From an uncultured Chitinophagales bacterium (GTDB taxonomy: Bacteria > Bacteroidota > Rhodothermia > Balneolales > DATFMH01): a stretch of DNA of 64,000 nucleotides. The notes under the pieces are model-generated. The model was not told the origin of the DNA, did no database searches, and was given only the letters and a program-made list of their open reading frames with translations. The stretch spans positions 8,170-72,169 of the forward strand of contig CAZNHE010000005.1 in the NCBI GenBank assembly GCA_964572735.1, given 5' to 3'. A program made the translations under genes and the position numbers. Positions within the stretch are counted from its first letter, which is position 1; the number at the start of each line of letters is the position of its first letter. Below, one piece after another: positions 1 through 64,000 of this stretch.

Positions 1-233
1 CCCACGATGATCCCGACAATAATCATCTCAAAGGAAAGGATATGCTTGTCGAGCAGGGTGACCACGATCCCCAGTAACATGCCGAGGGCCGACAACTGGT
101 TTCCCGTGCGGGCTGTTGCCGGCGAACTCATCTTCTGCATCCCGACAATAAACAGGATGATGGCCACCAGGTAAACCAATTGTGTTACGTCAGGCAGCCA
201 GGTCTGTGACACAAACCATAAAAAACATATCAT
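1..233 (-). CDS. pntB: NAD(P) transhydrogenase subunit beta, N-terminal 77 codons only; the gene runs off the left edge
   Basis: Hand translation of the minus strand from the ATG at 233-231 gives MICFLWFVSQTWLPDVTQLVYLVAIILFIVGMQKMSSPATARTGNQLSALGMLLGIVVTLLDKHILSFEMIIVGIIV. This is a hydrophobic PntB-like N-terminus. The start overlaps the pntAB stop (TAATG) and completes the pntAA-pntAB-pntB order. Confidence 0.75.
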   Translation of the reverse strand, partial: MICFLWFVSQTWLPDVTQLVYLVAIILFIVGMQKMSSPATARTGNQLSALGMLLGIVVTLLDKHILSFEMIIVGIIV

Positions 234-511
234 TATCGGCGTTCCTTTTTTCTGAACATTTGCAGCATCCGGTCTGTGACGGCATAACCGCCCACTACGT
301 TGATCGTTGCGAATATGATAGCAACCAGTCCCAGTACTGATTCAAGAGAGCCGGTCGTTTCCCCGGCCACCAACAGGGCGCCGATAATAGTGATGCCCGA
401 AATGGCGTTGGAGCCGGACATCAGCGGCGTGTGGAGCGTTGTCGGAACTTTCGAGATTACCTCGAATCCCACAAAACTGGCCAGCACGAATACAAATAAG
501 TTCATGATCAT
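233..511 (-). CDS. pntAB: NAD(P) transhydrogenase subunit alpha part 2 (small membrane subunit)
   Basis: The 92-aa ORF is very hydrophobic (SGSNAISGITIIGALL, ATINVVGGYAVTDRML) and sits directly downstream of the dI subunit gene. Confidence 0.85.
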   Translation of the reverse strand: MIMNLFVFVLASFVGFEVISKVPTTLHTPLMSGSNAISGITIIGALLVAGETTGSLESVLGLVAIIFATINVVGGYAVTDRMLQMFRKKERR

Positions 512-544
512 GGATTTCTCCGTCTGTATACGTTCTTTATTAAA

Positions 545-1675
545 TTAAGACTCACCTTTTTTAACAGCAGGGCTCACTATTTCTCCGTTGTGGGTGATAG
601 TTGCGTTTTTAATGATTTCATCGTCAAAATCGAGATTCAACCCGCCGTCTTTGATTAAAAGTCCGAGAAGCGCCGATATATTTCTGGAATAAAGCTGGCT
701 GGCGTGTACCGGCAATAACGAAGTGATATTCAGTGGAGCGTGAATAGTTACCCCATTATGAATGGTCACCTCTCCCGGACGGGTGAGTTCGCAGTTTCCG
801 CCCTGTTCTCCTGCCAGATCAACAATGACCGATCCGTTGGCCATCGCTTCAACCGTCTCCCTGGTGATCAGCACCGGAGCCGGTTTGCCCGGAATCAGGG
901 CTGTGGTTATGATGATATCCGAGCGTTTTGCATGATTATGGATGGCCTTTTTCTGGCGCATCTGGTTTTCTTCAGATAATTCCTTTGCATACCCGTCTTC
1001 GGTCTCTGTATCGGCCTCCTCCAGTTTCACTTCTACGAACTTCGCCCCCAGGCTTTCCACCTGTTCTTTCACAGCGGGGCGCACGTCAAAAGCTTCCACA
1101 ACGGCTCCGAGGCGGTGAAGCGTCGCAATTGCCTGCAGGCCCGCCACACCGGCTCCAAGCACCAGCGCGCGTGCCGGCGGGATCGTGCCGGCGGCCGTCA
1201 TCATCATCGGAAGATATTTGCCCAGTGAGTTGGCGGCAATGAGTGCCGCTTTATATCCCGAAATCGAGCTCATGGAAGACAGGGCGTCCATCTTTTGCGC
1301 ACGGGTGATGCGGGGTACGGCATCCAGACCGATGGCTGTAACTTTTGCCTCCTTAAGCTGCTGAACCAGCTCCTGGTTGAACAGAGCTCCCAGGAATGAA
1401 ATAAGCACCGTGCCCGGCTTTATCCCTGCAATCTCTTCGGCATCCGGTTTCTGAACTTTCACCAATATCTGCGCGGATCCCAGAATATCTGCTGACTTGT
1501 CTTTGATTACGGCTCCGGCATCGGAATATACCGCGTCGGTGAAGGATGAAGCCTCACCTGCACCTTTTTCCACCCAGACTTCCATATTTTGCCCGACAAG
1601 TCCCTGAACGCTTTCAGGAACCAGCGCAACACGTCGTTCAGATTCGGCCTTTTCTTTTAATACAGCGATGATCAC
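545..1675 (-). CDS. pntAA: NAD(P) transhydrogenase subunit alpha part 1 (alanine-dehydrogenase-like NAD(H)-binding domain)
   Basis: The 376-aa ORF has the N-terminal pattern ERRVALVPESV..GAGEASSFTDAVYSDAGA and the Rossmann motif VLGAGVAGLQAI. Confidence 0.9.
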   Translation of the reverse strand: MIIAVLKEKAESERRVALVPESVQGLVGQNMEVWVEKGAGEASSFTDAVYSDAGAVIKDKSADILGSAQILVKVQKPDAEEIAGIKPGTVLISFLGALFNQELVQQLKEAKVTAIGLDAVPRITRAQKMDALSSMSSISGYKAALIAANSLGKYLPMMMTAAGTIPPARALVLGAGVAGLQAIATLHRLGAVVEAFDVRPAVKEQVESLGAKFVEVKLEEADTETEDGYAKELSEENQMRQKKAIHNHAKRSDIIITTALIPGKPAPVLITRETVEAMANGSVIVDLAGEQGGNCELTRPGEVTIHNGVTIHAPLNITSLLPVHASQLYSRNISALLGLLIKDGGLNLDFDDEIIKNATITHNGEIVSPAVKKGES

Positions 1676-2059
1676 AATGGGTTCCCTCCTCTGGAGATAA
1701 AATAAGCGCTTAACCGCCTTTCAATCACGATTCAATAAGAGTCAGTAAAGTAAAGCCATCAAAATATAAATAGCGGCCAATGGAAGCAATTCAAAATTGG
1801 GCCGACAGTTTTAATAACTGATTTACGGGACCTATATTTTTGTGGAAACCGTTAAACCCGGTATCGCGATGAGATCCGCACAGGTCAACCCGCGAAAACG
1901 TGCCGTGAAGCAGGAAGTTGGTCAGATTAATGGCTATTTTCCGACAGCCCGTTCGACGAACGAAAGCAAATACAAAAAACGGTCCCTCTTCCGTTAACCA
2001 GATGGCTACAGGGTTTTCATTCAGACCGTTATTCTTTTACATCAGCAAACAGGTTTTTT

Positions 2060-3031
2060 ATGGAAGATATTGCCGGAAATACGTTTAAAGTGGTGATTAT
2101 TGGCAGCGGGCCTGCAGGCTTGACGGCGGCTTTGTATGCGGCACGGGCCGATCTGAACCCCATTGTTTTTGAAGGTCCCGAGCCCGGCGGCCAGTTGATG
2201 ACCACCACCGATGTGGAGAATTTTCCCGGTTTCCCGGAAGGATTGATGGGGCCCAGAATGATGGATCTGTTCCGCGAGCAGGCCCGGCGTTTTGGTGCCG
2301 ATACCCGTTATGGGATGATTACAAATATTGATTTCGACAAACGCCCGTTCAAGCTGACGATTGACGAGAGGACGGAAATTTATGCTCATGCCATTATCGT
2401 ATCAACCGGGGCTTCGGCAAAATGGCTCGGACTGAAGAGTGAGCAGCGGCTTCGCGGCCATGGTGTATCGGCCTGTGCCACCTGCGACGGGGCCTTCTTC
2501 CGGAACCAGCACATCGCCGTGGTAGGCGGGGGCGATACAGCCATGGAAGAAGCCACCTTTTTAACGAAATTTGCCGAAAAAGTGACGGTCATTCATCGCC
2601 GGAAGGAGTTACGTGCCTCAAAAGCCATGCAGCACCGTGCATTCAACAATCCCAAAATCGAATTTGTGTGGGATAGCGTGGTTGAAGAGGTGTTGGGGGA
2701 TCAATTGGTTGAAGGTATCCGTGTGAAAAATGTAAATACCGGCGAAATCACCACTCTTGAAGATGTGACGGGCTTATTTTTGGCAATTGGTCATAAACCG
2801 AATACCGATCTGTTTAAAGGTGTCCTCGATATGGATGAAGTGGGATACATCATCACCAGAGGGAAATCATCACATACCAATGTTGAGGGAATCTTTGCCT
2901 GCGGCGACGCCCAGGATCCCAGCTACCGCCAGGCAGTGACCGCTGCCGGATCGGGTTGCATGGCAGCCATCGATGCAGAGCGCTGGCTGCAGGAAATCGA
3001 AGAACCGGTGAGTGAAAGCAAACCGGCTTAA
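2060..3031 (+). CDS. trxB: Thioredoxin-disulfide reductase
   Basis: The 323-aa ORF has the FAD motif VVIIGSGPAGLTAA, the redox-active CATCDG and the NADPH motif VVGGGDTAMEEA. Confidence 0.95.
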   Translation: MEDIAGNTFKVVIIGSGPAGLTAALYAARADLNPIVFEGPEPGGQLMTTTDVENFPGFPEGLMGPRMMDLFREQARRFGADTRYGMITNIDFDKRPFKLTIDERTEIYAHAIIVSTGASAKWLGLKSEQRLRGHGVSACATCDGAFFRNQHIAVVGGGDTAMEEATFLTKFAEKVTVIHRRKELRASKAMQHRAFNNPKIEFVWDSVVEEVLGDQLVEGIRVKNVNTGEITTLEDVTGLFLAIGHKPNTDLFKGVLDMDEVGYIITRGKSSHTNVEGIFACGDAQDPSYRQAVTAAGSGCMAAIDAERWLQEIEEPVSESKPA

Positions 3032-3058
3032 AACGATAAATTCCGAATCGTTTATTTA
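3031..3058. terminator. Hairpin terminator between convergent trxB and the DUF4342-like gene
   Basis: AAACGAT (3031-3037) pairs with ATCGTTT (3047-3053) around a 9-nt loop. The hairpin is T-rich on its 3' side on both strands. Confidence 0.45.
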
Positions 3059-3088
3059 TCGCAGAGGGCCCAAAAGATATCACAATGT

Positions 3089-3139
3089 TCACTATATGTT
3101 GTCTTCGTGTAACCTTCGTGAACATCGTGGTTTATCTTT
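3089..3139. repeat. Copy A of a 51-nt intergenic repeat; copy B is at 59802-59852
   Basis: An ungapped hand alignment of 3089-3139 against 59802-59852 gives 44/51 identical positions. The shared core is AACCTTCGTGAACAT.GTGGTT.ATCTTT. Confidence 0.7.
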
Positions 3140-3149
3140 CAATTACCCG

Positions 3150-3524
3150 TCATTCCTTATTCTCTCCTTTTTCTTCTCCTTCATTTTCATCTTCAACTTC
3201 GATAACGGTGGCATCGACCTCGTGTTCATCCACCGGTTCTTCCCGCTCGACGTAGATGCTGTAATCGTTCATAAAAAGGGCAAAGAATCCCAGTGAAGTA
3301 ATCAGGGGTCCCAATGCCAGAAAGGTGACTCCGAACCCGGCCACCCCGAGGCTCAGGGGAACATCAAACAAAACATCATCTTTCGAGTTGCGTACGCTGA
3401 TCCGCTTAACGTTACCCTCTCGGATCACTTCCCGTATGCGGTCAATCAGTTCGGCTCCTGTAACGCGGATGTCTTCAAAAACGGTTTTCGTCTTCTTCAT
3501 GGCTATTGGAAATTGTTTATTCAT
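3150..3524 (-). CDS. Small protein of unknown function (DUF4342-like) with a hydrophobic hairpin and an acidic C-terminal tail
   Basis: The 124-aa ORF shows the pattern VTGAELIDRIREVIREGNVKRISVRN, then two hydrophobic segments, then an E/D-rich tail. The family name is from memory. Confidence 0.55.
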   Translation of the reverse strand: MNKQFPIAMKKTKTVFEDIRVTGAELIDRIREVIREGNVKRISVRNSKDDVLFDVPLSLGVAGFGVTFLALGPLITSLGFFALFMNDYSIYVEREEPVDEHEVDATVIEVEDENEGEEKGENKE

Positions 3525-3592
3525 GATCGTGTGTAAGGTTTGTGCTTCTCTATGATCTTATTACGTAGAGGCTTTAAAAAAGATACATATTT

Positions 3593-5134
3593 ATGCTTGC
3601 TCACGTTCACTGTGCCTCAACATTCGGGGTTGACGCCCATCTCATCGATGTGGAGGTACATATGATACCGGGGTTGCCGAAGTACAACCTGGTTGGTCTG
3701 CCTGACCGGGCGATCACCGAGTCGTATGCGCGAATTGACGCCGCCCTGAAAAATGCGGGATATAAGATGCCGCGCGGGCGCATTACCATTAACCTGGCGC
3801 CGGCCGATCTTCCCAAAGAAGGGAGCGCCTTTGATCTGCCGATCGCCACCGGACTGCTGGCCGTGTCGCACCAGATCCGGAACGACCGGCTGAAGGAAAC
3901 GCTTGTTTTGGGTGAGCTGGCGCTTGATGGACAATTACGTCCGGTTAAAGGAGTACTGCCTATTGCCGTCACTGCACAAAAAAGGGGATTGAAAAACCTC
4001 ATTGTTCCGATCGATAATGCCTATGAAGCAGCCGTCGTCGAAGGGCTGAGGGTCTACGGACTGGCGCACGTGCGCGACGTCATTCGCTGGATGAATCAGG
4101 AGCAGCAATATGATGCCGTGTCTGTTGATATCCGGAAATTGTTTGCCAATGGTTACAGCGCCGAGGTTGTGGATTTCATGGATGTGCGGGGTCAGGAAAA
4201 CGTGAAGCGATCTCTGGAGGTTGCAGCAGCAGGTGGACATAACATCATCATGGTGGGCCCGCCCGGATCGGGAAAAACGATGCTGGCACGCCGCCTGTCA
4301 ACCATTCTGCCGCCTATGAACCTGCACGAGGCTTTGGAAACCACTAAAATCCATTCCGTTTCCGGACTTCTGCCGCCTGGTAAGGGGCTGGTAACCCATC
4401 GTCCCTTCCGTTCACCTCATCATACTGTTTCGGATGTGGCGCTGGTGGGAGGAGGCAGCATCCCGATGCCCGGGGAAATCTCATTGGCTCACAATGGTGT
4501 ATTGTTTCTGGATGAATTGCCTGAATTCAAACGCAGTGCTCTTGAAGTGCTTCGTCAGCCGCTGGAAGACGGAAAAGTAAGCATTTCCCGCGCCCGTATG
4601 AGTGTGAATTATCCGAGCAAGATCATGCTGGTGGCCTCGATGAACCCCTCACCTTCCGGCGACTGGTATGATCCGTCCGATGCTTCAGGGATTTCCCCTG
4701 TTCAGATGCAGCGATACCTGGGCAGGATCAGCGGTCCCCTGCTGGACCGGATTGATCTGCATATTGAAGTGAATAAGGTGAGCTTCGAAGAACTGAACAG
4801 CCGTTCGGCAGGAGAACCGTCAAAAGAGATCAGAAAGCGGGTGGTAGAGGCCAGGACCATACAGAATAACCGGTTTATGGGGATTGACGGAGTTTACTGC
4901 AATGCCCAGATGACGCCCCGCATGGTTCGCAAAATCTGCAGGATTGATGAGGCGGGGTCCCAATTGCTCAAAAAAGCCATCGACCGCCTGGGCCTGTCGG
5001 CACGCGCATATGACCGGATACTCAAGGTTTCGCGCACTATCGCCGATCTGGCTCATTCCGAAACAATCCGGACCGAACATCTCGCCGAAGCCATCCAGTA
5101 TCGGAATTTAGACCGGTCGGGCTGGCTGGGGTGA
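3593..5134 (+). CDS. comM: YifB/ComM family Mg-chelatase-like AAA+ ATPase
   Basis: The 513-aa ORF has a Lon-like N-terminal domain, Walker [10 protein letters not shown], Walker [11 protein letters not shown] and the C-terminal [18 protein letters not shown]. Confidence 0.9.
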
Positions 5135-5284
5135 AGGGATAAAAAGGACGCCCCAAAGGTTTCGAACTTTTGGAGTGGTAGGAAAGGATATACGAACAAG
5201 GATTAACGATTTAGGATTTAAGGAGGGGAAAACAGGTCTCTGGAAAAAGAGGTTCGAAAATCATCAATTTTTGCCGGGATATTG

Positions 5285-5320
5285 AAACCCGCAAGGTTTT
5301 TGAAGACCTTACGGGTTTTT
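5285..5320 (+). terminator. Candidate rho-independent terminator after comM
   Basis: AAACCCGCAAGGT (5285-5297) pairs with ACCTTACGGGTTT (5306-5318) with one mismatch, and a T-run follows. Confidence 0.5.
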
Positions 5321-5387
5321 AGTACCAGGATGGCGTTTCCATACGATTTTATACCTCTTATCTTTCAAAGAAAAAAATCGTAATTCA

Positions 5388-7826
5388 ATGCCGCAATTCG
5401 CCGACATCGCACTTCCTACGGCTGTCCGGGAGGTTTTTACCTGGCACATACCCGATGCGCTCGAAGCTTCCGTGAAGCCTGGAATGCGCGTGTGGGTGCC
5501 TCTGCAGTCGCACATGGCGATAGGCATGGTTGTAAAGGTTCATGACGAGAAGCCGGATTTTGAGACCAAACCTGTTCGGAAAGTACTGGACGATCAGCCC
5601 GTCATGCCGGATGAAATCCTGCGGCTTACTCATTGGGTACACCGGTTTTATTATGCCGGATGGGGTGAGACGATTCAGGCGGCCCTGCCGGTGGGGCTCA
5701 ATTTCATCTCCCAAAAAATCCTCCGGCCCGGTCCGGTTCAGGAAGCCGCCCTGATTCTTTCCGCAGAAGAAGATGCATTGCTGAATGAAGTCCGTTCCAA
5801 AGGTTCTCTGCCTCTTGTCAATGCCGAACAGCAATGGAAACCAAACGGTGCGGAGTTCATTCGGCAACTCGTAAACTATGGTCTGTTGGAGATCTGGGAA
5901 GAACCCCGCACACGGGTGGAGTCGAAAATGGAGACGCGCTGGCTGTGGAACGAAGGTATTGGTGAAGACGACCTGGCGGGTGTTTATAAAGCCTACGGGG
6001 ACAGGAAAGATCCTAAGTGGGTACAGGCGCTTCGCAGGCTTGAGGAACGGGGGCTGCCGTTATTCCGGCATGAGCTGGAAGCCGAGCCTCTGCTGAACAA
6101 TTACACGTTGAACCGCATCCGCAAGGAAGGGCTGATCAGGGCGGAAGAGGTGCCGGTCGGCCTTCCTGAGCCGGAACTGGAATATGATCCCGGAAAAATC
6201 CGGCAGCTGAACAGATCGCAGCAGGCGGCCTTTCAGGAAATCTCCGGAGCGATTGATGCAGGAGAGTTTCGGCAATTCCTGATTTACGGCGTGACAGGAA
6301 GCGGAAAGACCGAAGTCTATATTCACGCTTTGAAGAAAGTGCTGGATTCGGACCGGGGCGGATTGGTGCTTGTCCCCGAAATTGCTTTGACGCCGCAGAC
6401 AGTGCGTCGTTTTTACCAGATTTTCGGAAATACAATTGCCGTACTTCACAGCCGTCTGAGTGAGCGTGAACGCTACGAAGCGTGGCTGGATCTGCGTGAA
6501 GGGAAACGCCGGGTGGCTGTGGGCGCGCGATCGGCGGTTTTTGCTCCTGTCCGTAATCTGGGTATTATCATCATCGACGAGGAGCACGATCAGTCGTACA
6601 AGCAGGAGGATCCCGCTCCGCGATACAACGCCCGGGAGGTGGCGCTGATGCGCGGATATCTCACAAAAAGTGTGGTTGTTCTGGGATCGGCAACACCGAG
6701 TGCCATCAGTTATCATTCTGCACGGACCGGGAAAAGTACATTGCTGAATCTCCCCGAACGACATGCAGATGCGGCCCTTCCTGCGGTGAAAGTTCTGGAT
6801 CTCCGCCAGTACCGGAAGGCCATGCAGGGACCGCTTACCGTTCCGCTTTACCTTGCCATAGAAGAGGCGCTGGGGAAGAAGGAGCAGACCATCCTGCTGT
6901 ATAACCGCCGTGGATTTGCCAGTTATATACAATGTGAAGCCTGTGGGCACATCATGGAATGTCCCAATTGTTCGGTAAGCCTGACGTATCATAAGGCGAA
7001 GAACCATTTGAGATGCCATTACTGCGGATATACCTGCTTAAAACGGCAGCAATGTCCGCAGTGCGGGGAAGCGGCGCTGCATGAGCAGGGGGCGGGCACT
7101 CAGCAAATTGAAGAAGACATCGGCGCTTTGTTTCCGGAGGCACGGCTTTTACGGATGGATCAGGATACGACTTCCGGGAAGGATGCCCATGCCCGGATTC
7201 TCAATGCGTTCGGATCGGGAGAGGCAGACATCCTGATAGGAACACAACTCATTTCCAAAGGACTCGACTTCCCCAATGTTACCGTGGTAGGAGTGATCAA
7301 TTCGGATACCGAACTGGCTTTTCCCTCCTATCGTTCTTCGGAACGTATGTTTCAGCTGCTCAGCCAGGTTGCCGGGCGGTCGGGCCGGTCGCATAAAAAA
7401 GGAACCGTTTATCTGCAGACCTGGCAGCCTGGCCATATAGCAGTGGTCTGCGCACGCGATCATGATTATCGGAAATTTATCGGGCAGGAGCTGGAATATC
7501 GTGAGCAGTTGTTTTATCCTCCGTTTTCGCGGCTCATCGCCGTTTTTTTCAAGTCGAAAGACGGAACGCGGGTTCATAAGGCAGCCGAAGTTTTCGGGGA
7601 TTGCCTCAGCGAAGCTGCGGGAGGAGCCCCTATCCTGGGTCCTTCACCTGCTGTCATCTCCCGGATGCAGGGACAGTACCGCTGGGAGTGCATGCTAAAG
7701 ATCGATCCTGCAAACGGGGCCCGCAGTATCGAAAAAATGCTGAATAGGGCGTTCTCGTTGTATCAGGAGCGAAAGCCGGCGGGGTCAAACCGGGTCCGGA
7801 TTACCGTAAATGTAGATGTTCTCTGA
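5388..7826 (+). CDS. priA: Primosomal protein N' (replication restart helicase)
   Basis: The 812-aa ORF has Walker A GVTGSGKTEVY, DEEH (IIDEEHD) and the Cys-rich zinc region CEACGHIMECPNCSVSLTYH..LRCHYCG..CPQCG. Confidence 0.95.
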   Translation: MPQFADIALPTAVREVFTWHIPDALEASVKPGMRVWVPLQSHMAIGMVVKVHDEKPDFETKPVRKVLDDQPVMPDEILRLTHWVHRFYYAGWGETIQAALPVGLNFISQKILRPGPVQEAALILSAEEDALLNEVRSKGSLPLVNAEQQWKPNGAEFIRQLVNYGLLEIWEEPRTRVESKMETRWLWNEGIGEDDLAGVYKAYGDRKDPKWVQALRRLEERGLPLFRHELEAEPLLNNYTLNRIRKEGLIRAEEVPVGLPEPELEYDPGKIRQLNRSQQAAFQEISGAIDAGEFRQFLIYGVTGSGKTEVYIHALKKVLDSDRGGLVLVPEIALTPQTVRRFYQIFGNTIAVLHSRLSERERYEAWLDLREGKRRVAVGARSAVFAPVRNLGIIIIDEEHDQSYKQEDPAPRYNAREVALMRGYLTKSVVVLGSATPSAISYHSARTGKSTLLNLPERHADAALPAVKVLDLRQYRKAMQGPLTVPLYLAIEEALGKKEQTILLYNRRGFASYIQCEACGHIMECPNCSVSLTYHKAKNHLRCHYCGYTCLKRQQCPQCGEAALHEQGAGTQQIEEDIGALFPEARLLRMDQDTTSGKDAHARILNAFGSGEADILIGTQLISKGLDFPNVTVVGVINSDTELAFPSYRSSERMFQLLSQVAGRSGRSHKKGTVYLQTWQPGHIAVVCARDHDYRKFIGQELEYREQLFYPPFSRLIAVFFKSKDGTRVHKAAEVFGDCLSEAAGGAPILGPSPAVISRMQGQYRWECMLKIDPANGARSIEKMLNRAFSLYQERKPAGSNRVRITVNVDVL

Positions 7827-8139
7827 AGGGAAAGGCCGTCGGCTGTTAGTGCTCAGCTTTTAGTCATCCGTCTTTTTCGCGTATTTTACGGGGAAATTCC
7901 ATCCACAATGAGCACTATGTGCTTATCTTTGGGTAAAACCTTTCTGCCCCCCATGCTTCGGGGGTTATCCTTCTCCCAAAGACAATTTTATGAGAGATTA
8001 TTTCAGATAAACCGGCTATTCATCATCACTCATCTTTTTTATTCTTTACCAGATCGGATATATTTGAGGGATATAATATTTTTCTGCAATGTAGGGTTTT
8101 CTTTATTTGCCCTTCAGTAAGAATATCAATCGTACATCT

Positions 8140-8823
8140 ATGACCGGCAACCAACCCCCTGCTGAAGTTTCCGACGTTTCAACCGTTGTGGAGGCGCTTA
8201 TTTTTGCAAGTCCGGATCCGGTTAGTGCAGAAGAGCTGTGCCGGCTGATCCGGGAGGCCGAAGAAGACATGGAACTTTACCCGGCCGATATCGAACAGGC
8301 CGTTGCTCTGCTTAACCAGGCGTACCGGGACAATGACCGGGCTTTTGGCATCGTTCATCGGGGAGGCGGGTACACGTTCGCCACGCATGAGCAATATCAC
8401 AAATGGCTGCAAAAATTCCAGCATGAGAATATATCGCGGAAGCTGACGCCCTCAGCCGTAGAAGTGCTGGCTATTGTTGCCTATAAACAGCCGGTTACCA
8501 AGCCGGAAATCGACCACATCCGGGGGGTGGATTCCGGATATCTGGTTCGCCAGCTGCTGGAAAAGGAGCTGGTGAAAGTGGCGGGGCGGAGCGATCGGCC
8601 AGGACGGCCCCTGTTGTATCGTACCACGTCGGTTTTTTTGAAACATTTTGGGATAAATGCGGTTGATGAACTCCCGCGGCCCCGCGAGATCGACGACATC
8701 CTGCGGGATGACGACATGGCGGAGCATCGCCAGCTCATGCTGGAGCTGAAGGCAGAACTTGCCGGGCACAACCGTGAATTATCAAATGAAAATGGCACAT
8801 CATCAAACGGAGTATCTGATTAA
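8140..8823 (+). CDS. scpB: SMC-ScpAB complex subunit ScpB
   Basis: The motif VVEALIFASPDPVSAEEL and winged-helix repeats are present. The ORF track opens at a TTG at 8107, but the ATG at 8140 (MTGNQPP) is the more likely start. Confidence 0.85.
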   Translation: MTGNQPPAEVSDVSTVVEALIFASPDPVSAEELCRLIREAEEDMELYPADIEQAVALLNQAYRDNDRAFGIVHRGGGYTFATHEQYHKWLQKFQHENISRKLTPSAVEVLAIVAYKQPVTKPEIDHIRGVDSGYLVRQLLEKELVKVAGRSDRPGRPLLYRTTSVFLKHFGINAVDELPRPREIDDILRDDDMAEHRQLMLELKAELAGHNRELSNENGTSSNGVSD

Positions 8824-9683
8824 TGAGACCTGAAAGGAACAACCGTTTACGGCGGAAGCCGGATCAGGAGAGAAAAAAGAGCGGCGGACGAAAACCAAAG
8901 AAGCCACAACGGGAAACGGGAGAAGTGCGACAGGATCCGGTCGGTCCCATGCGGCTCAATAAATATATTGCACACTCCGGCATCTGTTCGCGCCGGGAAG
9001 CCGACACCCTGATCGAGGCGGGCAAGGTAACAGTCAACGGGAAAGTGGTTTCCGAACTGGGATATAAGGTTGATCCTGCGGCCAGGATCGAAGTCAGCGG
9101 GTTTGAGATCGAGCCGGAACCTTTCGTGTATCTCCTGTTGTATAAGCCTCACAACACCATCACCACGACGAGCGACGACCGGGGCAGAAATACGGTTCTC
9201 GATCTCGTTGCCGATGTGGTCGGCAAGCGGGTTTACCCGGTGGGCCGCCTCGATCGCAATACCACCGGCGCTTTGTTCCTGACCAACGACGGAGAATTGG
9301 CGCATCGCCTGATGCATCCCTCGTATAAGGTAGGGAAAATATATGAAGTGCAGACCCTGCGGCCTCTCTCAGATGAAGAACTTGTCGGCCTCCGGAGAGG
9401 CGTGCAGCTGGAAGATGGCCCTGCCAAAGCATATTCGGTGCGCCGTCGTCCCGACCGGGGTGATATCATTCAGGTAGGTGTCCATGAGGGGCGTTATCAC
9501 ATGGTGCGGCGCATGATGGAAGCTCTGGGTACAGAGGCCGTCTCCCTAAAGCGTATCCGCTATGGTAATCTGACGCTCAAGGGGTTGCGGCCGGGCCGCT
9601 GGCGTTACCTGAAGAGGGATGAAGTCAACCAGATCCGGAAGATGGTAAAGCTGAACGAACTAAGGAATTCTCAAAAGTCATGA
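8823..9683 (+). CDS. rluB: rRNA pseudouridine synthase (RluB/RsuA family) with an S4 domain and a basic N-terminal tail
   Basis: The S4 motif is RLNKYIAHSGICSRREADTLI and the catalytic motif is VYPVGRLDRNTTGALFLTNDGELAHRLMHP. The start overlaps the scpB stop (TAATG). Confidence 0.9.
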   Translation: MRPERNNRLRRKPDQERKKSGGRKPKKPQRETGEVRQDPVGPMRLNKYIAHSGICSRREADTLIEAGKVTVNGKVVSELGYKVDPAARIEVSGFEIEPEPFVYLLLYKPHNTITTTSDDRGRNTVLDLVADVVGKRVYPVGRLDRNTTGALFLTNDGELAHRLMHPSYKVGKIYEVQTLRPLSDEELVGLRRGVQLEDGPAKAYSVRRRPDRGDIIQVGVHEGRYHMVRRMMEALGTEAVSLKRIRYGNLTLKGLRPGRWRYLKRDEVNQIRKMVKLNELRNSQKS

Positions 9684-10546
9684 AACATACAGTTAGTAAA
9701 CAGCAGGGAGCCGTGACCTCAACAGAAGGGCTGCCGATCCGGTATACACTATACGCACCTGTTTCGAGCGAAGAACCGATTCCGGTGGTCATTTTCCTTC
9801 ACGGTTTCAAAGGATTTAAAGACTGGGGCGCCTTCCCGGATGCCTGCATTGAAATCGCCGAAAGCGGTGTTGCAGTGGTGGCTGTGAATACCTCACATAA
9901 CGGTATCGGAGATAATCCCGAAGTCTTTGACCGGCTGGACCTTTTTGCCGAAAATACTCTCTCGCAAGAGCTTGAGGATATTCATACGGTTTTGGAATCC
10001 ATTAAAAACGGAATCATATCCACTGGAAAATATCCTTTTGAGACGACCCGAATCGGGATCATCGGGCATTCCCGCGGAGGGCATTCCGCTATCACGGCCG
10101 CCGCCGAATATCATGAGATTTCATGCCTGGTAACCTGGTCGGCCGTGGCCGATTATCTGAAGCAATGGGATCAGTTCGTGCTGGACGACTGGCATCAAAA
10201 GGGTTATACCGAAATACTAAACAGCCGTACCGAACAGTATATGCGACTCAACAAATCGGTGCTGGATGATGCGGTTGAGCATGCCGACCGGCTGATGGCC
10301 ATCCGGCGGATTAAAGAGATTTATATCCCGGCCTGTTTTATACACGCCAAAGAAGATCAGACGGTACCTTATACCGATCTGAACCTTCTGTATGAGAACT
10401 GCCCTTCGCCGGAAAAGAAGCGGGTGTTGATCCCGGATACCGGACATACTTTCGGGGCCGCTCATCCTTTTAATGAGGAGGTTCTGCCTGATGCCTTTCA
10501 GGAAGTGGTAAATCATACCGTAAACTGGCTTTCGGCCAATCTGTGA
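9680..10546 (+). CDS. Alpha/beta hydrolase (dienelactone-hydrolase/peptidase S9-like)
   Basis: The 288-aa ORF has the nucleophile elbow GIIGHSRGG, then late D and H residues (DQTVPY, DTGHTF). The start overlaps the rluB stop (ATGA). Confidence 0.7.
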   Translation: MKHTVSKQQGAVTSTEGLPIRYTLYAPVSSEEPIPVVIFLHGFKGFKDWGAFPDACIEIAESGVAVVAVNTSHNGIGDNPEVFDRLDLFAENTLSQELEDIHTVLESIKNGIISTGKYPFETTRIGIIGHSRGGHSAITAAAEYHEISCLVTWSAVADYLKQWDQFVLDDWHQKGYTEILNSRTEQYMRLNKSVLDDAVEHADRLMAIRRIKEIYIPACFIHAKEDQTVPYTDLNLLYENCPSPEKKRVLIPDTGHTFGAAHPFNEEVLPDAFQEVVNHTVNWLSANL

Positions 10547-10575
10547 GGTCTTAACCTTATTTCATCCATCACGTT

Positions 10576-11796
10576 ATGAGACGGACTCGTCCAGATCGCC
10601 CTGCCGGATACGCCTCAGGCCGGTTTCAGGTCGCAGGGTTCGCTCTTCTCATCCTTGCCGGGATATTCCTCGCAGGTTATCCGGCTTCTGCGCAGGATGC
10701 GCCGCCGGTTTTGATGGAGAATAAAACATTTGTTCGTGATATCCGCCAGGCCATCGATTCGGTCTATGATATGGACTATAAGGCTTCGGTTCGCATTCTT
10801 GCCCCGTGGAGGCAGAAATACCCGCATCACCCGATCTGGGAGTTTTGGGAGGGATTACATCTCTGGTGGCAAATTCTGCCGGATCTTGAAAACAAGAAGC
10901 ATGACGATCAGCTCATCCATTATTTCTCGCAAACCGAATACCGGTGTTCGCGCCTGCTGGACAAACATCCGGCTCATCTGGACGCCTTGTTGCTAAAATC
11001 TGCTTCTGCGGCTTTTCTGGCTCGTTTTTATGCTAATCGCGATGAATGGCTGCACGCCTTTAAATCTGGAAAAGTGGCTATGAATACGCTCTTCACGCTC
11101 AAAAAAGCCGATCCCGAATTTCCGGATCTTGGATTCGGGCTGGGGGCGTACAATTATTATTCGGCATGGCTTCCTGAACGATATCCTATTCTTAAAGGGG
11201 TGATGTGGCTCCTGCCCAGAGGGAATAAGGGCAAGGGCCTGCACGCGCTTCGCGCCGCGGCCGACAGCAGCATTCTCGTTAAGCCGGAAGCGATCTATAC
11301 CCTTGCAAGGATTTATTTTGAGGCCGAACAGAAACCCGATAGTGCCCTTTGGTATTTTCACCGGCTGGTTCGTCTGTATCCCCAAAATCTTTATTACCAA
11401 ACGCTTTTTGCTTATGTCTTGTTCAAAGAAGGACATTATCCCCTGGCGCTCAGTACCATTCATCACCTTCTGGAAAATGAAAATGAGATCAGGAAAAAGA
11501 GCTATGGAACTTCTGTTCTGGAACATTTGTACGGCATTCAGGCAATGGTGGATTCCAGGATCGGCGACTGGCCGGCCACCATTTCCAGTTGTAAAAAGAG
11601 CAGAATGTACAGCCTTGAGAGTGCCGGCGCCCGGGAAAGATCTTATTACGCGTTAACGGGGTTTTTGATGGGAAGAATTTATGAAGAAATGAAGCAGGAT
11701 CAGCAGGCGAAAGAAATATACCGGGAAACGGCGGAGTTGAAATCCGGCTCGCCCTATGTTAAAGAAGCACAAAAGCGTCTCAGGAAACTAAAGTAA
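10576..11796 (+). CDS. Secreted TPR-like repeat protein, function unknown
   Basis: The 406-aa ORF has a signal/anchor segment (FALLILAGIFLAGYPASAQ) and helical-repeat composition. Confidence 0.5.
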   Translation: MRRTRPDRPAGYASGRFQVAGFALLILAGIFLAGYPASAQDAPPVLMENKTFVRDIRQAIDSVYDMDYKASVRILAPWRQKYPHHPIWEFWEGLHLWWQILPDLENKKHDDQLIHYFSQTEYRCSRLLDKHPAHLDALLLKSASAAFLARFYANRDEWLHAFKSGKVAMNTLFTLKKADPEFPDLGFGLGAYNYYSAWLPERYPILKGVMWLLPRGNKGKGLHALRAAADSSILVKPEAIYTLARIYFEAEQKPDSALWYFHRLVRLYPQNLYYQTLFAYVLFKEGHYPLALSTIHHLLENENEIRKKSYGTSVLEHLYGIQAMVDSRIGDWPATISSCKKSRMYSLESAGARERSYYALTGFLMGRIYEEMKQDQQAKEIYRETAELKSGSPYVKEAQKRLRKLK

Positions 11797-11808
11797 TTTA
11801 CCTGCAGG

Positions 11809-12543
11809 ATGAGCAACCGTTCCTTTTCCAAATCATTGCCGGAAGAATGGCCGGAGGTTACATTTATCCGGAGAAAGAACCAGCGTTATATACGGCTGCG
11901 GGTTCATCCGGACCGGATTTCCGTTTCAGGCCCTGCGTATTGTCCGCTTAAGGAGATGAAGCTATTCGTATACAGCCAGCAGGAACATATCACCCGGTCG
12001 CTTGTGCGTATGAGGGAACGGGAGGAAAGGCTGCATGCCGTTACCGATTGTCATAAAAATCACCTTCTGCTTCGGGGCGTCTGGAAGGAACTGCAGCCCG
12101 AGGAGTTTTCTTCCCCCAATGGGAGATGGCTTTTCACAGAAGAAGATCATGTGGTTCGTTTTGCGTCTCCGGAAGAGAACGGCCGTTTTCCGGGGAAGGA
12201 CGCCAGGGTTTCCTATTATCGCTCCTTGGCCGATGCGGAAATCCGCGATCGTTTTCAGCAGGTTTCCGAATCCCTTCCATTTACTTATAACCGCGTTTTT
12301 ATCCGGTCACAAAAAACGCGATGGGGAACCTGTTCATCCAAACAGAATCTCTCCTTTAACTGGCGGCTGATAAAATGTCCGTATCGGATTTGGGATTATT
12401 TGTTCATTCATGAACTCTGCCATACGGTTCACATGGATCACAGCGCCGAGTTTTGGAATCTCGTGCGTACCTGGTATCCCCTGCTCAATGAAGCCCGTGC
12501 ATGGATCCGAAAAAACGAAGCCCTGATATTCTCCGATATCTGA
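11809..12543 (+). CDS. YgjP/DUF45-like (M48/SprT-like) metal-dependent hydrolase
   Basis: The 244-aa ORF has the motif TRWGTCS and the zinc motif HELCHTVHMDHS near the C-terminus. Confidence 0.75.
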   Translation: MSNRSFSKSLPEEWPEVTFIRRKNQRYIRLRVHPDRISVSGPAYCPLKEMKLFVYSQQEHITRSLVRMREREERLHAVTDCHKNHLLLRGVWKELQPEEFSSPNGRWLFTEEDHVVRFASPEENGRFPGKDARVSYYRSLADAEIRDRFQQVSESLPFTYNRVFIRSQKTRWGTCSSKQNLSFNWRLIKCPYRIWDYLFIHELCHTVHMDHSAEFWNLVRTWYPLLNEARAWIRKNEALIFSDI

Positions 12544-12666
12544 ACCGGGCCTTTTCCCCCGAGATTTCCTTTTGTTCCGGGAGGCGTAACTATTTGTTGT
12601 GGAGGACGTATATTCTTAACAACTTATTGAATGAGCACCGGCTTTTTTGTCTATCCGTAATATGTC

Positions 12667-14076
12667 ATGAAAATCCGCACCGTATCGTGGGAAATTATTC
12701 TTGCAGGCTTGTTTTTTACAGGTATCGCAATTTATGTCAGCACTTCGCGACATTCTGCCGATGCAAAGCCTGGAGGACCGGGGTCTTCCATCTCCGGATC
12801 CGGCTCTGTAGACAGTGTAATTGTTGATCCCGGGCATAAAGGTTTCGTCATCATAAACCGGGATTCCGCAAGCCGAATGGTTGTCATCAATCCGTTTGGG
12901 CTGAACAGAGCCGGCTGGGATTCCCTCCGGGGGAAAATTTTCGATATTCGAAAACAAGCTCGGTTTCGTGCGAAGAAAGAGATAAACCGGGTTCAATGGG
13001 ACTCCCTTAATAGGGTGCTCCGGATCCGGCAGGGCGCTTTGCCTCATGCAGGAATGATATGGAAAAAGAAATATGAGTTCGCCTTTAAAGACAGCCTGAA
13101 TAATTTATTCTCGTTTATTCCTCCCCCACCTCCTCCGTCGGCTGTGGGATTGTCTGCTATCACGAAAAATTCCCCATCTGTTTGGACAGGCGCCTCGGCA
13201 ACGGTACCCGCTTCCGAAACATTGATGAAATCCCGCACCTTCTCTGCAGCGGATATCAAAAGGGTTTCCCTGGAGACCTCGGTAGGAAAGATACGGGTGA
13301 CCGGCAGCAGAGGGGATAAGATTCATGTTATGATTACCGGCCGGAAGGGGAGCCTAAAGAGAGATTTCGACAATCATCATTCTGTATCGATGGAAACCAG
13401 AGATGGCGAACTCTATGTATCGGTTACCGGCAGGAACTGGGGATGGACTTTTTTAAACTGGCTTTTCCATAAAAACAATGAAGGAAATATCATTGTGGAA
13501 ATGCCGGAAGGAGTGCCGCTGCATGTCGAATCGAAAGGAGGGAGTATCGACTGCCGGTCATTGCACGGTGGTGTTGAGGCCGGGACGCTGGGCGGCAATA
13601 TTTTACTTCATGGAGTCAGCGGATCGGTGCAGGCCAGGACTGTGGCCGGCAATGTGGTTGCCGATGCTTTTGCAGGCGATGAAAATCCGGGATCGTCGGT
13701 CAGAAGCATACAGGCCGGTAATGTACAGGGAGATGTTCGCATCAGAACCACTGCCGGAAATATTTCCCTGAAGAATATCAGCAGCGGTTCCATTGATGCG
13801 GAGACCACCGGGGGAAACATTGATGTCCAGACCCCTTTTGTCAGCCATGATATTACGCTTAAGGCCACCGCGGGCAACATCAATCTCTCTATTCCCCGGC
13901 AAACCCGGGCGTTGCTTGATTTAAAAGGAACGAAGGTAGCCATCCCTTCAGGCTGGTCCGTCTCGGGAAATCTCAGCGAGAGCCATGTAGACGGATCCCT
14001 AAATGGAGGCTCGTATCCGCGGATTACCGCCCATACGGACGCCGGGACAGTGGCTCTGGCAGCCATTACAAATTAA
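12667..14076 (+). CDS. Membrane-anchored DUF4097-like (putative beta-helix 'adhesin') protein
   Basis: The 469-aa ORF has an N-terminal TM segment, a PPPPPPS linker and many G(G/A)GNI(x) repeats (GGNILLHG, AGNVVAD, AGNISLK, GGNIDVQ, AGNINLS). Confidence 0.6.
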   Translation: MKIRTVSWEIILAGLFFTGIAIYVSTSRHSADAKPGGPGSSISGSGSVDSVIVDPGHKGFVIINRDSASRMVVINPFGLNRAGWDSLRGKIFDIRKQARFRAKKEINRVQWDSLNRVLRIRQGALPHAGMIWKKKYEFAFKDSLNNLFSFIPPPPPPSAVGLSAITKNSPSVWTGASATVPASETLMKSRTFSAADIKRVSLETSVGKIRVTGSRGDKIHVMITGRKGSLKRDFDNHHSVSMETRDGELYVSVTGRNWGWTFLNWLFHKNNEGNIIVEMPEGVPLHVESKGGSIDCRSLHGGVEAGTLGGNILLHGVSGSVQARTVAGNVVADAFAGDENPGSSVRSIQAGNVQGDVRIRTTAGNISLKNISSGSIDAETTGGNIDVQTPFVSHDITLKATAGNINLSIPRQTRALLDLKGTKVAIPSGWSVSGNLSESHVDGSLNGGSYPRITAHTDAGTVALAAITN

Positions 14077-14138
14077 AACCACCGGTCAGTCCCCAGGGGG
14101 AGAATGCCGGCCATCAGCTGCTTTCGGCAGGCCGTGGC

Positions 14139-14804
14139 TTACCCGGCCAGTATCGGTTTCATTTCCAGGACCGGCGCCTGCCTTGATTCCTGCCCGTCAA
14201 TGTGCAGGGTGTATAACACGGCGGGAGGTAAATTGCGCAATACAAGTTTTTCCCTGCAACAATACCGGCTCACAATCTCTTTCTCAAACTTGCACCGGAA
14301 GCGCTTTATATTGATATATTTGTAATAGGTAATGTAGCTGCCCGATTTACACATCTGCAATTTCTTCTGCCAGATTTCCTTGCTGACTGTGCGGGGAATA
14401 CCTTCGTAAGGCAGGCTCGAAAAGATGAAATCGTAGGGCTCACCCGGCTTGAAATCCAGAATATTGGCGTGATGGGTCGAAACATTTTCCACGTGGCGGT
14501 ATTTCCACTGGATCATCCTGTAAAAATCATAATTCAGTTCCACAATATCGAAATGATCGCCGGGCCTCAGCGCCGGAATGATCAGCCGGGTCAGTGAACC
14601 CGTCCCCGGACCGATTTCAAGAACCCTTATCGGGCTTTCCCGGTTTTCATGATATCTGCGGAACAACACACGGGTAAAATCGCGGGCCAGATATTTCGAA
14701 CTCGGTGCAATGGCACCCGTTTTCCTCATGTTTTTGATAAAGGCTCTTAGATAAAGCAAAAGATGGTTGTTTATAACGGGATTTTGGGACAAAAACGAAG
14801 GCAA
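14139..14804 (-). CDS. Class I SAM-dependent methyltransferase (COG3963-like)
   Basis: The 221-aa ORF has TGAIAPSSKYLA and the SAM motif I VLEIGPGTGSLT. Confidence 0.7.
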   Translation of the reverse strand: MPSFLSQNPVINNHLLLYLRAFIKNMRKTGAIAPSSKYLARDFTRVLFRRYHENRESPIRVLEIGPGTGSLTRLIIPALRPGDHFDIVELNYDFYRMIQWKYRHVENVSTHHANILDFKPGEPYDFIFSSLPYEGIPRTVSKEIWQKKLQMCKSGSYITYYKYINIKRFRCKFEKEIVSRYCCREKLVLRNLPPAVLYTLHIDGQESRQAPVLEMKPILAG

Positions 14805-15284
14805 TTTATAAAAATAATATGAGGTTTTATCTATCCCGCTTCATTCTGTTGTTAATATTTTGTGAATTCTCGGTTTTGGATGCGTCGTGAATCCTCAGAC
14901 CGCATCCGGCTGCTTACTTCCGTATGATGGACATATCTGGCAAATATACGTATTGATGATAGTTTTCACCGGAACCTTCATGTTTGGGTAATCTGTGCTA
15001 TCGTTGTGCGACGATATTAGTCGTAACGGCGACACCGGGATGAATGTTCGGATCCTTGCGTGGCTCATTCAGCCCGAAACAGAACAAAAAATATCCCTGT
15101 GTCATTCAATTTGCGGGAAAACCACGCGATGAACCGTATTTAGTATAGCAATACAAAGTTTCGTACGGAAAATTTCTTGTATATTATTTACCATCGTACA
15201 ACAAGATATTGTGCCGCATGTTCAACCAGACAGACAACGGATTTGTGATAATGGCAAGCCTGTGGGGTTCGGAATAACAAAAAT

Positions 15285-17903
15285 GTGAAAAGACGGGCCT
15301 CGTTCATGAAAGATATATTTCAAGTTTTATGTGTGCTGCTGATTCTCCCTGTTATGGTCCAGGCGCAGAATACCTACACCCTGACAGGCAGGGTCGTCGA
15401 CAAAGGCAGCGGAGATGCTCTGCCGGGCGCGAATATCATTTTCGAGGGGACTTTTTACGGAAATGCTTCGAATACAGATGGAACTTTTGAAGTGGCTGAT
15501 GTTCCGGCCGGTACTTACCGGGTTCGGATCTCGTATGTCGGCTATTCTTCCAGAACGCTGTCTGTTACTCTGGATCATAACGTTGATCTCGGAACGATTG
15601 CGCTTAAAGAGTATGAATTTTCGAAGGAGGTAATCGTCAGCGCCAAACGGGCCCGATTCCGGCAGACGCCTGTTGCCTTTTCTTCTGTTGGAAAACGGCA
15701 GATCCGGGAGACCGGTGTTGCCAACCAGGATCTGTCGATGGCTGTTGCCGGCATCCCGAATGTTTATGCAACGAGCGGCTCGGGCGGCATCGGAGATTCC
15801 CGGCTCTCGATCCGTGGATTTGATGATAATTACGTGGGCATCCTGATCAACGGGGTTCCTGTCAACGATATGGAGACTGGGCACATGTATTGGTCCGACT
15901 GGTCCGGGCTGGCTTCTATCGCCACTGATATTCAGGTCACTATGGGACTGGGGGCCAATCCGTTGTCTACACAGGCGGTCGGTGGAACGGTTAATATCAC
16001 GACCTCTTCCCTGCAGGCGCAGCAGGGAGGGCAGGTTGTTTTCGGGTTGGGCGATAATGGCCGCCATGAAGTGGGATTGCAATACAGTACCGGCCTTACG
16101 GATGCCGGCAACGGAGGTAAGTACGGGTTTACCGTCTTCGCCAACCGGATTGTGTCCGACAGCTATTTCAACTACAGCCATTACCAGGGGTTCACCTGGT
16201 TTTTTACCCTGGGGTACACCAAAGGGAAGAATACGATCAACCTCACCACTTTCGGTACTCCGCAGACGCATGACCAGCGTTTTACGTCGCTCACACCCGA
16301 CGAATGGGCCCGGTATGGCTACGATTACAATCCCAATGTCGGCTTTTACGGATCGGGAGATAACATGCATTTTGTCAATGAAGGGGTGAATTATTACTTC
16401 AAACCGGTCTTTTCGATTGACGACACTTATCGTATTAATGCAAATCAGATGATCACCGGCACCCTGTACTACAGCTTCGGAAAAGGATATGGTTCAGGCT
16501 CGTCCGGCCGGTATGCTCCTGCCGACCCGGTTACCGGTTTGCTCGACTATAACCAGGTATTTGCCTATAATACGAATCATCCGGATTCGGCCTTTTCCTA
16601 TGGAGGTACTTTCATCCGCGGAAATGCGTCTCAATCCATCCTGAGTGATTCGCACAACGATCACCAGTGGGGCGGGGTCATCATTAATTATCGGAACAGA
16701 CTGACCCGCAAGCTGACGATGAACCTGTCATTCGACGGCCGCAGCTATGTCGGCTCACACTATCAGACGGTCCGGAACCTGTTAGGCGGCGATTTTTACG
16801 TCGAACACTACAATGCCAATTACGGGCGCATAGCTGCTTTCAAGGATGACAAGATCGGTTATTACGACCTGGGCTACGTGAACAAATACGGTGGAAATTT
16901 GCAGGTGGAGTATACTACCTCCAAATACAGCGCCTTCATTGATGGAAGCCTGTCAAATACCGGTTATGCACGGAAAGATTATTTTATTAAGGGGAACCCC
17001 AAGACCGGATTCTACAATTTTGCAGGGTGGGTTGTAAAAGGCGGAGTAAATGTGAACCTGACCGGCTGGCTGAATGTGTTCACCAATGCCGGCTATAACG
17101 ACCGGGCCCCTTATTTCAATGGAGTCTTTCGCTACACCAACGATCCGATCCCCGGCCGCCATAATGAAAAAATCGGTTCGATTGAGCTGGGAGTCGGGTT
17201 ACGCCCCAATGCCCGGAGTTCGGTTACGATCGACCTCTATCATACCCGCTGGGCAGATCAGACACTTAATTTTACCAGCCGTACGATTGCCGGTTCCGGG
17301 GAGTCGTACCTGTACAATGTGAACGACCTGAATGAAATTCATGAAGGGATTGAAATGAGGGGAAATGTGTGGTTCACCGATCAATTATCCATGCAGGGAG
17401 GGGTTGCCGTTTCCAATAACTATTATGAAAACAACCCGACCGCATTCGGATTTAACAATGAGAATCAGCCTTCGGGCCAGGGGATTCTGTACCTGAAGGG
17501 ACTGAAAGTGAGCAACGCGCCGCAGACTACCGGCTCTCTGGGATTCACTTATCGGACCCGTGTGAAGGGTAACGGCTCTTTTTTTATTACCCCGCGTGCA
17601 CGCTATGCCGCCGACTATTATGCGGGCTTCTATCCGGAGGACCGGCTTTCGCCGGGAGATCAGAATCGCCAGGCTTACAAGATCAAACCCTACGCCATTC
17701 TGGACCTGATTTCCGGCTATACCTTTACGTTCAGGCATAATTTCTCGGGATTCAAATCGGCTGAAATCCTGCTGAGTATCACTAACCTGATGGATGCCAG
17801 GTTCATCTCCAGCGCCACCGATTACGACGGCACCTGGCATAACCTTGATGTCTTTTTCGGCCGCCCGCGCACGGTGAACGCAAATATTACCTTTTATTTC
17901 TGA
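15285..17903 (+). CDS. TonB-dependent outer-membrane receptor with an N-terminal carboxypeptidase-regulatory-like domain
   Basis: The 872-aa ORF has a signal peptide ending VMVQAQ, the CarbopepD_reg pattern TLTGRVVDKGSGDALPGANI, a plug region and a terminal aromatic (TFYF). The start may instead be the ATG at 15306. Confidence 0.85.
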   Translation: MKRRASFMKDIFQVLCVLLILPVMVQAQNTYTLTGRVVDKGSGDALPGANIIFEGTFYGNASNTDGTFEVADVPAGTYRVRISYVGYSSRTLSVTLDHNVDLGTIALKEYEFSKEVIVSAKRARFRQTPVAFSSVGKRQIRETGVANQDLSMAVAGIPNVYATSGSGGIGDSRLSIRGFDDNYVGILINGVPVNDMETGHMYWSDWSGLASIATDIQVTMGLGANPLSTQAVGGTVNITTSSLQAQQGGQVVFGLGDNGRHEVGLQYSTGLTDAGNGGKYGFTVFANRIVSDSYFNYSHYQGFTWFFTLGYTKGKNTINLTTFGTPQTHDQRFTSLTPDEWARYGYDYNPNVGFYGSGDNMHFVNEGVNYYFKPVFSIDDTYRINANQMITGTLYYSFGKGYGSGSSGRYAPADPVTGLLDYNQVFAYNTNHPDSAFSYGGTFIRGNASQSILSDSHNDHQWGGVIINYRNRLTRKLTMNLSFDGRSYVGSHYQTVRNLLGGDFYVEHYNANYGRIAAFKDDKIGYYDLGYVNKYGGNLQVEYTTSKYSAFIDGSLSNTGYARKDYFIKGNPKTGFYNFAGWVVKGGVNVNLTGWLNVFTNAGYNDRAPYFNGVFRYTNDPIPGRHNEKIGSIELGVGLRPNARSSVTIDLYHTRWADQTLNFTSRTIAGSGESYLYNVNDLNEIHEGIEMRGNVWFTDQLSMQGGVAVSNNYYENNPTAFGFNNENQPSGQGILYLKGLKVSNAPQTTGSLGFTYRTRVKGNGSFFITPRARYAADYYAGFYPEDRLSPGDQNRQAYKIKPYAILDLISGYTFTFRHNFSGFKSAEILLSITNLMDARFISSATDYDGTWHNLDVFFGRPRTVNANITFYF

Positions 17904-18331
17904 GCGGGATAGAAGAAGCGGCTGGCAGTTGGCATTCGGCTGTCAGTCGGCAGACGATCGGGGAAGTTATCTTCCTGAGCTTCGGCAAGACTTGTCATAC
18001 TTCAAACCTGAGTTCGATTTTAAATCGGATTCAGCATTACCAGTGCTTTCCAGCCGGTTTCTAACGGTCCCTGAAGGGGCGGTTTGCGACCAGACCAGGG
18101 GTTAAGGCCTTGTAGAAATGGGTACGGCCCGGTGGAAAGTTTTCGCTAATTTTATCTTTGGTTAAAGCCATAATATTTGATCTAAGCCATAGTTTAACTA
18201 ACGACTTATTATGGCGAAGGCATCTAATTTTTCCGATTTTCAGGCTTCTTAAAACACCTGTTCACCTCTTTTTTCCGTATAGCTATTAATCGGACCCGGG
18301 TTAAAAATACAATACCTTTTTTCCCCTTTTT

Positions 18332-18396
18332 CCATTGCCGCCGGCTTAAGCAACCTGGATTTCCTCTTTCCTATACCCATTGCCGCCGGCTTAAGC
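18332..18396. repeat. Direct repeat CCATTGCCGCCGGCTTAAGC, two copies with a 45-nt period
   Basis: Identical 20-mers lie at 18332-18351 and 18377-18396. Each is preceded by a pyrimidine tract (TTCCCCTTTTT and TTCCTCTTTCC). Confidence 0.8.
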
Positions 18397-18524
18397 CGAC
18401 GGATATAAGATTGCCTCCAAATCGGGCTTCAGCCCATGGAAACGCCGGGCGATCATGGGCTAAAGCCCGATTTAGTGAAAGGCTTTGTAGTCCGTCAGCT
18501 AAAGCAGACGGCAAAGTTTTTTGC
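18377..18524 (+). ncRNA. Candidate structured small RNA, or a stem-loop array ending in a terminator-like hairpin with a U-tract
   Basis: Three stem-loops occur in tandem. H1 is 18383-18402 (CCGCCGGC-TTAA-GCCGaCGG). H2 is nested: the outer stem AAATCGGGC (18419-18427) pairs with GCCCGATTT (18465-18473), and the inner stem GCCCATG (18432-18438) pairs with CATGGGC (18454-18460). H3 is CCGTC (18492-18496) with GACGG (18507-18511), followed by CAAAGTTTTTTGC. No family is recognised. Confidence 0.3.
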
Positions 18525-18828
18525 TACGATCACTTTATCCCTGGCGGGATTTATGGGGAACAGATGATCCCACTCCGACAAATCCGTTTTATTTGATTGT
18601 CATTTATATTCATGCCCGTACCCGACAGTCAAATTCCCGATTATGAAATACGAGCACCATCCGGTGGATCGGAGTGAGCACGAATGCCCGGTAACGTAAA
18701 TACAGGGATCCCGGACTCACGTTACTTTAAAAGAAATTGTTTACGCGGTACGGCCAACTTCCCCTTTGATAGTACCGGTAAATTTACTTCACGATTAAAA
18801 AGGTTATAGCTTGTTAAGGGCTTTTCGT

Positions 18829-21081
18829 TCATTTTAAAGTAAAGATATCCACCACAGAAGACGTTACACTGGTACCGCTGGGATAAGTGTATCGGCTTAC
18901 GGCTCCTCCTCCGAAAAGAATTTCATTGCCGGCAGCAGCGGCGGCCAGGTTTGTCCGGTCTACGCTTAATTCCATAGTTGTCCACTCGCCGGTGCCGATA
19001 TCATATACATCTACGGTCTTTGCAGATCTGTGGGATTGAGTATCGCCGGCAACGCCTCCGCCTATCAGTATTTTATCTCCAAGACCGGTGGCTGCCAGAT
19101 TCCGTCTTGCCTGACTGAGCTGTGCCGTACTCCACGTGCCGGTGTTTACATCATAAATATCAACGGTTTTCGATGCGAAATCATTGCCACCGGTATATCC
19201 ACCCGCAAAGATGATCTTGTTTCCCGCTGCTGCGGCTGTGTGCCAGTATTTTGCTTCGCTTAAGTGCGTTGTTGTCCATGTACCGGTATTCACATCATAA
19301 ATGTCGACTATGCTTAACGGTGAGCCGATGCCTACAGCATGCCCTCCTGCAAAAACTACTTTATTCCCCGCGCCGGCAGCGCATAATTCGTATCTCGCCT
19401 GGCTCAAATGGGATACGGTCCATTGTCCGGAAGTTACATCATATATATCCACGGTATTTGAAAAACCTGAGCTGCCGTATCCTCCTCCGAAAAGAATTTT
19501 ATTGCCGGCAGCTGCGGCGGCCAGGCCTTGTCTTGCTTCGCTCAACTGAGCGGTTGCCCATTGGCCAGTACTCACATCATAAATATCTACCATATTTGAA
19601 GGGGAATCGCCATCGTATCCTCCTGCGAAAACAATTTTATTACCCGCTGCTGCGGCGGCCAGGGCGCTTCTGGCTACGCTTAAATGCCATTGCGTCCATG
19701 AATTGGTAGTCACATCATATATGTCGACTTCAGCGGAAGGCCCGGAGCCACCTGCGAAAACGATCTTGTTGCCTGCACCCGCGGCAACCAGTCCTGCTCT
19801 GGCGGGAATGGTTGCAGAACCTGTGTATTCAACCTCTCCGGCCTGTTGCTGTTTTTGTTTTATTTCAAAAATAACATCGGCGTTATCATTATGGGCGGAT
19901 TGTCCATTTATCCTTATCCATAACTGTAATGCAACGGCCCCTATTTGTTGATCATAGTTGAATTTATAATCCGGGATAACAATTTCAATTTTTGTGTTGC
20001 TCCATGATACTACTTTTGGATCCGGTTGAAGCCGGCTTACGGGAATATTTTTTGTCCATAATTCTATGGTTGCATTTTTCGTATCAGGGTTAAGATATTT
20101 CCCGGTAACAGTGACCGTATCGCCGCCGCTAAAATGATACGCTTCTTTCCCGGGACTGGTCACATTGGTGATAATGGGATCATTTTCGAAATGTGCCGGG
20201 TCGCTTTTTATCCCGTTGCTGCTTACGACAAAATCCACATCAAAGGAAGACACAAACTGATCTACGTCATTTCTCTTCAGCGCTATTTTATCACCTTCAG
20301 GTTCCTTTATATATTCATCTGTTCCCTTCCTGTAAATGGAATCTATACTTACCTGATGGTTTCCATTGACCAGTACTTTTATTGCAGCATTTTGTTGATC
20401 CAGATTAGTCACGCTAAGATAATAGGGAGAAAGTGAATCGCTTGTATGTTTATACACAACTTGAATTACAGGCTTTTGCTGATAAATATAATCCACACTA
20501 TTGGATGATTTCTCATTTACCACCACTTTAACTTTTACTTTGCCCACAGCATGCTTTGGCGGTGCAACTATCAATTTTGTAGCTGAAAAAGATTGTAGGG
20601 AAGCGGCTTTGCCGTCAAACGTTACGGTTACCTTGCTTTGGTCATCGCCAAAGTTTTTACCGGTGATGGTTACTGCATTGAGGGTATAATCCCAGCCTAC
20701 TTTTGGAGAGATGCTGATAATCTGTGGCTGATCCGGTGTTAAATAGGTAAATACCGGTCCCCCTGCCGATTTGTCCCTCACTGTTACGGTTACTTTGCCG
20801 GTAGTGCCGTCCTGCGGCGCTATAACTTCCATGCTGGTTTCCGTGGTCTTTTTTATTTGTCCGGCCCGGCCATTGAATTTTACCGTGTTTTCCGCAAGAA
20901 TGAGGCTAAACCCTTCTCCCTTGATCGTTACCGGCGTTCCGGGTTTTCCGCCGGTTGGTGATATTTCATTTACCACAAGAATATCATCGGTTTCTGTATT
21001 ATTTATTTTCCGGCATTGGGTTAGAAGTATGCAGGAAAAGAAAAGTAGAAATGATATTTTAAAAACCGATTGCTTTTTCAT
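18829..21081 (-). CDS. Secreted (possibly lipidated) protein with IPT/TIG domains and a 7-blade Kelch-type beta-propeller
   Basis: The signal peptide is MKKQSVFKISFLLFFSCILLTQC. IPT-like segments include ISPTGGKPGTPVTIKGEGFS and ISPKVGW..VTITGKNFG. Seven tandem ~45-50-aa units follow the pattern A(A)AGNKI(V/L)F(A/G)GG ... VDIYDV.TG.W. The ORF track opens at 21120, but the ATG at 21081 gives the signal peptide. Confidence 0.8.
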   Translation of the reverse strand: MKKQSVFKISFLLFFSCILLTQCRKINNTETDDILVVNEISPTGGKPGTPVTIKGEGFSLILAENTVKFNGRAGQIKKTTETSMEVIAPQDGTTGKVTVTVRDKSAGGPVFTYLTPDQPQIISISPKVGWDYTLNAVTITGKNFGDDQSKVTVTFDGKAASLQSFSATKLIVAPPKHAVGKVKVKVVVNEKSSNSVDYIYQQKPVIQVVYKHTSDSLSPYYLSVTNLDQQNAAIKVLVNGNHQVSIDSIYRKGTDEYIKEPEGDKIALKRNDVDQFVSSFDVDFVVSSNGIKSDPAHFENDPIITNVTSPGKEAYHFSGGDTVTVTGKYLNPDTKNATIELWTKNIPVSRLQPDPKVVSWSNTKIEIVIPDYKFNYDQQIGAVALQLWIRINGQSAHNDNADVIFEIKQKQQQAGEVEYTGSATIPARAGLVAAGAGNKIVFAGGSGPSAEVDIYDVTTNSWTQWHLSVARSALAAAAAGNKIVFAGGYDGDSPSNMVDIYDVSTGQWATAQLSEARQGLAAAAAGNKILFGGGYGSSGFSNTVDIYDVTSGQWTVSHLSQARYELCAAGAGNKVVFAGGHAVGIGSPLSIVDIYDVNTGTWTTTHLSEAKYWHTAAAAGNKIIFAGGYTGGNDFASKTVDIYDVNTGTWSTAQLSQARRNLAATGLGDKILIGGGVAGDTQSHRSAKTVDVYDIGTGEWTTMELSVDRTNLAAAAAGNEILFGGGAVSRYTYPSGTSVTSSVVDIFTLK

Positions 21082-21109
21082 GATTTTAATTAGCCTGGCT
21101 AAATAAACG

Positions 21110-23209
21110 CTATTGCACAATTAACGTTTTCACTTCACTTACAGCCGATTCCTTTCCGTTTTCATATATCGCCTTGATGGCATATTGAAAACTTCCCTTT
21201 CCAATAGATTCTTTATAGGTCATTTTATTTCCCGGTATATTCCCGGCCATTTTCAGCCCTGTATTATTTTTCCCCTTATATAAAATGTAATAGCTGATAT
21301 CGCCGACCGGCGCTGCCCAACTCAGAACGGCACTGCTGTCATTTTTACTCACTTCAAAATTTTTGATGACGCCGGAATAGCCTTTACTGTACACATATAC
21401 ATTCAGAGGAAATGATTTACCGGAACTTAGTCCGCTGCTGTCAAAGGCTTCAATGGAATAGGAATAATTATGCAGCGGCTTTATATCATTGTCTGTGTAG
21501 GCGGAATCAATGGCAGGTAATTCTTCTATTAACACCCATGTATTTGTACTGTCGTCTTTGCGATAAAGCTTTTGAGCGGCTACATCTTCGCTGGCGCTGC
21601 GGTACCATTGCAATGCTACACTCGTATCGCTGACATTAAAATCATGTATGATAGCAGCCATTGGCGGGATCACATCCGGTTTTGCTAATTTCAATATCTC
21701 GGAAGCAGGACTGGCGTTCCGATTGCGGTCGTAAGCTATGACTTGATAGTAAATATCTTTAGTTAGCGTTTTCACGGTTATGGAATCGGTAAAGAGGGTG
21801 TCGGGTATCAAGATTCCAAGCAGTGGTGTAAAAACCTGGCTTGGATTGTTGCTGAAGAAAATGCGGTACCCGGCAAGATCCGGTTCAACATTCCAGTTCC
21901 AATGGATATGCACTATTCCCGTTGAATCGATTTTACCGGCTAAGCCAGTAGGTTGGGCAGGAGGGGTGTGGTCTTCGGCGTTCATATACGCCGGCATGGA
22001 CCTTCCGGAATTTAAAGCGGTATCAACAGCCGCTACGATGTAATAATTGGGCGCTCCTGTCTTTGGATGTTCATCCGTGAAGTCATGGGTTTCAAAACCC
22101 AGGAGGCTGTCGGTAAGCGATTCATAGGGCCCGTCCAGGTTAACACTCCTGCCAACGACATAGCCAATGAAGTCTGCTTCCTTAACGTTTTTTTCCCAAT
22201 GAAAGGAAATTTTGGAGCCGTTGTCGGTATTTTGAATCTGGGTGATGATAGGCGGGTGAGGCGGCGTGAGGTCTCTGCCCATTCCTATGACCACATCGGA
22301 AGGTTTCGACAGATCACCAAAGGCAGAAATGCCAATTACCCGGTACCTGTATTTAACATAGTTGGCAATGGTGGTATCTATAAATTCAATGGGTTTGGGA
22401 AGTCTTCCTTGTCTTTGAGAATAGACATAAGGCAAGCGGTTCAGCCGTTTATAATTTTGCCCATCCTTCGAACGCTCAATATAAAATGCCGAATAGCGGT
22501 CGCCGGTTGGATTATTATACCAAAAGAGGTGAATAACCTGATCTCCCGCAACCGTTTTCAAAATGGGGGACGGACTTGGTTTGGTTATTAAACCTCCGTT
22601 TACAAATACCAGAGCCGTATCGGAGCGAATAATTCTTTGCGAATCTACCGGGGTTACGGCATAGGTGTAGTAATGGTCTTTGTCTATTGTGCTATCCTCA
22701 TATCTTAATCCGAGGCCTTCGGCAATTTTGGCATTGAAATCGGCAATCATCAGGGCGAAGCCAAAGCGGTTTTGCTGTTCATGGTATTTGTTTATGATGT
22801 CTTGCATAGACATCGAGCCGGCTTTAAACGGTAATGTTTCGCCATACAGCAACTCGGCGGCCATGGCGGCCAGGCTGTCGTGTGAGGCTTCAAAATACTG
22901 CTGCCACTGCTGCATGGTCCACACCGGAATGTGGACAGAGTCTTTGGCTATTTCTTTAAAATCGCCATTAGCATCTTTTTCATATACTCGGCGGGTAACC
23001 TTGTAGCCGTCTTGCTTTGTCAGAATCCATGTGGCGGCGTCACCGGGCGCCCATCGCAGTACCACTTTACTACCATAATTTTTATAAATGAGATGCATGT
23101 GGGCAAGGGTATCTGCCTTGGTCGTATCCGGTTTCGCAGGGGCATTTATATTCTGCCCGAACCCCAAGCCGGGTAAGAAGAGTACGACGAAAAACAGATA
23201 TTTTATCAT
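21110..23209 (-). CDS. Secreted multi-domain protein with FN3-like repeats, function unknown
   Basis: The 699-aa ORF has the signal peptide MIKYLFFVVLFLPGLGFGQ and repeated FN3-like strand patterns (V.L.W, YR..A.D..GN.S..S, e.g. YYQVIAYDRNRNASPAS and YSYSIEAFDSSGLSSG). Confidence 0.65.
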   Translation of the reverse strand: MIKYLFFVVLFLPGLGFGQNINAPAKPDTTKADTLAHMHLIYKNYGSKVVLRWAPGDAATWILTKQDGYKVTRRVYEKDANGDFKEIAKDSVHIPVWTMQQWQQYFEASHDSLAAMAAELLYGETLPFKAGSMSMQDIINKYHEQQNRFGFALMIADFNAKIAEGLGLRYEDSTIDKDHYYTYAVTPVDSQRIIRSDTALVFVNGGLITKPSPSPILKTVAGDQVIHLFWYNNPTGDRYSAFYIERSKDGQNYKRLNRLPYVYSQRQGRLPKPIEFIDTTIANYVKYRYRVIGISAFGDLSKPSDVVIGMGRDLTPPHPPIITQIQNTDNGSKISFHWEKNVKEADFIGYVVGRSVNLDGPYESLTDSLLGFETHDFTDEHPKTGAPNYYIVAAVDTALNSGRSMPAYMNAEDHTPPAQPTGLAGKIDSTGIVHIHWNWNVEPDLAGYRIFFSNNPSQVFTPLLGILIPDTLFTDSITVKTLTKDIYYQVIAYDRNRNASPASEILKLAKPDVIPPMAAIIHDFNVSDTSVALQWYRSASEDVAAQKLYRKDDSTNTWVLIEELPAIDSAYTDNDIKPLHNYSYSIEAFDSSGLSSGKSFPLNVYVYSKGYSGVIKNFEVSKNDSSAVLSWAAPVGDISYYILYKGKNNTGLKMAGNIPGNKMTYKESIGKGSFQYAIKAIYENGKESAVSEVKTLIVQ

Positions 23210-23219
23210 GGTATTAATT

Positions 23220-23939
23220 TTATCTATTTCTGTATATGGTAATGGTTCGGCTAATGGGTAAATTTTGAATTTTATTAAAATCGATGAACCCTATCAGCAC
23301 TTTATAACCGCCTGAAAGCTCCGCGCTGGTATGTGCCGGTGCTATGGGTACATCGGTTATGGGATCGATGAAGCGAAAATCAGCCTTTATACTCGGCGGT
23401 TTGTGCAAACTTAAAGTCAAATCTCCGTTGTATTTCCCTATGTATATTTGATCCAGCATGCCCTGCATTTCATTGATTTTATATTCATAATATTTAACAC
23501 GTCTTTGATATTCTTTGGCCAAATCGTAATTATAATTTGCAAGAGCATTGGCAGAGAAATCTGTATAATCATCTTTCATTTTTTGATAAAAAGGTATTTG
23601 CCTTTCCAGTGCGTATTCCAAAACATCGATGTCTTTATTAGCTCTTAATGGGATGGCATAATCTACTGTCATATCCTTGTTTGCGGCTAAAATAGCATAC
23701 GCTTCAGCCTTTTTTAAGTTTTCTTTGGCTGATGCCGAAACATAAGTAGCGTTGCCTGAAGCTTTCATATTGGAGATTGCATTGCCCTTTCGGGTTTTAG
23801 TTACTGTTTGTTTGACGATTACATTTCTTGGCACGGCATTCATTACACTGTTCATCATACTTGCTGTAAACCTGATTTGTGCCATTGCGGTAGTCGTTAT
23901 GAAACATGTTATAAAAATTAAAAAGATACGTTTCATCAT
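23220..23939 (-). CDS. Secreted 239-aa protein, function unknown
   Basis: The signal peptide is MMKRIFLIFITCFITTTAMAQ. The ATG immediately follows the stop of the upstream giant gene (TAAATG). Confidence 0.6.
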   Translation of the reverse strand: MMKRIFLIFITCFITTTAMAQIRFTASMMNSVMNAVPRNVIVKQTVTKTRKGNAISNMKASGNATYVSASAKENLKKAEAYAILAANKDMTVDYAIPLRANKDIDVLEYALERQIPFYQKMKDDYTDFSANALANYNYDLAKEYQRRVKYYEYKINEMQGMLDQIYIGKYNGDLTLSLHKPPSIKADFRFIDPITDVPIAPAHTSAELSGGYKVLIGFIDFNKIQNLPISRTITIYRNR

Positions 23940-26900
23940 TTAATTGTTTACTTGATTGAATTTTGTGGCTGTGTTTACCATTTGTGAACGCTTAACTACC
24001 TTAAACCCCGATACATTTATTCCATTGATATAAGTAGGTTCGGCGGCTTTTATTTCCTTTGCAGTGAGTGGCTGATCGACGTCTTCAATGAATACAGGCC
24101 GCTGCGGAACACAATACCTGCCAAAGCTTACAGTACACCCAATCCCTTCTAATTGTAGTTCTCTCGGTGATAGGCCCTTCTCGATGCGGGCTTTATCCAA
24201 GTCTATATTCGCATCATCAAATTTTTTATATACCAGGGGTACCGCCTGTTCTTTCATCCATTTGTTTAAATCATTATTCTCTTTCAGGACTACCAAAGGC
24301 ATGGTATAGAACATGATTTCTTTATTGATATAATTGTCACTGGTGAAGCCTTTTACATCATACGTATCAAACCGCTCTGCTACTTTTAATTGAGAACCCG
24401 CGCCAAAGAAGTGATAAAGTACTTTATCAAAGCGAGCCCCGGCCATTTTATCCGCCAATGTATTATAACGGCTGGTTTTGAAATGATAGGAGTATAAAAC
24501 AACATCCAGGTTTTTATTACCGAGCGTTGCTTTATGGTTACTTGTATTAAAGGACTTATTTATATAGGCTGAATTTTTTTTATTATCAAAAGCCTGATAA
24601 TACTGGCTGCCTACTTTCATGGTATTACTGCCTTCCGTGTGAATGGCTCTATTGAGCCTGCTGGCCAAAGCAGGTGAAATATTATAAACGATGTAATCAT
24701 CCAATTTGGAGAATTGTGTACGCTTGATGATCTCAACCCTGATAATCGTCTCGTTGGGCAGTTTGGGTATATCAAAGTACAGATATTGGCCTGCTCCCTC
24801 AGTTATTGGACTTTCATAACCTGGTAATTCCTTGCCACCTTTAACCGGTGTGAATCGCGCAAAAAGCTTATATTTTTCTTTAACATTACGCAGACATCCA
24901 TAAGCTTTGTCCAGTATAATAGCGCCCCTTTTAGATTCACCCTGTAAAAAATAACGCTGATTGGGGAAGGGGTAAGCTCCAAGCCGATTGCGGGAGTCAG
25001 AAATTATCTGGTCCGGTTTGCATGCTCCTGTTTTAAAGGTTGAGGTAGAATCGCCAATTACGGGCTGCCCATTTTTATCTATAGCAGGAGTCCAACTATC
25101 TGTATAATGTGCCACAAAATTGGGTCCAATTGCTATCTTACTTTGCATAGCCTTCACCTTGATGTGCGTACGGTAATTAGTTTGGCCTTTAAGCGCATCG
25201 ATTGTCAATAGAGTGAGGTCATGATGATTATCATCGAAAGCGGGATGGCTGTCTTTGTCGCGGTAATCAGCGTAAACGGTATTATCATCAGTATTAGTTA
25301 TCGTTAAGTCATCAATTTCTATTTTAAATCGCCATGGCCTGTGGAAATTGGGGTCGATCAATTCAAACGGTTTTTCAATAGGATAGTTGAAGACGAATTC
25401 AGGATATGCATTTAAGGGTACTTCGGTTTTTCCATTGTTGGGTTTGACCTCTTGAATAAGCGGTAACGTAAATGCGCTTTTTTGTACTACGCACGCTTTT
25501 CCAATGGCTACTTTAAAGCCAATATTACCCTCAATCAGTCCATTTAACACTTCATAATGGGTATTGGTATATCCTTTAAGCCACATAGGGTTTGGAAGGC
25601 CGGCCTGGACCAGTATATCCGCCCGCAATCTTAAAGCAGTAAGTTTACAATCGTGGCAGAAAAACATATCCACATAAAGCCCAAAAGCACCTTCAAGCCC
25701 GGCATAAGCCTGTCCCAAGGCATACCAGCCATTAAATCCCCCCGCCTTTTCGCCATCAGCACAGGTTACCGCAGATTGAAGCGCGACGTCAAAACCAAGA
25801 CCGGCTTTGGCCTCAAAAAAGAAAACCAAAAACCTGAGGTCGTAGCTAAATTTAGCCGATGCCCCCATGACAACACCACCTTTAGAACTCATATGGAGTT
25901 TTTGGTAACCGGGCAGTTCCCCCACGTTTACAATACCGGGATCGGGTTCCGGCAAAGAAGAATTTATTTTATTGCCGGCCATGAAGTAGGCTTTCAGTTT
26001 TAGGTCCAGGATATGGAGAGGATCCTGCATAGAAAGGTGTATGCGTCTGCCATAGTCATTAGGGCCGGGGAGCGGCCGCGGATTTCCAATTTTTATATAA
26101 TAGTTTTGGTTTTTGGCATCGGCCAGTAACGCGAAATTTCCGCCTCCTTTAAACCAGCCAAGGTAATTTATGTCCACGGCAGCATTAATTGAAAAAACCT
26201 TGTCAGATACACCGATCAACCAGTCCACATCCGCTTTTACGGGCGCATTATCGTCAGCTTCTAATACATCACTTCCGCTGATTTTAAATAATTGAATGTA
26301 GGCATTGCCGTTTAGCGATTGAAGCGAAAAGCCACCCGCTACATTAAATGTAGCACCCAGTGTTCCGATACCTGTAAATAGGGTCCCATCCGAACTGCTT
26401 ATGCCCACCATTAATTTCATGCCAAAAGAACCTGGACGTGGCTGATATTTATCCAGCCTGTATTTGCTGCGGTTGGCAAAATAATCTTCCGGTTTCATGC
26501 TCTTCAGAACCGTTGGCGCCAGGTTATAATATGCCCCGCCGCCAAGCCCTTGCAGCGAAATGCCGGGGCCAATAGGAACGGGTTCGGGCAGAGTGCCGTA
26601 GGCGTCAAAATACCAGTAGTTGTTACCGCTTTTATTGCCAAACATCGCATGGCAATCTACCGAGGCGCCCGGCAGCCCGGCGAACGAGGCATGAAGTATG
26701 CCACGAATGCCGTCGCCGTAGGCTGGGTCGTCTCTCATAAAATCAATTTCACCCTTATCTATTTGAACAATACCCGCGAGGTTGCCGGAAACCTTAACCT
26801 TATTTATGTTGAAATCGGTTCGCTTCCAAATAGGCCGGTCGCCGCCCAACACGTTGGCTGATAAAACAAGAGTCGTGGTAGCATCGGGCAGCAGTTTGCT

Positions 26901-29546
26901 GTTGATGTCGCTCAGTGTTAACCCCAAATCAAATTGTAACCCAACATTGTTTCCAACCATTGTTGGACGCACATCTGTAATGCTTACCGGAAAGCCTGCA
27001 ATGGAATGTTGGGGTGAAGAGAAGGAGAAGCCGGTCGATATATTTCCCACCCTCACATACGGTTCTTCTGAACGTACTACAAGATTTTCTACTTTGATTA
27101 GATCTAACCCAATTTTATACCCTTCTATATTGCCTTCAATATTTAACTTTCCCGAAAGCGCGGCTGATGCTGCTGTATTACCTGTTTCGGTATTGTTGGT
27201 TACCTCAATGGCTATATTATTGAGGTCGATGTGTGCCCACCAGGCAGAAAAATCAATATCATTCTTTTGTTTGGCAATGAATTGATATTTGACATCACCG
27301 CCATTTGCTGAAGAAGAGAGAGTAGAGGAGTAGGCGATACGGCTTTGTACTTTATTTTTATCCGAAAATGGAAGTATTATCTGCCCGTACAGACCGCCTT
27401 CTTTAAAGGATGAATTCAACAGCTTGATGTTGATCCTATCTACCGAGCAATACCAGCCGCCCACTGAGCCGTCACCGATGTTTACAATATTTTGGGCGGC
27501 AACCACACCGGTTAAACCGGCTTTGTCTAAAATGAGGTTGGCAGCGCTTATTTCAAGCTTATTATCGGGCCGGCGCGTATTTTTTACGATAGAGGGAAGC
27601 GCAACAGTCACTTTTGGAATGAAAAAACCTGTCCATAAGGCATTTCCGATGACTGGATTCTTTCCGGCTAATGCCGCATCATTAAACGATGAAGGCATGC
27701 CTGTCGGGTTTTTCAAGGTGGAATGATCGTAATACGCATTCCCATTTAAAGTAAAAACAACATTTTTTAGAGAAGGCACTATAAAAGGATCCATAGCCAC
27801 TGAAGCCGTCCAGCTGCTCCAGCTTTTGATGTCTGCGTCCAGGATGGCTTTTTCGGGAGAACCGTTGGCCTGGGTAATTTGTGAAGCCGGAAAGTTATAT
27901 TCGGCATGAATGTGAAACTTCTTCAGCTTGTTTTTGGAATAGAGAACATAGGTACCTGGCTTTGTTTTCGACTGATAGCTTTTAAAATTCAGGTTAAGGC
28001 CCGGTACATTAAAGTCTTTATTCAAAACAAATAACGCATTGCCGCACATGCAGGTAGCATTGCTGAAACACACGTCCTTTGCCGTCATTGAGAGCACCTG
28101 GTTTGCATCCGCAAGTTGCACGGCAGCCACCGCATTATACGTGGCTTGTGAAGGTGTAATATTCAGACTTACAACGGCAGCATTCACCCCGTCGGGTGTT
28201 CCCGCGGCATGTAAACCGAAAGGCAGCATAAAGCCTGCGCCGTTTTTAATCGCATCCAGGTTGTAATTCCTTATGCGATCTATGAATGATTTGTAATTGG
28301 CTGTAGAAACGGAAGGAGAGCCGCCATTAGTCAAAAAATCGAACCCATTAGCTTTTTTGGCTACGGCACGTCCCGCAATGGCAATTCCGCTTTTATTGAC
28401 TACAACTTCGGTAAAAGTAACCTGCACCGGCACGTTGTTCATCATTATGGTGCCGTCGCCGGAAACGGTACCTCCATTGTTGTTCAGGCTGCCTATTTTT
28501 ATCGGGAGCGTGGCCATGCTAAAGCTGCCGCCGGCTTTGAGTGCGGCGTTATTATTGATTTGATCGAGGGAGGCAACATCCACAGCACAGGAGCAATTTC
28601 CTTGTTCAACTATCGGGAGCTTTCCGGAGACGGCTACAGCTTTTTGGGTTTCACCATACTGAAAGATCCTAATCTGGCTTCTGCCGTTATTCTCAAAGGC
28701 CGTTTTGCCGGTAAGGTCTCTTGCCTGCACCATCAGGGCATATTGGCTTCCTTCATCCAGTTGAAAAGTAGTGAGGTTTGTAAACTGAAAATTATTAATG
28801 GGAATATTGGATTGTTTCAAAAATATTCCCGCGCCGTATTGTACCGCATTATTGAGTGATACATACGGATTTTCGTCGGGTAAAACCTTTACCAGGTACA
28901 GATCATACACCAGCGAAGCGCCCTGCATATTCCCCACGGGCCGTGTCCAGCTAATATTCATATTCTGATTGGGAGTCGGCAGGATCTTATCACCGGGTAA
29001 CGGATTGAGGATCTGCGGCGGACTTACATAACCTACGTTGTAAGCAAAGCACCCTCCAGGTCCCTGAGGATCACTGACAGGAAAATAATTGCCGTTGGCA
29101 TCCCGCGTATAGGCGTAAATGCAAAAAGTATAAAAGCCCTCCGGTATCATGCCAAACTGGAAAAGATTACTGTAAGATTTATCATCCAGATTGGTCTGAA
29201 GATTATTGAGGTTCAGATAATTTTCATCCAGCTGATTGCCCTGAACCACCACGGTTTGCAGGCCCGGTACATGAATGGGAATATTGGAAAAAACATTAGG
29301 CGCCGTCTGTATATATTGCCCACGGTCATTGTCAAGCCGCCCCCTGATATAAACATCCCTCGCAATCTGTGAATGATTGGTAAATGAAATGATCGGCTTG
29401 TATTTATAATCGGAAATGTAAGCGGAATAAGGCGGCGCGAGCTGTACCTGCAACGTAATGGGATAATTGTTCTGCCCAAATGATTTATTTATAAAACCAA
29501 ATAGAAGCGGTATTAGAAATACTATTTGAAATATTCTTTTTGTCAT
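23940..29546 (-). CDS. Giant (1868 aa) secreted protein of unknown function
   Basis: An uninterrupted ORF has the signal peptide MTKRIFQIVFLIPLLFGFINKSFGQ. The N-terminal region has Ig/FN3-like patterns (ISWTRPVG..YDLYLVKV). I recognised no catalytic, RTX, RHS/YD or T9SS C-terminal-domain motif. Confidence 0.7.
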   Translation of the reverse strand: MTKRIFQIVFLIPLLFGFINKSFGQNNYPITLQVQLAPPYSAYISDYKYKPIISFTNHSQIARDVYIRGRLDNDRGQYIQTAPNVFSNIPIHVPGLQTVVVQGNQLDENYLNLNNLQTNLDDKSYSNLFQFGMIPEGFYTFCIYAYTRDANGNYFPVSDPQGPGGCFAYNVGYVSPPQILNPLPGDKILPTPNQNMNISWTRPVGNMQGASLVYDLYLVKVLPDENPYVSLNNAVQYGAGIFLKQSNIPINNFQFTNLTTFQLDEGSQYALMVQARDLTGKTAFENNGRSQIRIFQYGETQKAVAVSGKLPIVEQGNCSCAVDVASLDQINNNAALKAGGSFSMATLPIKIGSLNNNGGTVSGDGTIMMNNVPVQVTFTEVVVNKSGIAIAGRAVAKKANGFDFLTNGGSPSVSTANYKSFIDRIRNYNLDAIKNGAGFMLPFGLHAAGTPDGVNAAVVSLNITPSQATYNAVAAVQLADANQVLSMTAKDVCFSNATCMCGNALFVLNKDFNVPGLNLNFKSYQSKTKPGTYVLYSKNKLKKFHIHAEYNFPASQITQANGSPEKAILDADIKSWSSWTASVAMDPFIVPSLKNVVFTLNGNAYYDHSTLKNPTGMPSSFNDAALAGKNPVIGNALWTGFFIPKVTVALPSIVKNTRRPDNKLEISAANLILDKAGLTGVVAAQNIVNIGDGSVGGWYCSVDRINIKLLNSSFKEGGLYGQIILPFSDKNKVQSRIAYSSTLSSSANGGDVKYQFIAKQKNDIDFSAWWAHIDLNNIAIEVTNNTETGNTAASAALSGKLNIEGNIEGYKIGLDLIKVENLVVRSEEPYVRVGNISTGFSFSSPQHSIAGFPVSITDVRPTMVGNNVGLQFDLGLTLSDINSKLLPDATTTLVLSANVLGGDRPIWKRTDFNINKVKVSGNLAGIVQIDKGEIDFMRDDPAYGDGIRGILHASFAGLPGASVDCHAMFGNKSGNNYWYFDAYGTLPEPVPIGPGISLQGLGGGAYYNLAPTVLKSMKPEDYFANRSKYRLDKYQPRPGSFGMKLMVGISSSDGTLFTGIGTLGATFNVAGGFSLQSLNGNAYIQLFKISGSDVLEADDNAPVKADVDWLIGVSDKVFSINAAVDINYLGWFKGGGNFALLADAKNQNYYIKIGNPRPLPGPNDYGRRIHLSMQDPLHILDLKLKAYFMAGNKINSSLPEPDPGIVNVGELPGYQKLHMSSKGGVVMGASAKFSYDLRFLVFFFEAKAGLGFDVALQSAVTCADGEKAGGFNGWYALGQAYAGLEGAFGLYVDMFFCHDCKLTALRLRADILVQAGLPNPMWLKGYTNTHYEVLNGLIEGNIGFKVAIGKACVVQKSAFTLPLIQEVKPNNGKTEVPLNAYPEFVFNYPIEKPFELIDPNFHRPWRFKIEIDDLTITNTDDNTVYADYRDKDSHPAFDDNHHDLTLLTIDALKGQTNYRTHIKVKAMQSKIAIGPNFVAHYTDSWTPAIDKNGQPVIGDSTSTFKTGACKPDQIISDSRNRLGAYPFPNQRYFLQGESKRGAIILDKAYGCLRNVKEKYKLFARFTPVKGGKELPGYESPITEGAGQYLYFDIPKLPNETIIRVEIIKRTQFSKLDDYIVYNISPALASRLNRAIHTEGSNTMKVGSQYYQAFDNKKNSAYINKSFNTSNHKATLGNKNLDVVLYSYHFKTSRYNTLADKMAGARFDKVLYHFFGAGSQLKVAERFDTYDVKGFTSDNYINKEIMFYTMPLVVLKENNDLNKWMKEQAVPLVYKKFDDANIDLDKARIEKGLSPRELQLEGIGCTVSFGRYCVPQRPVFIEDVDQPLTAKEIKAAEPTYINGINVSGFKVVKRSQMVNTATKFNQVNN

Positions 29547-29554
29547 CCGCTTCT

Positions 29555-31306
29555 TTAAAATGAGTAATTGTAACGTGCTGAGACCATCATTTGCCTGCGC
29601 GATGGATTTATGATCGTATTTTTATTTTTTGTTGCGGTATAATTCGCATTTAGCTGCAATGAATGCCGTTTCAGGAATATGACGTTTATACCGGGGTTTG
29701 CCGAAATCGTATGGGCGGTGGCATGGTTGTTCAACCTGTTTGAAAAATAGCCGCCAAAGAGGGAGAGCGTAACGGAGGTTATAAAATGCTTTTCGATTGA
29801 TGCATCAGGCAACAGGCTTTTGCTGATACCGAGATTGTATCCTATTGTAGCGGTTTTATTGCCGGTAAGTGCAGTGTTAAAATAATTCAGTGTGTTGGTG
29901 ATGCTGATCTTTTTCTCGGGAAAAATAAGCGTATAGATCAGACTGCCCATGGTGGAAGTGAAATCCTGGCTGCTTTGCGCCTGGTTGTTGTTCTTTAACC
30001 CCTGAAGGCTAACCTGCATGCTGATGGAATGTTGAATGGTCTTTTTATTGATGAATAAATGCGGCGAAATAGATATAGATTGGTTCACCTGGCTGATGCG
30101 TACCGAATCGTAGCGTGCGTAAGTCGCCGGGTCCTGAAGTCGCGGGATGATCTGCTGCGAAATGCCATAGTTGGAATATTGAAGACCAATGCCAAAGGCC
30201 TGCGATGGTATAAAATTTATGCTGATGTTTCCAATGGTTCTTTCGGTATTGCTGACCGCGGTTTTAGCCAGGTTATTTTTCTGAAACCCGAGGTCGGATT
30301 GCAGATGCAGCTTATTTTCAAGTAATGAAAGGTCAAAACCGGCAGTGTATTGTGCTATATCCGTCTGCATATAGAAGGCGCCCATGGATTTATAATCGGG
30401 ACCCACTCTGCGGTATTTCAGACGAATATTTCCTTTACTAAAACGATACCGGATACCCGCTTCTCCGGCAAACGCAATCCGCGAGCTTGTTTTAGGTGAA
30501 AATGAGGCAAACTTCGACCATTTCTCGTCCGTTTCCAGTAAGTCGCCTCCAACATTCCTGGTATAATAGCTCGCCGCGGCATCTATGTTAAAAGAGACGG
30601 CTTTCAACAACGTGGCCTGTCCTTTGATACCTGCTACCTGATTGGCTGCAGGCTTTAACTGCACATTTTCCGGGTTGATGCCCTGGATAGAAGTGCTGTC
30701 GTCTTTAGCCTGCAGATAAGAAAATTCGATGAAGTTTTTGGAAGATCCATAGCCTATTTTCGCGGCAAAGCCCTTGCGTTTGTATAAAGGGATATTGTTG
30801 TTCAGGTTATTATATTGTGAGATATTTGTAACCGCATCATTGAATTTCCCATATATGAAGGCCGCCCTGAATTTGCCAGGAGTAAGTTCAAAACCGGCAC
30901 CCAGTATCTGCTGGCCGCTTAATGTAAATTGGGAAAAATTCAGAGAGCGCCAGCCAAGGTGCAGCTTCGCCCATTTGTAATGAGGACTCATGCCAAACCG
31001 GTTGAAGGAACGCGTACTGATACTTCTGCTCTGGCTGGCAACCATGATATTTACCGGAATAGAAAACCCATACAGCGAAAGCACCGGATTGCCCTGAATA
31101 AAATAGGAGGGTGAATGGCCAAATGAAGAATGAGATAAATTGCCATTTCCATTGGAAAGGTCGCTGTAATAATTTAGCCCTGAGGAAATGCTGCCGTGAA
31201 AAGTGATCAATTTCCGATTTTTCAGATGTGCCAGGTCCTGGGAGTGAACGGCAATTACACAAGTGGAACTAAATAAACAGCTTAATATGAATATTTTTTT
31301 GCGCAT
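29555..31306 (-). CDS. Outer-membrane beta-barrel protein (583 aa) with no POTRA or plug domain recognised
   Basis: The signal peptide is MRKKIFILSCLFSSTCVIAVHSQ. Alternating hydrophobic/polar beta-strand patterning runs from about residue 30 to the end, and the C-terminus is ARYNYSF (terminal aromatic). The gene lies 8 nt upstream of the giant gene. Confidence 0.65.
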   Translation of the reverse strand: MRKKIFILSCLFSSTCVIAVHSQDLAHLKNRKLITFHGSISSGLNYYSDLSNGNGNLSHSSFGHSPSYFIQGNPVLSLYGFSIPVNIMVASQSRSISTRSFNRFGMSPHYKWAKLHLGWRSLNFSQFTLSGQQILGAGFELTPGKFRAAFIYGKFNDAVTNISQYNNLNNNIPLYKRKGFAAKIGYGSSKNFIEFSYLQAKDDSTSIQGINPENVQLKPAANQVAGIKGQATLLKAVSFNIDAAASYYTRNVGGDLLETDEKWSKFASFSPKTSSRIAFAGEAGIRYRFSKGNIRLKYRRVGPDYKSMGAFYMQTDIAQYTAGFDLSLLENKLHLQSDLGFQKNNLAKTAVSNTERTIGNISINFIPSQAFGIGLQYSNYGISQQIIPRLQDPATYARYDSVRISQVNQSISISPHLFINKKTIQHSISMQVSLQGLKNNNQAQSSQDFTSTMGSLIYTLIFPEKKISITNTLNYFNTALTGNKTATIGYNLGISKSLLPDASIEKHFITSVTLSLFGGYFSNRLNNHATAHTISANPGINVIFLKRHSLQLNANYTATKNKNTIINPSRRQMMVSARYNYSF

Positions 31307-31345
31307 CCCAGCTCTATATTGGCACTAAGGCTTATTTTTCAAATT

Positions 31346-31361
31346 TTGAGCATTTGCTCAA
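31346..31361. promoter_or_regulatory. Inverted repeat TTGAGCA-TT-TGCTCAA in the island operon promoter region; candidate operator
   Basis: The 7-bp arms lie 40-55 nt upstream of the ATG at 31306. On the minus strand the repeat sits between a TTG and AAAATTTG, resembling the Bacteroidetes -33/-7 promoter elements (TTG/TAnnTTTG). A direct repeat AATTTCAACT also occurs at 31360-31369 and 31388-31397. Confidence 0.3.
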
Positions 31362-31562
31362 TTTCAACTCACTGTGTACTCCACGGTAATTTCAACTATT
31401 TCCATAGCCGGTGTGTTTAATACGGCTATTTTTTATATCACCATCAATCGATTCTAACAGCTGAAATTTTATTGGTGATAAAGAAGCGTTGCCTGTTTCT
31501 ATTGCAGGTTTATTATCAAATAATCCGGTATTTGTCGTTATTTCCTATTATATCAATCACAT

Positions 31563-32063
31563 TTATTGCTTTAATAAAACCCTGAAAAATCCATTGGTCA
31601 CTTCCATCGTTTCATCAGACTTATAGGGACTTGCGGTAAAATGAAAGGTCCCCTCTATCACTTTATCATTGGCTTTGGTAAGTACATATTCTCCCATTTT
31701 TGCCTTCAAGAGATTGCCATTTCCAAAATCCAGATCGGCGCCCGTCATTTTGAGGTGTTTTCCAACCTTGATAAATGTCCGGTAAATGTAGAACGCGATC
31801 CGTATTTCTCCATTCGAACCTTGAATAAAGTGCGTGTTGGATTTATTGATTTCCATCATATTAGATGCTTCCCATGGTTTGCCGTCAACGACCGCCCTCA
31901 TGGTATAACCCTTTGAGGAAGTGACTACTTCCGGCGGTGCATACTTTTTCATGGCTTTCTGAATGGCGTTTGCCGTTTTTTGTGCCTTCTTGTGGGCAGG
32001 ATTTTGACAGGCCGCGGGAAATACGCACACGAATAAGAATAAGAGATAAAATAGAGGTTTCAT
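31563..32063 (-). CDS. Small secreted or lipoprotein-like protein (166 aa), function unknown
   Basis: The signal peptide is MKPLFYLLFLFVCVFPAAC, with a Cys at the likely cleavage site. The coding sequence is AT-rich and lies inside the island. Confidence 0.55.
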   Translation of the reverse strand: MKPLFYLLFLFVCVFPAACQNPAHKKAQKTANAIQKAMKKYAPPEVVTSSKGYTMRAVVDGKPWEASNMMEINKSNTHFIQGSNGEIRIAFYIYRTFIKVGKHLKMTGADLDFGNGNLLKAKMGEYVLTKANDKVIEGTFHFTASPYKSDETMEVTNGFFRVLLKQ

Positions 32064-32367
32064 GATGAGTGAGATTTAAATGATTGTTTCTTTTAGATTC
32101 GTTGGCAATCTAATTCTTGTCCGGCCTCAGTTCGGGACGGCCTATCCATTTCCCTTTTTTATTATGGTTTCGACGGCCCGGAACCATGAGAGCACAAGCC
32201 GGTTCTTTTGTAGTTCTCATTGAATAACCATTCCTATAAATCCGGAATGAGGTTGTTTTCCTCACTGACTCCATTGTATCCCGGCCAGGAATAAAGTATC
32301 AGCCGCCGGCTCTCCGGCATAGTATAAAAGCGACTTCCTGTAGTAAAAAAACGACAGAAAGGCGGCG

Positions 32368-33192
32368 CTAAAAAGCGAAGTGATAAGGGTTAAACGAAGA
32401 CGGAGTTGTGTCCAGGAATTGTTTGAACTCTCTGACGAGATGCATCTGGTCGAAATAACCTGCATCACAGGCTACAGCAGCCCACTTGGCATCTGTGGAT
32501 CGCATTCTCATCTCCAGCATGTTCTTAAACCGGAGCATACGCGCATATACTTTCGGACTTACCCCCACCTCCTTTGAAAAGTTCCTCTCAAATTGCCTCA
32601 TTGACAGGTTGCTCGCATCCGCAAGCTTTGTAATGGAAATATTACCGCGGTGCCGCACGAGATAATCAGCGGCCTTGTTGGTAGATGAACGCCTGCTTAA
32701 GTGCCCCCGGGAAAGCCGGATTAAATAAGGTTCTGCGATATCGATACACTCCCTGATGTTGCGGGCATATAGCAGCCGTTGGGCGAGCTCGTGAAACAGC
32801 GGATGAATACCGGCTGCGGGAACCGCTTCATTTGTAAATTCAGAGACAGGAATGCCCAACAAACGGTATAGCCCTGCGGGACGAAACTTTACGGTAAAAG
32901 AGATAAACAGGTTGTTTATCCGGATGGAATACTTTTTGAAGGTACGCGGCCCCCGGATGGTGCAGCGCTCGAAAGGAACGGACCAGCCGGTGGCATCATC
33001 AAAAGTGGCAAAATGGTCACCCAGGAAAAAATCAATGGAACTCACTTCCCTGAGCGGCATGGCCTTGCTAATATCATGTCCGGCAGGAGGCATAATGTAG
33101 CGGTACACATACTGATTGATGAACGGCTGTAGTGCCGGATGCGGAGTTTTATGGATCTTCAGGTTGTTGGGTGAAAGAAAAGTACCACTCAT
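32368..33192 (-). CDS. AraC/XylS-family transcriptional regulator
   Basis: The C-terminal double HTH includes ITKLADASNLSMRQFERNFSKEVGVSPKVYARMLRF and ACDAGYFDQMHLVREFKQF. The ORF track opens at 33312, but the ATG at 33192 (MSGTFLSP) is the more likely start. Confidence 0.8.
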   Translation of the reverse strand: MSGTFLSPNNLKIHKTPHPALQPFINQYVYRYIMPPAGHDISKAMPLREVSSIDFFLGDHFATFDDATGWSVPFERCTIRGPRTFKKYSIRINNLFISFTVKFRPAGLYRLLGIPVSEFTNEAVPAAGIHPLFHELAQRLLYARNIRECIDIAEPYLIRLSRGHLSRRSSTNKAADYLVRHRGNISITKLADASNLSMRQFERNFSKEVGVSPKVYARMLRFKNMLEMRMRSTDAKWAAVACDAGYFDQMHLVREFKQFLDTTPSSFNPYHFAF

Positions 33193-33662
33193 GGCCCCTC
33201 CTTCTTTACAAATAACTTTGCCGAAGAAAAGACAGTCATAATATCCTCGCAGTAAAAAATGATAGTAATAAGTATCCGGAGTTAAAGGGAGTAACCCAAT
33301 AGTAAATAACAAAAAAGCCGTAAAAATAACAACCCATGAATCGGACAGATCTATAGCCGGGTTTATTGTCAGCCTCTGAAAAAGTTCCGATTGTCATCCT
33401 GCCATCGACGGACTGCCAGCTAAACCGATAAGCTGTTTCCAACAGGTAATTGGCTGCCGGCGGTATAAAAAGGGATGAGGTATCAGCAAAGACCAATGAT
33501 GTCCGATTAACGATCCTTTATTTTCAGTCCCTCTATTCATGTCCCCTTACTTTTTAATATCCCCGCCTTTCAATACCTTTAGCATTGCATTTAATGTTTA
33601 TGCGCATAATATTTCAGCCCGAATCAAATCATTTTTTCAATTCCAAATAATCAACCAAGTTC

Positions 33663-34001
33663 ATGGCTTATATTGTAACGGAACCGTGCATCAACTGTAA
33701 ATACACCGATTGTTCGGCTGTCTGCCCGGTGGATGCTTTTCGCGAAGGTCCCAATTTTCTGACTATCGATCCGGACGATTGCATCGACTGCGATGCGTGT
33801 GTCTCCGAATGTCCGGTGGATGCCATTTATGCCGACGATGAGGTTCCTGAAAAATGGGAACATTATATCGATTGGAATGCCCGGCTTGCCGAAAACTGGC
33901 AGGATCGTATCATCAACGAGGCCAAGGATCCCCTTCCGGATGCCGATAAATGGGCTGAGGTTGAAGAAAAGGAAGATAAATTACAGGAAGACTGGGATTA
34001 A
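33663..34001 (+). CDS. fdxA: 7Fe-type ferredoxin (Azotobacter FdxA-like)
   Basis: The sequence [54 protein letters not shown] shows the classic CxxCxxxxCxxxCP plus CxxCxxCxxxCP pattern. Confidence 0.9.
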
Positions 34002-34033
34002 TCTTCCGGAATACCGCCTGAAACTTTTCCCGG

Positions 34034-34894
34034 ATGGCTGTTCCGACAAATCCCTTACGGGGTATCTTTAAAGCCAGAGGCAAGCGCCTAGATCTGTCCG
34101 GGCCGCGAATCATGGGTATTTTGAATATTACTCCGGATTCGTTTTCGGATGGCGGACTGTTTCTTGATACCGCTGCAGCCGTTCAGCGTGCTTCAGAAAT
34201 GGCCGCACAGGGGGCGGCTCTGATCGACATCGGGGGGGAATCCACGCGCCCGGGTTCTGATCCTGTTTCTCCGGAGGAAGAACTGAAACGTATACGGCCG
34301 GTTGTGAGGGAGGTCCGCCGGGAGCTCCCGGATATCATGATTTCGGTAGATACCCAAAAAATGGCGGTGGCGCGGGAGGCGCTTGAGCTGGGGGCCGATC
34401 TTATTAACGACATCAGCGGATTACAAAAGAATCCTGAGATTGCCCGCTTATGTGCAAAATACGATGCCGGCCTGATCATCATGCATTCCAAAGGCGACCC
34501 GAAAACCATGCAGGTCAATCCCGAATATGAAGATGTGGTCGCTGAAATAGAAACCTTTCTGAAGAGACAGACAGACCTGGCAAAAGCAGCGGGCGCGACC
34601 AATCTTATAGTCGATCCGGGGATCGGCTTTGGCAAAACGCTGGAACATAACCTGCAATTACTGGTTCACCTGACCCGGTTTGCCGAACTGGGGTATCCTC
34701 TGCTTATCGGCGCTTCACGGAAGTCGATGATTCACGCGTTGCTTGGTGAACGCCCGCCCGATCAGCGCCTTCCCGCCACATTGGCACTCCATTATGAAGC
34801 CATGATACAGGGTGCACGCATCCTGCGGGTTCACGATGTAAAAGAGGCGATGGACACAATACGCGTTTTCGAGGCGATTCGTTCTCATGAATGA
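34034..34894 (+). CDS. folP: Dihydropteroate synthase
   Basis: The 286-aa ORF has IMGILNITPDSFSDGG, DIGGESTRPG and NDISG. Confidence 0.92.
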   Translation: MAVPTNPLRGIFKARGKRLDLSGPRIMGILNITPDSFSDGGLFLDTAAAVQRASEMAAQGAALIDIGGESTRPGSDPVSPEEELKRIRPVVREVRRELPDIMISVDTQKMAVAREALELGADLINDISGLQKNPEIARLCAKYDAGLIIMHSKGDPKTMQVNPEYEDVVAEIETFLKRQTDLAKAAGATNLIVDPGIGFGKTLEHNLQLLVHLTRFAELGYPLLIGASRKSMIHALLGERPPDQRLPATLALHYEAMIQGARILRVHDVKEAMDTIRVFEAIRSHE

Positions 34895-35104
34895 TCGGTC
34901 CCGATGCATCGGGGCGCAGAGTCGCGGAGTTGCGAAAGAATGTAGGTGTGTTGAATACCCGGAATTCGAATAAAAGGATGGCTCATAGAAAATTGTGGTA
35001 TTTCGGTTATAATAAGATTTTGCGGAAGCTTCCGTTGTAATTAATTTAACGGCACTTGTTATAAAACTCCGGCTTTTGCGGGCGGGGTCGAAAAAGTACT
35101 TTTG

Positions 35105-36082
35105 ATGCTCAAAGAACTCATTACGGAACTATCCGGTTACAAAGAAATAGGCGTTTTCTCACACGAACGTCCGGATGGCGACGCCATCGGTTCGGAAATC
35201 GCTATTGCTCTGTGGCTCCGGAAAAATGGAATCCGGGCTGGCGCATTTAATCAGGATCCTGCTCCGGAGAATGTCCGCTGGCTGGAGGAATACCTGCCGG
35301 TTGTTCGACCGGACCGGCGGACGATCGATCAGTGTGAGTCATTTTTGTTTGTCGACGGCAACCAGGCCAATCGTTTCGGAGAGTCCGGCTCTCAGGCATT
35401 TTCCACAGGAAAGCCCTGTTATCTGATAGATCATCATCCCGATCCCGAGCCTGTTTTTAAGATGATGTACAGCGTGCCGGCGGCTTCCTCAACAGCAGAG
35501 TTGATATACCGTATCTATGAAGCCTCAAATCCGGATTTGATCGATGAGGGGGTTGCAAAAGCGCTCTATACGGGCATCATGACCGATACCGGTTCATTCC
35601 GTTTTGAGTCGGTAACACCGGAAGTTCATCTGATCGTTGCCGATTTGCTGCGTCGGGGCGGATTTGCTCCTAATGAAATCCATGAGCGGGTCTATGATAA
35701 CCAGACGCCGAATCAGATGCGCCTGCTCGGAATGGCTCTCGAAACCGTTGAAACGTATTCCGACGGGCGGATAGGTACCATCACGATAACAAAGGAAATG
35801 CTTGATCTCACCCGTTGTACGTACGCCGATACCGAGGGGTTCGTTTCTTATCCGCTCGGTCTGCATGGAGTACAGGCCGCGGTGCTGTTTTGCGAGCTGG
35901 AGGGGCGGATAAAGCTGAGTATACGAACGAAAGCAGATATACTCGCGAACGTGTGGGCACGTTTATTCGGTGGCGGCGGACATGATCGTGCTGCCGGCGC
36001 CTGGCACGACGGGCCCCTGGAACTGGCAAAAAAAGAAGTGATTGAAGCGGGAATACGGCAGCTCGCTTCAATCAAAATATGA
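35105..36082 (+). CDS. nrnA: DHH/DHHA1 phosphoesterase (NrnA-like oligoribonuclease/pAp phosphatase)
   Basis: The motifs HERPDGDAIGS, IDHHP and GGGGHDRAAGA are present. The ORF track opens at a TTG at 35102; the ATG is at 35105. Confidence 0.85.
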   Translation: MLKELITELSGYKEIGVFSHERPDGDAIGSEIAIALWLRKNGIRAGAFNQDPAPENVRWLEEYLPVVRPDRRTIDQCESFLFVDGNQANRFGESGSQAFSTGKPCYLIDHHPDPEPVFKMMYSVPAASSTAELIYRIYEASNPDLIDEGVAKALYTGIMTDTGSFRFESVTPEVHLIVADLLRRGGFAPNEIHERVYDNQTPNQMRLLGMALETVETYSDGRIGTITITKEMLDLTRCTYADTEGFVSYPLGLHGVQAAVLFCELEGRIKLSIRTKADILANVWARLFGGGGHDRAAGAWHDGPLELAKKEVIEAGIRQLASIKI

Positions 36083-36094
36083 GCAGCGGTCATT

Positions 36095-37354
36095 ATGGTT
36101 TCATTAAGCCGGAAATCCTCCTTGTTAGTCATAATCCTTCTTGCGGGTTTCACCGCCTGCCGGCAGCAGAACGGGCGTCAGTCGGTGCAGGATCCTCAAA
36201 AAGCGGCCATTTCGACTGCCGATTCCATGCAATACCCGGCGGGCAGACCGGCTACAGCTATTCAGGGATCCGATTCCCCGGGACTAAACAATGAGCTCAA
36301 ATCCAGGGATGAGAACGTCACTAATTCCAGGGAAGATGCCATAACGCGGGCAACGAAGGAGGTCAGTCCGTGCGTGGTCAGTGTCAGTGTTACGGAAGTA
36401 GTCACAGAGAGTCCGCGTTTTGGATATGATCCGTTTTTTGATTCCTTCATCCCTCCGGGCCGGATGCGACAATTCAAAAGCCTGGGCTCGGGCTTCCTGA
36501 TTACTCCCGACGGATTGATTGTAACGAATCAGCATGTTATTGGTGAGCACCCCTCCAAAATCATTGTTACCATCTCAGGGAAAAGCTATGATGCGACTAT
36601 GATTGGTTCGGATAAATATACCGATATCGCACTGCTTAAAATCAAAGCGGATAAAAAGCTTCCGTATGTTCATTTCGGCAATTCCGCCAAGGCCATTGTC
36701 GGGGAATGGTGCATTGCTATCGGCAACCCGTTTGGGTTGTTTGAAGACGGCCAGCCGACAGTGACGGTGGGAGTAATCAGCGCTGTTAACAGAGATTTTC
36801 GTCCTGACCCGAATGATCCGCGTACCTATCAAAACATGCTCCAGACCGACGCGGCCATCAACCGTGGAAATTCGGGCGGACCGCTGATTAATTCACTGGG
36901 GGAGGTCATAGGGATGAACACGTTCATTTACACCGGTCATACGGGCGGCGGCTTTGTGGGGCTGGGATTTGCCATTCCAAGTAATACGATCGTTAGAGTG
37001 GTCAATCAACTGGAGCAGAACGGAAGCGTTGCCCTGGGGTTTAACCTCGGTTTCCATGTTCGCCCCATTACCCTGCAGACGGCTTACAGATACAATTTGC
37101 CGCTCATGCAGGGAGTTTATGTTTACAGTGTGAATAAAGACGGGCCGGCTTACAAGGCGGGCATTCTTCCGGGGGATATTCTCTGGCGGATCGGCGATGA
37201 GCGCATCTACAGCTATACCCATTTTCAGGCGTTGTTGCGGGAGCATAAGAAAGGCGACACCGTCCATTTCGTTATTTTCCGGCGCGGCAAGTTTTATGAA
37301 GCCACCATGAAACTGGCAAGCAAAGTGGACAGCAAAAAGCAGGCCGGGCGCTGA
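36095..37354 (+). CDS. HtrA/DegP-family trypsin-like serine protease with a PDZ domain; probable lipoprotein
   Basis: The N-terminus has the lipobox-like LLAGFTAC. The catalytic residues are in TNQHV, DIALLK and GNSGGPL, and the C-terminal PDZ region includes GILPGDIL. Confidence 0.85.
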   Translation: MVSLSRKSSLLVIILLAGFTACRQQNGRQSVQDPQKAAISTADSMQYPAGRPATAIQGSDSPGLNNELKSRDENVTNSREDAITRATKEVSPCVVSVSVTEVVTESPRFGYDPFFDSFIPPGRMRQFKSLGSGFLITPDGLIVTNQHVIGEHPSKIIVTISGKSYDATMIGSDKYTDIALLKIKADKKLPYVHFGNSAKAIVGEWCIAIGNPFGLFEDGQPTVTVGVISAVNRDFRPDPNDPRTYQNMLQTDAAINRGNSGGPLINSLGEVIGMNTFIYTGHTGGGFVGLGFAIPSNTIVRVVNQLEQNGSVALGFNLGFHVRPITLQTAYRYNLPLMQGVYVYSVNKDGPAYKAGILPGDILWRIGDERIYSYTHFQALLREHKKGDTVHFVIFRRGKFYEATMKLASKVDSKKQAGR

Positions 37355-37357
37355 GGG

Positions 37358-37681
37358 TTATTGCGGATCCCTCGTCTCTCTGAAGATCCAGTTGAGGTAA
37401 GGCGGGTGGCCGTCTTCAACGGGGAGGGCGACGATACACGGGCACTCATAGCTGTGCAGGGCGAGAACGCGCTCCCGGAGCCTGTCCAGACGGTCTTCCA
37501 TGGTTTTGGCAATCAGGATCGCCTCCCGGTCATCATTGATCTCGCCGTTCCAGCGATAGATGGAGTGCATCTCCGGGAGGATATTCACACATGCACAAAG
37601 ACGTTCTTCCACCAGCAGGCGTCCGATAGTTTCAGCCTCCCTGTGGTCCCTGGTAGTGATATAAACGAAATAGGGCTTCAT
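37358..37681 (-). CDS. cutA: Divalent-cation tolerance protein CutA
   Basis: The motifs VEERLCACVNILPEMHSIYRWNGEI and LHSYECPCIVALPV are present. The ATG at 37681 (MKPYFVYITT) is preferred over the ORF-track start at 37726. Confidence 0.85.
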   Translation of the reverse strand: MKPYFVYITTRDHREAETIGRLLVEERLCACVNILPEMHSIYRWNGEINDDREAILIAKTMEDRLDRLRERVLALHSYECPCIVALPVEDGHPPYLNWIFRETRDPQ

Positions 37682-37843
37682 GTGATCAAAATTCTCTCCG
37701 GTATTTTCCAGAAACATCCTCAGCATCCTTGCGGTTCGGCGTATAATGAGAATCCTCTCCGTTGTTGATAACCAGCCAAAGAAGTATTAATTTTTTTAGT
37801 CTGTACCTTAAGTAATCTCAACGACCGGAATCGTCGCTTCCAT

Positions 37844-37925
37844 GCGAGAGTGGTGGAATTGGTAGACACGCTAGATTTAGGATCTAGTGCCTCCGGGCAT
37901 GGGGGTTCGAGTCCCCCCTCTCGTA
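37844..37925 (+). tRNA. tRNA-Leu (anticodon TAG)
   Basis: The cloverleaf was folded by hand. The acceptor is GCGAGAG/CTCTCGT (G1:U72 wobble) and the anticodon stem is CTAGA/TCTAG with loop TTTAGGA. It has a long variable arm, the T arm GGGGG-TTCGAGT-CCCCC and discriminator A; no CCA is encoded. Confidence 0.9.
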
Positions 37926-38121
37926 CGATACATTTATGGAAGCCTTTAAAAAACCGGAGTTTGCCCCGTATTAAAATGCCGGAACATCAGGGACCGCTGT
38001 GGTATAATCGCTATACCCGGGGAGTTCGGATGTCTGAAAATGCAGGAATCGGGCAAAAACGGTTTTCGTAAAGCCTTCCCAAAGTATACATCTCCATAAA
38101 CATATAAAAAATTTTTTTATC

Positions 38122-39408
38122 GTGAATATTTCTGTTAAAGAACTGAGTCCGGTCGACCGGGAAATCACCATTACAGCCGACCGGAATGACCTGAGCGGCC
38201 ATTTTGAGAAAGCCTATCGCCGCTATCGAAAAATGGTCAATATACCGGGTTTTCGTCCCGGCCAGGTACCTGTCGGGATGATTAAAAGGAGGTTTGGTAA
38301 AGAAATCGAGGCCGAAGAAGTCCAAAAATATCTTACGGATCTGTATAACAATGAAATCATCCCCAAACATCAGCCGATCGGGGAACCTGAATTTTCCGAA
38401 GTAAAATGGGAGAATGACCAGCTTGAGGCGGAGCTTAAAATCGGGATCAAACCGGAATTCGAGCCGATTGAGCCCGAAGATATCACTGTGGATATGCTTG
38501 TCCATGATGTGACTGATGAGGATGTCGATGAAGAGATCGAACACCTGCTCAGCCATGAAGCGCAATGGGTCGAGGTCGATGAAACTTCCGGGGAGAAGAG
38601 CCGGGTTACTTTTGACGCCACGGCTCTGGACGAGCAGGGTAACCCCAAAGGAGAGGATACCGATGAGAACCAGACGGCTAATCTCGATGCTATTCAGGAC
38701 GATAAACTAAAAGCTGCTTTGATTGGCAAAAAGATCGGAGAAACGATTGATACCGATTTGGGGGCGGGTGACGCACCCGAAAGATTCCGGATCCTCATCA
38801 AAAAGATAGAAAACAAGGAAACTCCCGTACTTACCGAAGAAATCATCAAAAAGCATTCTAATGGGGAAGCTGAAGATGAAGACGGTTTCCGGGGTTATAT
38901 GAAGAGCCGGATTCAGGATTATTATGATCAGATGGCCAGACAACTGGCACAACAACAGATCCGCGATGAATACGTTAAGAAGCAGGATTTTGAAGTTCCG
39001 CAAACACTCATTGACAACATCCTCAATGGATACATCAATCAGGTACGACAACGCTACGCCGATCAGCTGCCTCCCGATTTCGACCCTGAGAAATACAGGG
39101 AAGAAAACCGGGAACGGGCTGTCGGGGAGGCGCGGTGGTTCTTTATCTCCGAGAAGCTGGAAAACAACTACGATATCCAGGTCGAGGAGAGTGATATCGA
39201 CCAGTATCTGGAGGAAGAAGCCAAACGCTATGGCATGGAAGCCGGAAACCTGAAACAGATTTATGCCGGTGCAGGCGATATGCTTGAACAGTTGCGTTTA
39301 AATATCAGAGGCGATAAACTCATGAAGAAATTGCTGGACGAAGTTTCTCTGAACGAAATGGATAAAGAAGCGTTTCAGAAGAAGCATAATAAAGAGTCAG
39401 AGGAATAA
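38122..39408 (+). CDS. tig: Trigger factor
   Basis: The 428-aa ORF has a GTG start. The N-terminal ribosome-binding signature is [19 protein letters not shown]. The gene sits directly upstream of clpP-clpX. Confidence 0.9.
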
Positions 39409-39412
39409 TTTT

Positions 39413-40063
39413 ATGATAATTGACAGGCAACCATTATACGATTTGAATACGGACAAAGCGGCTCCGGTTTACAACCAGCTGGTTCCGATGGTTATTGAGA
39501 CGACCGGGCGGGGCGAACGCGCCTACGACATCTATTCGCGGCTGCTGAAAGATCGCATCATCATCCTGGGAACGCCGGTTAATGATGCGATAGCCAGCAA
39601 CATCATCGCCCAGATGCTGTTCCTGGATTCGGAAGATTCCGAGAAGGATATTAACTTTTATATTAACAGTCCGGGAGGCGTTGTTTCTTCGGGCCTGGCG
39701 ATTTACGACACCATGCAGTTCGTGAAAAGCGATGTGGCTACGTTTTGTATGGGCATGGCCGCCTCAATGGCAGCCGTTCTCCTCACGGCAGGTACCAGGG
39801 GGAAGCGCCATGTTTTACCGAATGCCCGCGTAATGATCCATCAGCCTCTGGGCGGGGTTCAGGGACAGGCCAGCGATATTGAAATCGAAGCCCGTGAGAT
39901 CGTTCGGATCAAACGAACCCTTAGCGAAATTATCTCGAATCACAGCGGGAAGGATATCGAGCAGGTCATGAAGGATTCCGACCGGAACCGATGGATGGAC
40001 GCCCGGGAATCACTCGACTACGGACTGGTCGACAGCATCCTGAAACGAGAGAAAAAGAAATAA
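39413..40063 (+). CDS. clpP: ATP-dependent Clp protease proteolytic subunit
   Basis: The motifs [42 protein letters not shown] (active Ser) and MIHQPLGG are present. Confidence 0.97.
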
Positions 40064-40083
40064 GCGAACCTTAAGATTCTGGC

Positions 40084-41337
40084 ATGAACGACAAGCACGA
40101 CCAAAAAGTTATTTATTGTTCTTTCTGCGGCCGCTCTAATTATGAGGTGAACAGCATGGTCGCCGGCCCCGAGGTTTACATCTGCGATCGTTGCGTTGCC
40201 GATGCAAACGGCATCGTAAAAAGCGACCTGGTGAGCCGGGCACGCAAGCGTGCGGAGAGCTACAAACCTGTTCTCAAACCTATCGAGCTAAAGGCACGCC
40301 TTGATGAATATGTGATCGGGCAGGATTATGCAAAGAAAAATCTGTCTGTAGCGGTTTATAACCACTACAAACGCCTCAGCAGCGAAATGGACCATACGCT
40401 GGGCGAGGTAGATATAGAGAAAAGCAATATCCTGCTGATTGGTCCGACCGGATCAGGCAAGACCCTGCTGGCCAAAACACTGGCGGATATCATCGATGTC
40501 CCTTTCTGTATCTCGGATGCCACGGCACTTACGGAAGCCGGCTATGTGGGAGAAGATGTGGAAAGCATTCTTTCCAACCTGCTGCAGGTTTCCGATTTTG
40601 ATGTCGAACGCGCCCAGCGCGGTATCATTTATATCGATGAAATCGATAAGATCGCCCGGAAGAGCGACAACCCGTCTATTACGCGCGACGTCTCCGGAGA
40701 GGGGGTGCAGCAGGCATTGCTGAAAATCCTGGAAGGAACGATCGCCAATGTTCCGCCCAAAGGCGGACGAAAGCACCCGGAACAGAGCTTCATCAATGTT
40801 GATACGCGGCATATCCTGTTCATCGTCGGAGGAGCTTTTGACGGATTGTCCGAAATTATTGCCCGGCGCATGTCGACGGGTATCCTCGGGTTTCAACAGT
40901 CGGAAGGCCGCAAATTCGATAAGGATGATCCCGATATTTTCACCTATGTAGAGCCGGAAGATTTGCAGAAATTCGGACTCATTCCCGAGCTCATCGGTCG
41001 GCTGCCGGTTATAGCAGGGTTGCACGAACTCTCCCGTGAGAGTATGATCGACATTCTCACTCAGCCCAAAAACGCAATTACCAAGCAATACAAGAAGCTT
41101 TTTGCAATTGAAGGCGTGGAATTGGAGTTCGAGGATGAAGCCCTGGAGGCTATTGTAGAAAGAGCTCTTGCCCGCAAAACCGGCGCCCGCGGGTTGCGTT
41201 CAATTATGGAGCGCTCCATGCTGGATATTATGTTTGCCCTTCCCACGATGAAAAATATCGAACGTTGCATAATCACACGTGCAACCATTGAAGATAAGGC
41301 TCCTCCGGTTTATGAAAAACGAAGGGCTTCCGCCTGA
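40084..41337 (+). CDS. clpX: ATP-dependent Clp protease ATP-binding subunit ClpX
   Basis: The zinc-binding CSFCGR..CDRC, Walker [12 protein letters not shown], Walker [10 protein letters not shown] and GARGLRSI are present. Confidence 0.97.
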
Positions 41338-41354
41338 GGGACCGGATAACGGAT

Positions 41355-41389
41355 GAAAAGCATCTTCCTGATGAAGAAAGATGCTTTTC
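41355..41389. terminator. 12-bp perfect hairpin after clpX
   Basis: GAAAAGCATCTT (41355-41366) pairs with AAGATGCTTTTC (41378-41389) around an 11-nt loop. There is no long T-run. Confidence 0.45.
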
Positions 41390-41717
41390 ATGTGAAAGAA
41401 GAGAGCGGAATCAGAAAGCTCCGGAGCGCTTTGTTCCGGTATTTTTGAAATGAGAGGGATAATTCCGGAGATATTAGGACGGGAGGAAAATCCTCCATGA
41501 GAGGATACGGGTAAACAGTATTTTCGCGGCTTCTCAAAAACGATGAGTTTTCAGCCGGTGGTGTTCAAAGATCTGGATATAGCTGAAAACCAGTCGCCAC
41601 GTACCAAGAAATACCTGAATCTATCCTTTGTGAATACTCTCAATAATTGTAAATCATCCTGACCATACGTACGTTTAACCCTCAGTAACGATATTTTCAA
41701 CTTCATTTCATTTTCAG

Positions 41718-43034
41718 ATGAAATTTCGCCTGAACTCATCCGGCATCAAGGCGCCCCTTATTATTCTGCTGGTGGTTATCGGATTAGGGTCTTTTATTTA
41801 CACGCAATTCCTGGTAAGTCAGCTTCGGAAGAAGGAGCGTCTGAGCGTGCAGCTTTGGGCCAAGGCCATCGCCTACAACGGGAGCCCCCAGAATCAGGCG
41901 ATTCGCCAGGAGCTCAAGGATGTCACCAATGAAATCGCCCGCGATCCCGGGATTTCACAGGAAGAAAAAGTCCACTGGATCGACATCATCAACCGGGGAG
42001 AAGCGGATCTGGCCAATGCAGCCGTTGATTTTGTCACCAATGAACTGATTATCAAAAACCGGTTTGAGATCCCTTCAATACTGACAGACAGCAACCGGAC
42101 GGTACTCAACACCAGGAATATCGACAAGAAGGACGTTACCACGGCAACGCTGAACCGACTTGGAAAAATGAACCATCCCATCACTATTACGATCGGGACC
42201 GGCTCACATCAGCAGAAGCAGTATGTCTTTTATGGAGAGAGCTCGACTATCACCATGCTTCGCTATCTTCCCTATCTGCAATTCGGTCTGCTGGCCGTCT
42301 TTTTGGCACTGGCTTATTATACCTGGACTACCGTCCGCCGTAATGAGCAGTCGAGCCTGTGGATCGGGATGGCACGCGAAGCAGCGCATCAGTTAGGAAC
42401 TCCCATTTCGAGCCTGATGGGCTGGATCGCCCTTCTCAGGGATAACCTGGATGATGAACAAAATCTGAACATCACGCACGAATTGTCGATGGATGTCATG
42501 CGCCTGCAAAAGGTGGCGCATCGCTTTAATAAAATCGGTTCAAAGCCGGAGTTAAAGGAAATGCGTCTGGAACCTTCGCTCAGGGAGGTCGTCCGGTACA
42601 TGGAGGTGAGGAAGCCCCGTGTCGGCAAGCAAATTCGCTTTATTGAACGCATTGATACGGAAACCAAACTGAATCTGAATCCCGATTTATTTCAGTGGGC
42701 TATCGAAAACCTGATTAAGAATGCCCTTGACGCTCTCGAAACAAATCGGGATAATCCCGAAATATCGATCTCCACGCATAAATCGGACGACCAGCTCATT
42801 ATCGAGATCGGAGATACCGGAAAGGGCATTGGAAAAAAATTCCAGAAAGAAATATTTCAGCCCGGCTACAGCACAAAAAAGCGCGGCTGGGGGCTTGGGC
42901 TCAGCCTCACCCGGCGCATTATAGAGGACTATCATGGAGGCCATGTCTTTGTAGCTTCTTCGGCGCCCGGTCAGGGCACCGTTTTCCGCGTAGAGCTACC
43001 CCTGCCTCTGGTGCCGGTTGTCTCCGAAACCTGA
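41718..43034 (+). CDS. Membrane sensor histidine kinase (HisKA plus HATPase_c); no adjacent response regulator
   Basis: There are two TM segments, the H-box AREAAHQLGTPISSL, the N-box NLIKNALDAL and the G-boxes DTGKGI and GWGLGLS. Confidence 0.85.
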   Translation: MKFRLNSSGIKAPLIILLVVIGLGSFIYTQFLVSQLRKKERLSVQLWAKAIAYNGSPQNQAIRQELKDVTNEIARDPGISQEEKVHWIDIINRGEADLANAAVDFVTNELIIKNRFEIPSILTDSNRTVLNTRNIDKKDVTTATLNRLGKMNHPITITIGTGSHQQKQYVFYGESSTITMLRYLPYLQFGLLAVFLALAYYTWTTVRRNEQSSLWIGMAREAAHQLGTPISSLMGWIALLRDNLDDEQNLNITHELSMDVMRLQKVAHRFNKIGSKPELKEMRLEPSLREVVRYMEVRKPRVGKQIRFIERIDTETKLNLNPDLFQWAIENLIKNALDALETNRDNPEISISTHKSDDQLIIEIGDTGKGIGKKFQKEIFQPGYSTKKRGWGLGLSLTRRIIEDYHGGHVFVASSAPGQGTVFRVELPLPLVPVVSET

Positions 43035-43052
43035 AAGGCGATGTGTCAGCCG

Positions 43053-43628
43053 TTAATCGAGATGATACCCTTTTCGGCCGGCGTAAACCGTCAGCGAAGA
43101 TCGTAAAAGGTTTCTGCCCCGGTGCAGGCGGGATCGGATCGTTCCTATGGGTACGTCCAGCATATTGGCTATCTCTTCATAAGTGAATCCTTCCACATCG
43201 CAAAGCAACACTACCGTCCGGAAATCCTCCGGAAGATCCTCAAGCGCTTCGGTGATGTCGTCGTCAAGCATCTCCCGGTACAGGTGTTCCTCGAGGTCGG
43301 TAGTATCTGTACGCTCGCTTCGGATGGATTCGTAAAAGGAAGAAATCTCATCATAATCGACTTTATAAGGCTGTTTCGATTGCTTCCGGTATTGATTGAT
43401 ATAAGAATTCTTTAAAATTCGGAACAACCAGGCGCGGGCATTTGTGCCCTTTTCATAACTGTTGAAAAATCGATAAGCCTTAACAACAGTATCCTGTACC
43501 AGGTCTTCCGCATTCTCCGGATCCATGCACAAGCGTACGGCGAAGTGGTACAAGGCGTCGAGGTGGGGCAGCATTTCTTTCTTGAAATCCTGCTGTTTTT
43601 GGTAATCTTTCTGGGTTAATTCTGGCAT
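43053..43628 (-). CDS. ECF-type RNA polymerase sigma-70 family factor
   Basis: Region 2 is AEDLVQDTVVKAYRFF..ARAWLFRILKNSYIN and region 4 is FTYEEIANMLDVPIGTIRSRLHRGR. Confidence 0.85.
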   Translation of the reverse strand: MPELTQKDYQKQQDFKKEMLPHLDALYHFAVRLCMDPENAEDLVQDTVVKAYRFFNSYEKGTNARAWLFRILKNSYINQYRKQSKQPYKVDYDEISSFYESIRSERTDTTDLEEHLYREMLDDDITEALEDLPEDFRTVVLLCDVEGFTYEEIANMLDVPIGTIRSRLHRGRNLLRSSLTVYAGRKGYHLD

Positions 43629-43858
43629 AATAAAAAATCAGACGTGCTTAGGTCCGAGTCTTTATACAGGCAACGTAACTACTTGGGCGAACAATCACAA
43701 GAAAAGTTTATTCCTGTGGCGCCGGCCTGAGAAGTCTGCCTGCAATAACTAAGAACGGTTCGGTGAAGTCATGATAACCGCTAATTGAAAGGTTAGGAAG
43801 AATGTTCCCTAGTCTACCTACGGTGTCGTACTCACGAATGTACTTATTACCAATTAAA

Positions 43859-44593
43859 CTAAACGATAAAAATTAATAATGTATCGTAGAGTGCGTGAGT
43901 CCAGGCGGCGGCACCGAATCCTCTTGTTACATAAATCAGCGTGAGTGCCAAACCAAAAAGGAACCGGAAGAGGAAGGAATAAATGGTGAAGGGGTCTCCG
44001 AGCGGCCCGGTGTAATGGGCGAGGCTGAATAAGAAGGCGGCGAATACCACTGAGATAAAGTACTGTGAAAACCCTCTGAATTTTAAAAGTTTACAAATGT
44101 ATAACAACACGTTGACCAGGATGAGCCGGAACACGAATTCTTCATATAACCCGGCCCCGAGTGACAGGGCAAAATGTTGTAGTGGGCTTAAGTCCGTCGG
44201 ATTTCCTGCTACAGCGGCGGCATTTACCAGCGTGGTTGTTAGTCCCGAAATGAGAAAACCCAGAACAACGGCATATGCAGCCGACTCAAAGATTAATAAG
44301 ATATAATAGCTGAAACGTAAGGGGACCTGTCTTTTTCTCTCTTTGATGAATATGAACACACCAATGAACAGTGCCAGCGCAAAAGTAAGTACCACGCTGT
44401 TATAGCCCAGTACGGAAAGCAGGCTTTTAATCCACACGTCGGCTTTTATGCGAACCGAGTGAGTCGGGTCGGTTGCAGTCAGATAAATGAGGGCCTCATA
44501 GAGGATGAACAGAGGCAGGCTGATCAAATAGCAGAAGACGGGACTACGACTCGCCCGGTGATACCGTTTGACAGCCGCAGAAATTCCGTTCAT
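43859..44593 (-). CDS. CPBP (CAAX) family intramembrane metalloprotease
   Basis: The protein is polytopic, with the motifs LYEEFVFRL and FSLAHY. Confidence 0.75.
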   Translation of the reverse strand: MNGISAAVKRYHRASRSPVFCYLISLPLFILYEALIYLTATDPTHSVRIKADVWIKSLLSVLGYNSVVLTFALALFIGVFIFIKERKRQVPLRFSYYILLIFESAAYAVVLGFLISGLTTTLVNAAAVAGNPTDLSPLQHFALSLGAGLYEEFVFRLILVNVLLYICKLLKFRGFSQYFISVVFAAFLFSLAHYTGPLGDPFTIYSFLFRFLFGLALTLIYVTRGFGAAAWTHALYDTLLIFIV

Positions 44594-45732
44594 TGAATCT
44601 CCGTGATTTTGACCCCCGGCTGGTTGCTGGTTAATCCCAGTTGATTATATGCCTTGCGGGATAGTTTGATATAATCGCCGGCAATGCGGTCGTTGATTAC
44701 GACATAAAGGCCTTTTCCATTTTCCGGGTTTTCCACGTAGACCACTTTCCCAAGCGGGAGGGTAGAATGACCGGCTGTCAGGGCATCGGGATTATAGAGC
44801 TCTCCGCTGGTAGTCGGCGTGTCGGCAGCATCGTCGGGATATTCCCGTACGGGGGTGAGCGTTATCCCCTGCATCCGGTTATCCACCCGGTAGGGATTGG
44901 CATGATGGACTGTAGGCGGCAACAGCAACAGGATTCTCTCTCCTCTTTGCAGTTGATCACCCTGGAAATCCGGGTTCAGTGCCTGAAAATCCTCTTTATC
45001 CATCCTGAATTTCTTCAGAATGGCGGACAGGGGTTCATCTCTCTTGACTTCGTACGTCGCAAAGCGTCCCTGAGGACTGGAGGCCTGAGCGTTTTCCGCT
45101 ATCGAAGGCGCCGTGAGTCCGCCTGTAATTCGCAGCCGCTGACCAACATGCAGAACATCCGAATGAAGATGATTGAGCTTTTTCAGCTCTGCAACCGTCA
45201 TATTGAACCGCCGGGCAATCAGGGTCAGGTAGTCGCCTTTTTTAACGGTATAAATCTGTGTTTGGCCGGAATTGCCGGACAGGAAGGTGGTTTTCGGCGG
45301 AGGCGGCTGCATGCCCGCCGGCACTTTTGTATGAATCTTGAGTATTTGTCCAACAGAAATAGTGTTACCCGGCAAGTTATTCCAGGTTTTGACCTGTTCC
45401 ACTGTCACGCCGTATTGTTGGGCAATGCTGAATAATGTTTCCCCCGGCTGTACGGGATGTGTTACTATTGATGAGGATTCCGGAGCTTGCCGGCCAGGGG
45501 CGGAAACCCACAATTGCTGGCCGACCTGGATCTGGTTTCCTGTCAAATGGTTCCAGTTTCTCAAATCATGAACAGAAACATGATATTCCCGGGCAATCCG
45601 GTAAAGTGTTTCTCCTGCTTTTACAATATGCTGTTGCGGTTTGCCTTTCTGCTGGGCCATCCCCGGAACGCAGGCAACGACCACAGAAAGAATCATTATC
45701 ATTGAAAATGTTCGAAATATCTTCCTGATCAT
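44590..45732 (-). CDS. Protein with about four LysM repeats and a C-terminal RlpA-like double-psi beta-barrel domain
   Basis: It has a signal peptide and about four LysM units (e.g. HIVKAGETLYRIAREYHVSV..L..WN). The C-terminal region TTSGELYNPDALTAGHSTLPLGKVVYVENPENGKGLYVVINDR is RlpA-like. Confidence 0.8.
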   Translation of the reverse strand: MIRKIFRTFSMIMILSVVVACVPGMAQQKGKPQQHIVKAGETLYRIAREYHVSVHDLRNWNHLTGNQIQVGQQLWVSAPGRQAPESSSIVTHPVQPGETLFSIAQQYGVTVEQVKTWNNLPGNTISVGQILKIHTKVPAGMQPPPPKTTFLSGNSGQTQIYTVKKGDYLTLIARRFNMTVAELKKLNHLHSDVLHVGQRLRITGGLTAPSIAENAQASSPQGRFATYEVKRDEPLSAILKKFRMDKEDFQALNPDFQGDQLQRGERILLLLPPTVHHANPYRVDNRMQGITLTPVREYPDDAADTPTTSGELYNPDALTAGHSTLPLGKVVYVENPENGKGLYVVINDRIAGDYIKLSRKAYNQLGLTSNQPGVKITEIQ

Positions 45733-45768
45733 ACGCTCAGCTCATTTACAAACCTGTTCATCATATTA

Positions 45769-46098
45769 TTATGGATCAACCTCCTGCCCGATGATCTGTA
45801 AGGCTTCCTGCAATTCTGCAAGAGCTTTACGATCACCGGCAGCTTCCGCCACCTGTATACCTTTCTGATACGTGCTACGGGCCTTCTTCGTTGCACCATT
45901 ATTCTCATACAATTTCCCCAGATGATAATAAGTCCCGACATACCCGGGATCTTTGGAGAGGATGGCTTCAAAGAAAGATCTCGCCCGATGGTCTTCTCCC
46001 TGCTTCTGATATTCCAGCGCCAGCGCAAAAAGGGTAAACGTATCATCGGGATCTTTCTCGAGATAAGCGTGAAGTCGGTTGATCATCTTATCATCCAT
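45769..46098 (-). CDS. Small TPR-repeat protein
   Basis: The 109-aa ORF has TPR-like helices (ALEYQKQGEDHRARSFFEAIL, YYHLGKLYENNGATKKARSTYQKGI). Confidence 0.6.
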   Translation of the reverse strand: MDDKMINRLHAYLEKDPDDTFTLFALALEYQKQGEDHRARSFFEAILSKDPGYVGTYYHLGKLYENNGATKKARSTYQKGIQVAEAAGDRKALAELQEALQIIGQEVDP

Positions 46099-46116
46099 GC
46101 CGGCGCCCCATCGTTA

Positions 46117-47313
46117 TCATTGTTCATCCGGGCCGGCGGGCCGGGGGTAGCGTTCTTCAATTTCAGCAATAGAATCTCCGCCGAATTTCTCCAGGAATGC
46201 ATTGGCCAATACCGGGGCAATAACATTCTCAATTACTACCAGAGCCCGGGGCAGGGCGCAAACATCGGAGCGTTCATATCGTGTTTGTGCGGTTGCATGT
46301 TGGTCGATGTCCACGGTTTTCAGGGGAGTCAGCATAGTGGGGATCGGCTTCATTGCTCCCCGGATGATCAGCGGCATGCCGGTGGTCACTCCGCCTTCCA
46401 GGCCGCCGGCGCGGTTGGTGGTTCGCCGATAGGTTTCCCCGTCCCATATTATTTCGTCGTGCACCTCATGTCCGCGATGGCGGGCCGCCTCAAAACCATA
46501 GCCGATCTCCACCCCTTTCATGGCCTGGGTGCCCATAATTACCTGTGCCAGCCGGCCGTCAAGTTTCCGGTCCCAATGGACATAACTGCCCAGACCCGCC
46601 GGCAACCCGGTGACGATGATTTCATAAATCCCGCCCAGTGAACTGCCCTGTTTGCGGCAGGCCTTGATCTCCTCGACCATCTGCTCACTCAGGCCGGGAT
46701 CAAGGCAACGGACTTCCGACTCGTCGGCTGCATTCGAGACCGCCCCGGCTCCATTAATCGCCAGAGCCTGCACGCGTTCCCGGGCTTCTTCCCAGTCTTC
46801 ATCGCCGATCTTGCCGATGCGCAATACATGTCCCCCGATTTGTATCCCGAAATACCGCAGGAACGACCGTGCGATGGCACAGCAGGCCACACGGGCACCC
46901 GTTTCCCGCGCGCTGGAACGTTCTATTACGGGACGTATATCATTGAAACGGTATTTTTGTACACCCACCAGATCCGCATGTCCCGGCCGGGGCATGGTGA
47001 TGCGCTCCACACCTTCGCCGGCGCCTTCTTTGGCCATTACGACCGGCCAGCCCGCTTTATCCTTTTCATAAGCCCGGTTGATGAGCCGCAGCGCAATAGG
47101 TCCTCCCATCGTATGGCCGAAGCGTACACCTGAAGTGATTACGGCGCGGTCTTTCTCAAACGCCATTCTTCCGCCGCGCCCGTATCCCTTCTGGCGGCGC
47201 GCCAGCTGCAGGGCAATTTCGTCCTCGGTTAAAGGCAACCCTGCCGGTACACCTTCCACAACACCGGTGAGTTCCGGCCCGTGTGATTCTCCTGCCGTGA
47301 GATATCGAATCAT
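46117..47313 (-). CDS. aroC: Chorismate synthase
   Basis: The motifs MIRYLTAGESHGPELTGVVEGVPAG, GGGRSSARET-like (RSSARETGARV) and GGISNG-like (GGLEGGVTTG) are present. Confidence 0.95.
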   Translation of the reverse strand: MIRYLTAGESHGPELTGVVEGVPAGLPLTEDEIALQLARRQKGYGRGGRMAFEKDRAVITSGVRFGHTMGGPIALRLINRAYEKDKAGWPVVMAKEGAGEGVERITMPRPGHADLVGVQKYRFNDIRPVIERSSARETGARVACCAIARSFLRYFGIQIGGHVLRIGKIGDEDWEEARERVQALAINGAGAVSNAADESEVRCLDPGLSEQMVEEIKACRKQGSSLGGIYEIIVTGLPAGLGSYVHWDRKLDGRLAQVIMGTQAMKGVEIGYGFEAARHRGHEVHDEIIWDGETYRRTTNRAGGLEGGVTTGMPLIIRGAMKPIPTMLTPLKTVDIDQHATAQTRYERSDVCALPRALVVIENVIAPVLANAFLEKFGGDSIAEIEERYPRPAGPDEQ

Positions 47314-47615
47314 GTTTGTTTGGTTTTCATCTGTCTCCGGATTCGGTCAATGCACCCGTTATTTATAGTCCGGGATAGGACATCTCTGCGAAGTATACGA
47401 GGATTACACCGGTGTGCCAATTCTCGCCCGGCTCCTGGTTTTCAGGACCGGCCCGCTCCCGAAAAAGCGTTCGCAATACCGATTTGCGAATAACAACCGG
47501 TTTGCTGATATCCTACAGGTTATGAAATCTGTTTCCAATATAATAAGTCCGGCGGTTAATATGCGTTTTTGCGCGAAAAATGCTTCACCTCATAAGAACG
47601 ATGATTGTAGGGGAG

Positions 47616-47650
47616 GTTGCAAGTTGAAGGTTGAAGGTTGAAGGTTGAAA
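47616..47650. repeat. Heptanucleotide tandem repeat (GTTGAAG/GGTTGAA), about 4-5 copies
   Basis: The sequence ggttgcaa gttgaag gttgaag gttgaag gttgaaa lies in the aroC/porQ-like intergenic region. Confidence 0.85.
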
Positions 47651-47749
47651 TTGGGGCCTGAGAATTGATTGTTGAAAATTCAGGAATTATCCCGGGCAGG
47701 GTTCGGCAGACGACCTTTCGCGAGTCATCCTTTTCCATTAACCGCGAAC

Positions 47750-48727
47750 CTATAATTCACTTTGGATGCTTATCTGCAGGATTCCGCCGGCATCGCCCCA
47801 GCCGCTGCGGCTGATCCCGAAGCGCAGGCGGCTTGTATGAATAAGGAGACCGATGCTGGTGCCTGCCAGATCAATGCGATTATCCGATTTCAGATCTTCG
47901 TGCTGCAAGCGATTGTACCCCAGGGCGAGCTGAACATCGTCGCTAAATAGCAATTCGACCCCCAGCTCCATATGGCGCAAAAGGTTCTGGGAAAAAACCG
48001 GAGGATGTGTATCGCTGACCGACGGCAGCTGCCAGCGGTTCAGCGAATGTGCCGTCAGTGAGAGGCGGAGCGGCATGTGTTCGAGGCGTTTGGTAACACC
48101 AAGACGTATGTCGAGAGGCAACGGCTCGTTTCGGGTATCAAACCGCTGGATTTGTGTGCCGAGATTTGTGATTGATGCACCCACTATAAGATCCTCATCC
48201 GGAACGCCATACCATATCCCTGCGAGAACACCGGCCGCAGCCGACCGGTATTGCCCATAGGATGAACGAATCAGAGTAATGCCACCTGCATAACGCAGAT
48301 TCGGCAGCAGGTTCCGGCTCAAAATTACACTCAGGGCCATGTCGTAAGCCGGAAACGTACCCAGCCGGTTTCCCGCCGCATCCGCGCGGATGAGCTTGCC
48401 GTAATTGAGATACCTCAGCTCCCCGCCCAGAGTCCCGATATGCGGGAAATTCCAGGCTCCGCTCACGGTTCCCATATTAATGTCGGCGATATGGTTCACA
48501 TAGGATAAGGCAAAATGCCGGTGGTCATCGGCACTGACGTATGCAGGGTTGAGCTCCAGCATCGTGAAATCACCTCCCTTCAGAGATACGCCGTCGCCGC
48601 CTAATGCTGCCGCGTAAGCCGTGGGCGGCATGAGCAAAAAACGATACGTAGCATGAATGGCAGACTGGCCCATAGCTGTGAGGGGCATAAAAGCCATGGC
48701 CAGCCAGATTGTTAATTTCCGGCGCAT
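47750..48727 (-). CDS. Outer-membrane beta-barrel protein resembling T9SS PorQ (PorP/PorQ superfamily)
   Basis: The signal peptide is MRRKLTIWLAMAFMPLTAMGQ. The near-N-terminal motif is TAYAAALGG, compared with the family pattern SAR..ALGG recalled from memory. Beta-strand patterning is present. The ORF track opens at 48775. Confidence 0.5.
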   Translation of the reverse strand: MRRKLTIWLAMAFMPLTAMGQSAIHATYRFLLMPPTAYAAALGGDGVSLKGGDFTMLELNPAYVSADDHRHFALSYVNHIADINMGTVSGAWNFPHIGTLGGELRYLNYGKLIRADAAGNRLGTFPAYDMALSVILSRNLLPNLRYAGGITLIRSSYGQYRSAAAGVLAGIWYGVPDEDLIVGASITNLGTQIQRFDTRNEPLPLDIRLGVTKRLEHMPLRLSLTAHSLNRWQLPSVSDTHPPVFSQNLLRHMELGVELLFSDDVQLALGYNRLQHEDLKSDNRIDLAGTSIGLLIHTSRLRFGISRSGWGDAGGILQISIQSEL

Positions 48728-48775
48728 CTGAAGATTAGCTGGGTTACATTCATCAAATGGGGTAATATAATCCAA

Positions 48776-48793
48776 ATTTCATGCGCATGAAAT
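48776..48793. promoter_or_regulatory. Perfect 18-bp palindrome ATTTCATGCGCATGAAAT; candidate operator
   Basis: The sequence is self-complementary over all 18 nt. It lies about 50 nt upstream of the preferred porQ-like start, in the region divergent from mlaE. Confidence 0.3.
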
Positions 48794-49091
48794 GCGAAAG
48801 AGACCGTATATTAGGCGGAATATTGTGCGTTGAGGCGGTCGGTTTTATATCCATTCTGTCAGGGTGTAAGGATGGCGGACAATCTTGCCGTTCCGGTTGC
48901 CTTTGCACCCCTGGTGTTTCCTAAAGAAATTACACAGAGGGAGAATTTGACGATGAATTAATCAATTTAGAAATAGGCAAAGGTTACATACAAAGAAAAA
49001 ACACATCGTGTTATATTATGCTAAATGTAGTACTCTAAGTATTTTAAGTACTCTAAACTTTGTTCATGACGATTCCATAACAGAATAACTC

Positions 49092-49829
49092 ATGAATCTA
49101 TTTGAAGAATTAGGACAATACTGCCAGCTCCTGTACAAGACGCTGCTTTCGTCCACCGAGTTTAGAACGTATGGGAACAATTTTCTGAGTGAGATGGTCA
49201 AGACCGGTTATGATTCCTTGCCCATTATCTTACTGATAGGGGTGTTTACCGGTTCGGTGATGACTATTCAGACAGCCTATCAGTTGCAGACATCCCTGAT
49301 TCCCAAGTCGACGATAGGGGCTATTGTTACCGAATCAACGCTTATCGAGCTGGCTGCGGTGATCAGCAGTCTGGTGCTGGCCGGCCGGGTCGGCGCGCGT
49401 ATGGCTACGGAACTGGGAACGATGAGAGTTTCCGAGCAAATTGATGCACTTGAATCGATGGGGTTCAATTCGGTTACGTATCTGGTGATGCCGCGGCTGC
49501 TGGCCGGTATCGTGATGTTTCCTATTCTCTATATCTTCGCTGCAACATCGGGAATCCTGGGGGGTGTCTTTTCCGGGGCTTTGCTGGGAACCCTGGCTCC
49601 GGCCGAATTCATGACCGGTGCCCAGCAGTATTTTTATGGATCGGATGTCGTTTTCGGATTGACCAAGTCGCTGGTTTTTGGATTCATCATCATTTCTGTA
49701 TCCTGTTACAAGGGATATTACGCCACCGGCGGGGCAGAAGGCGTCGGGAAAGCTACTACACAGGCGACGGTCCTGAGTTGTATCTATATCCTTTTCGCCG
49801 ATTTGATCCTCGCAAGTGTTCTCTTATAA
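49092..49829 (+). CDS. mlaE: MlaE-family ABC transporter permease
   Basis: The 245-aa polytopic ORF has TRVSEQIDALESMG-like (MRVSEQIDALESMGF) and is followed by ATPase and MCE genes. Confidence 0.88.
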   Translation: MNLFEELGQYCQLLYKTLLSSTEFRTYGNNFLSEMVKTGYDSLPIILLIGVFTGSVMTIQTAYQLQTSLIPKSTIGAIVTESTLIELAAVISSLVLAGRVGARMATELGTMRVSEQIDALESMGFNSVTYLVMPRLLAGIVMFPILYIFAATSGILGGVFSGALLGTLAPAEFMTGAQQYFYGSDVVFGLTKSLVFGFIIISVSCYKGYYATGGAEGVGKATTQATVLSCIYILFADLILASVLL

Positions 49830-49997
49830 AGAAGTTGCCGGAGAGGAGGTTTTGCAGGAAATATTTCTCCACCGGGAATTGAGTCCTTGCCTGTTTCCGA
49901 AACCTGTCGGGACTTTCACCCCGCTCGGACTACAGTTCGCAAAAATAGTTATTTTGGGATTATTCCGGGATAATAACCAGGTTTGTAATTTTCGACT

Positions 49998-50735
49998 ATG
50001 ATTGAAATCAGAAATCTGACAAAGAGCTTTGGCCCGAATCTGATCTGGCGGAACGTCAATCTTGATGTGTATGACGGGGAGACACTGGCAGTGATCGGGA
50101 AATCGGGTTCCGGAAAATCGGTGCTTTTGAAGCATTTCAACGCACTGCTTTATCCTGACGAAGGTTTTATCCGGATTGACGGGAAAAATATTTTTGAGCA
50201 GGATTATGTAAACCTTCGCAGGCTCCGGCAACGTTTCGGGGTTTTGTTCCAGGGGGCTGCGCTTTTTGATTCCATCAGTGCTTACGAAAATGTGGCTTTT
50301 CCATTGCGTTACTTCACGAAGATGAATGAAGATGAGATTCGGGAACGCGCCATGAAAAGCCTTGCCATGGTGGGACTGGAAGACATCGGTAATAAATCCA
50401 CTGCCGAGCTTTCGGGCGGGATGCGTAAACGCGTCGGACTCGCCCGGGCCATTGTTACCGAACCGGATTATTTATTGTATGACGAACCTACCTCCGGTCT
50501 GGATCCTCTCACTTCCGATGAAATCAATGATTTAATTAATTATATGGCAGACAGCCTCGATATTACCTCGATTGTAGTTACCCATGATATTCACAGTGTA
50601 TTGAAGGTTGCCGATAAAGCGGCATATATTGACAATCAGGAGATCAGTTGGTCGGGTACTATTGAAGAGATGCAGAATTCCGACCAGGAAAATCTTAGAG
50701 AATTTATCAAAGCGTCGGAATATATGATCGCTTAA
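49998..50735 (+). CDS. mlaF: MlaF-like ABC transporter ATP-binding protein
   Basis: Walker A GKSGSGKSV, the signature LSGGMRKRVGLARA and Walker B LLYDEPTSGLD are present. Confidence 0.9.
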   Translation: MIEIRNLTKSFGPNLIWRNVNLDVYDGETLAVIGKSGSGKSVLLKHFNALLYPDEGFIRIDGKNIFEQDYVNLRRLRQRFGVLFQGAALFDSISAYENVAFPLRYFTKMNEDEIRERAMKSLAMVGLEDIGNKSTAELSGGMRKRVGLARAIVTEPDYLLYDEPTSGLDPLTSDEINDLINYMADSLDITSIVVTHDIHSVLKVADKAAYIDNQEISWSGTIEEMQNSDQENLREFIKASEYMIA

Positions 50736-50762
50736 TGCATTCTATAACCAAAGACAGATATT

Positions 50763-51692
50763 TTGAAGTTCACCAAAAATGAAGTTAAGATTGGCCTGAC
50801 CATTATCGTGGCCTTGATTATCGCAGTGCTTGGGTTTCGCTTCATGCGGAGAATCCCTCTTTTTCAATCCTCCATAAATCTGGTTTCGGTTTTCCCGCAA
50901 GTGAACGGACTGACGGCAGGGAAACCGGTTATGATCAATGGAGTCGGTGTGGGAGCGGTCAAGAGTGTGCTGCTGCTGCCGAGTGACAGTGTTCAGGTGA
51001 TACTGAACATTAATAATCAACTACATATCTCGTCCGATTCCAAAGCGTATATTACCACCATTGATTTGCTGGGCGATAAAGCCGTGGTCATTAAAGAAGG
51101 TACGTCCGCCCGGTCGCTGGGTGACGGCGACCGTATAGCCGGTGTCTATTCGGAAGGAACGTTTGGAAAGATCTCCAGCGCCGGATTGTCAATCAGCAAG
51201 AAAGTGGCGCAGGTTTCCTCCAATGTTGATGTTTTGGTGCAGAATCTCAACCATATCTTTACAAAAAGTACGGGACAGGATCTGAACGGGATGCTGAGTA
51301 ATCTTCAACAAAGCAGCAAACAGCTTAATGAAATCCTGAAAAAGAAGAACCATGATATTCAGGCTTCCATCACGCACATTCGCAATATCCTTGGCACGGT
51401 TGATACACTCAGTGCCGATAACCGGCAAAAGCTGGATTCGCTGTTGACGAATCTTCAACAAAGTTCGAAAAACCTGAACCATATGTCGGGTCAGCTTAAC
51501 CAGGCATCCGGCCAGCTCAATCAGATACTCACCAAGATTAACAGCGGCCGGGGCACGCTTGGCAGACTGGTGAATGACGATGACCTCTACCGTAACCTCG
51601 ACAGCCTTTCCTATCGCCTCCAAAAGACGCTGACTCATTTCGAGAAGCATCCACAGGATTACCTGCGTTACATAACGATCAAACTATTCTGA
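50763..51692 (+). CDS. mlaD: MlaD/MCE-domain protein with a coiled-coil C-terminal extension
   Basis: It has an N-terminal TM segment, the MCE pattern GLTAGKPVMINGVGVGAVKSV and repeats of LQQSSK.LN. Confidence 0.8.
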   Translation: MKFTKNEVKIGLTIIVALIIAVLGFRFMRRIPLFQSSINLVSVFPQVNGLTAGKPVMINGVGVGAVKSVLLLPSDSVQVILNINNQLHISSDSKAYITTIDLLGDKAVVIKEGTSARSLGDGDRIAGVYSEGTFGKISSAGLSISKKVAQVSSNVDVLVQNLNHIFTKSTGQDLNGMLSNLQQSSKQLNEILKKKNHDIQASITHIRNILGTVDTLSADNRQKLDSLLTNLQQSSKNLNHMSGQLNQASGQLNQILTKINSGRGTLGRLVNDDDLYRNLDSLSYRLQKTLTHFEKHPQDYLRYITIKLF

Positions 51693-51828
51693 ATTTGAAT
51701 ACATGATAAGGCTGCGCTTGTTCGTTGCTCTTGGTAAGGGCAAATAGTATATTTTGAAGCTTATTCAAAAAAATACCTGTTTCTCAATCTTCAGTTAGCA
51801 TCGATTAACACCATCTAAAAGGTTTTTC

Positions 51829-53613
51829 ATGGGTGTAATGGAAAAAATGAGAGCCAGTACGAAGTATATTCTCTGGCTCCTGATTATTTCGTTCGGCGTC
51901 TTGTGGAGCCTCAGCGGCACCAAAGTCTTCGACTCCATCATGGGCGGCCCGAACAATCTGGGTTCGGTAAACGGCCATCCTATTTCTATTGAAGCGTATA
52001 ATCAACTGCTTAATAATTACCTGGAACGGGCAGGAACCCAGAATACCAACGCCTCTTCGGGAGAGATGCAGGCTTATTATGAGAATCTTGCATGGAATCA
52101 ACTGGTGCTGAATCAGATCCTTAAAGACAAAATGGACCAGCTCGGCATCACTGTCACCGATGCCGAGGTTGTGAATATGGTGACCGGGAAGAATCCCGAT
52201 CCTCTTATTGCACGGCAATTCCGCAAGAAAGACGGTTCCATCGATCGGGTAGCACTGCAGGCTGCTATCAATGCTCCTGAAAATACGCAGGCATGGCTTG
52301 CCATCGAACATCAGTTGCGGGATAAGCGCCGCCGGGAAAAACTGGGTAATTATATTCAAACGGCACTTCCGGTCAGCCGGCTCCAGGTGGAGCAGGAATG
52401 GATGCGCGAACATTCAAGCATCGATTTCAACTTTGTACGCTTTCCTTATGCCTCTATCCCGGATTCAACTATCCGGGTTTCCGAAACAGACCTGCGGAAT
52501 TACTACAATCATCATCTGAATGAATTCCACCGCGCCAAAACCTGGAATTTTGATTATGTCACTTTCAGCAAAGCACCTACTCATGAGGATACCGTACGTA
52601 CCATAAAGGAGATTAAGGATCTGCGTGATGATTTTGAAGCTGCTAAAAATGATTCCCTGTTTCTGGCTGATAACCAGTCGGCAACACCGTTCAACGGATC
52701 CTGGATAAAGAAGTCGGAGATCGGAAAACCTTACGACGTTGTCCTCAATATGAAGACCGGTGATGTCAGCGAACCCATCCGGCTAGGCGGCCGCGTTCAT
52801 CTGATCAAGAAACTGGGAGAACGCACCCGGAATGGGGAAGAAGAAGTCCGTTTTGCCGATATGAGTAGGGATATTATCGCCGACCCTGTCAAGACGGTAG
52901 ATAAAGTGGCTTCAAATGCCGATGATTTCAGCTATTATGCAAGCCAGACAAGTTTCCAGGCAGAAGCCCAGAAAGAAAACCTGGAGGTGCATCACACGCT
53001 GGCTACAGAGGGCACGCCTTTCATACCGGGCATCGGCCAGAGCCAGCAAATCCTCAATGCTCTGGAACGCGCCAAAGTAGGAGAGGTCTCCAAAACGATC
53101 GAACTGCCTAATGAGTTCGTGATCTTCAAGATTACCAATGTACAGCCGGAGGGAATCCGCCCCCTCAGCGATGTAAAAGAGCAGATCCTGCCGGCCGTAC
53201 GTTCAGAGCTTCGTCAAAATAGGCTGGTCAAAAAGGTCAGTGCTTCTATGCAGCAGGATACGACACTCGAGAGCCTGGCCAAAGCCAGCCGGAAGAAGGT
53301 TGGAACGGCTGAAGGAGTGCTGCTCAGCAGTCAGTTTATCGAAGGCGGCGGACGTGAGCCGGAAGTTATCGGGCGGGCATTCAATCTTCCGCTCAATAAA
53401 GTTGCGGGTCCCGTTGCAGGTGAATCAGCGGTCTATGTTATCAAGGTGACCAAACGGACCATACCCGATTCTACAAAGATCTCTGCAACCGACCGGAGCC
53501 GCATCCGCAAGCAGCTTGAGCAGCAAAAACAAAGTGCTTACGGGCGCGTATGGGTCGATCAGCTTAAACAGAATGCCGATATTGTTGATAACCGTGCACA
53601 ATTGCTGCACTGA
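51829..53613 (+). CDS. ppiD: PpiD/SurA-like periplasmic chaperone (parvulin-type PPIase family)
   Basis: The N-terminus MEKMRASTKYILWLLIISFGVLW (single TM) is typical of PpiD. It has SurA-N-like and degenerate parvulin segments. Confidence 0.7.
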   Translation: MGVMEKMRASTKYILWLLIISFGVLWSLSGTKVFDSIMGGPNNLGSVNGHPISIEAYNQLLNNYLERAGTQNTNASSGEMQAYYENLAWNQLVLNQILKDKMDQLGITVTDAEVVNMVTGKNPDPLIARQFRKKDGSIDRVALQAAINAPENTQAWLAIEHQLRDKRRREKLGNYIQTALPVSRLQVEQEWMREHSSIDFNFVRFPYASIPDSTIRVSETDLRNYYNHHLNEFHRAKTWNFDYVTFSKAPTHEDTVRTIKEIKDLRDDFEAAKNDSLFLADNQSATPFNGSWIKKSEIGKPYDVVLNMKTGDVSEPIRLGGRVHLIKKLGERTRNGEEEVRFADMSRDIIADPVKTVDKVASNADDFSYYASQTSFQAEAQKENLEVHHTLATEGTPFIPGIGQSQQILNALERAKVGEVSKTIELPNEFVIFKITNVQPEGIRPLSDVKEQILPAVRSELRQNRLVKKVSASMQQDTTLESLAKASRKKVGTAEGVLLSSQFIEGGGREPEVIGRAFNLPLNKVAGPVAGESAVYVIKVTKRTIPDSTKISATDRSRIRKQLEQQKQSAYGRVWVDQLKQNADIVDNRAQLLH

Positions 53614-53631
53614 TCAGGGATATTCGATGCC

Positions 53632-53665
53632 AAAGGCAGGGTGGATTTCCATTCTGCCTTTTTTG
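53632..53665 (+). terminator. Rho-independent terminator after ppiD
   Basis: AAAGGCAG (53632-53639) pairs with CTGCCTTT (53654-53661), followed by a T-run to 53664. Confidence 0.7.
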
Positions 53666-53736
53666 TTCCGGGGCGTCTGCCTTTTGCTTTGGGCTTGCGG
53701 CAGACGTTATGTAGTTTTGGGAAGAGATATAGTAAC

Positions 53737-54876
53737 ATGACGATGCCATCTACCGGTATTTTTACTCCTGAAGATGTAAAATGGATGAAACAGGCCTTCG
53801 AGATTGCCCGGAAAGGCAGGGGATATGTTGCGCCAAATCCGCTTGTCGGGTGCATCATCGTATCCAAAGACGGCAGGAAGATCGGTGCGGGGTTTCATGC
53901 ACGTTACGGAGAGGCGCACGCGGAGGTCAATGCCCTGAACTCAGTGAAAGAACCGGCCGATCTGGTGGATGCCACGGTTTATGTTACTCTTGAACCCTGC
54001 TCCCATCATGGGAAAACCCCGCCATGTGCCCGGGCGTTAGGTGAAATACCGGTAAAGCGCATTGTGGTTTCTATGGTAGATCCGAATCCGGCAGTCAACG
54101 GCAAGGGCATCAGGGCGTTGCGAAGAGCCGGTAAAAGGGTGGATGTGGGGTTAATGGAAGAAGAAGCCGGACAGCTTAATGAGTTTTTCATCTATTTTCA
54201 GCGGTATCACAAGCCGTTCGTAACGCTGAAAATAGCTCAGACGCTCGACGGATATATTGCAGCGCCAAACGGAGAATCGCGCTGGATTACGGGCGACGAA
54301 GCGCGCCGGAGGGTACATCAGTGGCGCAGCGAATATGATGCCGTGATGATCGGGAGAAATACGGCGCTGCTGGATAATCCGCGGCTTACCGTACGCGAGG
54401 TGGAAGGACGCCAGCCTTATCGCGTTGTGATCGACGGTAACCTGAGCCTTCCACACGAGCTCGACCTGTTCACTGATCAACATGAGGAGAAAACCGTTGT
54501 AATCACTCATAATAAGGAGAAAGCCGGTGATGTCGCAGATCCCGCACTCCGGCTTCTGCAGCCGAATTACTTTCGCGGTAAAACCATCCTGGTGCCGGAG
54601 GTTGACGGTCACTCGGATCTGGATCAGGCGCTGGATCGTTTGGCGGAAATCCCGATCACTTCGGTCCTGGTGGAAGCGGGCAGCCGGCTCGCCAGCGTAA
54701 TGATCCGGAATAACATGGCAGACAAGCTTCATTTGTTTGCCGCGCCCAGGCTGCTGGGCGGCGGTACCCGTTCGATCATCGGCCTCGGCATCGACCGCAT
54801 TGACGAAGCGATCACGTTTCGTAGAACGGAATGGGAGCAGGTTGGCAAAGATCTTTTATTTACCGGCTATTTTTAA
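53737..54876 (+). CDS. ribD: Bifunctional riboflavin biosynthesis deaminase/reductase RibD
   Basis: The deaminase motifs are HAEVNAL and PCSHHGKTPPC; the reductase part has TLKIAQTLDGYIA. The ATG at 53737 is preferred because the ORF-track start at 53641 lies inside the ppiD terminator. Confidence 0.92.
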   Translation: MTMPSTGIFTPEDVKWMKQAFEIARKGRGYVAPNPLVGCIIVSKDGRKIGAGFHARYGEAHAEVNALNSVKEPADLVDATVYVTLEPCSHHGKTPPCARALGEIPVKRIVVSMVDPNPAVNGKGIRALRRAGKRVDVGLMEEEAGQLNEFFIYFQRYHKPFVTLKIAQTLDGYIAAPNGESRWITGDEARRRVHQWRSEYDAVMIGRNTALLDNPRLTVREVEGRQPYRVVIDGNLSLPHELDLFTDQHEEKTVVITHNKEKAGDVADPALRLLQPNYFRGKTILVPEVDGHSDLDQALDRLAEIPITSVLVEAGSRLASVMIRNNMADKLHLFAAPRLLGGGTRSIIGLGIDRIDEAITFRRTEWEQVGKDLLFTGYF

Positions 54877-54887
54877 CGTACCAAACT

Positions 54888-55496
54888 ATGTTTACCGGAA
54901 TTATTCAGGATACAGGACACGTGCAGTCGATAGTTCCGTTTGACGACGGCCTTGAACTCACTATCCGGAGCACGCTGGCACAAAATGTGAAGCCGGACGA
55001 CAGCATCAGCATTGATGGGGTCTGTCAGACGGTGATCAGGAGTAAGGACGACCTGTTCGTCGTTCAGGCCGTCCAGGAAACACTTCGGAAAACAAACTTC
55101 GAAGCCTTGAAAGAGGGCCGGATAGTCAATCTCGAACGGCCTCTCACAATGAGCCGGTCCCTGGACGGCCACGTTGTTCTGGGACACGTGGATACCATCG
55201 GTCATATCGTTGCTATTGAGGAGGAAGGGTCGGATCGTTTGATAACCGTGAATTATCCCCCTGCTTTTGCCCGCCTTCTTGTAGGCCGTGGCAGCATTGC
55301 CGTAAACGGAATCAGCCTGACGATAGCCCGGCTTGCCGGTGAGAGTTTCACCATAGCCGTTATTCCTTATACTTTTGATCATACCAATATTCACATCCTG
55401 AAATCAGGCGATGTGGTTAATCTGGAGTTCGACATTTTAGGGAAGTATGTCGCCCGGAATATGGAATTGGGGAATCAGATCGGGAAGAAAGGCTGA
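54888..55496 (+). CDS. ribE: Riboflavin synthase (alpha chain)
   Basis: The N-terminus MFTGIIQDTGHV, the motif SISIDGVCQTV and the repeated half SIAVNGISLTI are present. The ATG at 54888 is preferred to the ORF-track start at 54831. Confidence 0.93.
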   Translation: MFTGIIQDTGHVQSIVPFDDGLELTIRSTLAQNVKPDDSISIDGVCQTVIRSKDDLFVVQAVQETLRKTNFEALKEGRIVNLERPLTMSRSLDGHVVLGHVDTIGHIVAIEEEGSDRLITVNYPPAFARLLVGRGSIAVNGISLTIARLAGESFTIAVIPYTFDHTNIHILKSGDVVNLEFDILGKYVARNMELGNQIGKKG

Positions 55497-55500
55497 AGCT

Positions 55501-55526
55501 GTCGTCCGTCTGCTGAAGCGGACGGC
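55501..55526. terminator. Bidirectional hairpin between convergent ribE and lptD
   Basis: GTCGTCCG (55501-55508) pairs with CGGACGGC (55519-55526), giving 8 bp including one G:U, around a 10-nt loop. Confidence 0.5.
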
Positions 55527-55532
55527 AAGCAA

Positions 55533-58259
55533 TCAGGGGCCAAAACTTCCTAAACCTCCCAGTCCTCCCAGGCCGCCGTTGCTGAGTGGGGTATTGCTTT
55601 GCTGCAGGTTATTCAAACCCGGCAGTTTTTGTATAATGGCCTGAAACTGGGAACTGTTGACCGTCAGGCTGAAGAGGTAATACCGGAAACCGCCGAAGGG
55701 ATTGAAGGTAAAATTCAGATTCCAGCAATGCAGGTTGCGCGTCACTCTGAATTGAGAGGGCGTGAGCTTCTTCCTTATAAAATCATACCCCAAAGACGTG
55801 CTTACCCGCCATTTCGGAGTCGGATTAAAAGTGATGCTGCTGGCGTTAATGGTGCCGTTTTGAATAGGCTTTCCGCGTCCGTTATGAGACCAGCTATAAC
55901 GGAAATTAATCGAAAAGGACCAGGGAACATCAAATGGAACAACCGGTTTTTCATCAAAATAGGGGTCAACAGGGTTGAATATCTGCTGGTTAAGTGGGTT
56001 ATAATGGGCAGGATAATAAACCGGTCCCCGCCTGATCCCGCCATTTGCGCCGCCGCTGAACGAGTTGCCCATGCTGACGCTGAAGCTCGTGAGCCGCATC
56101 AGCTTTCCCCGCTCCGCCAGCAGATAATGATTGCTGAGGTTTCCCAGGGAATCGGTCGCATAGAAACTAAACGATGCCGACGCATAGATATTCACATTGT
56201 TAATGATGCTTGTCGACATACTCATACTCAGCGGGGATAGTTTGTTGCGGGCCGCCGTGAAATTATAACTCAGGCCCGCATTCAGGTTATCAATAAGTTT
56301 GATTACTTTTTCCTTCTTCTCGCCTAATGAATCGCGTTTCACCTGCTTTGTCTCTAAAATATTGGAGACGGAAAAGGAGATACTACGCGATTCACCCCCT
56401 TGCGGGCCGCCGATAATACTGTTTCCAAAGATGGGATATTTACTGGTTGCTCCTGACGTATCGGATTGTACCGTCCGATAAATTCCCCAGTAAGGGCTGC
56501 TGAAATCCGGTCTATAAGAAAAACTGATCGTCGGCGAAATGGTATGCCGGAAACCATACAGATTACCGATCCGCTGGTTCCAGATCCCAAAAAAGCGGGT
56601 ATTTAGCGAAATGGAAGTGCTGAACTCATGCGCCGCCGTGAAGCCTTTCACAAAATGAGTTTCTACCCGGTTGGAATCGGCGTTGAACGTTTCGCGAATC
56701 GTCTCGGGGTACCAAAACTCGGAAAAATTCGCACTGGTGGTCAGATGAATAGGACTGTTGGTAAGCAGTTGCAGAGAGAGGCTGCCGTTCTGCCGGAATC
56801 CGAAATTAAATAACTGCTGCTGGCCCGTTGCCTTGTGATACCTGCTTGGATGCAGTATCCCTTCAACCCAATTCACATTGGAAGAATCGTTATCGAGCGG
56901 CCTGAACTCATAATTGCTTTGGAAGGAATTCTGGTATTGCAGGGAAAGCGTTTGATACCAGCGGCGTTTCTCCCCCTGATTGGCGGCGCTGCTCTGAAAC
57001 GGGCTTAATGTTTTCAGGGAAAAGGTCATGTCAGGTCCGGAAAGAGAACCGCTTCTGTCCGACAGGCTTTGTGACTGATGGGCTGAAACCGAAAAGCTGT
57101 ACAGATTATCCGGCTGGTTATAACTATAAGATATCCCCGAATTGGTATTCACCTGGGCCCGCTGATTGATATTATAGGAATTCTTGTCGAAATAATGATT
57201 GGTCATGTAATTAATATTGGCGCTCAGGCTTGCATACGGGGACAGCGTTTGTGAATGACTGATTGCAATCCGTTTCTCTACGGTATGCTTATAATCGGGG
57301 TCCGTAGGCTCAAGGCCCCGGTCGATTGAATAACCAATGTTGATATTTCCGGAGTAAGAACCGTTCTTTGCGTAATTCACGATCCCATTGGCATTAAGCG
57401 TTCCGGAAGTATATACGTCGAAGCTGACTTGTCCAGTCAGATAATCATTAAAATACTGGAACCAGCCGAGGTTTTGTAACCCTAACCCGCGGCCGTTCTG
57501 GTTCTGAAAGGCATACGTGGGAGCCAGGAAACCGGACTGGTGCTTGTTCATCTTCGCGGGTACAAACCCAAATGGAAGTGCTATGGGATAGGGAATATCC
57601 AGGATATACAGACGTGCATCTGTGAAGAAGATCTCCTTCTGGTTGACTACCTTCATCTTCTTCGCTTTAATATAAAAATGGGGGTGATCCAGTTTACAGG
57701 TCGAATAAATCGCATTCTTTATGAAGACGACATTCTTGGTCTTGTTTTTCACCGTGTTGCCGATCAGGATTCCCTGCCCGGCATCTACCTTAGCTACTTT
57801 GAACCGTCCGCGGCTTGTCTTGTAATTAAAGGATATTTGTTCACTGCGGATTTTTTCCGTACCCCTGGTGAGGACCGGCTGGGCCAGTGTATCGGTTTTA
57901 TTGGCAGCCCGGGCGCTTACAATGTGCTTGTCGAGGTTAAGTGATACGGTGCCCGAAGAAAGATTGCCGCCTTCATAGTTTACCTTGGCAGCCCCGTACA
58001 TTGTGGCTTTACGTTGCTCACCCAGTTTAAAAACAAGGGAATCGTTCGCTGTAAAATTGACCGCTCCTTTTGCGGGTTTCCCCCCGAGGGAATCCGTCTC
58101 CGTTTGTTGGGTGAGGGTTTGCTCCTCCTCCCCTCTTCCTGAAATAGATGCCGGGGTATGCTGGGCAAGTACCGGTAAGGCAAGAGCAGGCAATACCACA
58201 AAAACTCCTGTCAGCAGCAAATAAGATGTTAACCCTATGGAATTTTTGTGATGCCACAC
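55533..58259 (-). CDS. lptD: LptD-like LPS-assembly outer-membrane protein (OstA-like N-terminal domain plus a very large beta-barrel)
   Basis: The OstA-like region is VNFTANDSLVFKLGEQRKATMYGAAKVNYEGGNLSSGTVSLNL, followed by a long beta-rich barrel. The start is probably the GTG at 58259 (MWHHKNSIGLTSYLLLTGVFVVLPALALPVLAQ), 7 nt below the ROK stop. The ORF-track start at 58424 would overlap the ROK gene by 158 nt. Confidence 0.65.
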   Translation of the reverse strand: MWHHKNSIGLTSYLLLTGVFVVLPALALPVLAQHTPASISGRGEEEQTLTQQTETDSLGGKPAKGAVNFTANDSLVFKLGEQRKATMYGAAKVNYEGGNLSSGTVSLNLDKHIVSARAANKTDTLAQPVLTRGTEKIRSEQISFNYKTSRGRFKVAKVDAGQGILIGNTVKNKTKNVVFIKNAIYSTCKLDHPHFYIKAKKMKVVNQKEIFFTDARLYILDIPYPIALPFGFVPAKMNKHQSGFLAPTYAFQNQNGRGLGLQNLGWFQYFNDYLTGQVSFDVYTSGTLNANGIVNYAKNGSYSGNINIGYSIDRGLEPTDPDYKHTVEKRIAISHSQTLSPYASLSANINYMTNHYFDKNSYNINQRAQVNTNSGISYSYNQPDNLYSFSVSAHQSQSLSDRSGSLSGPDMTFSLKTLSPFQSSAANQGEKRRWYQTLSLQYQNSFQSNYEFRPLDNDSSNVNWVEGILHPSRYHKATGQQQLFNFGFRQNGSLSLQLLTNSPIHLTTSANFSEFWYPETIRETFNADSNRVETHFVKGFTAAHEFSTSISLNTRFFGIWNQRIGNLYGFRHTISPTISFSYRPDFSSPYWGIYRTVQSDTSGATSKYPIFGNSIIGGPQGGESRSISFSVSNILETKQVKRDSLGEKKEKVIKLIDNLNAGLSYNFTAARNKLSPLSMSMSTSIINNVNIYASASFSFYATDSLGNLSNHYLLAERGKLMRLTSFSVSMGNSFSGGANGGIRRGPVYYPAHYNPLNQQIFNPVDPYFDEKPVVPFDVPWSFSINFRYSWSHNGRGKPIQNGTINASSITFNPTPKWRVSTSLGYDFIRKKLTPSQFRVTRNLHCWNLNFTFNPFGGFRYYLFSLTVNSSQFQAIIQKLPGLNNLQQSNTPLSNGGLGGLGGLGSFGP

Positions 58260-58266
58260 TGAAGGT

Positions 58267-59232
58267 TCAATTGTTGATAACTTCCAGGGCCAGAGATGCC
58301 GCACCCAGCAAGCCCACATCATTCCCCAAAGGCTCGGTGACAATTTCGAAACCGTTGTGGAATGGCTCCAGAAGCCGGGAAAGTGCAGCCGCCCGGGCAG
58401 GTTCCAGAATCCAGTGGCCGGCATTGGCTACCCCGCCGCCAATCACGATTTTTCGTATATCCAAAACGTGGATATAATTAACAATGGCGTACCCCAGCTT
58501 CTCACCGGTAGATTCCAGTGCCTGAATAGCCACCTCGTTGCCTTTTTCAGCGGCGTTATACAGATCAAGCGGCTCCATTTTTTCAGGATCATTTTTGAAT
58601 TTCTGGTAAAGCGGATTCTCCGGATGCCGGCGCAGAAGGTCTACGGCAAAACGGCTCAGAAAGCGTTGGCCGATGTATGCTTCGATACCTCCGCGCGCAG
58701 GGCTGTTGGATTCCGGACCGTGGTAGTTGATGATAACGTGACCCAGCTCGCCCGCACCGCCTGTTTCGCCGCGGAAAAGCTGACGTTTATAAATGATTCC
58801 GCCTCCTACGCCCGTTCCCAGGGTAATCATCACAAAGCTGTCGAAAGCCTTGCCGGTGCCGAAGCGGGACGATCCAAGAGCCGCCGCATTAGCGTCATTT
58901 TCTACCCGGCATTCAAAGCCGGTGCGTCTTTTGATCTCCTTGCTGAGGTCAACAACATTCCATCCCGGGAAATTAGGCGGGGAGGAAACAGTGGTGCGAT
59001 CCCACGAAATAACGCCCGGAGATCCGATTCCCACGCCGACCGGCTTTTCACCTTCGGCATATCCTGCGGCACGCATTACCGCAAGGCTGATCCGGTCCAA
59101 CACATAATCACACCCGTTATCGGCCTCCGTAAGGATGGAGAACTTTTCAAGGATCCCCTTCTTGTCATGGACGAGAGCCCCTTTAATATTTGTTCCACCC
59201 AAATCAATTCCAATTCCTAACATGAACGTCAA
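58267..59232 (-). CDS. ROK-family sugar kinase (glucokinase-like)
   Basis: The motif IGIDLGGTNIKGALV, the ROK signature around GAGELGH and GIGSPG are present. Confidence 0.85.
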   Translation of the reverse strand: MTFMLGIGIDLGGTNIKGALVHDKKGILEKFSILTEADNGCDYVLDRISLAVMRAAGYAEGEKPVGVGIGSPGVISWDRTTVSSPPNFPGWNVVDLSKEIKRRTGFECRVENDANAAALGSSRFGTGKAFDSFVMITLGTGVGGGIIYKRQLFRGETGGAGELGHVIINYHGPESNSPARGGIEAYIGQRFLSRFAVDLLRRHPENPLYQKFKNDPEKMEPLDLYNAAEKGNEVAIQALESTGEKLGYAIVNYIHVLDIRKIVIGGGVANAGHWILEPARAAALSRLLEPFHNGFEIVTEPLGNDVGLLGAASLALEVINN

Positions 59233-59287
59233 ATTTCTAAGTGAATGCCGGCGCCCGGAAATTGTCGGGATCTTCCCAAATCAGCTG

Positions 59288-59617
59288 TTATTTTTCTTCA
59301 ACCCTGTAAACCGTTTCCCCTTTGCGGCGCATCCCGTACTTCTCACGGGCGATCTTCTCGATCAGCTGCGGATTATTTTTCAGGTTCCGGATCTTTTCAT
59401 CCAGCATCCTGGTTTTTTGCTTCAATTCAGCCGTCTTTTCAATCAGGGCTTCCTTGCGCCGATGCAGCTGATAGCGGGTCCACAGGCTGTACGTATCCAA
59501 AAAGCCGAACCAGATGACCAGAAAAAGAACCAGAAGCGCCAGCAAGAAAGACTTGCGCCATCTCAGAGGATTAAGCAGCTTTGTATTCATAAAAGAAATG
59601 CATCCGGTTTTTTTCAA
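59288..59617 (-). CDS. ftsB: FtsB/DivIC-family septum formation initiator
   Basis: It has a single TM segment, a coiled coil and the C-terminal EKIAREKYGMRRKGETVY. The start may instead be the ATG at 59590. Confidence 0.75.
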   Translation of the reverse strand: MKKTGCISFMNTKLLNPLRWRKSFLLALLVLFLVIWFGFLDTYSLWTRYQLHRRKEALIEKTAELKQKTRMLDEKIRNLKNNPQLIEKIAREKYGMRRKGETVYRVEEK

Positions 59618-59801
59618 GATGATGGCATAATATGCCCTTTTTATGATTCAGAAACAATGAAAAGGCGCAAAAGAAGGCTTCGAACCATGGATTTTAGAGG
59701 ATTAACGGATTTCGCTGATTTTTCTGGCAGCCGTCTGTTTCCGGCCGCCGGCATTCACTTGATAATGTTACGTTCTCGTCCCCAACGTATCGGGACAATA
59801 A

Positions 59802-59852
59802 TCACTATGTATTTTCTTTGTGAAACCTTCGTGAACATAGTGGTTCATCTTT
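59802..59852. repeat. Copy B of the 51-nt intergenic repeat; copy A is at 3089-3139
   Basis: It is 44/51 identical to copy A. It contains the 8-bp inverted repeat CACTATGT (59803-59810) / ACATAGTG (59836-59843). Confidence 0.7.
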
Positions 59853-60078
59853 TACACATAGAGCGCTATGGATCCGCTCCGATTATCTGGGCAAAACAAT
59901 TCTTTTAGCGCACTTCGCGGTTCCCGTTGCGATCCCATGTATCGGGGGGTTACTCTTCTAAAGATAACTCAGCGACTCACAATCATTTCAGGCGGGCCCC
60001 GGACCACCAGCCATTGACAAAACCAATATTGCCTTGAAGGACAGATCTGTCTATATTTAAAGCTCCGATCGATTTCAA

Positions 60079-60152
60079 GCGCCCGTAGCTCAACTGGACA
60101 GAGCGTCTGGCTACGGACCAGAAGGCTGAGGGTTCGAATCCTTCCGGGCGTA
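60079..60152 (+). tRNA. tRNA-Arg (anticodon ACG)
   Basis: The cloverleaf was folded by hand. The acceptor is GCGCCCG/CGGGCGT (G1:U72), the D arm is GCTC/GAGC, and the anticodon stem is TCTGG/CCAGA with loop CTACGGA. The T arm is GAGGG-TTCGAAT-CCTTC; no CCA is encoded. Confidence 0.9.
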
Positions 60153-60383
60153 CTTGGTTTAAGGAAATGGTGGGTAACTGGCTGCAAAGATGAGAGGGCC
60201 CACGTTTAGGTGCTTTTAGGCGAATACTTTTTCAGGGACGATATAGGGGCAAAGGGGGACACTCTTACTTTCTCTTTTGCCAACCTCCTGGCTGTTCCCT
60301 TGAGAGAAGCTTTTCTACGAAAAGAACCTTATGCACCTCACGGAGTTGGTACTCGCGAAAAACCGACTTTCACATCTGCTCAC

Positions 60384-60416
60384 AAAAAAAGGAGCAGCCC
60401 TGGTTGCCGCTCCCTT
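60384..60416 (-). terminator. Rho-independent terminator after the yciE-like gene
   Basis: The minus strand reads GGGAGC-GGCAACCAGGGCT-GCTCC followed by TTTTTTT (A-run 60384-60390 on the plus strand). Confidence 0.65.
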
Positions 60417-60437
60417 TTCCGACGTTGCTCATGAAGG

Positions 60438-60953
60438 TTATTCTACGGCGGCCTGTTTGTTTACGGACGATTCTGCAATCTTCGTAAGCTTTTCGTCTGC
60501 CTCCTTTTCTTCCTTCAACGTTTCTTTCAGCAGATCGGCAACCGTGGAATAATCCAGTAGCCGGGCAATGGTGATCAATGAACCATAGGTGGCAATTTCA
60601 TAATGTTCCACTTTCTGAGCCGCCATAATCAGGGCGACATCACGGACTTCCGTGCCCTGCTTGGTTTCACTGATCAACTCCTCGCCTTCTTTTACGATTC
60701 CAGCCATGGCTTCGCATTTCTTGGTCTCGAATTTTTCGTCAAGCATTTCAAAGGCCTGTTTGAGCCGCGAAACATGATATTTCGTTTCTTCCAGATGCTC
60801 CGAGAAAGCTTCCGCCAGCTTTGGAGAGGTGGCGGCCTGTTGCATTTTGGGAAGAACACTGGTCAGTTTTTCTTCCGCCCAGTGAATATCCTTGAGCTGG
60901 TCAAGGAACAATTCACTCAACGTTGTTTTCTTTTCCTGGGATGAGTTGCTCAT
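60438..60953 (-). CDS. Ferritin-like DUF892/YciE-family stress protein
   Basis: The 171-aa ORF has the patterns FLDQLKDIHWAEEKL, LEETKYHVSRL and EHYEIATYGSL, typical of YciE/YciF. Confidence 0.75.
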   Translation of the reverse strand: MSNSSQEKKTTLSELFLDQLKDIHWAEEKLTSVLPKMQQAATSPKLAEAFSEHLEETKYHVSRLKQAFEMLDEKFETKKCEAMAGIVKEGEELISETKQGTEVRDVALIMAAQKVEHYEIATYGSLITIARLLDYSTVADLLKETLKEEKEADEKLTKIAESSVNKQAAVE

Positions 60954-61004
60954 GGTTTTTTCCTTTTTATTTATGATTGAATGATGAATTAGTCCTGTTT
61001 TTGC

Positions 61005-61859
61005 TTAGCCTCCGATCAATTCGCCCCCGTTGGGATGCAAGATTTGGCCGGTCATATAGCTGGCATCTTCCGATGCAAGAAATACATAGCAGGGAGCTAC
61101 TTCTTCAGGCTGACCCGCGCGCCCCATCGGAACGTTGGAACCAAACTTTTCGAGCTTATCTTTAGGGAAAGTGGCGGGAATCAGCGGAGTCCAGATGGGA
61201 CCGGGAGCGACCCCGTTTACACGTATTTTCTTTGACATCAGGGAAAGTGCCAGAGAACGGGTGAAAGCGACAATGGCTCCTTTTGTTGCCGCATAATCAA
61301 TGAGGGTCGGGCTACCCCGGTAAGCGGTTACAGAAGTGGTGTTTATGATGGCAGCCCCTTCATGCAGGTGTTTCAGGGCGGCTTTCACCATATAGAATTG
61401 AGAGAAGACATTGGTTTCAAACGTGGTATGAAGCTGTTCGTCACTTATGTCTTCGATAGTATCCCGCGGAAACTGTTTAGCGGCATTATTTATCAGGATG
61501 TCCAGTTTCCCATAGGTGTTGAGCGTTTCCTTCATTACCTTCTCGCCGGTTTCCTGTTTACTCACATCGCCGCTTATCAGCAGACATTTATGGTTGTATT
61601 CTTCCACAGCTTCTTTCGTATCCCGTGCATCTTCTTCTTCCTCCAGATACACGATACTTATGTCTGCCCCCTCTCTGGCAAAGGCCACTGCTATCGCCCG
61701 GCCTATTCCGCTGTCGCCGCCGGTGATAACAGCTATCTTGCCATCAAGCTTACCGGCGTATTTGTCATATTTTCCCTCATATTGAGGAGAGGGATGCATG
61801 GACCTTTCTTTCCCCGGCTGTTCCGGTTCCAGGACTTCATTCTTCTGAGAGTGAGGCAT
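61005..61859 (-). CDS. SDR-family oxidoreductase (YdaD/YhxC general-stress-protein-like)
   Basis: It has the motifs KIAVITGGDSGIGRA and NNAA, the catalytic Y..K (YAATKGAI) and a long N-terminal extension typical of this subgroup. Confidence 0.8.
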   Translation of the reverse strand: MPHSQKNEVLEPEQPGKERSMHPSPQYEGKYDKYAGKLDGKIAVITGGDSGIGRAIAVAFAREGADISIVYLEEEEDARDTKEAVEEYNHKCLLISGDVSKQETGEKVMKETLNTYGKLDILINNAAKQFPRDTIEDISDEQLHTTFETNVFSQFYMVKAALKHLHEGAAIINTTSVTAYRGSPTLIDYAATKGAIVAFTRSLALSLMSKKIRVNGVAPGPIWTPLIPATFPKDKLEKFGSNVPMGRAGQPEEVAPCYVFLASEDASYMTGQILHPNGGELIGG

Positions 61860-61933
61860 AATTCTTCTTCTTAGGTGGTTGATAAATAGTTCTGTGGAAT
61901 CACCGGCTCTGCACCGAATGCCGCCGCTTTTGT

Positions 61934-62131
61934 TTATGCGCTGTCTTTTTTGACCTTTTTACCTCGTTCTTCGCCCCGCTTCTCAGCCTGAGCCGTAGCT
62001 ATCGAAATAGCTCTTCCCTCGGACATATGCTCATCTTCAACCAGTGCATTTGCTATCTCAATAGCCTTATATCTGATTTCGGCGCGCAGATTCTTCATAG
62101 AGTCAGGATAATTATCTTTTGTCCACGGCAT
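61934..62131 (-). CDS. Small ChaB-like/stress-associated protein (65 aa)
   Basis: The N-terminus MPWTKDNYPDSMKNL...AIEIANAL resembles ChaB-type N-termini (from memory). The ATG at 62131 is preferred; the 142-aa ORF-track version adds an implausible upstream extension. Confidence 0.45.
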   Translation of the reverse strand: MPWTKDNYPDSMKNLRAEIRYKAIEIANALVEDEHMSEGRAISIATAQAEKRGEERGKKVKKDSA

Positions 62132-62639
62132 ATGGCACCTTCTCTCTTTTTTTACGGTTTTGGTTTCAATTTCCGAAAGGGATTTACGTGATTCCGGCTT
62201 TTCCGTCCGGAGGAGTCTCTGCATGTTTCTGCCGGCCGCTCTGAATAGCGTTGCGATAACCTTCAGGGTATAATAAAAGAACGTCGCCGCTTTCCAGATG
62301 CAACGACGGGCTACCGCAAAAAGTTCAGGGGCTCCCGCAGCCATACCGGGATTTTCAGACACGGCTTTGGCGGCGAAAAATGCCTCTATTTGCGCTATTA
62401 CGCCTTAAAATATCCCTCCGACCAACACTTTACCATGTCGGAATCCTCAAAACACCTTTCGGCAGAAACCGTTAGATAATGTCTCACGCTGCTCCACATC
62501 AAAAGCCACAGGATCAACCATCAGCAACGAAACTATGAGAAGAGCTCCTCTCACCAAAAAAACATATAAAACGAGTAACTCGTTGATGAATTTAGTGTTA
62601 TATACCGATTGAATTTTAAAGATATTAGTTTTATTTAAT

Positions 62640-62740
62640 AAAAAAGCCCCACCGAAGCGGGGCAAAAGGCTCTGTGACCTACGGCATATAGCCTTATTGT
62701 GATAAGATTTAGATGGAATCTTATGTGGGTATTCTACCTA
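62640..62740 (-). ncRNA. tracrRNA-like gene (type II CRISPR)
   Basis: The minus strand reads ...AUAAGAUUCCAUCUAAAUCUUAUCACAAU-AAGGCUAUAUGCCGUAGGUCACAGAGCCUUUU-GCCCCGC-UUCG-GUGGGGC-UUUUUU. That is an anti-repeat, then an AAGGC 'nexus' with a GGC/GCC hairpin, then a 7-bp UUCG-loop terminator (62646-62663) and a U6 tract. It is divergent from and 50 nt away from the cas9 start. The 5' end is not determined. Confidence 0.55.
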
Positions 62741-62789
62741 ATCTTTTCGGGATTTGCAACTTTCATTTAAAAACAGGAGAAAAATCATT

Positions 62790-62921
62790 ATGCGCAGGAT
62801 ATTAGGGCTGGATTTAGGTACCAATTCGATTGGCTGGGCAATAGTGGATAAGGAGGAGGAAAAAATATCAGGAGCAGGATTACTGGACATCTGTACCTGC
62901 AATATCAGTAATCCCATCTAA
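62790..62921 (+). pseudogene. cas9: cas9 N-terminal fragment (RuvC-I motif), truncated after about 31 homologous codons
   Basis: Hand translation gives MRRILGLDLGTNSIGWAIVDKEEEKISGAGL then LDICTCNISNPI*. ILGLDLGTNSIGWA is the Cas9 RuvC-I signature with the catalytic Asp. The 43-codon ORF is below the ORF-track cutoff, and AGGAG lies 13 nt upstream. Confidence 0.7.
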
Positions 62922-62936
62922 AGATCAAACCACAAC
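62901..62936 (-). CRISPR. Solitary 36-nt CRISPR repeat-like sequence (GTTGTGGTTTGATCTTTAGATGGGATTACTGATATT)
   Basis: It starts with GTTGTG, as many Bacteroidetes type II repeats do. Repeat positions 1-27 can pair with the tracr anti-repeat (plus coordinates 62696-62720). The duplex has 23 pairs (4 of them G:U), 2 mismatches and a 2-nt bulge. No second copy occurs in the window. Confidence 0.45.
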
Positions 62937-63015
62937 TCGGTTTATAATTGAAGTAGCACTGGAAGGACATGTTTGCGATGAAATCGCTTGGGAGTTGAAC
63001 AAGCAAGGGATTTTG

Positions 63016-64000
63016 TTATTTCGACCGACGAAAAAGGCCCAGAAATTTGTTGACAAGATTGTATGATGGGGGTACCGCCAGACTGTTTTCCTGTGAAGCG
63101 CGGACAGCTTCAAAACCTCGTGCGGTCATTTCCAGTTCGTACTCTTCGAGAGCATGCAAGAGCGTTTTGTCCCTTGAAGCGGTGGCCGTCAGCTTGTTGC
63201 AAAGAGATTTGGCATCCCAAAGCGCCATATTGGCTCCCGAACCCCGGGAAGGCAGCATGGCATGAATGGCATCGCCGAGCAAGGTCACGTTGGTTGTTTT
63301 CCACCGCGGGACCGGGGTCGAAGTTTGCATCCGCAGACAGAATGTCGCATCGATGTATGCCTGTTTTACGAGTTCGCGAATCGCCGAATCCCATGTCCGA
63401 ACCCGTCGAAGCGCCAAATGGTGCAAATCGGCGGGGCTCATTGCGAGAAGTTCCCGGTCGGAACAACCAAGTTGAGCGCTTTTGCCCGTTAAAGCCCACA
63501 TCATGTAATCTTCGGCCTCGTTAAATTCTGCCTCGGGAGCCAGCCGGGCTGCGGCTTCGCCGGGAGATTCTTTAAATTGGACCAATCCCGCCGCCAAACC
63601 TAACTTTTGCTTGTGATCGATAGCGGAAATGAAACCTTTTTGCAGCAGTTCCGGAATCAGAGGACGGGTGGAATCGGTCAGTAGCGTTTTTCCGTAAATG
63701 CAGCGGGCGCCGGTATCGATGATTTGCGCATCGGGCAACAATTGCCGGCGCACCTTAGAGTGGATGCCGTCCGCACCCACCAGCACGTTTCCTTCGGCGA
63801 CGCTGCCATCGGCGAAGAAGGCTTGAATTCTTCCGGAGGGGCCCGTCTCATAATGTGTGAATGGTTTGTCATAATGCAAAGTGTCGCCCAAACCGGCGCG
63901 CAGCACGGCGGATAGTATGCCCCGGTCAACCGAAGTGCTGATGGCCGCCGGGTTTTTGGGTTTGGCGCCGTCGTCGGTTTTGTCAGGTTCACCCGCGAAT
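63016..64000 (-). CDS. FAD-dependent monooxygenase (aromatic-ring hydroxylase family); the N-terminus lies beyond the right edge
   Basis: The motifs LVGADGIHSKVRR and LLGDAIHAMLPSRGSGANMALWDA are present. The reading frame stays open to position 64000 (…FAGEPDKTDDGAKPKNPAAISTSVDRGILSAVLRAG…). Confidence 0.8.
   Translation of the reverse strand, partial: FAGEPDKTDDGAKPKNPAAISTSVDRGILSAVLRAGLGDTLHYDKPFTHYETGPSGRIQAFFADGSVAEGNVLVGADGIHSKVRRQLLPDAQIIDTGARCIYGKTLLTDSTRPLIPELLQKGFISAIDHKQKLGLAAGLVQFKESPGEAAARLAPEAEFNEAEDYMMWALTGKSAQLGCSDRELLAMSPADLHHLALRRVRTWDSAIRELVKQAYIDATFCLRMQTSTPVPRWKTTNVTLLGDAIHAMLPSRGSGANMALWDAKSLCNKLTATASRDKTLLHALEEYELEMTARGFEAVRASQENSLAVPPSYNLVNKFLGLFRRSK

Follow-up and report, generated by a model that had tools for sequence, protein, structure and literature searches.

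A 15.6-kb block between a TonB-dependent receptor gene and fdxA carries a variant of a widespread Bacteroidota envelope cassette

Several described systems associate an outer-membrane barrel with a large partner. In two-partner secretion (TPS), a TpsB transporter, i.e. an Omp85-type barrel of 16 strands with POTRA, is encoded next to its TpsA cargo, the N-terminus of which bears a haemagglutination activity domain. In the LapA/LapE type, a giant adhesin is retained in an outer-membrane pore by its N-terminal domain. The chaperone-usher pathway is characterised by an usher barrel with its plug, a chaperone and pilins, and type IX secretion (T9SS) by cargo with a Por_Secre_tail or type-B C-terminal domain. 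Regarding gene acquisition, genomic islands are recognised by deviating base composition or oligonucleotide usage, absence from the syntenic position in relatives, and an integrase or transposase, a tRNA target and flanking direct repeats. The locus presented here lies in a window of 64 kb, which is the whole stretch of DNA analysed, and brings both subjects together, since a compositionally deviant block harbours an operon for a wide barrel and a giant secreted protein. In our reading, which is considered likely, the block corresponds to the insertion of a horizontally acquired envelope cassette from a donor of about 44% G+C, which would ensure barrel-dependent export or anchoring of the giant protein.

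Composition, borders and genomic context of the block

The block (17904-33549; Table 1) spans 15.6 kb with a G+C content of 44.1% vs. 50.1% in the remainder of the window. In 4-kb windows, G+C is 0.501 +/- 0.016 outside and averages 0.438 inside, with a minimum of 0.419. Measured against the background, tetranucleotide usage shows an L1 distance of 0.31 inside vs. 0.155 +/- 0.017 outside and, once the signature is normalised for base composition, the correlation between block and host is 0.845 (r) compared to 0.943-0.971 for host chunks of the same size; this signature points to no donor. As GC3 ranges from 0.36 to 0.52 in the island genes vs. 0.45-0.64 (mostly 0.52-0.64) in the flanking ones, the block is outlying for sliding-window G+C, GC3 and tetranucleotides alike. 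The sharp compositional change first proposed from a sequence-only reading is thus real, but milder than announced, with a shift of about 6 points rather than about 25. Five of the six hand counts on which it was based are exact and one is off by one (15, 14, 22, 28, 35 and 35/60), but all of them are extremes, the mean 60-nt line containing 26.5/60 G+C inside vs. 30.1/60 outside (Mann-Whitney p = 1e-21). The G+C content of the cassette in seven other genomes lies between about 1 point below and about 5 points above that of its own flanks, which indicates that low G+C is not intrinsic to the cassette genes. The corresponding loci of three relatives (L090, L092 and L093) have about 45% G+C, so that, taken over the whole order, the 44% of the block is not foreign and the donor may belong to this same order.

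Table 1. Features of the block and of its host flanks, in window coordinates
Feature	Coordinates	Strand	Basis or remark
TonB-dependent receptor	15285..17903	+	Pfam CarbopepD_reg_2 and Plug; left host flank, outside the block
Non-coding left border	17904..18828	none	925 bp between two convergent stop codons
TIG-Kelch protein, probable lipoprotein	18829..21081	-	Pfam TIG and Kelch; PDB Kelch matches
699-aa secreted Fn3-array protein	21110..23209	-	Pfam fn3; third member of the conserved trio
239-aa secreted protein	23220..23939	-	operon member
Giant protein, body (residues 301-1868)	23940..28646	-	all-beta, long antiparallel strands
Giant protein, signal peptide and N-module (residues 1-300)	28647..29546	-	module-vs-body comparison
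583-aa outer-membrane beta-barrel	29555..31306	-	first operon gene; signal peptide, C-terminal ...YNYSF
166-aa DUF6252 lipoprotein	31563..32063	-	Pfam DUF6252; NCBIfam Riean_0653 family below its cut-off
AraC-family regulator (DUF6597 and HTH_18)	32368..33192	-	Pfam
Non-coding right border	33193..33549	none	alignment with L090, L092, L093
fdxA upstream region, fdxA and folP	33550..34894	+	Pfam, conservation in relatives; right host flank
fdxA	33663-34001	+	Pfam
folP	34034-34894	+	Pfam

The long non-coding borders described earlier hold at 925 bp on the left and 350 bp on the right, or 470 bp with the AraC gene starting at its probable start codon, M41 at 33192 (the ORF reaches 33312). The left border contains no ORF above 61 aa, no Rfam family and no similarity to cassette loci elsewhere; a cluster of hairpins together with a 20-nt direct repeat in two copies (CCATTGCCGCCGGCTTAAGC) is present at 18325-18530, where RNA folding gives a z of -5.0. 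The terminator hairpin found 3' of the receptor gene in L090 and L092 is missing from this border. On the right, conservation with relatives begins near 33549 (L090) or 33585 (L092) and continues into fdxA, the junction of the insertion being located at about 33530-33550. No integrase or transposase domain was detected among the island genes and the ten genes scanned on the left flank, the only tRNAs of the window, at 37844 and 60079, do not adjoin the block, and no convincing direct or inverted repeats flank it; domain, tRNA and repeat scans are therefore in agreement with the lack of integrase, transposase, tRNA or clear flanking repeat reported beforehand.

Pfam confirms that the block is bordered by a TonB receptor gene on one side and fdxA/folP on the other, as had been recognised. 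In L090, L092 and L093, which are Balneolales-like, the receptor gene is followed by fdxA-folP after a spacer of 170-360 bp. The receptor orthologues of L090 and L092, directly upstream of fdxA, are 56-64% identical to that of the window, and L093 encodes in the same position an 867-aa receptor with the same domains. Por_Secre_tail proteins are also encoded beside this receptor gene in host relatives. Beyond fdxA-folP, the downstream gene order is common to L090 and L093, up to ClpX and a sigma factor. None of the seven island genes is present in the L090 or L092 loci (tblastn) and none is called in that of L093. Alignment of the receptor-fdxA interval thus reveals the block as absent from the syntenic locus of all three relatives, which supports the proposal of an acquired block without visible mobility genes; the adjacency of receptor and fdxA in their genomes identifies it as an insertion into the intergenic spacer. 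As L090, L092 and L093 are closer to one another than to the window, whose lineage branches outside them, synteny alone gives no polarity and a single ancestral deletion would fit equally well.

Regarding taxonomic affinity, the host markers FdxA and FolP have Balneolales as closest relatives (88-90 and 65-69% identity, respectively, to L090 and L092), FdxA sharing its 90% cluster with a protein from a 'Balneolales bacterium'. Named relatives of the cassette, as given by database matches, all belong to the Bacteroidota (Puia, Agriterribacter, Chitinophagaceae, Pedobacter, Chryseolinea, Flavobacteriales), mostly to the Chitinophagaceae. The best homologues outside the window reach 76% identity for the barrel and 59% for the giant protein.

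Gene content and organisation of the cassette

Seven credible genes rather than the eight initially counted compose the block: one for an AraC regulator, one for a DUF6252 lipoprotein and five in a tightly packed operon, the products being a regulator plus secreted proteins or lipoproteins. The conserved operon and its recognisable architecture had been missed. Its genes are abutting or 8-28 bp apart, and each product bears a signal peptide. Among metagenome loci, an N-module gene directly follows the barrel gene in 68/68 cases, with a median gap of 8 bp, and an Fn3-family gene directly follows the giant gene in 36/38; this gene order recurs in unrelated genomic contexts in other genomes. The constant core is made of a barrel of about 580 aa, a giant protein with an N-module of about 300 aa and an Fn3-array protein, and the operon of the window is one variant of a widespread and uncharacterised Bacteroidota envelope cassette. 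Neither the barrel, the N-module nor the type of giant body found in the window has an entry in Pfam, NCBIfam or the PDB. Identities of barrels and N-modules are only moderately correlated (Spearman 0.54), as expected for any two linked genes. The cassette is common in soil and aquatic Bacteroidota, usually with its own sensor-regulator pair.

The barrel gives no Pfam or NCBIfam match even at E <= 10, and its profile no PDB sequence match. Its homologues, 288 in number, are all labelled 'hypothetical', to which add at least 551 relatives in JGI metagenomes. The AlphaFold2 model (pLDDT 80.8, pTM 0.71) predicts at least 22 long strands and a barrel the size of an usher or of MtrB; Foldseek retrieves generic large barrels only, the best being the FimD usher (TM 0.44, 11% identity). 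The barrel ends in an aromatic residue, unlike the giant protein.

The giant protein (1,868 aa) is secreted and all-beta. Its N-module is the sole part common to all giant proteins encoded beside the barrel: the N-terminus is 83% identical to that of P0022, the body of which is unrelated, and hhalign of the two giant types aligns residues 30-303 only. A weak fn3 match at residues 193-281 suggests a beta-sandwich rather than a beta-helix. The N-module also heads a phosphatase-like protein in L095; conversely, the giant body occurs without it in P0032-35 and P0037, and other cassettes have unrelated arrays with CarboxypepD_reg or MG-like domains in place of this body. For the body itself, Pfam, NCBIfam and PDB sequence searches give no match. 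For residues 301-1500, the AlphaFold2 model (pLDDT 78.6, pTM 0.45) displays about 35 long antiparallel strands, with weak Foldseek matches only, to ApoB100, LptD and large barrels (TM 0.07-0.19). The C-terminal 180 residues or so are conserved across the family, and 2,147 cluster representatives match the first 1,200 residues.

Besides the barrel and giant protein, the Fn3-array protein is 44-57% identical to its equivalents in L087, L089, L001 and L084. The TIG-Kelch protein, the gene of which likely starts at ATG 21081 rather than TTG 21120, combines two TIG/IPT domains with a six-blade Kelch propeller and is probably a lipoprotein, as its signal peptide ends in Cys; over its TIG part, it shares 43-54% identity with the product encoded at the end of the cassette in L082 and L087, where the propellers are of the NHL type. 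The 239-aa protein matches no family in Pfam or NCBIfam, is 23% identical to its L087 counterpart and has none called in L082 or L086; it is a fast-evolving and optional member of the cassette. The DUF6252 lipoprotein, without counterpart in the other cassette loci compared, is inside the block yet outside the conserved cassette. Upstream of their cassettes, L087 and L088 encode a regulator with the same architecture as the AraC protein of the window, to which it is only 27% identical.

Origin and putative function of the block

According to the favoured explanation, the block would have entered the short spacer between the receptor-gene terminator and the fdxA promoter region of a Balneolales-like genome, with no mobility gene or attachment repeat surviving the insertion. 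Under the putative control of the AraC regulator, which would switch the operon on, all five products would be carried across the inner membrane by Sec and the barrel would insert into the outer membrane. The N-module could then dock in, or pass through, this wide barrel, allowing the giant all-beta body to be exported to, or anchored at, the cell surface, where the Fn3 protein and the TIG-Kelch lipoprotein may act as scaffold or ligand-binding partners.

As regards origin, the alternative of a block ancestral at this site and deleted once in the ancestor of L090, L092 and L093, its low G+C then reflecting a gene-specific bias (e.g. in secreted proteins that are weakly expressed and abound in Asn, Lys, Ser and Thr), is deemed unlikely. 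It would accommodate the outgroup position of the window lineage, the lack of mobility genes and att-like repeats, the absence of a close donor among those sampled and the approximately 45% G+C of the other genomes of the order. However, GC3, which depends little on amino-acid content, is lower in the island, the tetranucleotide signature is outlying after normalisation for GC, and in the seven other genomes the cassette does not stand out from its flanks as G+C-poor. In addition, its context differs in every other genome seen, and the intact terminator of the relatives adjoins the region upstream of fdxA without any scar. An assembly or binning artefact, by which a fragment from another organism was joined into the contig, is highly improbable: host genes are in conserved order on both sides and the block sits exactly within an intergenic spacer with the fdxA upstream region intact, a pattern that chimeric joins do not give, even if the source assembly is probably a MAG and block and flanks are unlike in composition and taxonomic affinity. 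Besides, P0281, which shares a 90% cluster with the giant protein, is found on a contig from an independent Logan assembly, as a match at the level of the protein.

As regards function, the constant N-terminus on exchangeable bodies and the poor conservation of the small downstream gene (23% identity) evoke polymorphic toxins or contact-dependent antagonism, where the N-module would serve for delivery, the body as payload and the 239-aa protein as immunity factor. In such systems a variable C-terminal toxin is accompanied by a cytoplasmic immunity gene, but here the C-terminal end of the giant protein is conserved across the family instead of variable, and the 239-aa protein bears a signal peptide and lacks a called counterpart in both L082 and L086. 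Searches of Pfam and NCBIfam revealed no domain of the toxin, Rhs, PT-HINT or CdiA type, PADLOC gave no match and PHROGs only generic Kelch, Fn3 and HTH ones, which leaves this possibility with scant probability. Hardly better placed is the handling of lipid or hydrophobic cargo by the giant protein through long amphipathic beta-sheets, as LptD, AsmA or ApoB do, instead of surface display. Lipid transporters of the AsmA/TamB or LptD kind are recognised by AsmA, DUF490 or LptD domains, a continuous hydrophobic beta-taco groove and, for AsmA/TamB, anchoring in the inner membrane. The best Foldseek matches of the body are indeed the ApoB100 beta-belt and LptD (E 2e-6 to 5e-5), and the many long antiparallel strands of the model agree with it, but the TM values imply no real superposition, no AsmA, DUF490 or LptD Pfam match exists, and the giant protein is equipped with a cleavable signal peptide instead of an anchor in the inner membrane. 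Moreover, the body is swapped for unrelated arrays in other cassettes.

With the acquired envelope cassette retained as the preferred explanation, the island represents a clean and checkable gene gain, with junctions in an intergenic spacer and no mobility machinery, and bears on how many transfers escape island finders based on integrases or tRNAs. The cargo carries more weight than the island, as it exposes a widespread gene set for proteins of about 2,000 residues. More tentatively, the barrel, the N-module protein and the Fn3 protein might constitute an unrecognised export or anchoring pathway of the Bacteroidota and relatives, unrelated in sequence to TPS, ushers, T9SS and autotransporters, in which a portable beta-sandwich N-module of about 300 aa would direct very large, interchangeable cargo to a wide barrel dedicated to it. 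This cargo would comprise a phosphatase-like protein and giant bodies of at least two unrelated types, and the copy of the window would have been transferred into a different phylum (Balneolota in the NCBI taxonomy). Should the N-module indeed be handled by the barrel, giant Bacteroidota proteins would have a new route to the surface, beside type IX secretion.

Comparison with described systems

As in genomic islands without mobility genes, the block, inserted in an intergenic spacer, combines deviant composition and absence from the syntenic site of the three relatives with accessory cargo and a regulator of its own. Unlike genomic islands, it has no tRNA target, integrase or direct repeats, with long non-coding borders instead. 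Regarding the cassette, type IX cargo, which occurs in the same group of organisms, likewise consists of large, secreted surface proteins rich in beta structure, but the conserved signal-like domain of the cassette is N-terminal, and Pfam and NCBIfam detect neither Por_Secre_tail nor a type-B C-terminal domain in the five products of the operon. The chaperone-usher systems (FimD, PapC) provide the best barrel superposition (TM 0.40-0.48) and a pore of a size to pass or hold Ig-like domains, the partners being rich in Ig/Fn3-like folds; the cassette, however, has no Pfam match to usher or chaperone/PapD and no pilin-sized subunits, and an identity of 9-11% with TM below 0.5 is no evidence of homology. 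LapA/LapE and MtrAB (PDB 6r2q) are alike in concept, as a wide barrel holds a partner whose large extracellular part stays attached, and MtrB is among the better barrel matches (Foldseek TMq 0.39), but the cassette contains neither T1SS genes nor haem motifs.

In organisation, the cassette recalls two-partner secretion (TpsB/TpsA, e.g. FhaC/FHA, ShlB/ShlA), where a barrel gene likewise precedes that of a very large Sec-dependent protein and a conserved N-terminal domain of about 300 aa is borne by exchangeable cargo; this adjacency of transporter and cargo genes, with a conserved N-terminal domain on variable cargo, is found in 68/68 loci. The differences reside in the components. The cassette barrel matches neither Omp85/ShlB nor POTRA, the 50 Foldseek barrel matches listed include no structure of TpsB or Omp85, and the barrel model has at least 22 long strands vs. 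16 in TpsB. The N-module has no Haemagg_act match, with only a sub-threshold match of 15 residues to a filamentous-haemagglutinin repeat (E 0.06), and the obligatory Fn3 partner of the cassette is without counterpart in TPS. By analogy, barrel-dependent export or anchoring of giant surface proteins by the cassette would thus resemble two-partner secretion in its logic, as a system standing beside that family rather than as one of its members.

Composition and borders of the block

Between a TonB receptor gene and fdxA-folP, the window carries a block of seven genes that is compositionally distinct from its host, to a moderate degree (see the table). Its G+C content is 44.1% vs. 50.1% in the remainder of the window; in 4-kb windows, the G+C fraction averages 0.438 inside, with a minimum of 0.419 near 21-25 kb, against 0.501 +/- 0.016 outside. 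GC3 ranges from 0.36 to 0.52 across the block genes vs. 0.45-0.64 (mostly 0.52-0.64) in flanking genes. The tetranucleotide distance to background is doubled (0.31 vs. 0.155 +/- 0.017 outside) and, with base composition removed, the tetranucleotide signature of the block correlates with that of the host at 0.845, compared with 0.943-0.971 for six host chunks of equal length. The compositional island claimed in the sequence-only reading is thereby borne out by G+C, GC3 and tetranucleotide usage; its six hand counts of G+C in 60-nt lines were accurate (one being off by one) but not representative, as they were extremes where the line means are 26.5/60 in the block and 30.1/60 outside. Regarding the host itself, the syntenic housekeeping region has ~45% G+C in two relatives (L090 and L092) vs. 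~50% in the window flanks, i.e. the G+C content of the window lineage is clearly above that of its nearest sampled relatives.

Features of the block and its surroundings (window positions)
Feature	Position	Strand	Description
Interval left of the receptor gene	12667-15284		
TonB receptor gene	15285-17903		
Block	17904-33549		
Repeat-hairpin region	18325-18530		in the left non-coding stretch
Operon gene 5	18829-21120 (longest ORF)	minus	probable lipoprotein, two TIG domains and six-blade Kelch propeller
Kelch blades	18895-19803		inside operon gene 5
Operon gene 4		minus	699-aa Fn3-array protein
Operon gene 3		minus	239-aa secreted protein
Operon gene 2		minus	1,868-aa giant protein, signal peptide
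Operon gene 1		minus	583-aa protein, signal peptide, C-terminal ...YNYSF
DUF6252 lipoprotein gene	31563-32063	minus	
AraC regulator gene	32368-33192	minus	DUF6597 domain; nearest fdxA
fdxA	33663-34001		
folP	34034-34894		
Conserved downstream gene order	35102-43628		DHH, trypsin-PDZ, trigger factor, ClpP, ClpX, kinase, sigma factor
Interval from trypsin-PDZ to trigger factor	37358-37926		

The long non-coding borders noticed at the outset, of 925 bp (left) and 350-470 bp (right), were confirmed, and the initial count of eight genes was corrected to seven credible ones. Neither integrase, transposase, tRNA nor flanking repeat is present at the block, the absence of mobility genes holding through domain, tRNA and repeat searches, and an attachment-site search at the borders returned repeats at chance level only. 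The left 925-bp stretch yielded neither a gene remnant nor an RNA family. It does contain a 20-nt direct repeat, CCATTGCCGCCGGCTTAAGC, in two copies 45 bp apart, followed by a nested set of GC-rich hairpins with GGCTNNAGCC cores, a motif unique to that spot in the window. The RNA fold z is -5.0 and no Rfam family matches; candidates for this region are a REP-like element, a stack of terminators and an unknown RNA. The Bacteroidota-type -7 promoter motif TAnnTTTG was without enrichment and none was positioned 5' of the operon, and generic promoter and terminator scans remained at chance level.

The five operon genes lie 8-28 bp apart or abut. The TTG starts of the longest ORFs are probably wrong for both the lipoprotein gene and the AraC gene (32368-33312 in that form). 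For the former, the start is most likely the ATG at 21081 (MKKQ...), so that it no longer seems to overlap the Fn3 gene; for the latter, it is most likely M41 (33192), giving 274 aa, cf. a 279-aa homologue. The Kelch blades of the lipoprotein recur every 138-144 bp at the DNA level (repeat families D1-D4), and these repeats look recent.

Syntenic comparison and origin of the block

Judged from its proteins, the host is Balneolales-like: FdxA clusters at 90% identity with a protein labelled 'Balneolales bacterium', and the best FolP relatives are 57-69% identical, those with names being Balneolales, Balneolaceae and Fodinibius. A genome-contig scan with FolP gave relatives of at most 55% identity among the matches listed, reflecting universal FolP motifs. 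For synteny, three relatives recovered by protein search and contig look-ups, namely L090 (2.43-Mb contig), L092 and L093, were read around folP. In each of them, fdxA-folP comes 170-360 bp after the receptor gene, the receptor being 56-64% identical to that of the window in L090 and L092, and the downstream gene order of the window is found again in L090 and L093. None of the seven block genes was found by tblastn against L090 and L092, and the gene calls of L093 contain no counterparts of them. The block presence/absence comparison proposed in the sequence-only reading thus finds the block absent from all three loci, in support of acquisition.

The junctions can be narrowed down by alignment. 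The DNA upstream of fdxA is conserved with the relatives from ~window 33549 on; in L090 and L092, the receptor terminator hairpin stands directly 5' of this conserved stretch, and it is missing in the window. It follows that the extra DNA begins at the receptor stop codon (17903) and ends at ~33530-33550, a length of 15.6 kb.

Synteny is also broken left of the receptor gene, where the relatives (1-6800 of L090, L092 and L093) carry a gene for a 714-769-aa protein and one for a Por_Secre_tail protein, and the window a DUF4097 protein and an RrnaAD-like methyltransferase; two rearrangement points therefore enclose the receptor gene. The interval from trypsin-PDZ to trigger factor holds enoyl-CoA hydratase and CutA1 genes in L090 and L093, and a CutA1-like ORF and tRNA-Leu without the hydratase in the window.

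The three relatives are closer to one another than to the window, so synteny alone fits one insertion or one ancestral deletion. An ancestral block lost in the relatives is nonetheless less well supported, as is an assembly chimera. Insertion is favoured by the composition of the block, by the G+C content of the same genes elsewhere and by their varied neighbourhoods. In seven other genomes, the G+C content of the cassette to which the operon belongs lies between ~1 point under and 5 points over the value of its own flanks; hence, low G+C is not intrinsic to these genes. Besides, its neighbourhood differs in every other genome. The block is a real insertion of ~15.6 kb, supported by the syntenic test, with a foreign composition and without mobility signature. 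Regarding the donor, the named relatives of the cassette are Bacteroidota (Puia, Agriterribacter, Chitinophagaceae, Pedobacter, Chryseolinea, Flavobacteriales), the closest outside homologues being 76% identical for the 583-aa protein and 59% for the giant protein; other Balneolales loci have themselves ~45% G+C, and oligonucleotide (tetranucleotide) signatures did not discriminate among candidate donors. A phage origin was rejected as PHROGs gave generic matches only (Kelch, Fn3, HTH), and PADLOC gave no matches for a defence origin of the block. As an island, this is an ordinary kind of event; the cargo is the notable part.

A modular and widespread cassette

No Pfam or NCBIfam match was obtained for the 583-aa protein (a predicted barrel), the giant or the 239-aa protein, and no PDB sequence match for the barrel profile, the giant-protein profile or the first 300 residues of the giant (the N-module). 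The order barrel, giant, small secreted, Fn3 and TIG-propeller protein is nevertheless found also in L001, L084/85 (labelled Puia sp.), L087/88 and L089, with variants in L082, L086 (Pedobacter foliorum, CP162529) and L095. A metagenome scan with the barrel profile returned at least 551 relatives, of which 80 loci were read and searched with the component profiles. In all 68 loci with DNA downstream of the barrel gene, the next gene (median gap of 8 bp) encodes a product that starts with the N-module; no other feature is tied to the barrel gene without exception. An Fn3-family protein comes next in 36 of the 38 loci with enough sequence, the window-type body (residues 301-1868) is present in only nine of the 38, and the TIG lipoprotein in three. 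In an exhaustive HMMER search, residues 1-1200 of the giant matched 2,147 cluster representatives (520 at E <= 1e-30); those checked are without Pfam domain and named 'hypothetical' only.

N-module and body are separable. In proteins of 2,030-2,590 aa whose bodies are unrelated and contain CarboxypepD_reg domains, the N-terminus shares 56-83% identity with the window N-module; the idea that the two types of giant body are homologous was rejected, the profile-profile alignment being confined to residues 30-303. Conversely, body-type proteins without N-module exist, and in L095 the N-module forms the start of a 1,125-aa protein that also has a purple-acid-phosphatase N-terminal domain (fn3 + Pur_ac_phosph_N). 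At that locus (contig of 6.4 Mb, 8270-23172), a frameshift divides the barrel gene, the adjacent giant is without N-module, and a SprB/Por_Secre_tail protein is encoded between this giant and the phosphatase-like protein downstream. An N-module-like domain also recurs in 7-10 tandem stretches in P0347 (3,400 aa, labelled Armatimonadota MAG) and P0341 (5,511 aa), i.e. including one protein from outside Bacteroidota, and a repeatable beta-sandwich unit may be the origin of the N-module.

The usual neighbour of a cassette is a dedicated sensor-regulator pair, made up of either a Reg_prop/Y_Y_Y kinase and a regulator of LuxR or LytTR type or a TPR kinase and LytTR; in the window and L087/88, a DUF6597-AraC regulator stands in its place, with a mutual identity of only 27%. 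A description of the cassette was not found in a full-text literature search, and PMC9950754 was rejected as an account of it, as it deals with unrelated polysaccharide-export genes. The cargo represents a single copy of a Bacteroidota gene trio for giant envelope proteins, one that is common yet completely uncharacterised.

Predicted structures and a proposed model of export or anchoring

The model of the 583-aa protein is a confident one (pLDDT 80.8, pTM 0.71) and shows a large beta-barrel, to which residues 113-582 contribute at least 22 long strands. Foldseek returned only generic large barrels among the matches listed, the best superpositions being with the FimD usher (TM 0.40-0.48) and MtrB (0.39) at 8-11% identity. 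Residues 301-1500 of the giant were modelled as all-beta, with ~35 long antiparallel strands (pLDDT 78.6, pTM 0.45) and no meaningful global structural match; ApoB100 and LptD were hit at E ~1e-6 to 1e-5, but with TM <= 0.19. A lipid-handling beta-sheet protein, as these two hits might suggest, is less well supported than a barrel-dependent system, and so is a polymorphic toxin system.

All five operon products carry Sec-type export signals and are taken as Sec-exported, the 583-aa protein being the sole integral outer-membrane-like one, and the giant has neither a terminal beta-signal nor a T9SS C-terminal domain. Barrels as large as the ushers or MtrB are wide enough for an Ig-like domain to be held inside or passed through. 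In the most economical model, the giant protein would be exported or anchored by the barrel via its N-module, with the Fn3 protein as an obligatory partner and the TIG-propeller lipoprotein as an optional surface partner with an exchangeable propeller, which is of Kelch type in the window and NHL elsewhere. The trio is proposed to form a barrel-dependent export or anchoring system, which can be put to the test. Such a working would resemble two-partner secretion or a pore-retained adhesin, but the cassette is a member of neither; for two-partner secretion, the defining Omp85/POTRA and TPS domains were searched for and are absent from the cassette, which sets it apart from that system.

Follow-up and report, generated by a model that had tools for sequence, protein, structure and literature searches.

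A conserved Bacteroidota gene cassette pairs a large outer-membrane barrel with giant secreted proteins that share an N-terminal module

What kind of envelope system is encoded by an operon in which every product carries a signal sequence? Such an operon occupies positions 31306-18829 of the minus strand in the 64,000-nucleotide stretch analyzed here (the window), which derives from an uncultured Chitinophagales bacterium. Five co-directional genes, separated by gaps of 8, 0, 10, and 28 nt, encode an outer-membrane barrel (31306-29555, 583 aa), a giant protein (29546-23940, 1868 aa), a small protein (23939-23220, 239 aa), an FN3 protein (23209-21110, 699 aa), and a TIG/Kelch protein (21081-18829, 750 aa counted from the ATG). 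The 0-nt gap reads TAAATG (junction sequence aatTAAATGatg). Direct sequence reading confirmed the 28-nt spacer before the TIG/Kelch gene, whose mechanical open reading frame begins at a TTG (21120) that would overlap the FN3 stop codon. N-terminal signal sequences were read in all five products: in four, a K/R-rich n-region leads into a hydrophobic core, and the likely cleavage site is immediately followed by Gln (..VHSQ, ..SFGQ, ..AMAQ, and ..GFGQ), and the fifth, the TIG/Kelch product, has a lipoprotein-type Cys (..FFSC / ..LLTQC). Coordinates and sequence agree with the first-pass annotation, which had described five packed co-directional genes, the TAAATG junction, and signal peptides throughout. 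The same arrangement was found again in dozens of distant genomes and is therefore more than chance.

The cassette had no match in the family libraries or literature searched. For the barrel, the giant, and the 239-aa protein, no family was matched in Pfam, NCBIfam, PADLOC, or the PDB sequences. The earlier impression of an architecture not mappable to any described system stands: these profile and sequence searches, together with Foldseek against PDB and BFVD, gave no confident placement in a characterized one. At E <= 0.1, no model for a type IX secretion system (T9SS) C-terminal domain, autotransporter, RTX, RHS, two-partner secretion (TPS), or pilin protein was matched by any of the five proteins, and all but the TPS model had been reported as missing signatures before. 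CxxCH and GGxGxD motifs are absent from the five proteins. PorP_SprF and type-A or type-B C-terminal domain models were found in none of the five, nor in 43 barrels and 42 giants.

The barrel (29555..31306, minus strand), for whose family no library model exists, was predicted by AlphaFold2 to have ~26 strands (pLDDT 80, pTM 0.70) and neither plug nor POTRA domains, which bears out its initial description as a large barrel lacking POTRA. It ends in ..YNYSF. Foldseek retrieved only generic large barrels at ~9% identity, with MtrB scoring best (TMq 0.48) and FimD at 0.44. None of 43 family members matched a Pfam or NCBIfam family, and profile scans detected no SusC/SusD, Plug, or TonB-dependent signature. 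The most strongly conserved motifs, SPxYKW in a predicted periplasmic turn and DPDYKSMGAYYxQTD in a long loop, lie outside the membrane strands and so favor a role in binding a partner over that of a simple porin.

The barrel belongs to a large family, almost wholly of Bacteroidota: a profile search at E <= 1e-3 returned 3436 representatives of 50% identity clusters, and at least 596 genomic matches were confirmed. The analysis kept 80 fetched loci, almost all in Bacteroidota. Within these 80, a giant of 1.8-2.6 kaa lies directly 3' of the barrel gene in 71/74 loci, and an FN3-rich protein gene follows the giant in 60/62. This strong co-conservation supports the first-pass interpretation, with refinements: the conserved unit comprises the genes for the barrel, the giant, and the FN3 protein; the IPT/Kelch gene is replaceable, and the 239-aa gene is limited to a subclade. 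The 239-aa protein (23220..23939, minus strand; no Pfam or NCBIfam family) is a clade-restricted, fast-evolving secreted accessory: homologues (cluster 7, present in 7 loci) or same-position ORFs of 175-245 aa are confined to the closest class-1 loci. The last gene (18829..21081, minus strand) encodes a lipoprotein with three IPT/TIG domains and a six-repeat Kelch propeller, as first proposed (Pfam: 3 TIG and 6 Kelch stretches). Its homologues carry NHL or no propeller in place of Kelch, and the equivalent place in other loci is taken by lipoproteins with PKD, PKD+TIG+NHL, or collagen repeats. In these accessory lipoproteins, acidic residues often directly follow the lipid-anchored Cys. It is one variant of a replaceable adhesin-type lipoprotein encoded upstream or downstream of the cassette.

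The giant has a mass of 205 kDa. Its signal peptide (aa 1-25; 29472..29546, minus strand) is predicted to be cleaved between ..SFG and Q, and Gln likewise immediately follows the signal peptide in the 20 other giants listed. The next segment, termed the N-module (aa 26-300; 28647..29471, minus strand), is a candidate barrel-docking or targeting module. It is followed by a class-1 core (aa ~380-1500; 25047..28409, minus strand), modeled as an all-beta meander of 12-21-residue strands similar in amphipathicity to those of the barrel, and by a C-terminal region (aa 1501-1868 plus stop codon; 23940..25046, minus strand), whose conservation is confined to class-1 giants and which matched no T9SS C-terminal domain model. 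The AlphaFold2 model of aa 400-1599 reached pLDDT 77 at a low pTM of 0.45; with this model, Foldseek revealed no structural homologue of the core in PDB or BFVD, its matches LptD, ApoB100, SlpA, and MtrB having TM <= 0.16 and those in BFVD TM <= 0.12. The giant payloads yielded neither toxin nor enzyme domains. The class-1 core is also present in giants lacking the N-module. Class-2 bodies are arrays of CarboxypepD_reg domains, a few members matching SdrD_B or SpaA; in SusC-type transporters, CarboxypepD_reg domains are also found at the periplasmic face, a point against the docking-and-export reading given below.

Only the first ~300 residues are common to all cassette giants. The N-module is 83% identical to that of another giant, P0022, which is unrelated over its other 2200 aa; hhalign across giant classes aligned this region alone (E 4e-81), and in about 70/80 loci phmmer detected it in the giant whose gene follows that of the barrel. 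It is predicted to form a beta-sandwich/FN3-like fold and opens with a conserved strand directly after the cleavage site (motif PPYSxYxSDY). Distances among N-modules correlate with those among barrels (r = 0.81), and barrel distances with FN3 protein distances at r = 0.48; some barrel/N-module co-variation is expected anyway from gene adjacency. In two Fibrella loci (L081 versus L080), barrels are 84% and N-modules 81% identical, whereas their giants have different bodies and their FN3 proteins share 16% identity. The FN3 protein (21110..23209, minus strand) has six FN3-like domains (fn3 E 2e-11; six W-strand repeats ~100 aa apart), consistent with its earlier reading as FN3-rich. Its identity is 0.35 within class 1 and 0.17 between classes, following the giant core class and not the barrel, and its gene also follows core-only giants in loci L006 and L007; sequence comparison suggests that it is the cognate partner of the giant core. 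Barrel and N-module form one unit, and giant body and FN3 protein a second, swapping together. As unrelated bodies share an N-terminal ~300 residues that co-vary with the barrel, the TPS-like logic suggested by the first-pass annotation gains support.

Upstream of the barrel gene lies a 256-nt leader and promoter region (31307..31562, minus strand), read from sequence and with no match in Rfam. It contains cAAAATTTG ~40 nt 5' of the barrel ATG, a sequence similar to the Bacteroidota -7 element, TAnnTTTG. An AraC-family gene with a DUF6597 domain (32368..33312, minus strand; Pfam HTH_18 1.5e-14, HTH_AraC, and DUF6597; true start codon uncertain) is probably the local regulator. Regulators of this type (cluster c6) adjoin the cassette in 8 other loci, and in L008, the closest relative among the matches listed, one lies directly upstream of the barrel; the regulator is part of the cassette neighborhood. 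Two-component genes adjoin the cassette in 51 of the loci fetched. Many cassettes have sensor kinases of about 1000 aa upstream, and both of those looked up contain Reg_prop/Y_Y_Y domains.

We infer physical docking, transport direction, surface exposure, and biological role from these comparisons, and put at roughly one in two the probability that the barrel docks, and probably exports, the giants through the N-module. The operon would then be a conserved, inducible outer-membrane module, almost wholly of Bacteroidota, in which the plug-less ~26-strand barrel is dedicated to a 205-kDa all-beta giant exported by Sec and recognizes it via the N-module, which covers the first ~275 residues of the mature protein. 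Barrel and N-module would be co-inherited, the exchangeable giant body and its cognate six-FN3 protein would act as the second unit, and the adhesin-type lipoprotein (here IPT/TIG plus Kelch) and the small clade-specific protein would be accessories. Most likely, the N-module is docked in or threaded through the barrel, anchoring the giant at the outer membrane; the giant would probably be exported by the barrel, and the surface structure so formed would serve in adhesion or in capturing polymers. This reading draws support from a natural fusion, P0291, known from one metagenomic contig, which carries an N-module-like domain at the N-terminus of a barrel; this end is normally periplasmic/lumenal, however, and the fusion is equally compatible with a periplasmic complex.

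Two alternatives appear unlikely, about equally so. In the first, the giant would remain beneath the outer membrane, suspended from the barrel by the N-module, as a beta-sheet scaffold within the periplasm or across the envelope, its amphipathic meander carrying or shielding hydrophobic cargo (lipid, lipopolysaccharide, or lipoprotein) like the LptD jellyroll or AsmA/TamB bridges. The long amphipathic strands that make up the core in a hairpin meander fit this arrangement, as do the periplasmic end at which P0291 bears its N-module-like domain and the top Foldseek matches, full-length LptD and the ApoB100 beta-belt, though at TM of only 0.08-0.16. However, AsmA, TamB, LptD, and LptD_N models were unmatched in 22 class-1 and 20 class-2 giants, the giants begin with a signal peptide that is cleavable (Gln at +1) instead of an inner-membrane anchor, unrelated body classes are interchangeable, one being a CarboxypepD_reg array, and the accessory proteins carry adhesin-type domains.

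The second would make the cassette an atypical polymer-utilization locus, likened to the non-SusCD cellulose cluster chu_1276-1280 of Cytophaga hutchinsonii, in which uptake would run through the barrel, while the lipoprotein, the giant, and the FN3 protein would bind glycans or polymers at the surface. Non-canonical barrel-based PULs exist (PMC12016534). A GH5 cellulase gene adjoins the cassette in 4 loci, but the great majority of loci, this window included, have no glycoside hydrolases. The upstream ~1000-aa kinases, the two looked up having Reg_prop/Y_Y_Y, point the same way, as does one accessory lipoprotein that combines PKD domains with a cellulose-binding Sde0182_C domain; yet SusC/SusD, Plug, and TonB-dependent signatures are missing from the barrel, no giant is encoded in the chu cluster, whose binding protein measures 375 aa, and an uptake pore leaves the tight barrel-N-module coupling unexplained. 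As a proposal about what the surface structure does, it overlaps in part with barrel-mediated docking and export.

It is more doubtful that the giant itself sits in the membrane as a huge barrel or pore at the scale of the T9SS translocon SprA, with the 583-aa barrel as assembly or partner subunit. At aa ~1030-1350, strands that are 16-21 residues long and enriched in G, A, and aromatics have one hydrophobic face as strong as that of the barrel, and outer-membrane barrels (SlpA, MtrB, ushers, and porins) are among the Foldseek matches, but at very low TM-scores and with a core model whose pTM is 0.45; giants lack a conserved C-terminal aromatic beta-signal (this one ends in ..FNQVNN, and C-termini vary among the 20 others listed), and the same barrel family serves class-2 giants, whose body is different. 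An unrecognized T9SS cargo with a PorP/SprF-like anchor barrel is very improbable: most giant surface proteins of the phylum use T9SS and 3 loci have SprB/Por_Secre_tail genes in the vicinity of the cassette, but the proteins scanned matched neither type-A/type-B C-terminal domain nor PorP_SprF models, and the conserved targeting-type module is at the N-terminus, with no conservation at the giants' C-termini.

Since the barrel is nearly always paired with a giant via the common N-terminal module, the cassette may be a new means for Bacteroidota to mount huge proteins on the envelope. Among known systems, it resembles two-partner secretion (type Vb; TpsB/TpsA, FhaC/FhaB, CdiB/CdiA) in that a barrel gene adjoins the gene for a giant Sec-dependent protein, an N-terminal module of ~250-300 aa is common to divergent or exchangeable giants, and payload-specific accessory genes follow. 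Unlike that system, the cassette occurs in Bacteroidota, its ~26-strand barrel has no POTRA and matches no Omp85, ShlB, or POTRA model, its N-module is predicted to be beta-sandwich/FN3-like instead of the TPS beta-helix and does not match Haemagg_act, and its payloads contain no toxin or enzyme domain that we found. T9SS type-B cargo with a PorP/SprF-like barrel (SprB/SprF) shares the phylum and a dedicated, apparently cargo-specific outer-membrane barrel encoded beside a giant surface protein; there, however, a C-terminal domain is recognized and the T9SS translocon is needed for export, whereas the cassette has no such domain or PorP_SprF signature, its conserved module is N-terminal, and its barrel is roughly double the size.

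Inverse autotransporters (type Ve; intimin, invasin) share the predicted topology, with the N-terminal part periplasmic/lumenal and an Ig/FN3-type array outward, but join a 12-strand barrel and passenger in one polypeptide; the cassette, except for the rare P0291 fusion, uses separate genes and an unrelated, far larger barrel. Chaperone-usher ushers (PapC, FimD) are also large barrels that pass folded beta-sandwich subunits (Foldseek TMq 0.41-0.44), but the cassette lacks the usher plug, N-terminal and C-terminal domains, a periplasmic chaperone, and pilin-size subunits, and matches neither Usher nor PapD models. The 26-strand plug-and-barrel complexes LptD-LptE and MtrB-MtrA match in barrel size (MtrB, best TM 0.48) and show that so wide a barrel can enclose a membrane-spanning partner protein; in contrast, the cassette is unrelated to them in sequence (no LptD, LptD_N, or MtrB_PioB match) and has no haem motifs or LptE-like lipoprotein, and its partner protein is 205 kDa. 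In the giant T1SS adhesin LapA, an N-terminal module retains a domain-repeat protein at or in the outer-membrane pore LapE, and bodies are variable. A giant held at the outer membrane by its N-terminal module is what we propose for the cassette, although LapA has no Sec signal peptide and relies on RTX repeats, a C-terminal T1SS signal, and a TolC-like pore, all three absent from the cassette. By analogy, the cassette would work by the logic of two-partner secretion or of giant-adhesin N-terminal tethering, with parts unrelated to either.

The first-pass annotation had described five tightly packed, co-directional genes whose products all carry signal sequences, and closer inspection bore this out. 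On the minus strand, the barrel gene (31306-29555, 583 aa) is followed by the giant gene (29546-23940, 1868 aa), a small-protein gene (23939-23220, 239 aa), the FN3-protein gene (23209-21110, 699 aa) and a TIG/Kelch lipoprotein gene (21081-18829, 750 aa counted from its ATG). Neighbouring genes are separated by 8, 0, 10 and 28 nt, with TAAATG at the zero-length junction, and the 28-nt spacer ahead of the fifth ATG was seen directly in the sequence. A mechanical ORF call for the fifth gene (18829-21120, minus) begins at a TTG at 21120 and overlaps the FN3 stop by 11 nt. Translation from the ATG at 21081, the likelier start, gives a lipoprotein signal peptide and a normal lipoprotein N-terminus. 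Four of the five predicted N-termini consist of a basic n-region and a hydrophobic core with Gln at the likely cleavage site, and the fifth appears to carry a lipoprotein-type Cys.

G+C content is 42-47% across the operon and its immediate flanks (18001-34000) versus about 50% elsewhere in the window, which could reflect either horizontal acquisition or the amino-acid bias of secreted products. Between the operon end and a convergent, separate gene for a TonB-dependent receptor (15285-17903, opposite strand) lie 925 nt of non-coding sequence (17904-18828), which contain two repeats: a direct one of 27 nt at 18325 and 18370, whose core is CCATTGCCGCCGGCTTAAGC, and an inverted one of 20 nt at 18419/18454 (AAATCGGGCTTCAGCCCATG). 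Rfam gave no match anywhere in 17-34.5 kb of the window. Between the genes for an AraC/DUF6597 regulator and the barrel, at 31563-32063 (minus), lies a gene for a DUF6252 protein of 166 aa whose N-terminus is of the lipoprotein type; among the matches listed, no counterpart adjoining the cassette was seen in other loci.

The barrel, the giant and the 239-aa protein matched no Pfam or NCBIfam family. An AlphaFold2 model of the barrel, built with 43 homologues (pLDDT 80, pTM 0.70), predicts 26 strands, which begin at residue 34 and run to the ..YNYSF of the C-terminus, and plug and N-terminal domains are absent from the model. The PDB matches from Foldseek were all generic large barrels sharing about 9% identity: MtrB at TMq 0.48, FimD and PapC (both ushers) at no more than 0.44, and TonB-dependent transporters. 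The best-conserved motifs of the family, SPxYKW and DPDYKSMGAYYxQTD, fall outside the membrane strands; with the barrel termini assigned to the periplasm by the usual rule, the former is predicted to lie in a periplasmic turn and the latter in a long loop. A B_solenoid_dext match to the barrel covered a 13-residue stretch (E 0.007) and was dropped as weak.

The barrel family is new and very large, and its pairing with giants is near-obligatory. At E <= 1e-3, a search of 1.84 billion proteins returned 3436 cluster representatives, of which 1779 reach E <= 1e-30, and at least 596 matches were confirmed in the species-representative genome set. None of the 288 matches from a word-indexed search had a Pfam domain or an informative name, and named members are all annotated as 'hypothetical protein'. 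The 80 loci kept for analysis, among the matches listed, come from Pedobacter, Mucilaginibacter, Spirosoma, Fibrella, Arcicella, Flectobacillus, Filimonas, Chitinophagaceae and Cytophagales, as well as from Flavobacteriales and Bacteroidales metagenome-assembled genomes, one genome labelled Kapaibacterium and one labelled Gemmatimonadetes.

All ORFs of these loci were searched with the modules of the window and then clustered all-against-all. The co-conservation proposed as a check on the operon was found: of the 74 loci retrieved via the barrel alone that have room for a further gene, 71 encode a 1840-2630-aa giant immediately after the barrel, and an FN3-rich protein of about 500-740 aa comes next in 60 of 62 (both counts among the matches listed). 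The five-gene order of the window recurs in a Puia genome (giant 43% identical) and on a 2.4-Mb metagenome contig (giant 52% identical), where the fifth gene has NHL repeats or no propeller in place of Kelch. Among the matches listed, two-component regulator genes occur in 51 loci, and an AraC/DUF6597 regulator like that at 32368-33312 of the window occurs in 8, including the closest relative, L008. In locus L041, a second barrel gene directly follows the FN3 gene (19743-21449), which suggests tandem cassettes. Locus L006 (19795-23172) encodes a core-only giant and a separate 1126-aa protein with the N-module, the region common to the giants of the cassette (aa 26-300); its barrel is split over two ORFs.

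About 20 full-length homologues of the giant, 41-60% identical, were retrieved; none is named, and the organism, where given, belongs to the Chitinophagaceae (Puia). PDB sequence searches with the giant alone and with both profiles returned nothing meaningful. The core (aa 400-1599) was modelled by AlphaFold2 from 25 sequences (pLDDT 77, pTM 0.45) as a putative all-beta hairpin meander with many strands of 12-21 residues. The FN3 protein matched fn3 in Pfam/NCBIfam (E 2e-11) and contains six W-strand repeats spaced about 100 residues apart. Giants of a second class carry bodies made of CarboxypepD_reg arrays, in place of the window-type core that defines class 1; a few members also match SdrD_B, SpaA or bMG3, and no enzyme or toxin domain was found in class-2 giants. 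A DUF6603 match in one distant giant (E 0.002), a family not mentioned in the literature searched, was dropped.

A lipoprotein with extracellular-type domains is always encoded beside the core among the matches listed, either upstream or downstream. In the window it is the fifth protein, with three IPT/TIG and six Kelch stretches (Pfam/NCBIfam); elsewhere it carries collagen repeats, PKD, PKD with TIG and NHL, or TIG with NHL. The collagen triple-helix version occurs in 18 loci among the matches listed, mostly in Pedobacter and Mucilaginibacter. These lipoproteins of about 600 aa (cluster U605, L004:8071-9924 and 17 further loci) are encoded directly upstream of the barrel in the two genera, and their GXY repeats begin a few residues past the lipidated Cys. 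To our knowledge, collagen-like bacterial lipoproteins linked to an outer-membrane cassette are unusual. Acidic residues often follow shortly after the lipidated Cys of the accessory lipoproteins; such residues are the kind of signal that directs Bacteroidota lipoproteins to the surface. Recognisable relatives of the 239-aa gene were present in 7 loci; in a few others, its place is taken by unrelated ORFs of 175-220 aa (among the matches listed).

The first 300 residues of the window giant are 83% identical to those of P0022, a 2531-aa protein that is otherwise unrelated and carries CarboxypepD_reg domains in its remaining part. Barrel homologues 74-76% identical to that of the window match P0022 and a second protein, P0023, in the length of the longest contig (10890 and 14393 nt) and probably share contigs with them. 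When profiles of the two giant classes were compared, the alignment was confined to the N-module (E 4e-81); a marginal hhalign match between the bodies (67% probability, 93 columns) was dropped as weak. Some giants consist of a class-1 core without the N-module. Each of the 20 further giants listed has, at the start of the mature protein and within about 10 residues of the post-signal-peptide Gln, a short strand and the motif PPYSxYxSDY in slightly varying form. When the 300-aa N-module alone (28647-29546) was used as a query, 0 matches were returned, though the database searched contains full-length proteins that include this sequence or one 83% identical to it; this is probably a search artefact.

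Across 58 complete cassettes, among the matches listed, barrel distances correlated with N-module distances at r = 0.81 and with FN3-protein distances at only 0.48. FN3 proteins are 35% identical inside class 1 and 17% across classes. Fibrella aquatilis (L081) and F. arboris (L080) share 84% identity in the barrel and 81% in the N-module, whereas their FN3 proteins are 16% identical and their giant bodies belong to different classes, which, from the sequences, looks like recent cassette replacement near giant residue 300. The shared N-module, the distance correlations and the Fibrella case therefore show that the cassette is composed of two co-inherited units, barrel plus N-module and giant body plus FN3 protein, recombined at about giant residue 300. 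The earlier description of a five-gene unit stands for the operon itself, whereas the conserved core comprises three genes in two exchangeable units, and the rest are variable accessories and a regulator. In P0291 (L088:4827-7676), a fusion known from one metagenomic contig only, an N-module-like region (pairwise E 1e-6 to giant residues 132-297) is joined to the barrel N-terminus. The protein is 949 aa as called, and translation from an in-frame start further upstream gives it a signal peptide; downstream, the giant (L088:8309-) retains its own N-module.

These observations support the proposal that the operon encodes a candidate undescribed envelope system, whose function we infer. In our preferred reading, to which we give a probability of roughly 0.5, the barrel would bind the N-module and thereby anchor and probably export the giant, and the assembly would form a conditionally expressed surface structure. 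More tentatively, the cassette may represent an unrecognised Sec-dependent outer-membrane pathway of Bacteroidota, T9SS-independent and convergent to two-partner secretion, in which a barrel of ~26 strands exports and retains giants bearing a ~275-residue N-terminal targeting module, with the giant body and cognate FN3 protein as exchangeable payloads. The T9SS is taken to be the route to the surface for very large proteins of Bacteroidota, and the export route of surface lipoproteins is still unknown. A phylum-wide, dedicated and unannotated cassette, in which a large barrel is locked to a transferable N-terminal module on proteins of ~200-270 kDa, may mark another route for placing giant proteins on the envelope. 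Names and testable roles would also follow for 'hypothetical' genes that number in the thousands among Bacteroidota from soil, freshwater and plants. The N-module/barrel pair is a concrete hypothesis with cultured carriers in Pedobacter, Mucilaginibacter, Spirosoma, Fibrella, Arcicella and Filimonas. Even should the cassette prove to be an adhesin anchor, its three new protein families and its clear two-unit modular evolution would merit definition.

The comparison with characterised systems (Pfam, NCBIfam, PADLOC, PDB and Foldseek) gave no confident assignment, in agreement with the first-pass annotation; within the limits of these libraries, the cassette is of no known kind. No description of the cassette was found in the literature searched, including a Bacteroidota fitness preprint. 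Membership in T9SS/PorP, two-partner secretion, usher, LptDE, MtrAB, AsmA/TamB, SusCD and T1SS systems was rejected, as every testable defining feature is missing. PADLOC had no match to the operon proteins and the giant core reached TM <= 0.12 against viral models (BFVD, Foldseek), so an anti-phage defence or phage protein identity was also rejected.

The giant might instead hang under the barrel as a periplasmic lipid-handling or scaffold sheet, which we consider improbable. This reading is kept alive by the P0291 fusion and by CarboxypepD_reg domains being used periplasmically in SusC-type proteins. AsmA/TamB-like bridges, however, combine AsmA, TamB or DUF490-type domains with an N-terminal inner-membrane anchor; Pfam found no such domain among 42 giants, and giant N-termini resemble cleavable signal sequences followed by Gln at +1. 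LptD/LptE couples a barrel and N-terminal OstA jellyroll to the plug lipoprotein LptE; LptD and LptD_N gave no match, and the giant core reached a Foldseek TM of 0.08-0.15 to LptD. The lack of AsmA, TamB and LptD signatures, the interchangeable giant bodies and the adhesin-type accessories likewise argue against a sheet.

An atypical polymer-utilisation complex is also unlikely. A GH5 gene adjoins the cassette in 4 loci among the matches listed. SusC/SusD loci pair a TonB-dependent barrel containing a Plug with a SusD-like lipoprotein, and Plug, TonB_dep_Rec and SusD had no match within the operon. The atypical PUL chu_1276-1280 of Cytophaga is without a giant and has a binding protein of 375 aa (PMC12016534); on both counts, the cassette was rejected as a cluster of this type.

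That the giant is itself membrane-embedded seems quite doubtful. Its core strands equal those of the barrel in amphipathicity. In Foldseek against the PDB, the core had low-TM matches only (0.08-0.16), among them SlpA, MtrB, ushers, the ApoB100 beta-belt and LptD in full length. MtrAB porin-cytochromes consist of an MtrB_PioB barrel and a multihaem (CxxCH) partner; MtrB resembles the barrel in size only, MtrB_PioB gave no match, and the five proteins contain 0 CxxCH motifs. Chaperone-usher pili require an usher with plug and terminal domains and a PapD-like chaperone; Usher and PapD models had no match in the operon proteins, and the likeness of ushers is limited to a generic barrel (TMq 0.41-0.44, ~10% identity). 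T1SS giant adhesins of the LapA type lack a Sec signal peptide and carry RTX repeats together with a T1SS signal at the C-terminus, whereas in the operon proteins neither the RTX model nor GGxGxD repeats were found and Sec signal peptides are predicted instead. A cryptic T9SS cargo is very improbable, as type A (Por_Secre_tail/TIGR04183) and type B (CHU_C/TIGR04131) sorting domains were absent from the five proteins at E <= 0.1 and C-terminal sorting domains also from 22 class-1 and 20 class-2 giants, PorP_SprF matched none of 43 barrels, and T9SS_plug_1st matched one barrel-family member at chance level (E 0.039).

For the preferred reading of a barrel that anchors and probably exports the giant through the N-module, two-partner secretion offers the nearest logic overall, and SprB/SprF-type cargo-barrel pairs the nearest inside the phylum. 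TpsB is a barrel of the Omp85 type that has 16 strands and, at its N-terminus, two POTRA domains (Pfam ShlB, POTRA_2), whereas the cassette barrel is predicted to have about 26 strands from residue ~34 and no N-terminal domains; ShlB and POTRA_2 had no Pfam or NCBIfam match in the window barrel or 43 family members. TpsA has an N-terminal TPS domain, a beta-helix covered by the Haemagg_act model, which had no match in the giant; only weak matches were obtained, to fn3 (E 0.028, aa 193-281) and to a fil_hemag_20aa repeat (E 0.061) that fell below its cutoff. The two-partner-like logic seen at first reading was upheld as a functional analogy only: adjoining genes encode a barrel and a giant, and variable exoproteins share a constant N-terminal module.

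Follow-up and report, generated by a model that had tools for sequence, protein, structure and literature searches.

Among described systems, the closest to the locus reported here is that of the TANFOR proteins of Bacteroidota. TANFOR, a published delivery-type domain (Jana, Salomon & Bosis 2020, PMC7073777), comprises ~147 residues straight after the signal peptide of a large Bacteroidota protein and is usually followed by FN3; in published proteins it occupies residues ~28-160 and FN3 residues ~300-390, and the proteins were accepted on RPS-BLAST E values of ~1e-8 to 1e-20 (PMC7073777). Their C-termini are in many cases listed as 'Unknown' (PMC7073777). In the published table, many TANFOR genes are immediately preceded by the gene of an unannotated signal-peptide protein of 528-593 aa and COG3401 FN3 proteins are listed downstream, while its Flavobacteriaceae rows have a PKD lipoprotein, not a barrel, directly upstream (PMC7073777). 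More than 95% of TANFOR genomes encode the T9SS, with SprB and CTD proteins enriched nearby, and the authors could only guess at this system as the means by which TANFOR toxins cross the outer membrane (PMC7073777). No later paper on this crossing was found in the literature searched.

Here we describe a gene for a protein of 1868 residues, referred to below as the giant, in a window of 64,000 nucleotides from an uncultured Chitinophagales bacterium. The gene stands second in a compact, conserved cassette, after a barrel gene and before those of a small secreted protein and a multi-FN3 protein:

29555..31306, minus strand: partner gene of 583 aa, a predicted outer-membrane beta-barrel of an unnamed family, with 8 nt between its stop codon and the giant's ATG
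23940..29546, minus strand: the giant, 1868 aa plus stop (open reading frame and translation), a TANFOR-FN3-five-strand module fused to a conserved core protein
23220..23939, minus strand: small secreted protein of 239 aa, its ATG abutted by the giant's TAA (junction TAAATG)
21110..23209, minus strand: multi-FN3 partner of 699 aa with a signal peptide (Pfam fn3 E 2e-11, three stretches)
18829..21120, minus strand: protein with three IPT/TIG domains and a Kelch beta-propeller, the last cassette gene (Pfam TIG E 2e-26, Kelch_1 E 4e-36), with its likely start at the ATG at 21081

An earlier note, made from the letters alone, had called the giant an orphan secreted protein and its reading frame the longest of the window, uninterrupted and real. 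The frame, on a strand that the note left unstated, begins with ATG, runs for 1868 codons without interruption and is indeed the longest in the window; at the local base composition (44% GC at the giant, ~50% window-wide) the probability of so many stop-free codons is ~6e-49. Furthermore, 21 full-length homologues at 41-59% identity, covering 97-100% of the query, show that the frame is under selection, and a second assembly carries an identical protein. A chance frame or decaying pseudogene, in favour of which nothing was found, is ruled out by these conservation data and by thousands of relatives that keep motifs and synteny, and its probability is negligible.

The word 'orphan' had to be given up. 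An exhaustive profile search of a library of 1.84 billion proteins with the core (aa 312-1400, 1089 aa) returned 2797 cluster representatives at E<=1e-3, 1961 of them at E<=1e-30, giving a family of at least 2797 clusters at 50% identity and overturning the tiny family of ~30 clusters suggested by word-indexed homologue searches, a profile query included. At least 525 loci were found in GTDB species-representative genomes of Bacteroidota and Ignavibacteriota, with a range spanning Chitinophagales, Cytophagales, Flavobacteriales, Sphingobacteriales, Bacteroidales, Saprospiraceae and Ignavibacteriota. The giant is thus a member of a very large unnamed all-beta envelope protein family of Bacteroidota. 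No curated Pfam or NCBIfam family covers it, as the earlier note had supposed, and beyond a weak fn3 it has no family match in Pfam, NCBIfam or PDB. A curated-family search with the giant and its four neighbours against Pfam, NCBIfam, PHROGs and PDB sequences gave only fn3, TIG and Kelch, and profile searches of PDB sequences gave no match to the barrel, the core or the C-terminal region. No match to a characterised family over most of the giant's length was found, because its large family is itself uncharacterised.

The giant is a Sec-exported, non-repetitive and nearly all-beta protein, composed as follows:

29475..29546, minus strand: Sec-type signal peptide, aa 1-24, read from the sequence as MTKRIFQIVFLIPLLFGFINKSFG followed by QNNYP; predicted cleavage leaves an N-terminal Gln
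29022..29468, minus strand: divergent TANFOR-like beta-sandwich, aa ~27-175 (weak TIGR02542 alignment, homologues, hhalign)
28653..29021, minus strand: FN3-like domain, aa ~176-298 (Pfam fn3, structure model, Foldseek)
28347..28652, minus strand: disordered linker, aa 299-312, then five-strand 'b5' domain, aa 313-400 (structure model, b5 HMM)
25503..28346, minus strand: core beta-meander, aa ~401-1348, with ~50 antiparallel strands of up to 21 residues (two models)
23943..25502, minus strand: conserved C-terminal region, with beta-sandwich domains at aa ~1364-1611 and an alpha/beta region at aa ~1612-1868 (secondary structure of model 2)

The signal peptide region is modelled at low pLDDT with a helix at aa 5-18, and its A/G-Q pattern recurs in the partner barrel family. 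'Secreted' is supported in part, by an evident Sec-type signal peptide; the protein may end up in the periplasm, in the outer membrane, at the surface or in the medium. The N-terminal ~300 aa, rightly described in the earlier note as Ig/FN3-like, form two beta-sandwich domains in the AlphaFold model (pLDDT ~80-90), the FN3-like one having a weak Pfam fn3 match at aa 193-281 (E 0.028) and Foldseek matches to FN3 and Ig domains of IGF1R and factor XIII. The pLDDT drops below 50 in the linker at aa 300-311, and the b5 strands lie at 341-396. After the N-terminal domains the protein is almost wholly beta to aa ~1611, and it is rich in Gly (8.6%) and Asn (8.3%), in keeping with the earlier reading. 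The two models (m2f5a58f889ae, pLDDT 79; mb97c4263cc4c, pLDDT 76) each hold part of the meander only; its strands are amphipathic, and several predicted hairpins are fully polar, such as aa 906-940. The best Foldseek matches of the meander in PDB are LptD (E 3e-6), FimD/PapC, Occ porins, BamA, PgaA and MOMP, all of them weak (TM 0.1-0.3, rmsd >15 Å), and SprA is absent from the top 50. Invariant residues include G1002-G1004, G1251-F1252-D1253, C1262, W1274 and C1352, and the CSC motif at aa 318-320 belongs to the family consensus.

Self-BLAST of the giant yields the identity alignment alone and no Pfam repeat family matches, which rules out RTX-type or cadherin-type periodicity, and no enzymatic or toxin family in Pfam or NCBIfam matches; the earlier note had likewise seen no repeat periodicity and no enzymatic motif. 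It had also recognised neither a type A nor a type B T9SS CTD, and searches of Pfam and NCBIfam (TIGR04183, TIGR04131 and PF18962, nothing at E<=1) with the giant and the four other cassette proteins rule out a cryptic one in the giant. A TamB/AsmA-like bridge protein was considered and rejected: Pfam gives no TamB/DUF490 or AsmA domain, and the protein starts with a cleavable signal and then Ig-like domains. The PorQ-like gene named in the note is genuine, scoring 272.5 bits against NF033711 T9SS_PorQ (cutoff 220) at 47750-48775 on the minus strand.

The key lead came from the suggestion, also in the note, of a comparison with 'TANFOR'-type giants. The curated TANFOR model TIGR02542 (T_forsyth_147) finds nothing at E<=10 in the full-length giant; against the N-terminal 320 aa it aligns collinearly, residues 29-143 on model positions 3-123 of 145, at a non-significant E of 0.11 (12.4 bits), and its curated cutoff of 67 bits is reached by neither the giant nor any homologue. 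The same model matches 7 of 19 members of family A (best E 1.2e-6) and 8 of 14 members of family B (best E 1.4e-11). When alignments A1 and A4 are compared by hhalign, the ~290 aa at the N-terminus match with probability 100 (E 1e-74), and the two families share this N-module at up to 83% identity. Moreover, an HMM of the giant's N-module matches two published TANFOR proteins, WP_149839882.1 (L058:1662-3902, E 5e-29) and WP_085515242.1 (L063:2339-6775, E 1e-31). The order of a beta-sandwich after the signal peptide and then an FN3-like domain is the layout expected for TANFOR proteins. By these alignments, the N-terminal module of the giant is identifiable as a divergent form of TANFOR.

The module and the core also occur apart. 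In split loci the core is a separate protein of ~1500 aa, and a detached TANFOR-FN3-five-strand protein lies directly after the barrel gene, either fused to a toxin or followed by one. Giants without the N-module begin at ~aa 400-425 of the window giant. An HMM of b5 matches 12 detached TANFOR-type proteins of split loci and one truncated giant (E 1e-10 to 1e-17), and b5 is the last part that the giant and the detached proteins have in common, with a variable tail beyond it in the latter. Read across these loci, the window giant is a single-chain fusion of a carrier module (aa 27-400) with a core of ~1450 aa, which are separate proteins in many Bacteroidota. Two split loci can be found in the published data, as rows 276 (L058, with WP_149839882.1) and 315 (L063) of Supplemental Data 1 of PMC7073777, and both have a core-family member a few kb downstream. 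For example, the TANFOR gene of L058 is followed by a TNT toxin (PF14021, E 8e-25), a core giant, an FN3 protein and a SprB-repeat protein; this core-FN3-SprB order may have some relation to the sprCDBF gliding operon.

Across loci, the conserved order of the cassette is a ~570-aa outer-membrane barrel, the TANFOR-bearing gene, the core giant and a ~700-aa multi-FN3 protein. The 583-aa barrel of the window has at least 288 homologues (clusters, in a limited search), none with a Pfam domain. Among 40 aligned members, the signal peptide ends in Gln in every case and a C-terminal aromatic beta-signal (e.g. ...RYNYSF) is present in most; no PorV, PorP or Omp85 match was obtained for the window barrel, nor any NCBIfam match at E<=1, NF033709, NF033710 and NF033711 included. 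Of 48 N-module-bearing genes, 43 directly follow a barrel gene. The pairing of barrel and TANFOR is not exclusive, since some giants without an N-module also have the barrel directly upstream (L004, L054, L082 and L090). Identities of barrel, N-module and core correlate at ~0.93-0.96 all round; these correlations reflect phylogeny and do not discriminate between partners. Downstream, a homologue of ~650-730 aa of the FN3 partner lies within 1.5 kb of 67 of 69 core giants, and the 699-aa protein of the window corresponds to the COG3401 FN3 enrichment around TANFOR genes (PMC7073777). The position of the 239-aa gene is taken by a gene of 170-244 aa in ~16 related loci as well. With this protein phmmer finds nothing, and no immunity family in Pfam or NCBIfam matches; the alignment of this weakly conserved family has a common signal peptide and a C-terminal TKxIYxK motif, and the gene appears from these comparisons to be a fast-evolving accessory gene at a conserved position.

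How does this arrangement compare with known systems? With the TANFOR toxins (PMC7073777) it shares a large Bacteroidota protein whose Sec signal precedes an N-terminal TANFOR-type domain and then FN3, a multi-FN3 (COG3401) protein nearby, SprB-repeat proteins in relatives, and an unannotated signal-peptide protein of ~530-590 aa directly upstream. It differs in a TANFOR domain so divergent that the curated model gives E 0.11, in having neither a C-terminal toxin nor a recognisable immunity gene, and in a body made of a conserved ~1450-aa core that is not described in PMC7073777. As in two-partner secretion and CDI (TpsB/CdiB with TpsA/CdiA), a gene for an outer-membrane barrel of ~570-580 aa adjoins that of a giant Sec-exported beta-rich protein, an N-terminal ~300 aa is common to otherwise different giants, and in relatives the N-module carries polymorphic toxins with immunity genes after them. 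This resemblance is of a working kind only: the giant has no TPS domain (PF05860), the barrel has no POTRA/ShlB (PF08479 / PF03865), and the only trace of such a system is fil_hemag_20aa at a non-significant E of 0.061. Moreover, the body has an antiparallel meander in place of a parallel beta-helix, and two further conserved partners, the core and the FN3 protein, are present here.

The pairing of a giant all-beta protein with a smaller barrel, specific to Bacteroidota, also recalls SprA/PorV of the T9SS, and a dedicated barrel gene beside its cargo with SprB-repeat genes nearby recalls the PorP/SprF barrels of type-B CTD cargo. Unlike these, the barrel has no sequence relation to the PorV, PorQ and PorP families (NF033709 etc., no match), no cassette protein has a CTD, and SprA is outside the top fold matches. 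Finally, the closest folds are those of LptD and the chaperone-usher ushers (FimD/PapC), with Foldseek E values as low as 3e-6 but a TM of only 0.1-0.25, and the domain order of the giant, with soluble beta domains, a large beta-meander and C-terminal beta-sandwich domains, is usher-like; sequence similarity is absent, however, and the meander has about twice as many strands. The LptD_2 Pfam model matches another gene of the window, at 55533-58424.

From the synteny, the fusion and the analogies above, we lean, at slightly better than an even chance, towards the giant being the large conserved subunit of an uncharacterised outer-membrane assembly that exports TANFOR proteins or displays them. 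Because the core is also found without TANFOR, it is machinery-like, not cargo-like. This bears on the reading of the giant itself as a TANFOR polymorphic toxin of the published class, with an unrecognised toxin in its C-terminal ~250 aa and the 239-aa gene as its immunity protein. The TANFOR-type module with FN3 fits the published architecture, a small and very fast-evolving gene follows at once (TAAATG), and 'Unknown' C-termini are common among published TANFOR proteins (PMC7073777). However, an HMM of aa 1400-1868, a region with no PDB or Pfam match, matches 81 of 89 core-family ORFs, including ~1500-aa proteins without TANFOR, and homologues extend over 97-100% of the giant, so that its C-terminal region is not polymorphic. 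No toxin or immunity family in Pfam or NCBIfam matches, and in split loci it is the detached TANFOR protein, not the core, that carries a toxin or precedes one. With a signal peptide of its own and a C-terminal motif that is conserved, the 239-aa protein would represent an accessory family, not a swapped immunity gene. The toxin reading is very unlikely for the giant, and was rejected on the family-wide conservation of the C-terminus.

Two other readings concern the meander and the route of export. The giant could itself be a translocon, its ~50-strand meander closing into a huge outer-membrane barrel, larger than the 36-strand SprA, with the 583-aa barrel in the accessory role of shuttle or anchor that PorV has for SprA, and with usher-like sandwich domains on either side. 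For both models, every one of the best PDB fold matches is a large outer-membrane barrel (LptD, FimD/PapC, Occ porins, BamA, PgaA, MOMP), the consecutive hairpins have strands of 12-21 residues, many with alternating short turns and long loops and one hydrophobic face, and the sequence of sandwich domains, barrel and sandwich domains follows the ushers. Against this stand TM-scores of only 0.1-0.3 with SprA outside the top 50, the lack of a C-terminal beta-signal (the giant ends ...KFNQVNN) and the several fully polar hairpins, and we consider a translocon unlikely. Still more improbable to us is a large surface adhesin or matrix protein, which an unrecognised signal would send through the T9SS or some other general route, with the barrel as an unrelated porin-like gene or a mere anchor. 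Its signal peptide, Ig-like domains and disulfide-type conserved cysteines, the adhesin-type domains of neighbours (FN3, TIG, Kelch, SprB) and PorQ in the genome suit this reading, as do the published T9SS frequency and the SprB/CTD enrichment (PMC7073777). Yet a T9SS CTD is missing from all five cassette proteins, neither adhesin-type repeats nor beta-helix matches are found in the body, and the barrel linkage (43 of 48 loci, 8-nt spacing, kept across orders and in Ignavibacteriota) is too tight and too wide for chance. With the T9SS in >95% of TANFOR genomes and PorQ here, T9SS export through an unrecognised signal still has some probability.

In the preferred reading of an export or display apparatus, the barrel, the core giant and the FN3 protein would form an outer-membrane-associated assembly, onto which the TANFOR-FN3-five-strand module would dock a polypeptide. 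The barrel is the module's most likely direct partner, being adjacent (43/48) and similarly conserved whatever body is attached. In the source organism the module would be built into the core subunit itself, so that the window locus would encode the apparatus without detachable toxin cargo; in split loci it may load toxins onto the apparatus, comparable to two-partner secretion and to 'specialised' effectors fused to structural subunits. The beta-meander would then be either a very large membrane-embedded barrel or a periplasmic or surface beta-sheet scaffold. More tentatively, and with considerable doubt, we raise the possibility that the barrel, the ~1500-aa core and the ~700-aa FN3 protein constitute an unrecognised outer-membrane secretion or display system of Bacteroidota and FCB relatives, which exports TANFOR toxins instead of the T9SS and for which the TANFOR-FN3-five-strand module is the targeting or loading signal. 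The window protein would be a 'self-loaded' fused form, and its ~50-strand meander might exceed every single-chain outer-membrane barrel seen so far.

A concrete candidate route for TANFOR toxins is thereby provided, as TANFOR modules are accompanied in hundreds of species by a dedicated barrel, a huge conserved all-beta core and a multi-FN3 protein, and in the source organism part of this candidate set is physically fused to the TANFOR module. Culturable carriers include Chitinophaga pinensis, C. agrisoli, Marivirga sericea and Leadbetterella byssophila, and strains of these genera have known toxin-immunity pairs. The core (at least 2797 clusters) and the barrel (at least 288) are two large families without a Pfam or NCBIfam model or a solved relative, and defining them would improve the annotation of thousands of 'hypothetical' giants from soil, marine and gut Bacteroidota.

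Family B giants are rich in CarboxypepD_reg domains and have the N-module in common with family A, the sole common part of the two in standard hhalign. At two family-B loci (L006 and L007), the barrel is 57-58% and the N-module 60% identical to those of the window, with no clear core homology. A greedy local hhalign of the last ~900 aa of family B with the core (probability 79%, E 1.7e-5, 16% identity) gives a weak hint of a remote kinship, which stays unproven. In a sigma-70 promoter and terminator scan, which does not cover Bacteroidota promoters, counts equalled the shuffled expectation. The last position of the cassette, occupied in the window by the TIG-Kelch protein, varies among other loci, where TIG-NHL, SprB-repeat and cellulase proteins are found.

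The giant, an 1868-aa protein encoded at 23940-29546 on the minus strand (1868 codons from an ATG start), is the product of a real gene. ORF listing and translation bear out its description in the earlier note as the longest uninterrupted ORF of the window, and the AT-rich setting invoked there proved only moderate, with 44% GC in the giant region against about 50% for the window. At local base frequencies, the chance of 1868 sense codons running on is ~6e-49; moreover, a second assembly carries an identical copy of the protein, and 21 full-length homologues share 41-59% identity with it, all of which supports the earlier view that the gene is genuine. The 18-34 kb stretch, which holds the gene cassette of the giant and its immediate flanks, has 42-47% GC compared with ~48-55% elsewhere in the window. 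This low GC of 18000-34000 could stem from horizontal acquisition or from the coding of Asn/Lys/Ile-rich beta proteins.

Two overlapping AlphaFold2 models, each built from 28-sequence alignments (aa 1-1200, mean pLDDT 79; aa 670-1868, mean pLDDT 76), together give the following predicted layout of the giant.

N-terminus: signal peptide
aa ~27-175 and 176-298: two beta-sandwich domains
aa 299-312: disordered linker with a conserved CSC motif
aa 313-400: five-strand domain
between five-strand domain and meander: short helical segment
ending at aa ~1348: unbroken meander of antiparallel hairpins, about 50 strands in all
aa ~1364-1611: beta-sandwich domains
after aa ~1611 to the C-terminus: alpha/beta region of lower confidence

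The N-terminus had been read as Ig/FN3-like, in agreement with its two modelled beta-sandwiches, their Foldseek resemblance to FN3 and Ig domains, and a trace of fn3 at residues 193-281 (E 0.028), the best result in searches of Pfam, NCBIfam, PHROGs and PDB sequences, none of which returned a significant match. The meander and sandwiches likewise fit the beta-rich body proposed from sequence, self-BLAST detected no internal repeats, as expected from the reported lack of periodicity, and the type A and type B T9SS CTD models of Pfam and NCBIfam were silent at E<=1, matching the earlier assessment of the C-terminus.

Regarded as an orphan, the giant deserves that name for the curated libraries only. 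A word-indexed protein search also gave the impression of a very small family, which was overturned when a profile of its core, the conserved ~1450-aa body (profile aa 312-1400, alignment A6), was run exhaustively against 1.84 billion cluster representatives and recovered 2797 proteins at E<=1e-3, including 1961 at E<=1e-30. At least 525 relatives are encoded in the genomes scanned, one per GTDB species; they come from Chitinophagales, Cytophagales, Flavobacteriales (Tenacibaculum, Aquimarina), Sphingobacteriales, Bacteroidales, Saprospiraceae and Ignavibacteriota/Kapaibacteria. Since the scanned members match no Pfam or NCBIfam family beyond fn3 and weak TANFOR hits, the giant is, by profile similarity, a member of a very large, unnamed family, whose proteins are annotated as ‘hypothetical protein’ in their source records. 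Some members are far longer (P0171, 5511 aa; P0200, 3698 aa; P0213, 4237 aa; P0307, 3572 aa), and six separate stretches each of P0171, P0200 and P0213 align to the core profile, so some may contain duplicated cores or large insertions.

The first ~300 residues of the giant reappear at 56-83% identity in a second group of giants (family B; 2030-2590 aa, rich in CarboxypepD_reg domains), exceeding the full-length identity of 41-59% among the giant’s own orthologues. Profile-profile comparison of family B with the giant’s own relatives (family A) finds this N-module alone in common (probability 100, E 1e-74). NCBIfam TIGR02542 (TANFOR), a family type that the earlier note had proposed checking, matches 8/14 family B members (best E 1.4e-11) and 7/19 members of the giant’s own family (best E 1.2e-6), all scoring under the curated cutoff of 67 bits; for the giant’s N-terminal 320 aa alone, residues 29-143 run collinear with model positions 3-123 at only E 0.11. 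The N-module is thus best read as a divergent TANFOR-FN3 unit. Two family B proteins (P0022 and P0023, 2531-2589 aa) have N-modules 80-83% identical to window aa 1-298, above the 63-76% in loci of the giant’s own orthologues, and their putative partner barrels (P0048, P0046), located on contigs equal in length to those of P0022 and P0023, are nearest to the window barrel (74-76%), a pattern pointing to recent paralogy, or to an exchange of modules, between the two families of giants among close relatives.

The giant lies in a cassette of five tightly packed genes on the same strand.

29555-31306 (-): barrel, 583 aa, first cassette gene
23940-29546 (-): giant, 1868 aa, starting 8 nt past the barrel stop
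directly after the giant (-): small protein, 239 aa, junction TAAATG
after the 239-aa gene (-): multi-FN3 protein, 699 aa, fourth cassette gene
after the multi-FN3 gene (-): TIG-Kelch protein, fifth cassette gene

The set of the first four genes is found again at the loci of homologues from Puia and other metagenome-assembled genomes, and the barrel-giant-FN3 triad also surrounds family B giants in Pedobacter and elsewhere. ORFs called in 90 fetched loci and searched with purpose-built HMMs place the barrel gene immediately 5' of 43/48 genes with an N-terminal TANFOR-type module; 67/69 core giants are followed within 1.5 kb by a homologous FN3 protein of ~650-730 aa. No Pfam domain occurs in any of the barrel’s homologues, which number at least 288, and family searches found no POTRA, PorV/PorP or Omp85 signature. 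Because a signal peptide ending in Gln (40/40 aligned members) and an aromatic C-terminal beta-signal such as ...RYNYSF (most of the 40) run through the family, the 583-aa partner is predicted to be an outer-membrane beta-barrel. Ahead of P0033, a core giant of 1482 aa, gene calling split the barrel in two (L004:8270-10037 (+)): products of 329 and 272 aa align to the N- and C-terminal halves of its profile, which may be due to a frameshift, misassembly or pseudogenization. In Tenacibaculum and another of the Flavobacteriaceae (L070:3-1832, L083:3-2018), the barrel HMM is matched to its last position while the ORF runs on for ~260 residues, so Flavobacteriaceae barrels may carry a C-terminal extension.

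Just upstream of the cassette, on the same strand, 31563-33312 (-) encodes a DUF6252 lipoprotein-like protein and an AraC-family regulator (HTH_18 + DUF6597); the corresponding position in four other loci (L001, L006, L008, L010) holds Y_Y_Y-HisKA_3 sensor kinases with LuxR or LytTR regulators, which hints at dedicated regulation.

Two classes of core-family protein occur in the 90 loci. Proteins of the window type (1760-2500 aa) combine N-module and core, with the barrel directly upstream; the others (~1450-1630 aa) lack the N-module and start at about the giant’s residue 400-425, their loci running barrel, separate TANFOR-FN3 protein (750-2070 aa), small genes, core giant, FN3 protein and ~1500-aa SprB-repeat protein. 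The five-strand domain (giant’s aa ~300-410) is also found on the detached TANFOR proteins of split loci (E 1e-10 to 1e-17). As these proteins contain that domain and the N-less cores begin at ~400-425, the giant, on alignment evidence, joins ‘TANFOR carrier’ and ‘core’ exactly end to end.

TANFOR giants are already published as a domain class: 339 proteins, almost throughout from Bacteroidetes and ~87% with a Sec signal, carry TANFOR and FN3 at the N-terminus, variable toxins at the C-terminus and immunity genes downstream, in neighbourhoods enriched in SprB repeats, FN3 (COG3401), PKD and T9SS CTDs (Jana, Salomon & Bosis 2020, PMC7073777). In Supplemental Data 1 of that study, many TANFOR genes are immediately preceded by an unannotated gene for a signal-peptide protein of 528-593 aa, and COG3401 FN3 proteins of 629-670 aa are given downstream, both without comment by the authors; in some rows from Flavobacteriaceae, the family whose barrels may be extended, a PKD lipoprotein stands upstream instead (PMC7073777). 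Two of our split loci with a core giant are published TANFOR loci: Chitinophaga agrisoli BN140078 (L058, row 276), where the gene after WP_149839882.1 is a TNT toxin (PF14021, E 8e-25), and Marivirga sericea (L063, row 315). In Chitinophaga pinensis DSM 2588, the deaminase toxin WP_012790431.1 comes with SUKH immunity and a 581-aa protein upstream. In Chitinophaga niastensis, the detached TANFOR protein is followed by a 960-aa gene, after which, ahead of the core giant, comes a NADAR-domain protein (L086:6895-7848 (+); PF08719, E 4e-51); the gene at the position of this 960-aa gene in the sister locus L058 carries the TNT domain, and the NADAR protein is plausibly an immunity or antidote gene against an NAD-targeting toxin. 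Weak metzincin/archaemetzincin-like matches (E 0.005-0.04) fall in the variable tails (residues ~750-885) of detached TANFOR proteins from Tenacibaculum-type and related Flavobacteriaceae loci (L052, L070, L083) and may mark protease-type effector domains.

That the giant is itself a TANFOR-class toxin is contradicted by its C-terminus, which is conserved and not polymorphic, since an HMM of aa 1400-1868 matches 81/89 core-family ORFs, TANFOR-less ones included; additionally, Pfam and NCBIfam searches of giant and cassette matched no toxin or immunity family. About 16 related loci have a gene at the position of the 239-aa gene; its divergence is so rapid that phmmer returns nothing, yet a signal peptide and a C-terminal TKxIYxK motif are common to the proteins encoded there. 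The 239-aa product looks like an accessory secreted subunit and not an immunity protein. The window giant is a divergent, toxin-less, fused variant of the TANFOR giants.

We propose that barrel, core giant and FN3 protein would form an outer-membrane-associated apparatus onto which the TANFOR-FN3-five-strand module docks a polypeptide. In split loci, the module carries toxins, or toxins come next; in the window organism, it is built into the core subunit, with no toxin present. This reading draws on the barrel’s place directly 5' of the module, on the Rosetta-stone logic of the fusion, and on barrel and N-module similarity that holds with either a family A or a family B body: the window barrel and N-module are 57-58% and 60% identical to those of family B loci (L006/L007), and 53% and 63% to those of the Puia orthologue. 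Many strands of the meander are 12-21 residues long, the strands are amphipathic, and large outer-membrane barrels (LptD, FimD/PapC, Occ porins, BamA, PgaA, MOMP) rank first in Foldseek searches of the PDB with both models (best E 3e-6), with TM-scores of only 0.1-0.3; ApoB100 and the membrane attack complex rank lower. We consider an integral barrel acting as the translocon improbable; the meander could instead be a scaffold.

Functionally, the cassette would resemble two-partner secretion and CDI, and the fused giant would resemble ‘specialised effector’ fusions, but all membership tests for these families failed. The conserved core, as a family, appears undescribed, and so do its partner barrel and the four-part cassette; the cassette could conceivably be a secretion or display system of a categorically new kind, though we would sooner doubt it.

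The apparatus may also need the T9SS, the export route hypothesized for TANFOR proteins by Jana, Salomon & Bosis (PMC7073777), on which we found no later paper in the literature searched. The PorQ-like gene noticed earlier is genuine (47750-48775 (-); NF033711, 272.5 bits, cutoff 220; no Pfam match), so the genome has a T9SS, yet none of the cassette proteins bears a CTD. Elsewhere in the window, a Bacteroidota-type LptD (55533-58424 (-); PF19838 LptD_2, E 3e-119) and, convergent with the cassette end, a TonB-dependent receptor whose N-terminal domain is CarboxypepD_reg (15285-17903 (+)) confirm the diderm Bacteroidota envelope context and are unrelated to the cassette finding.
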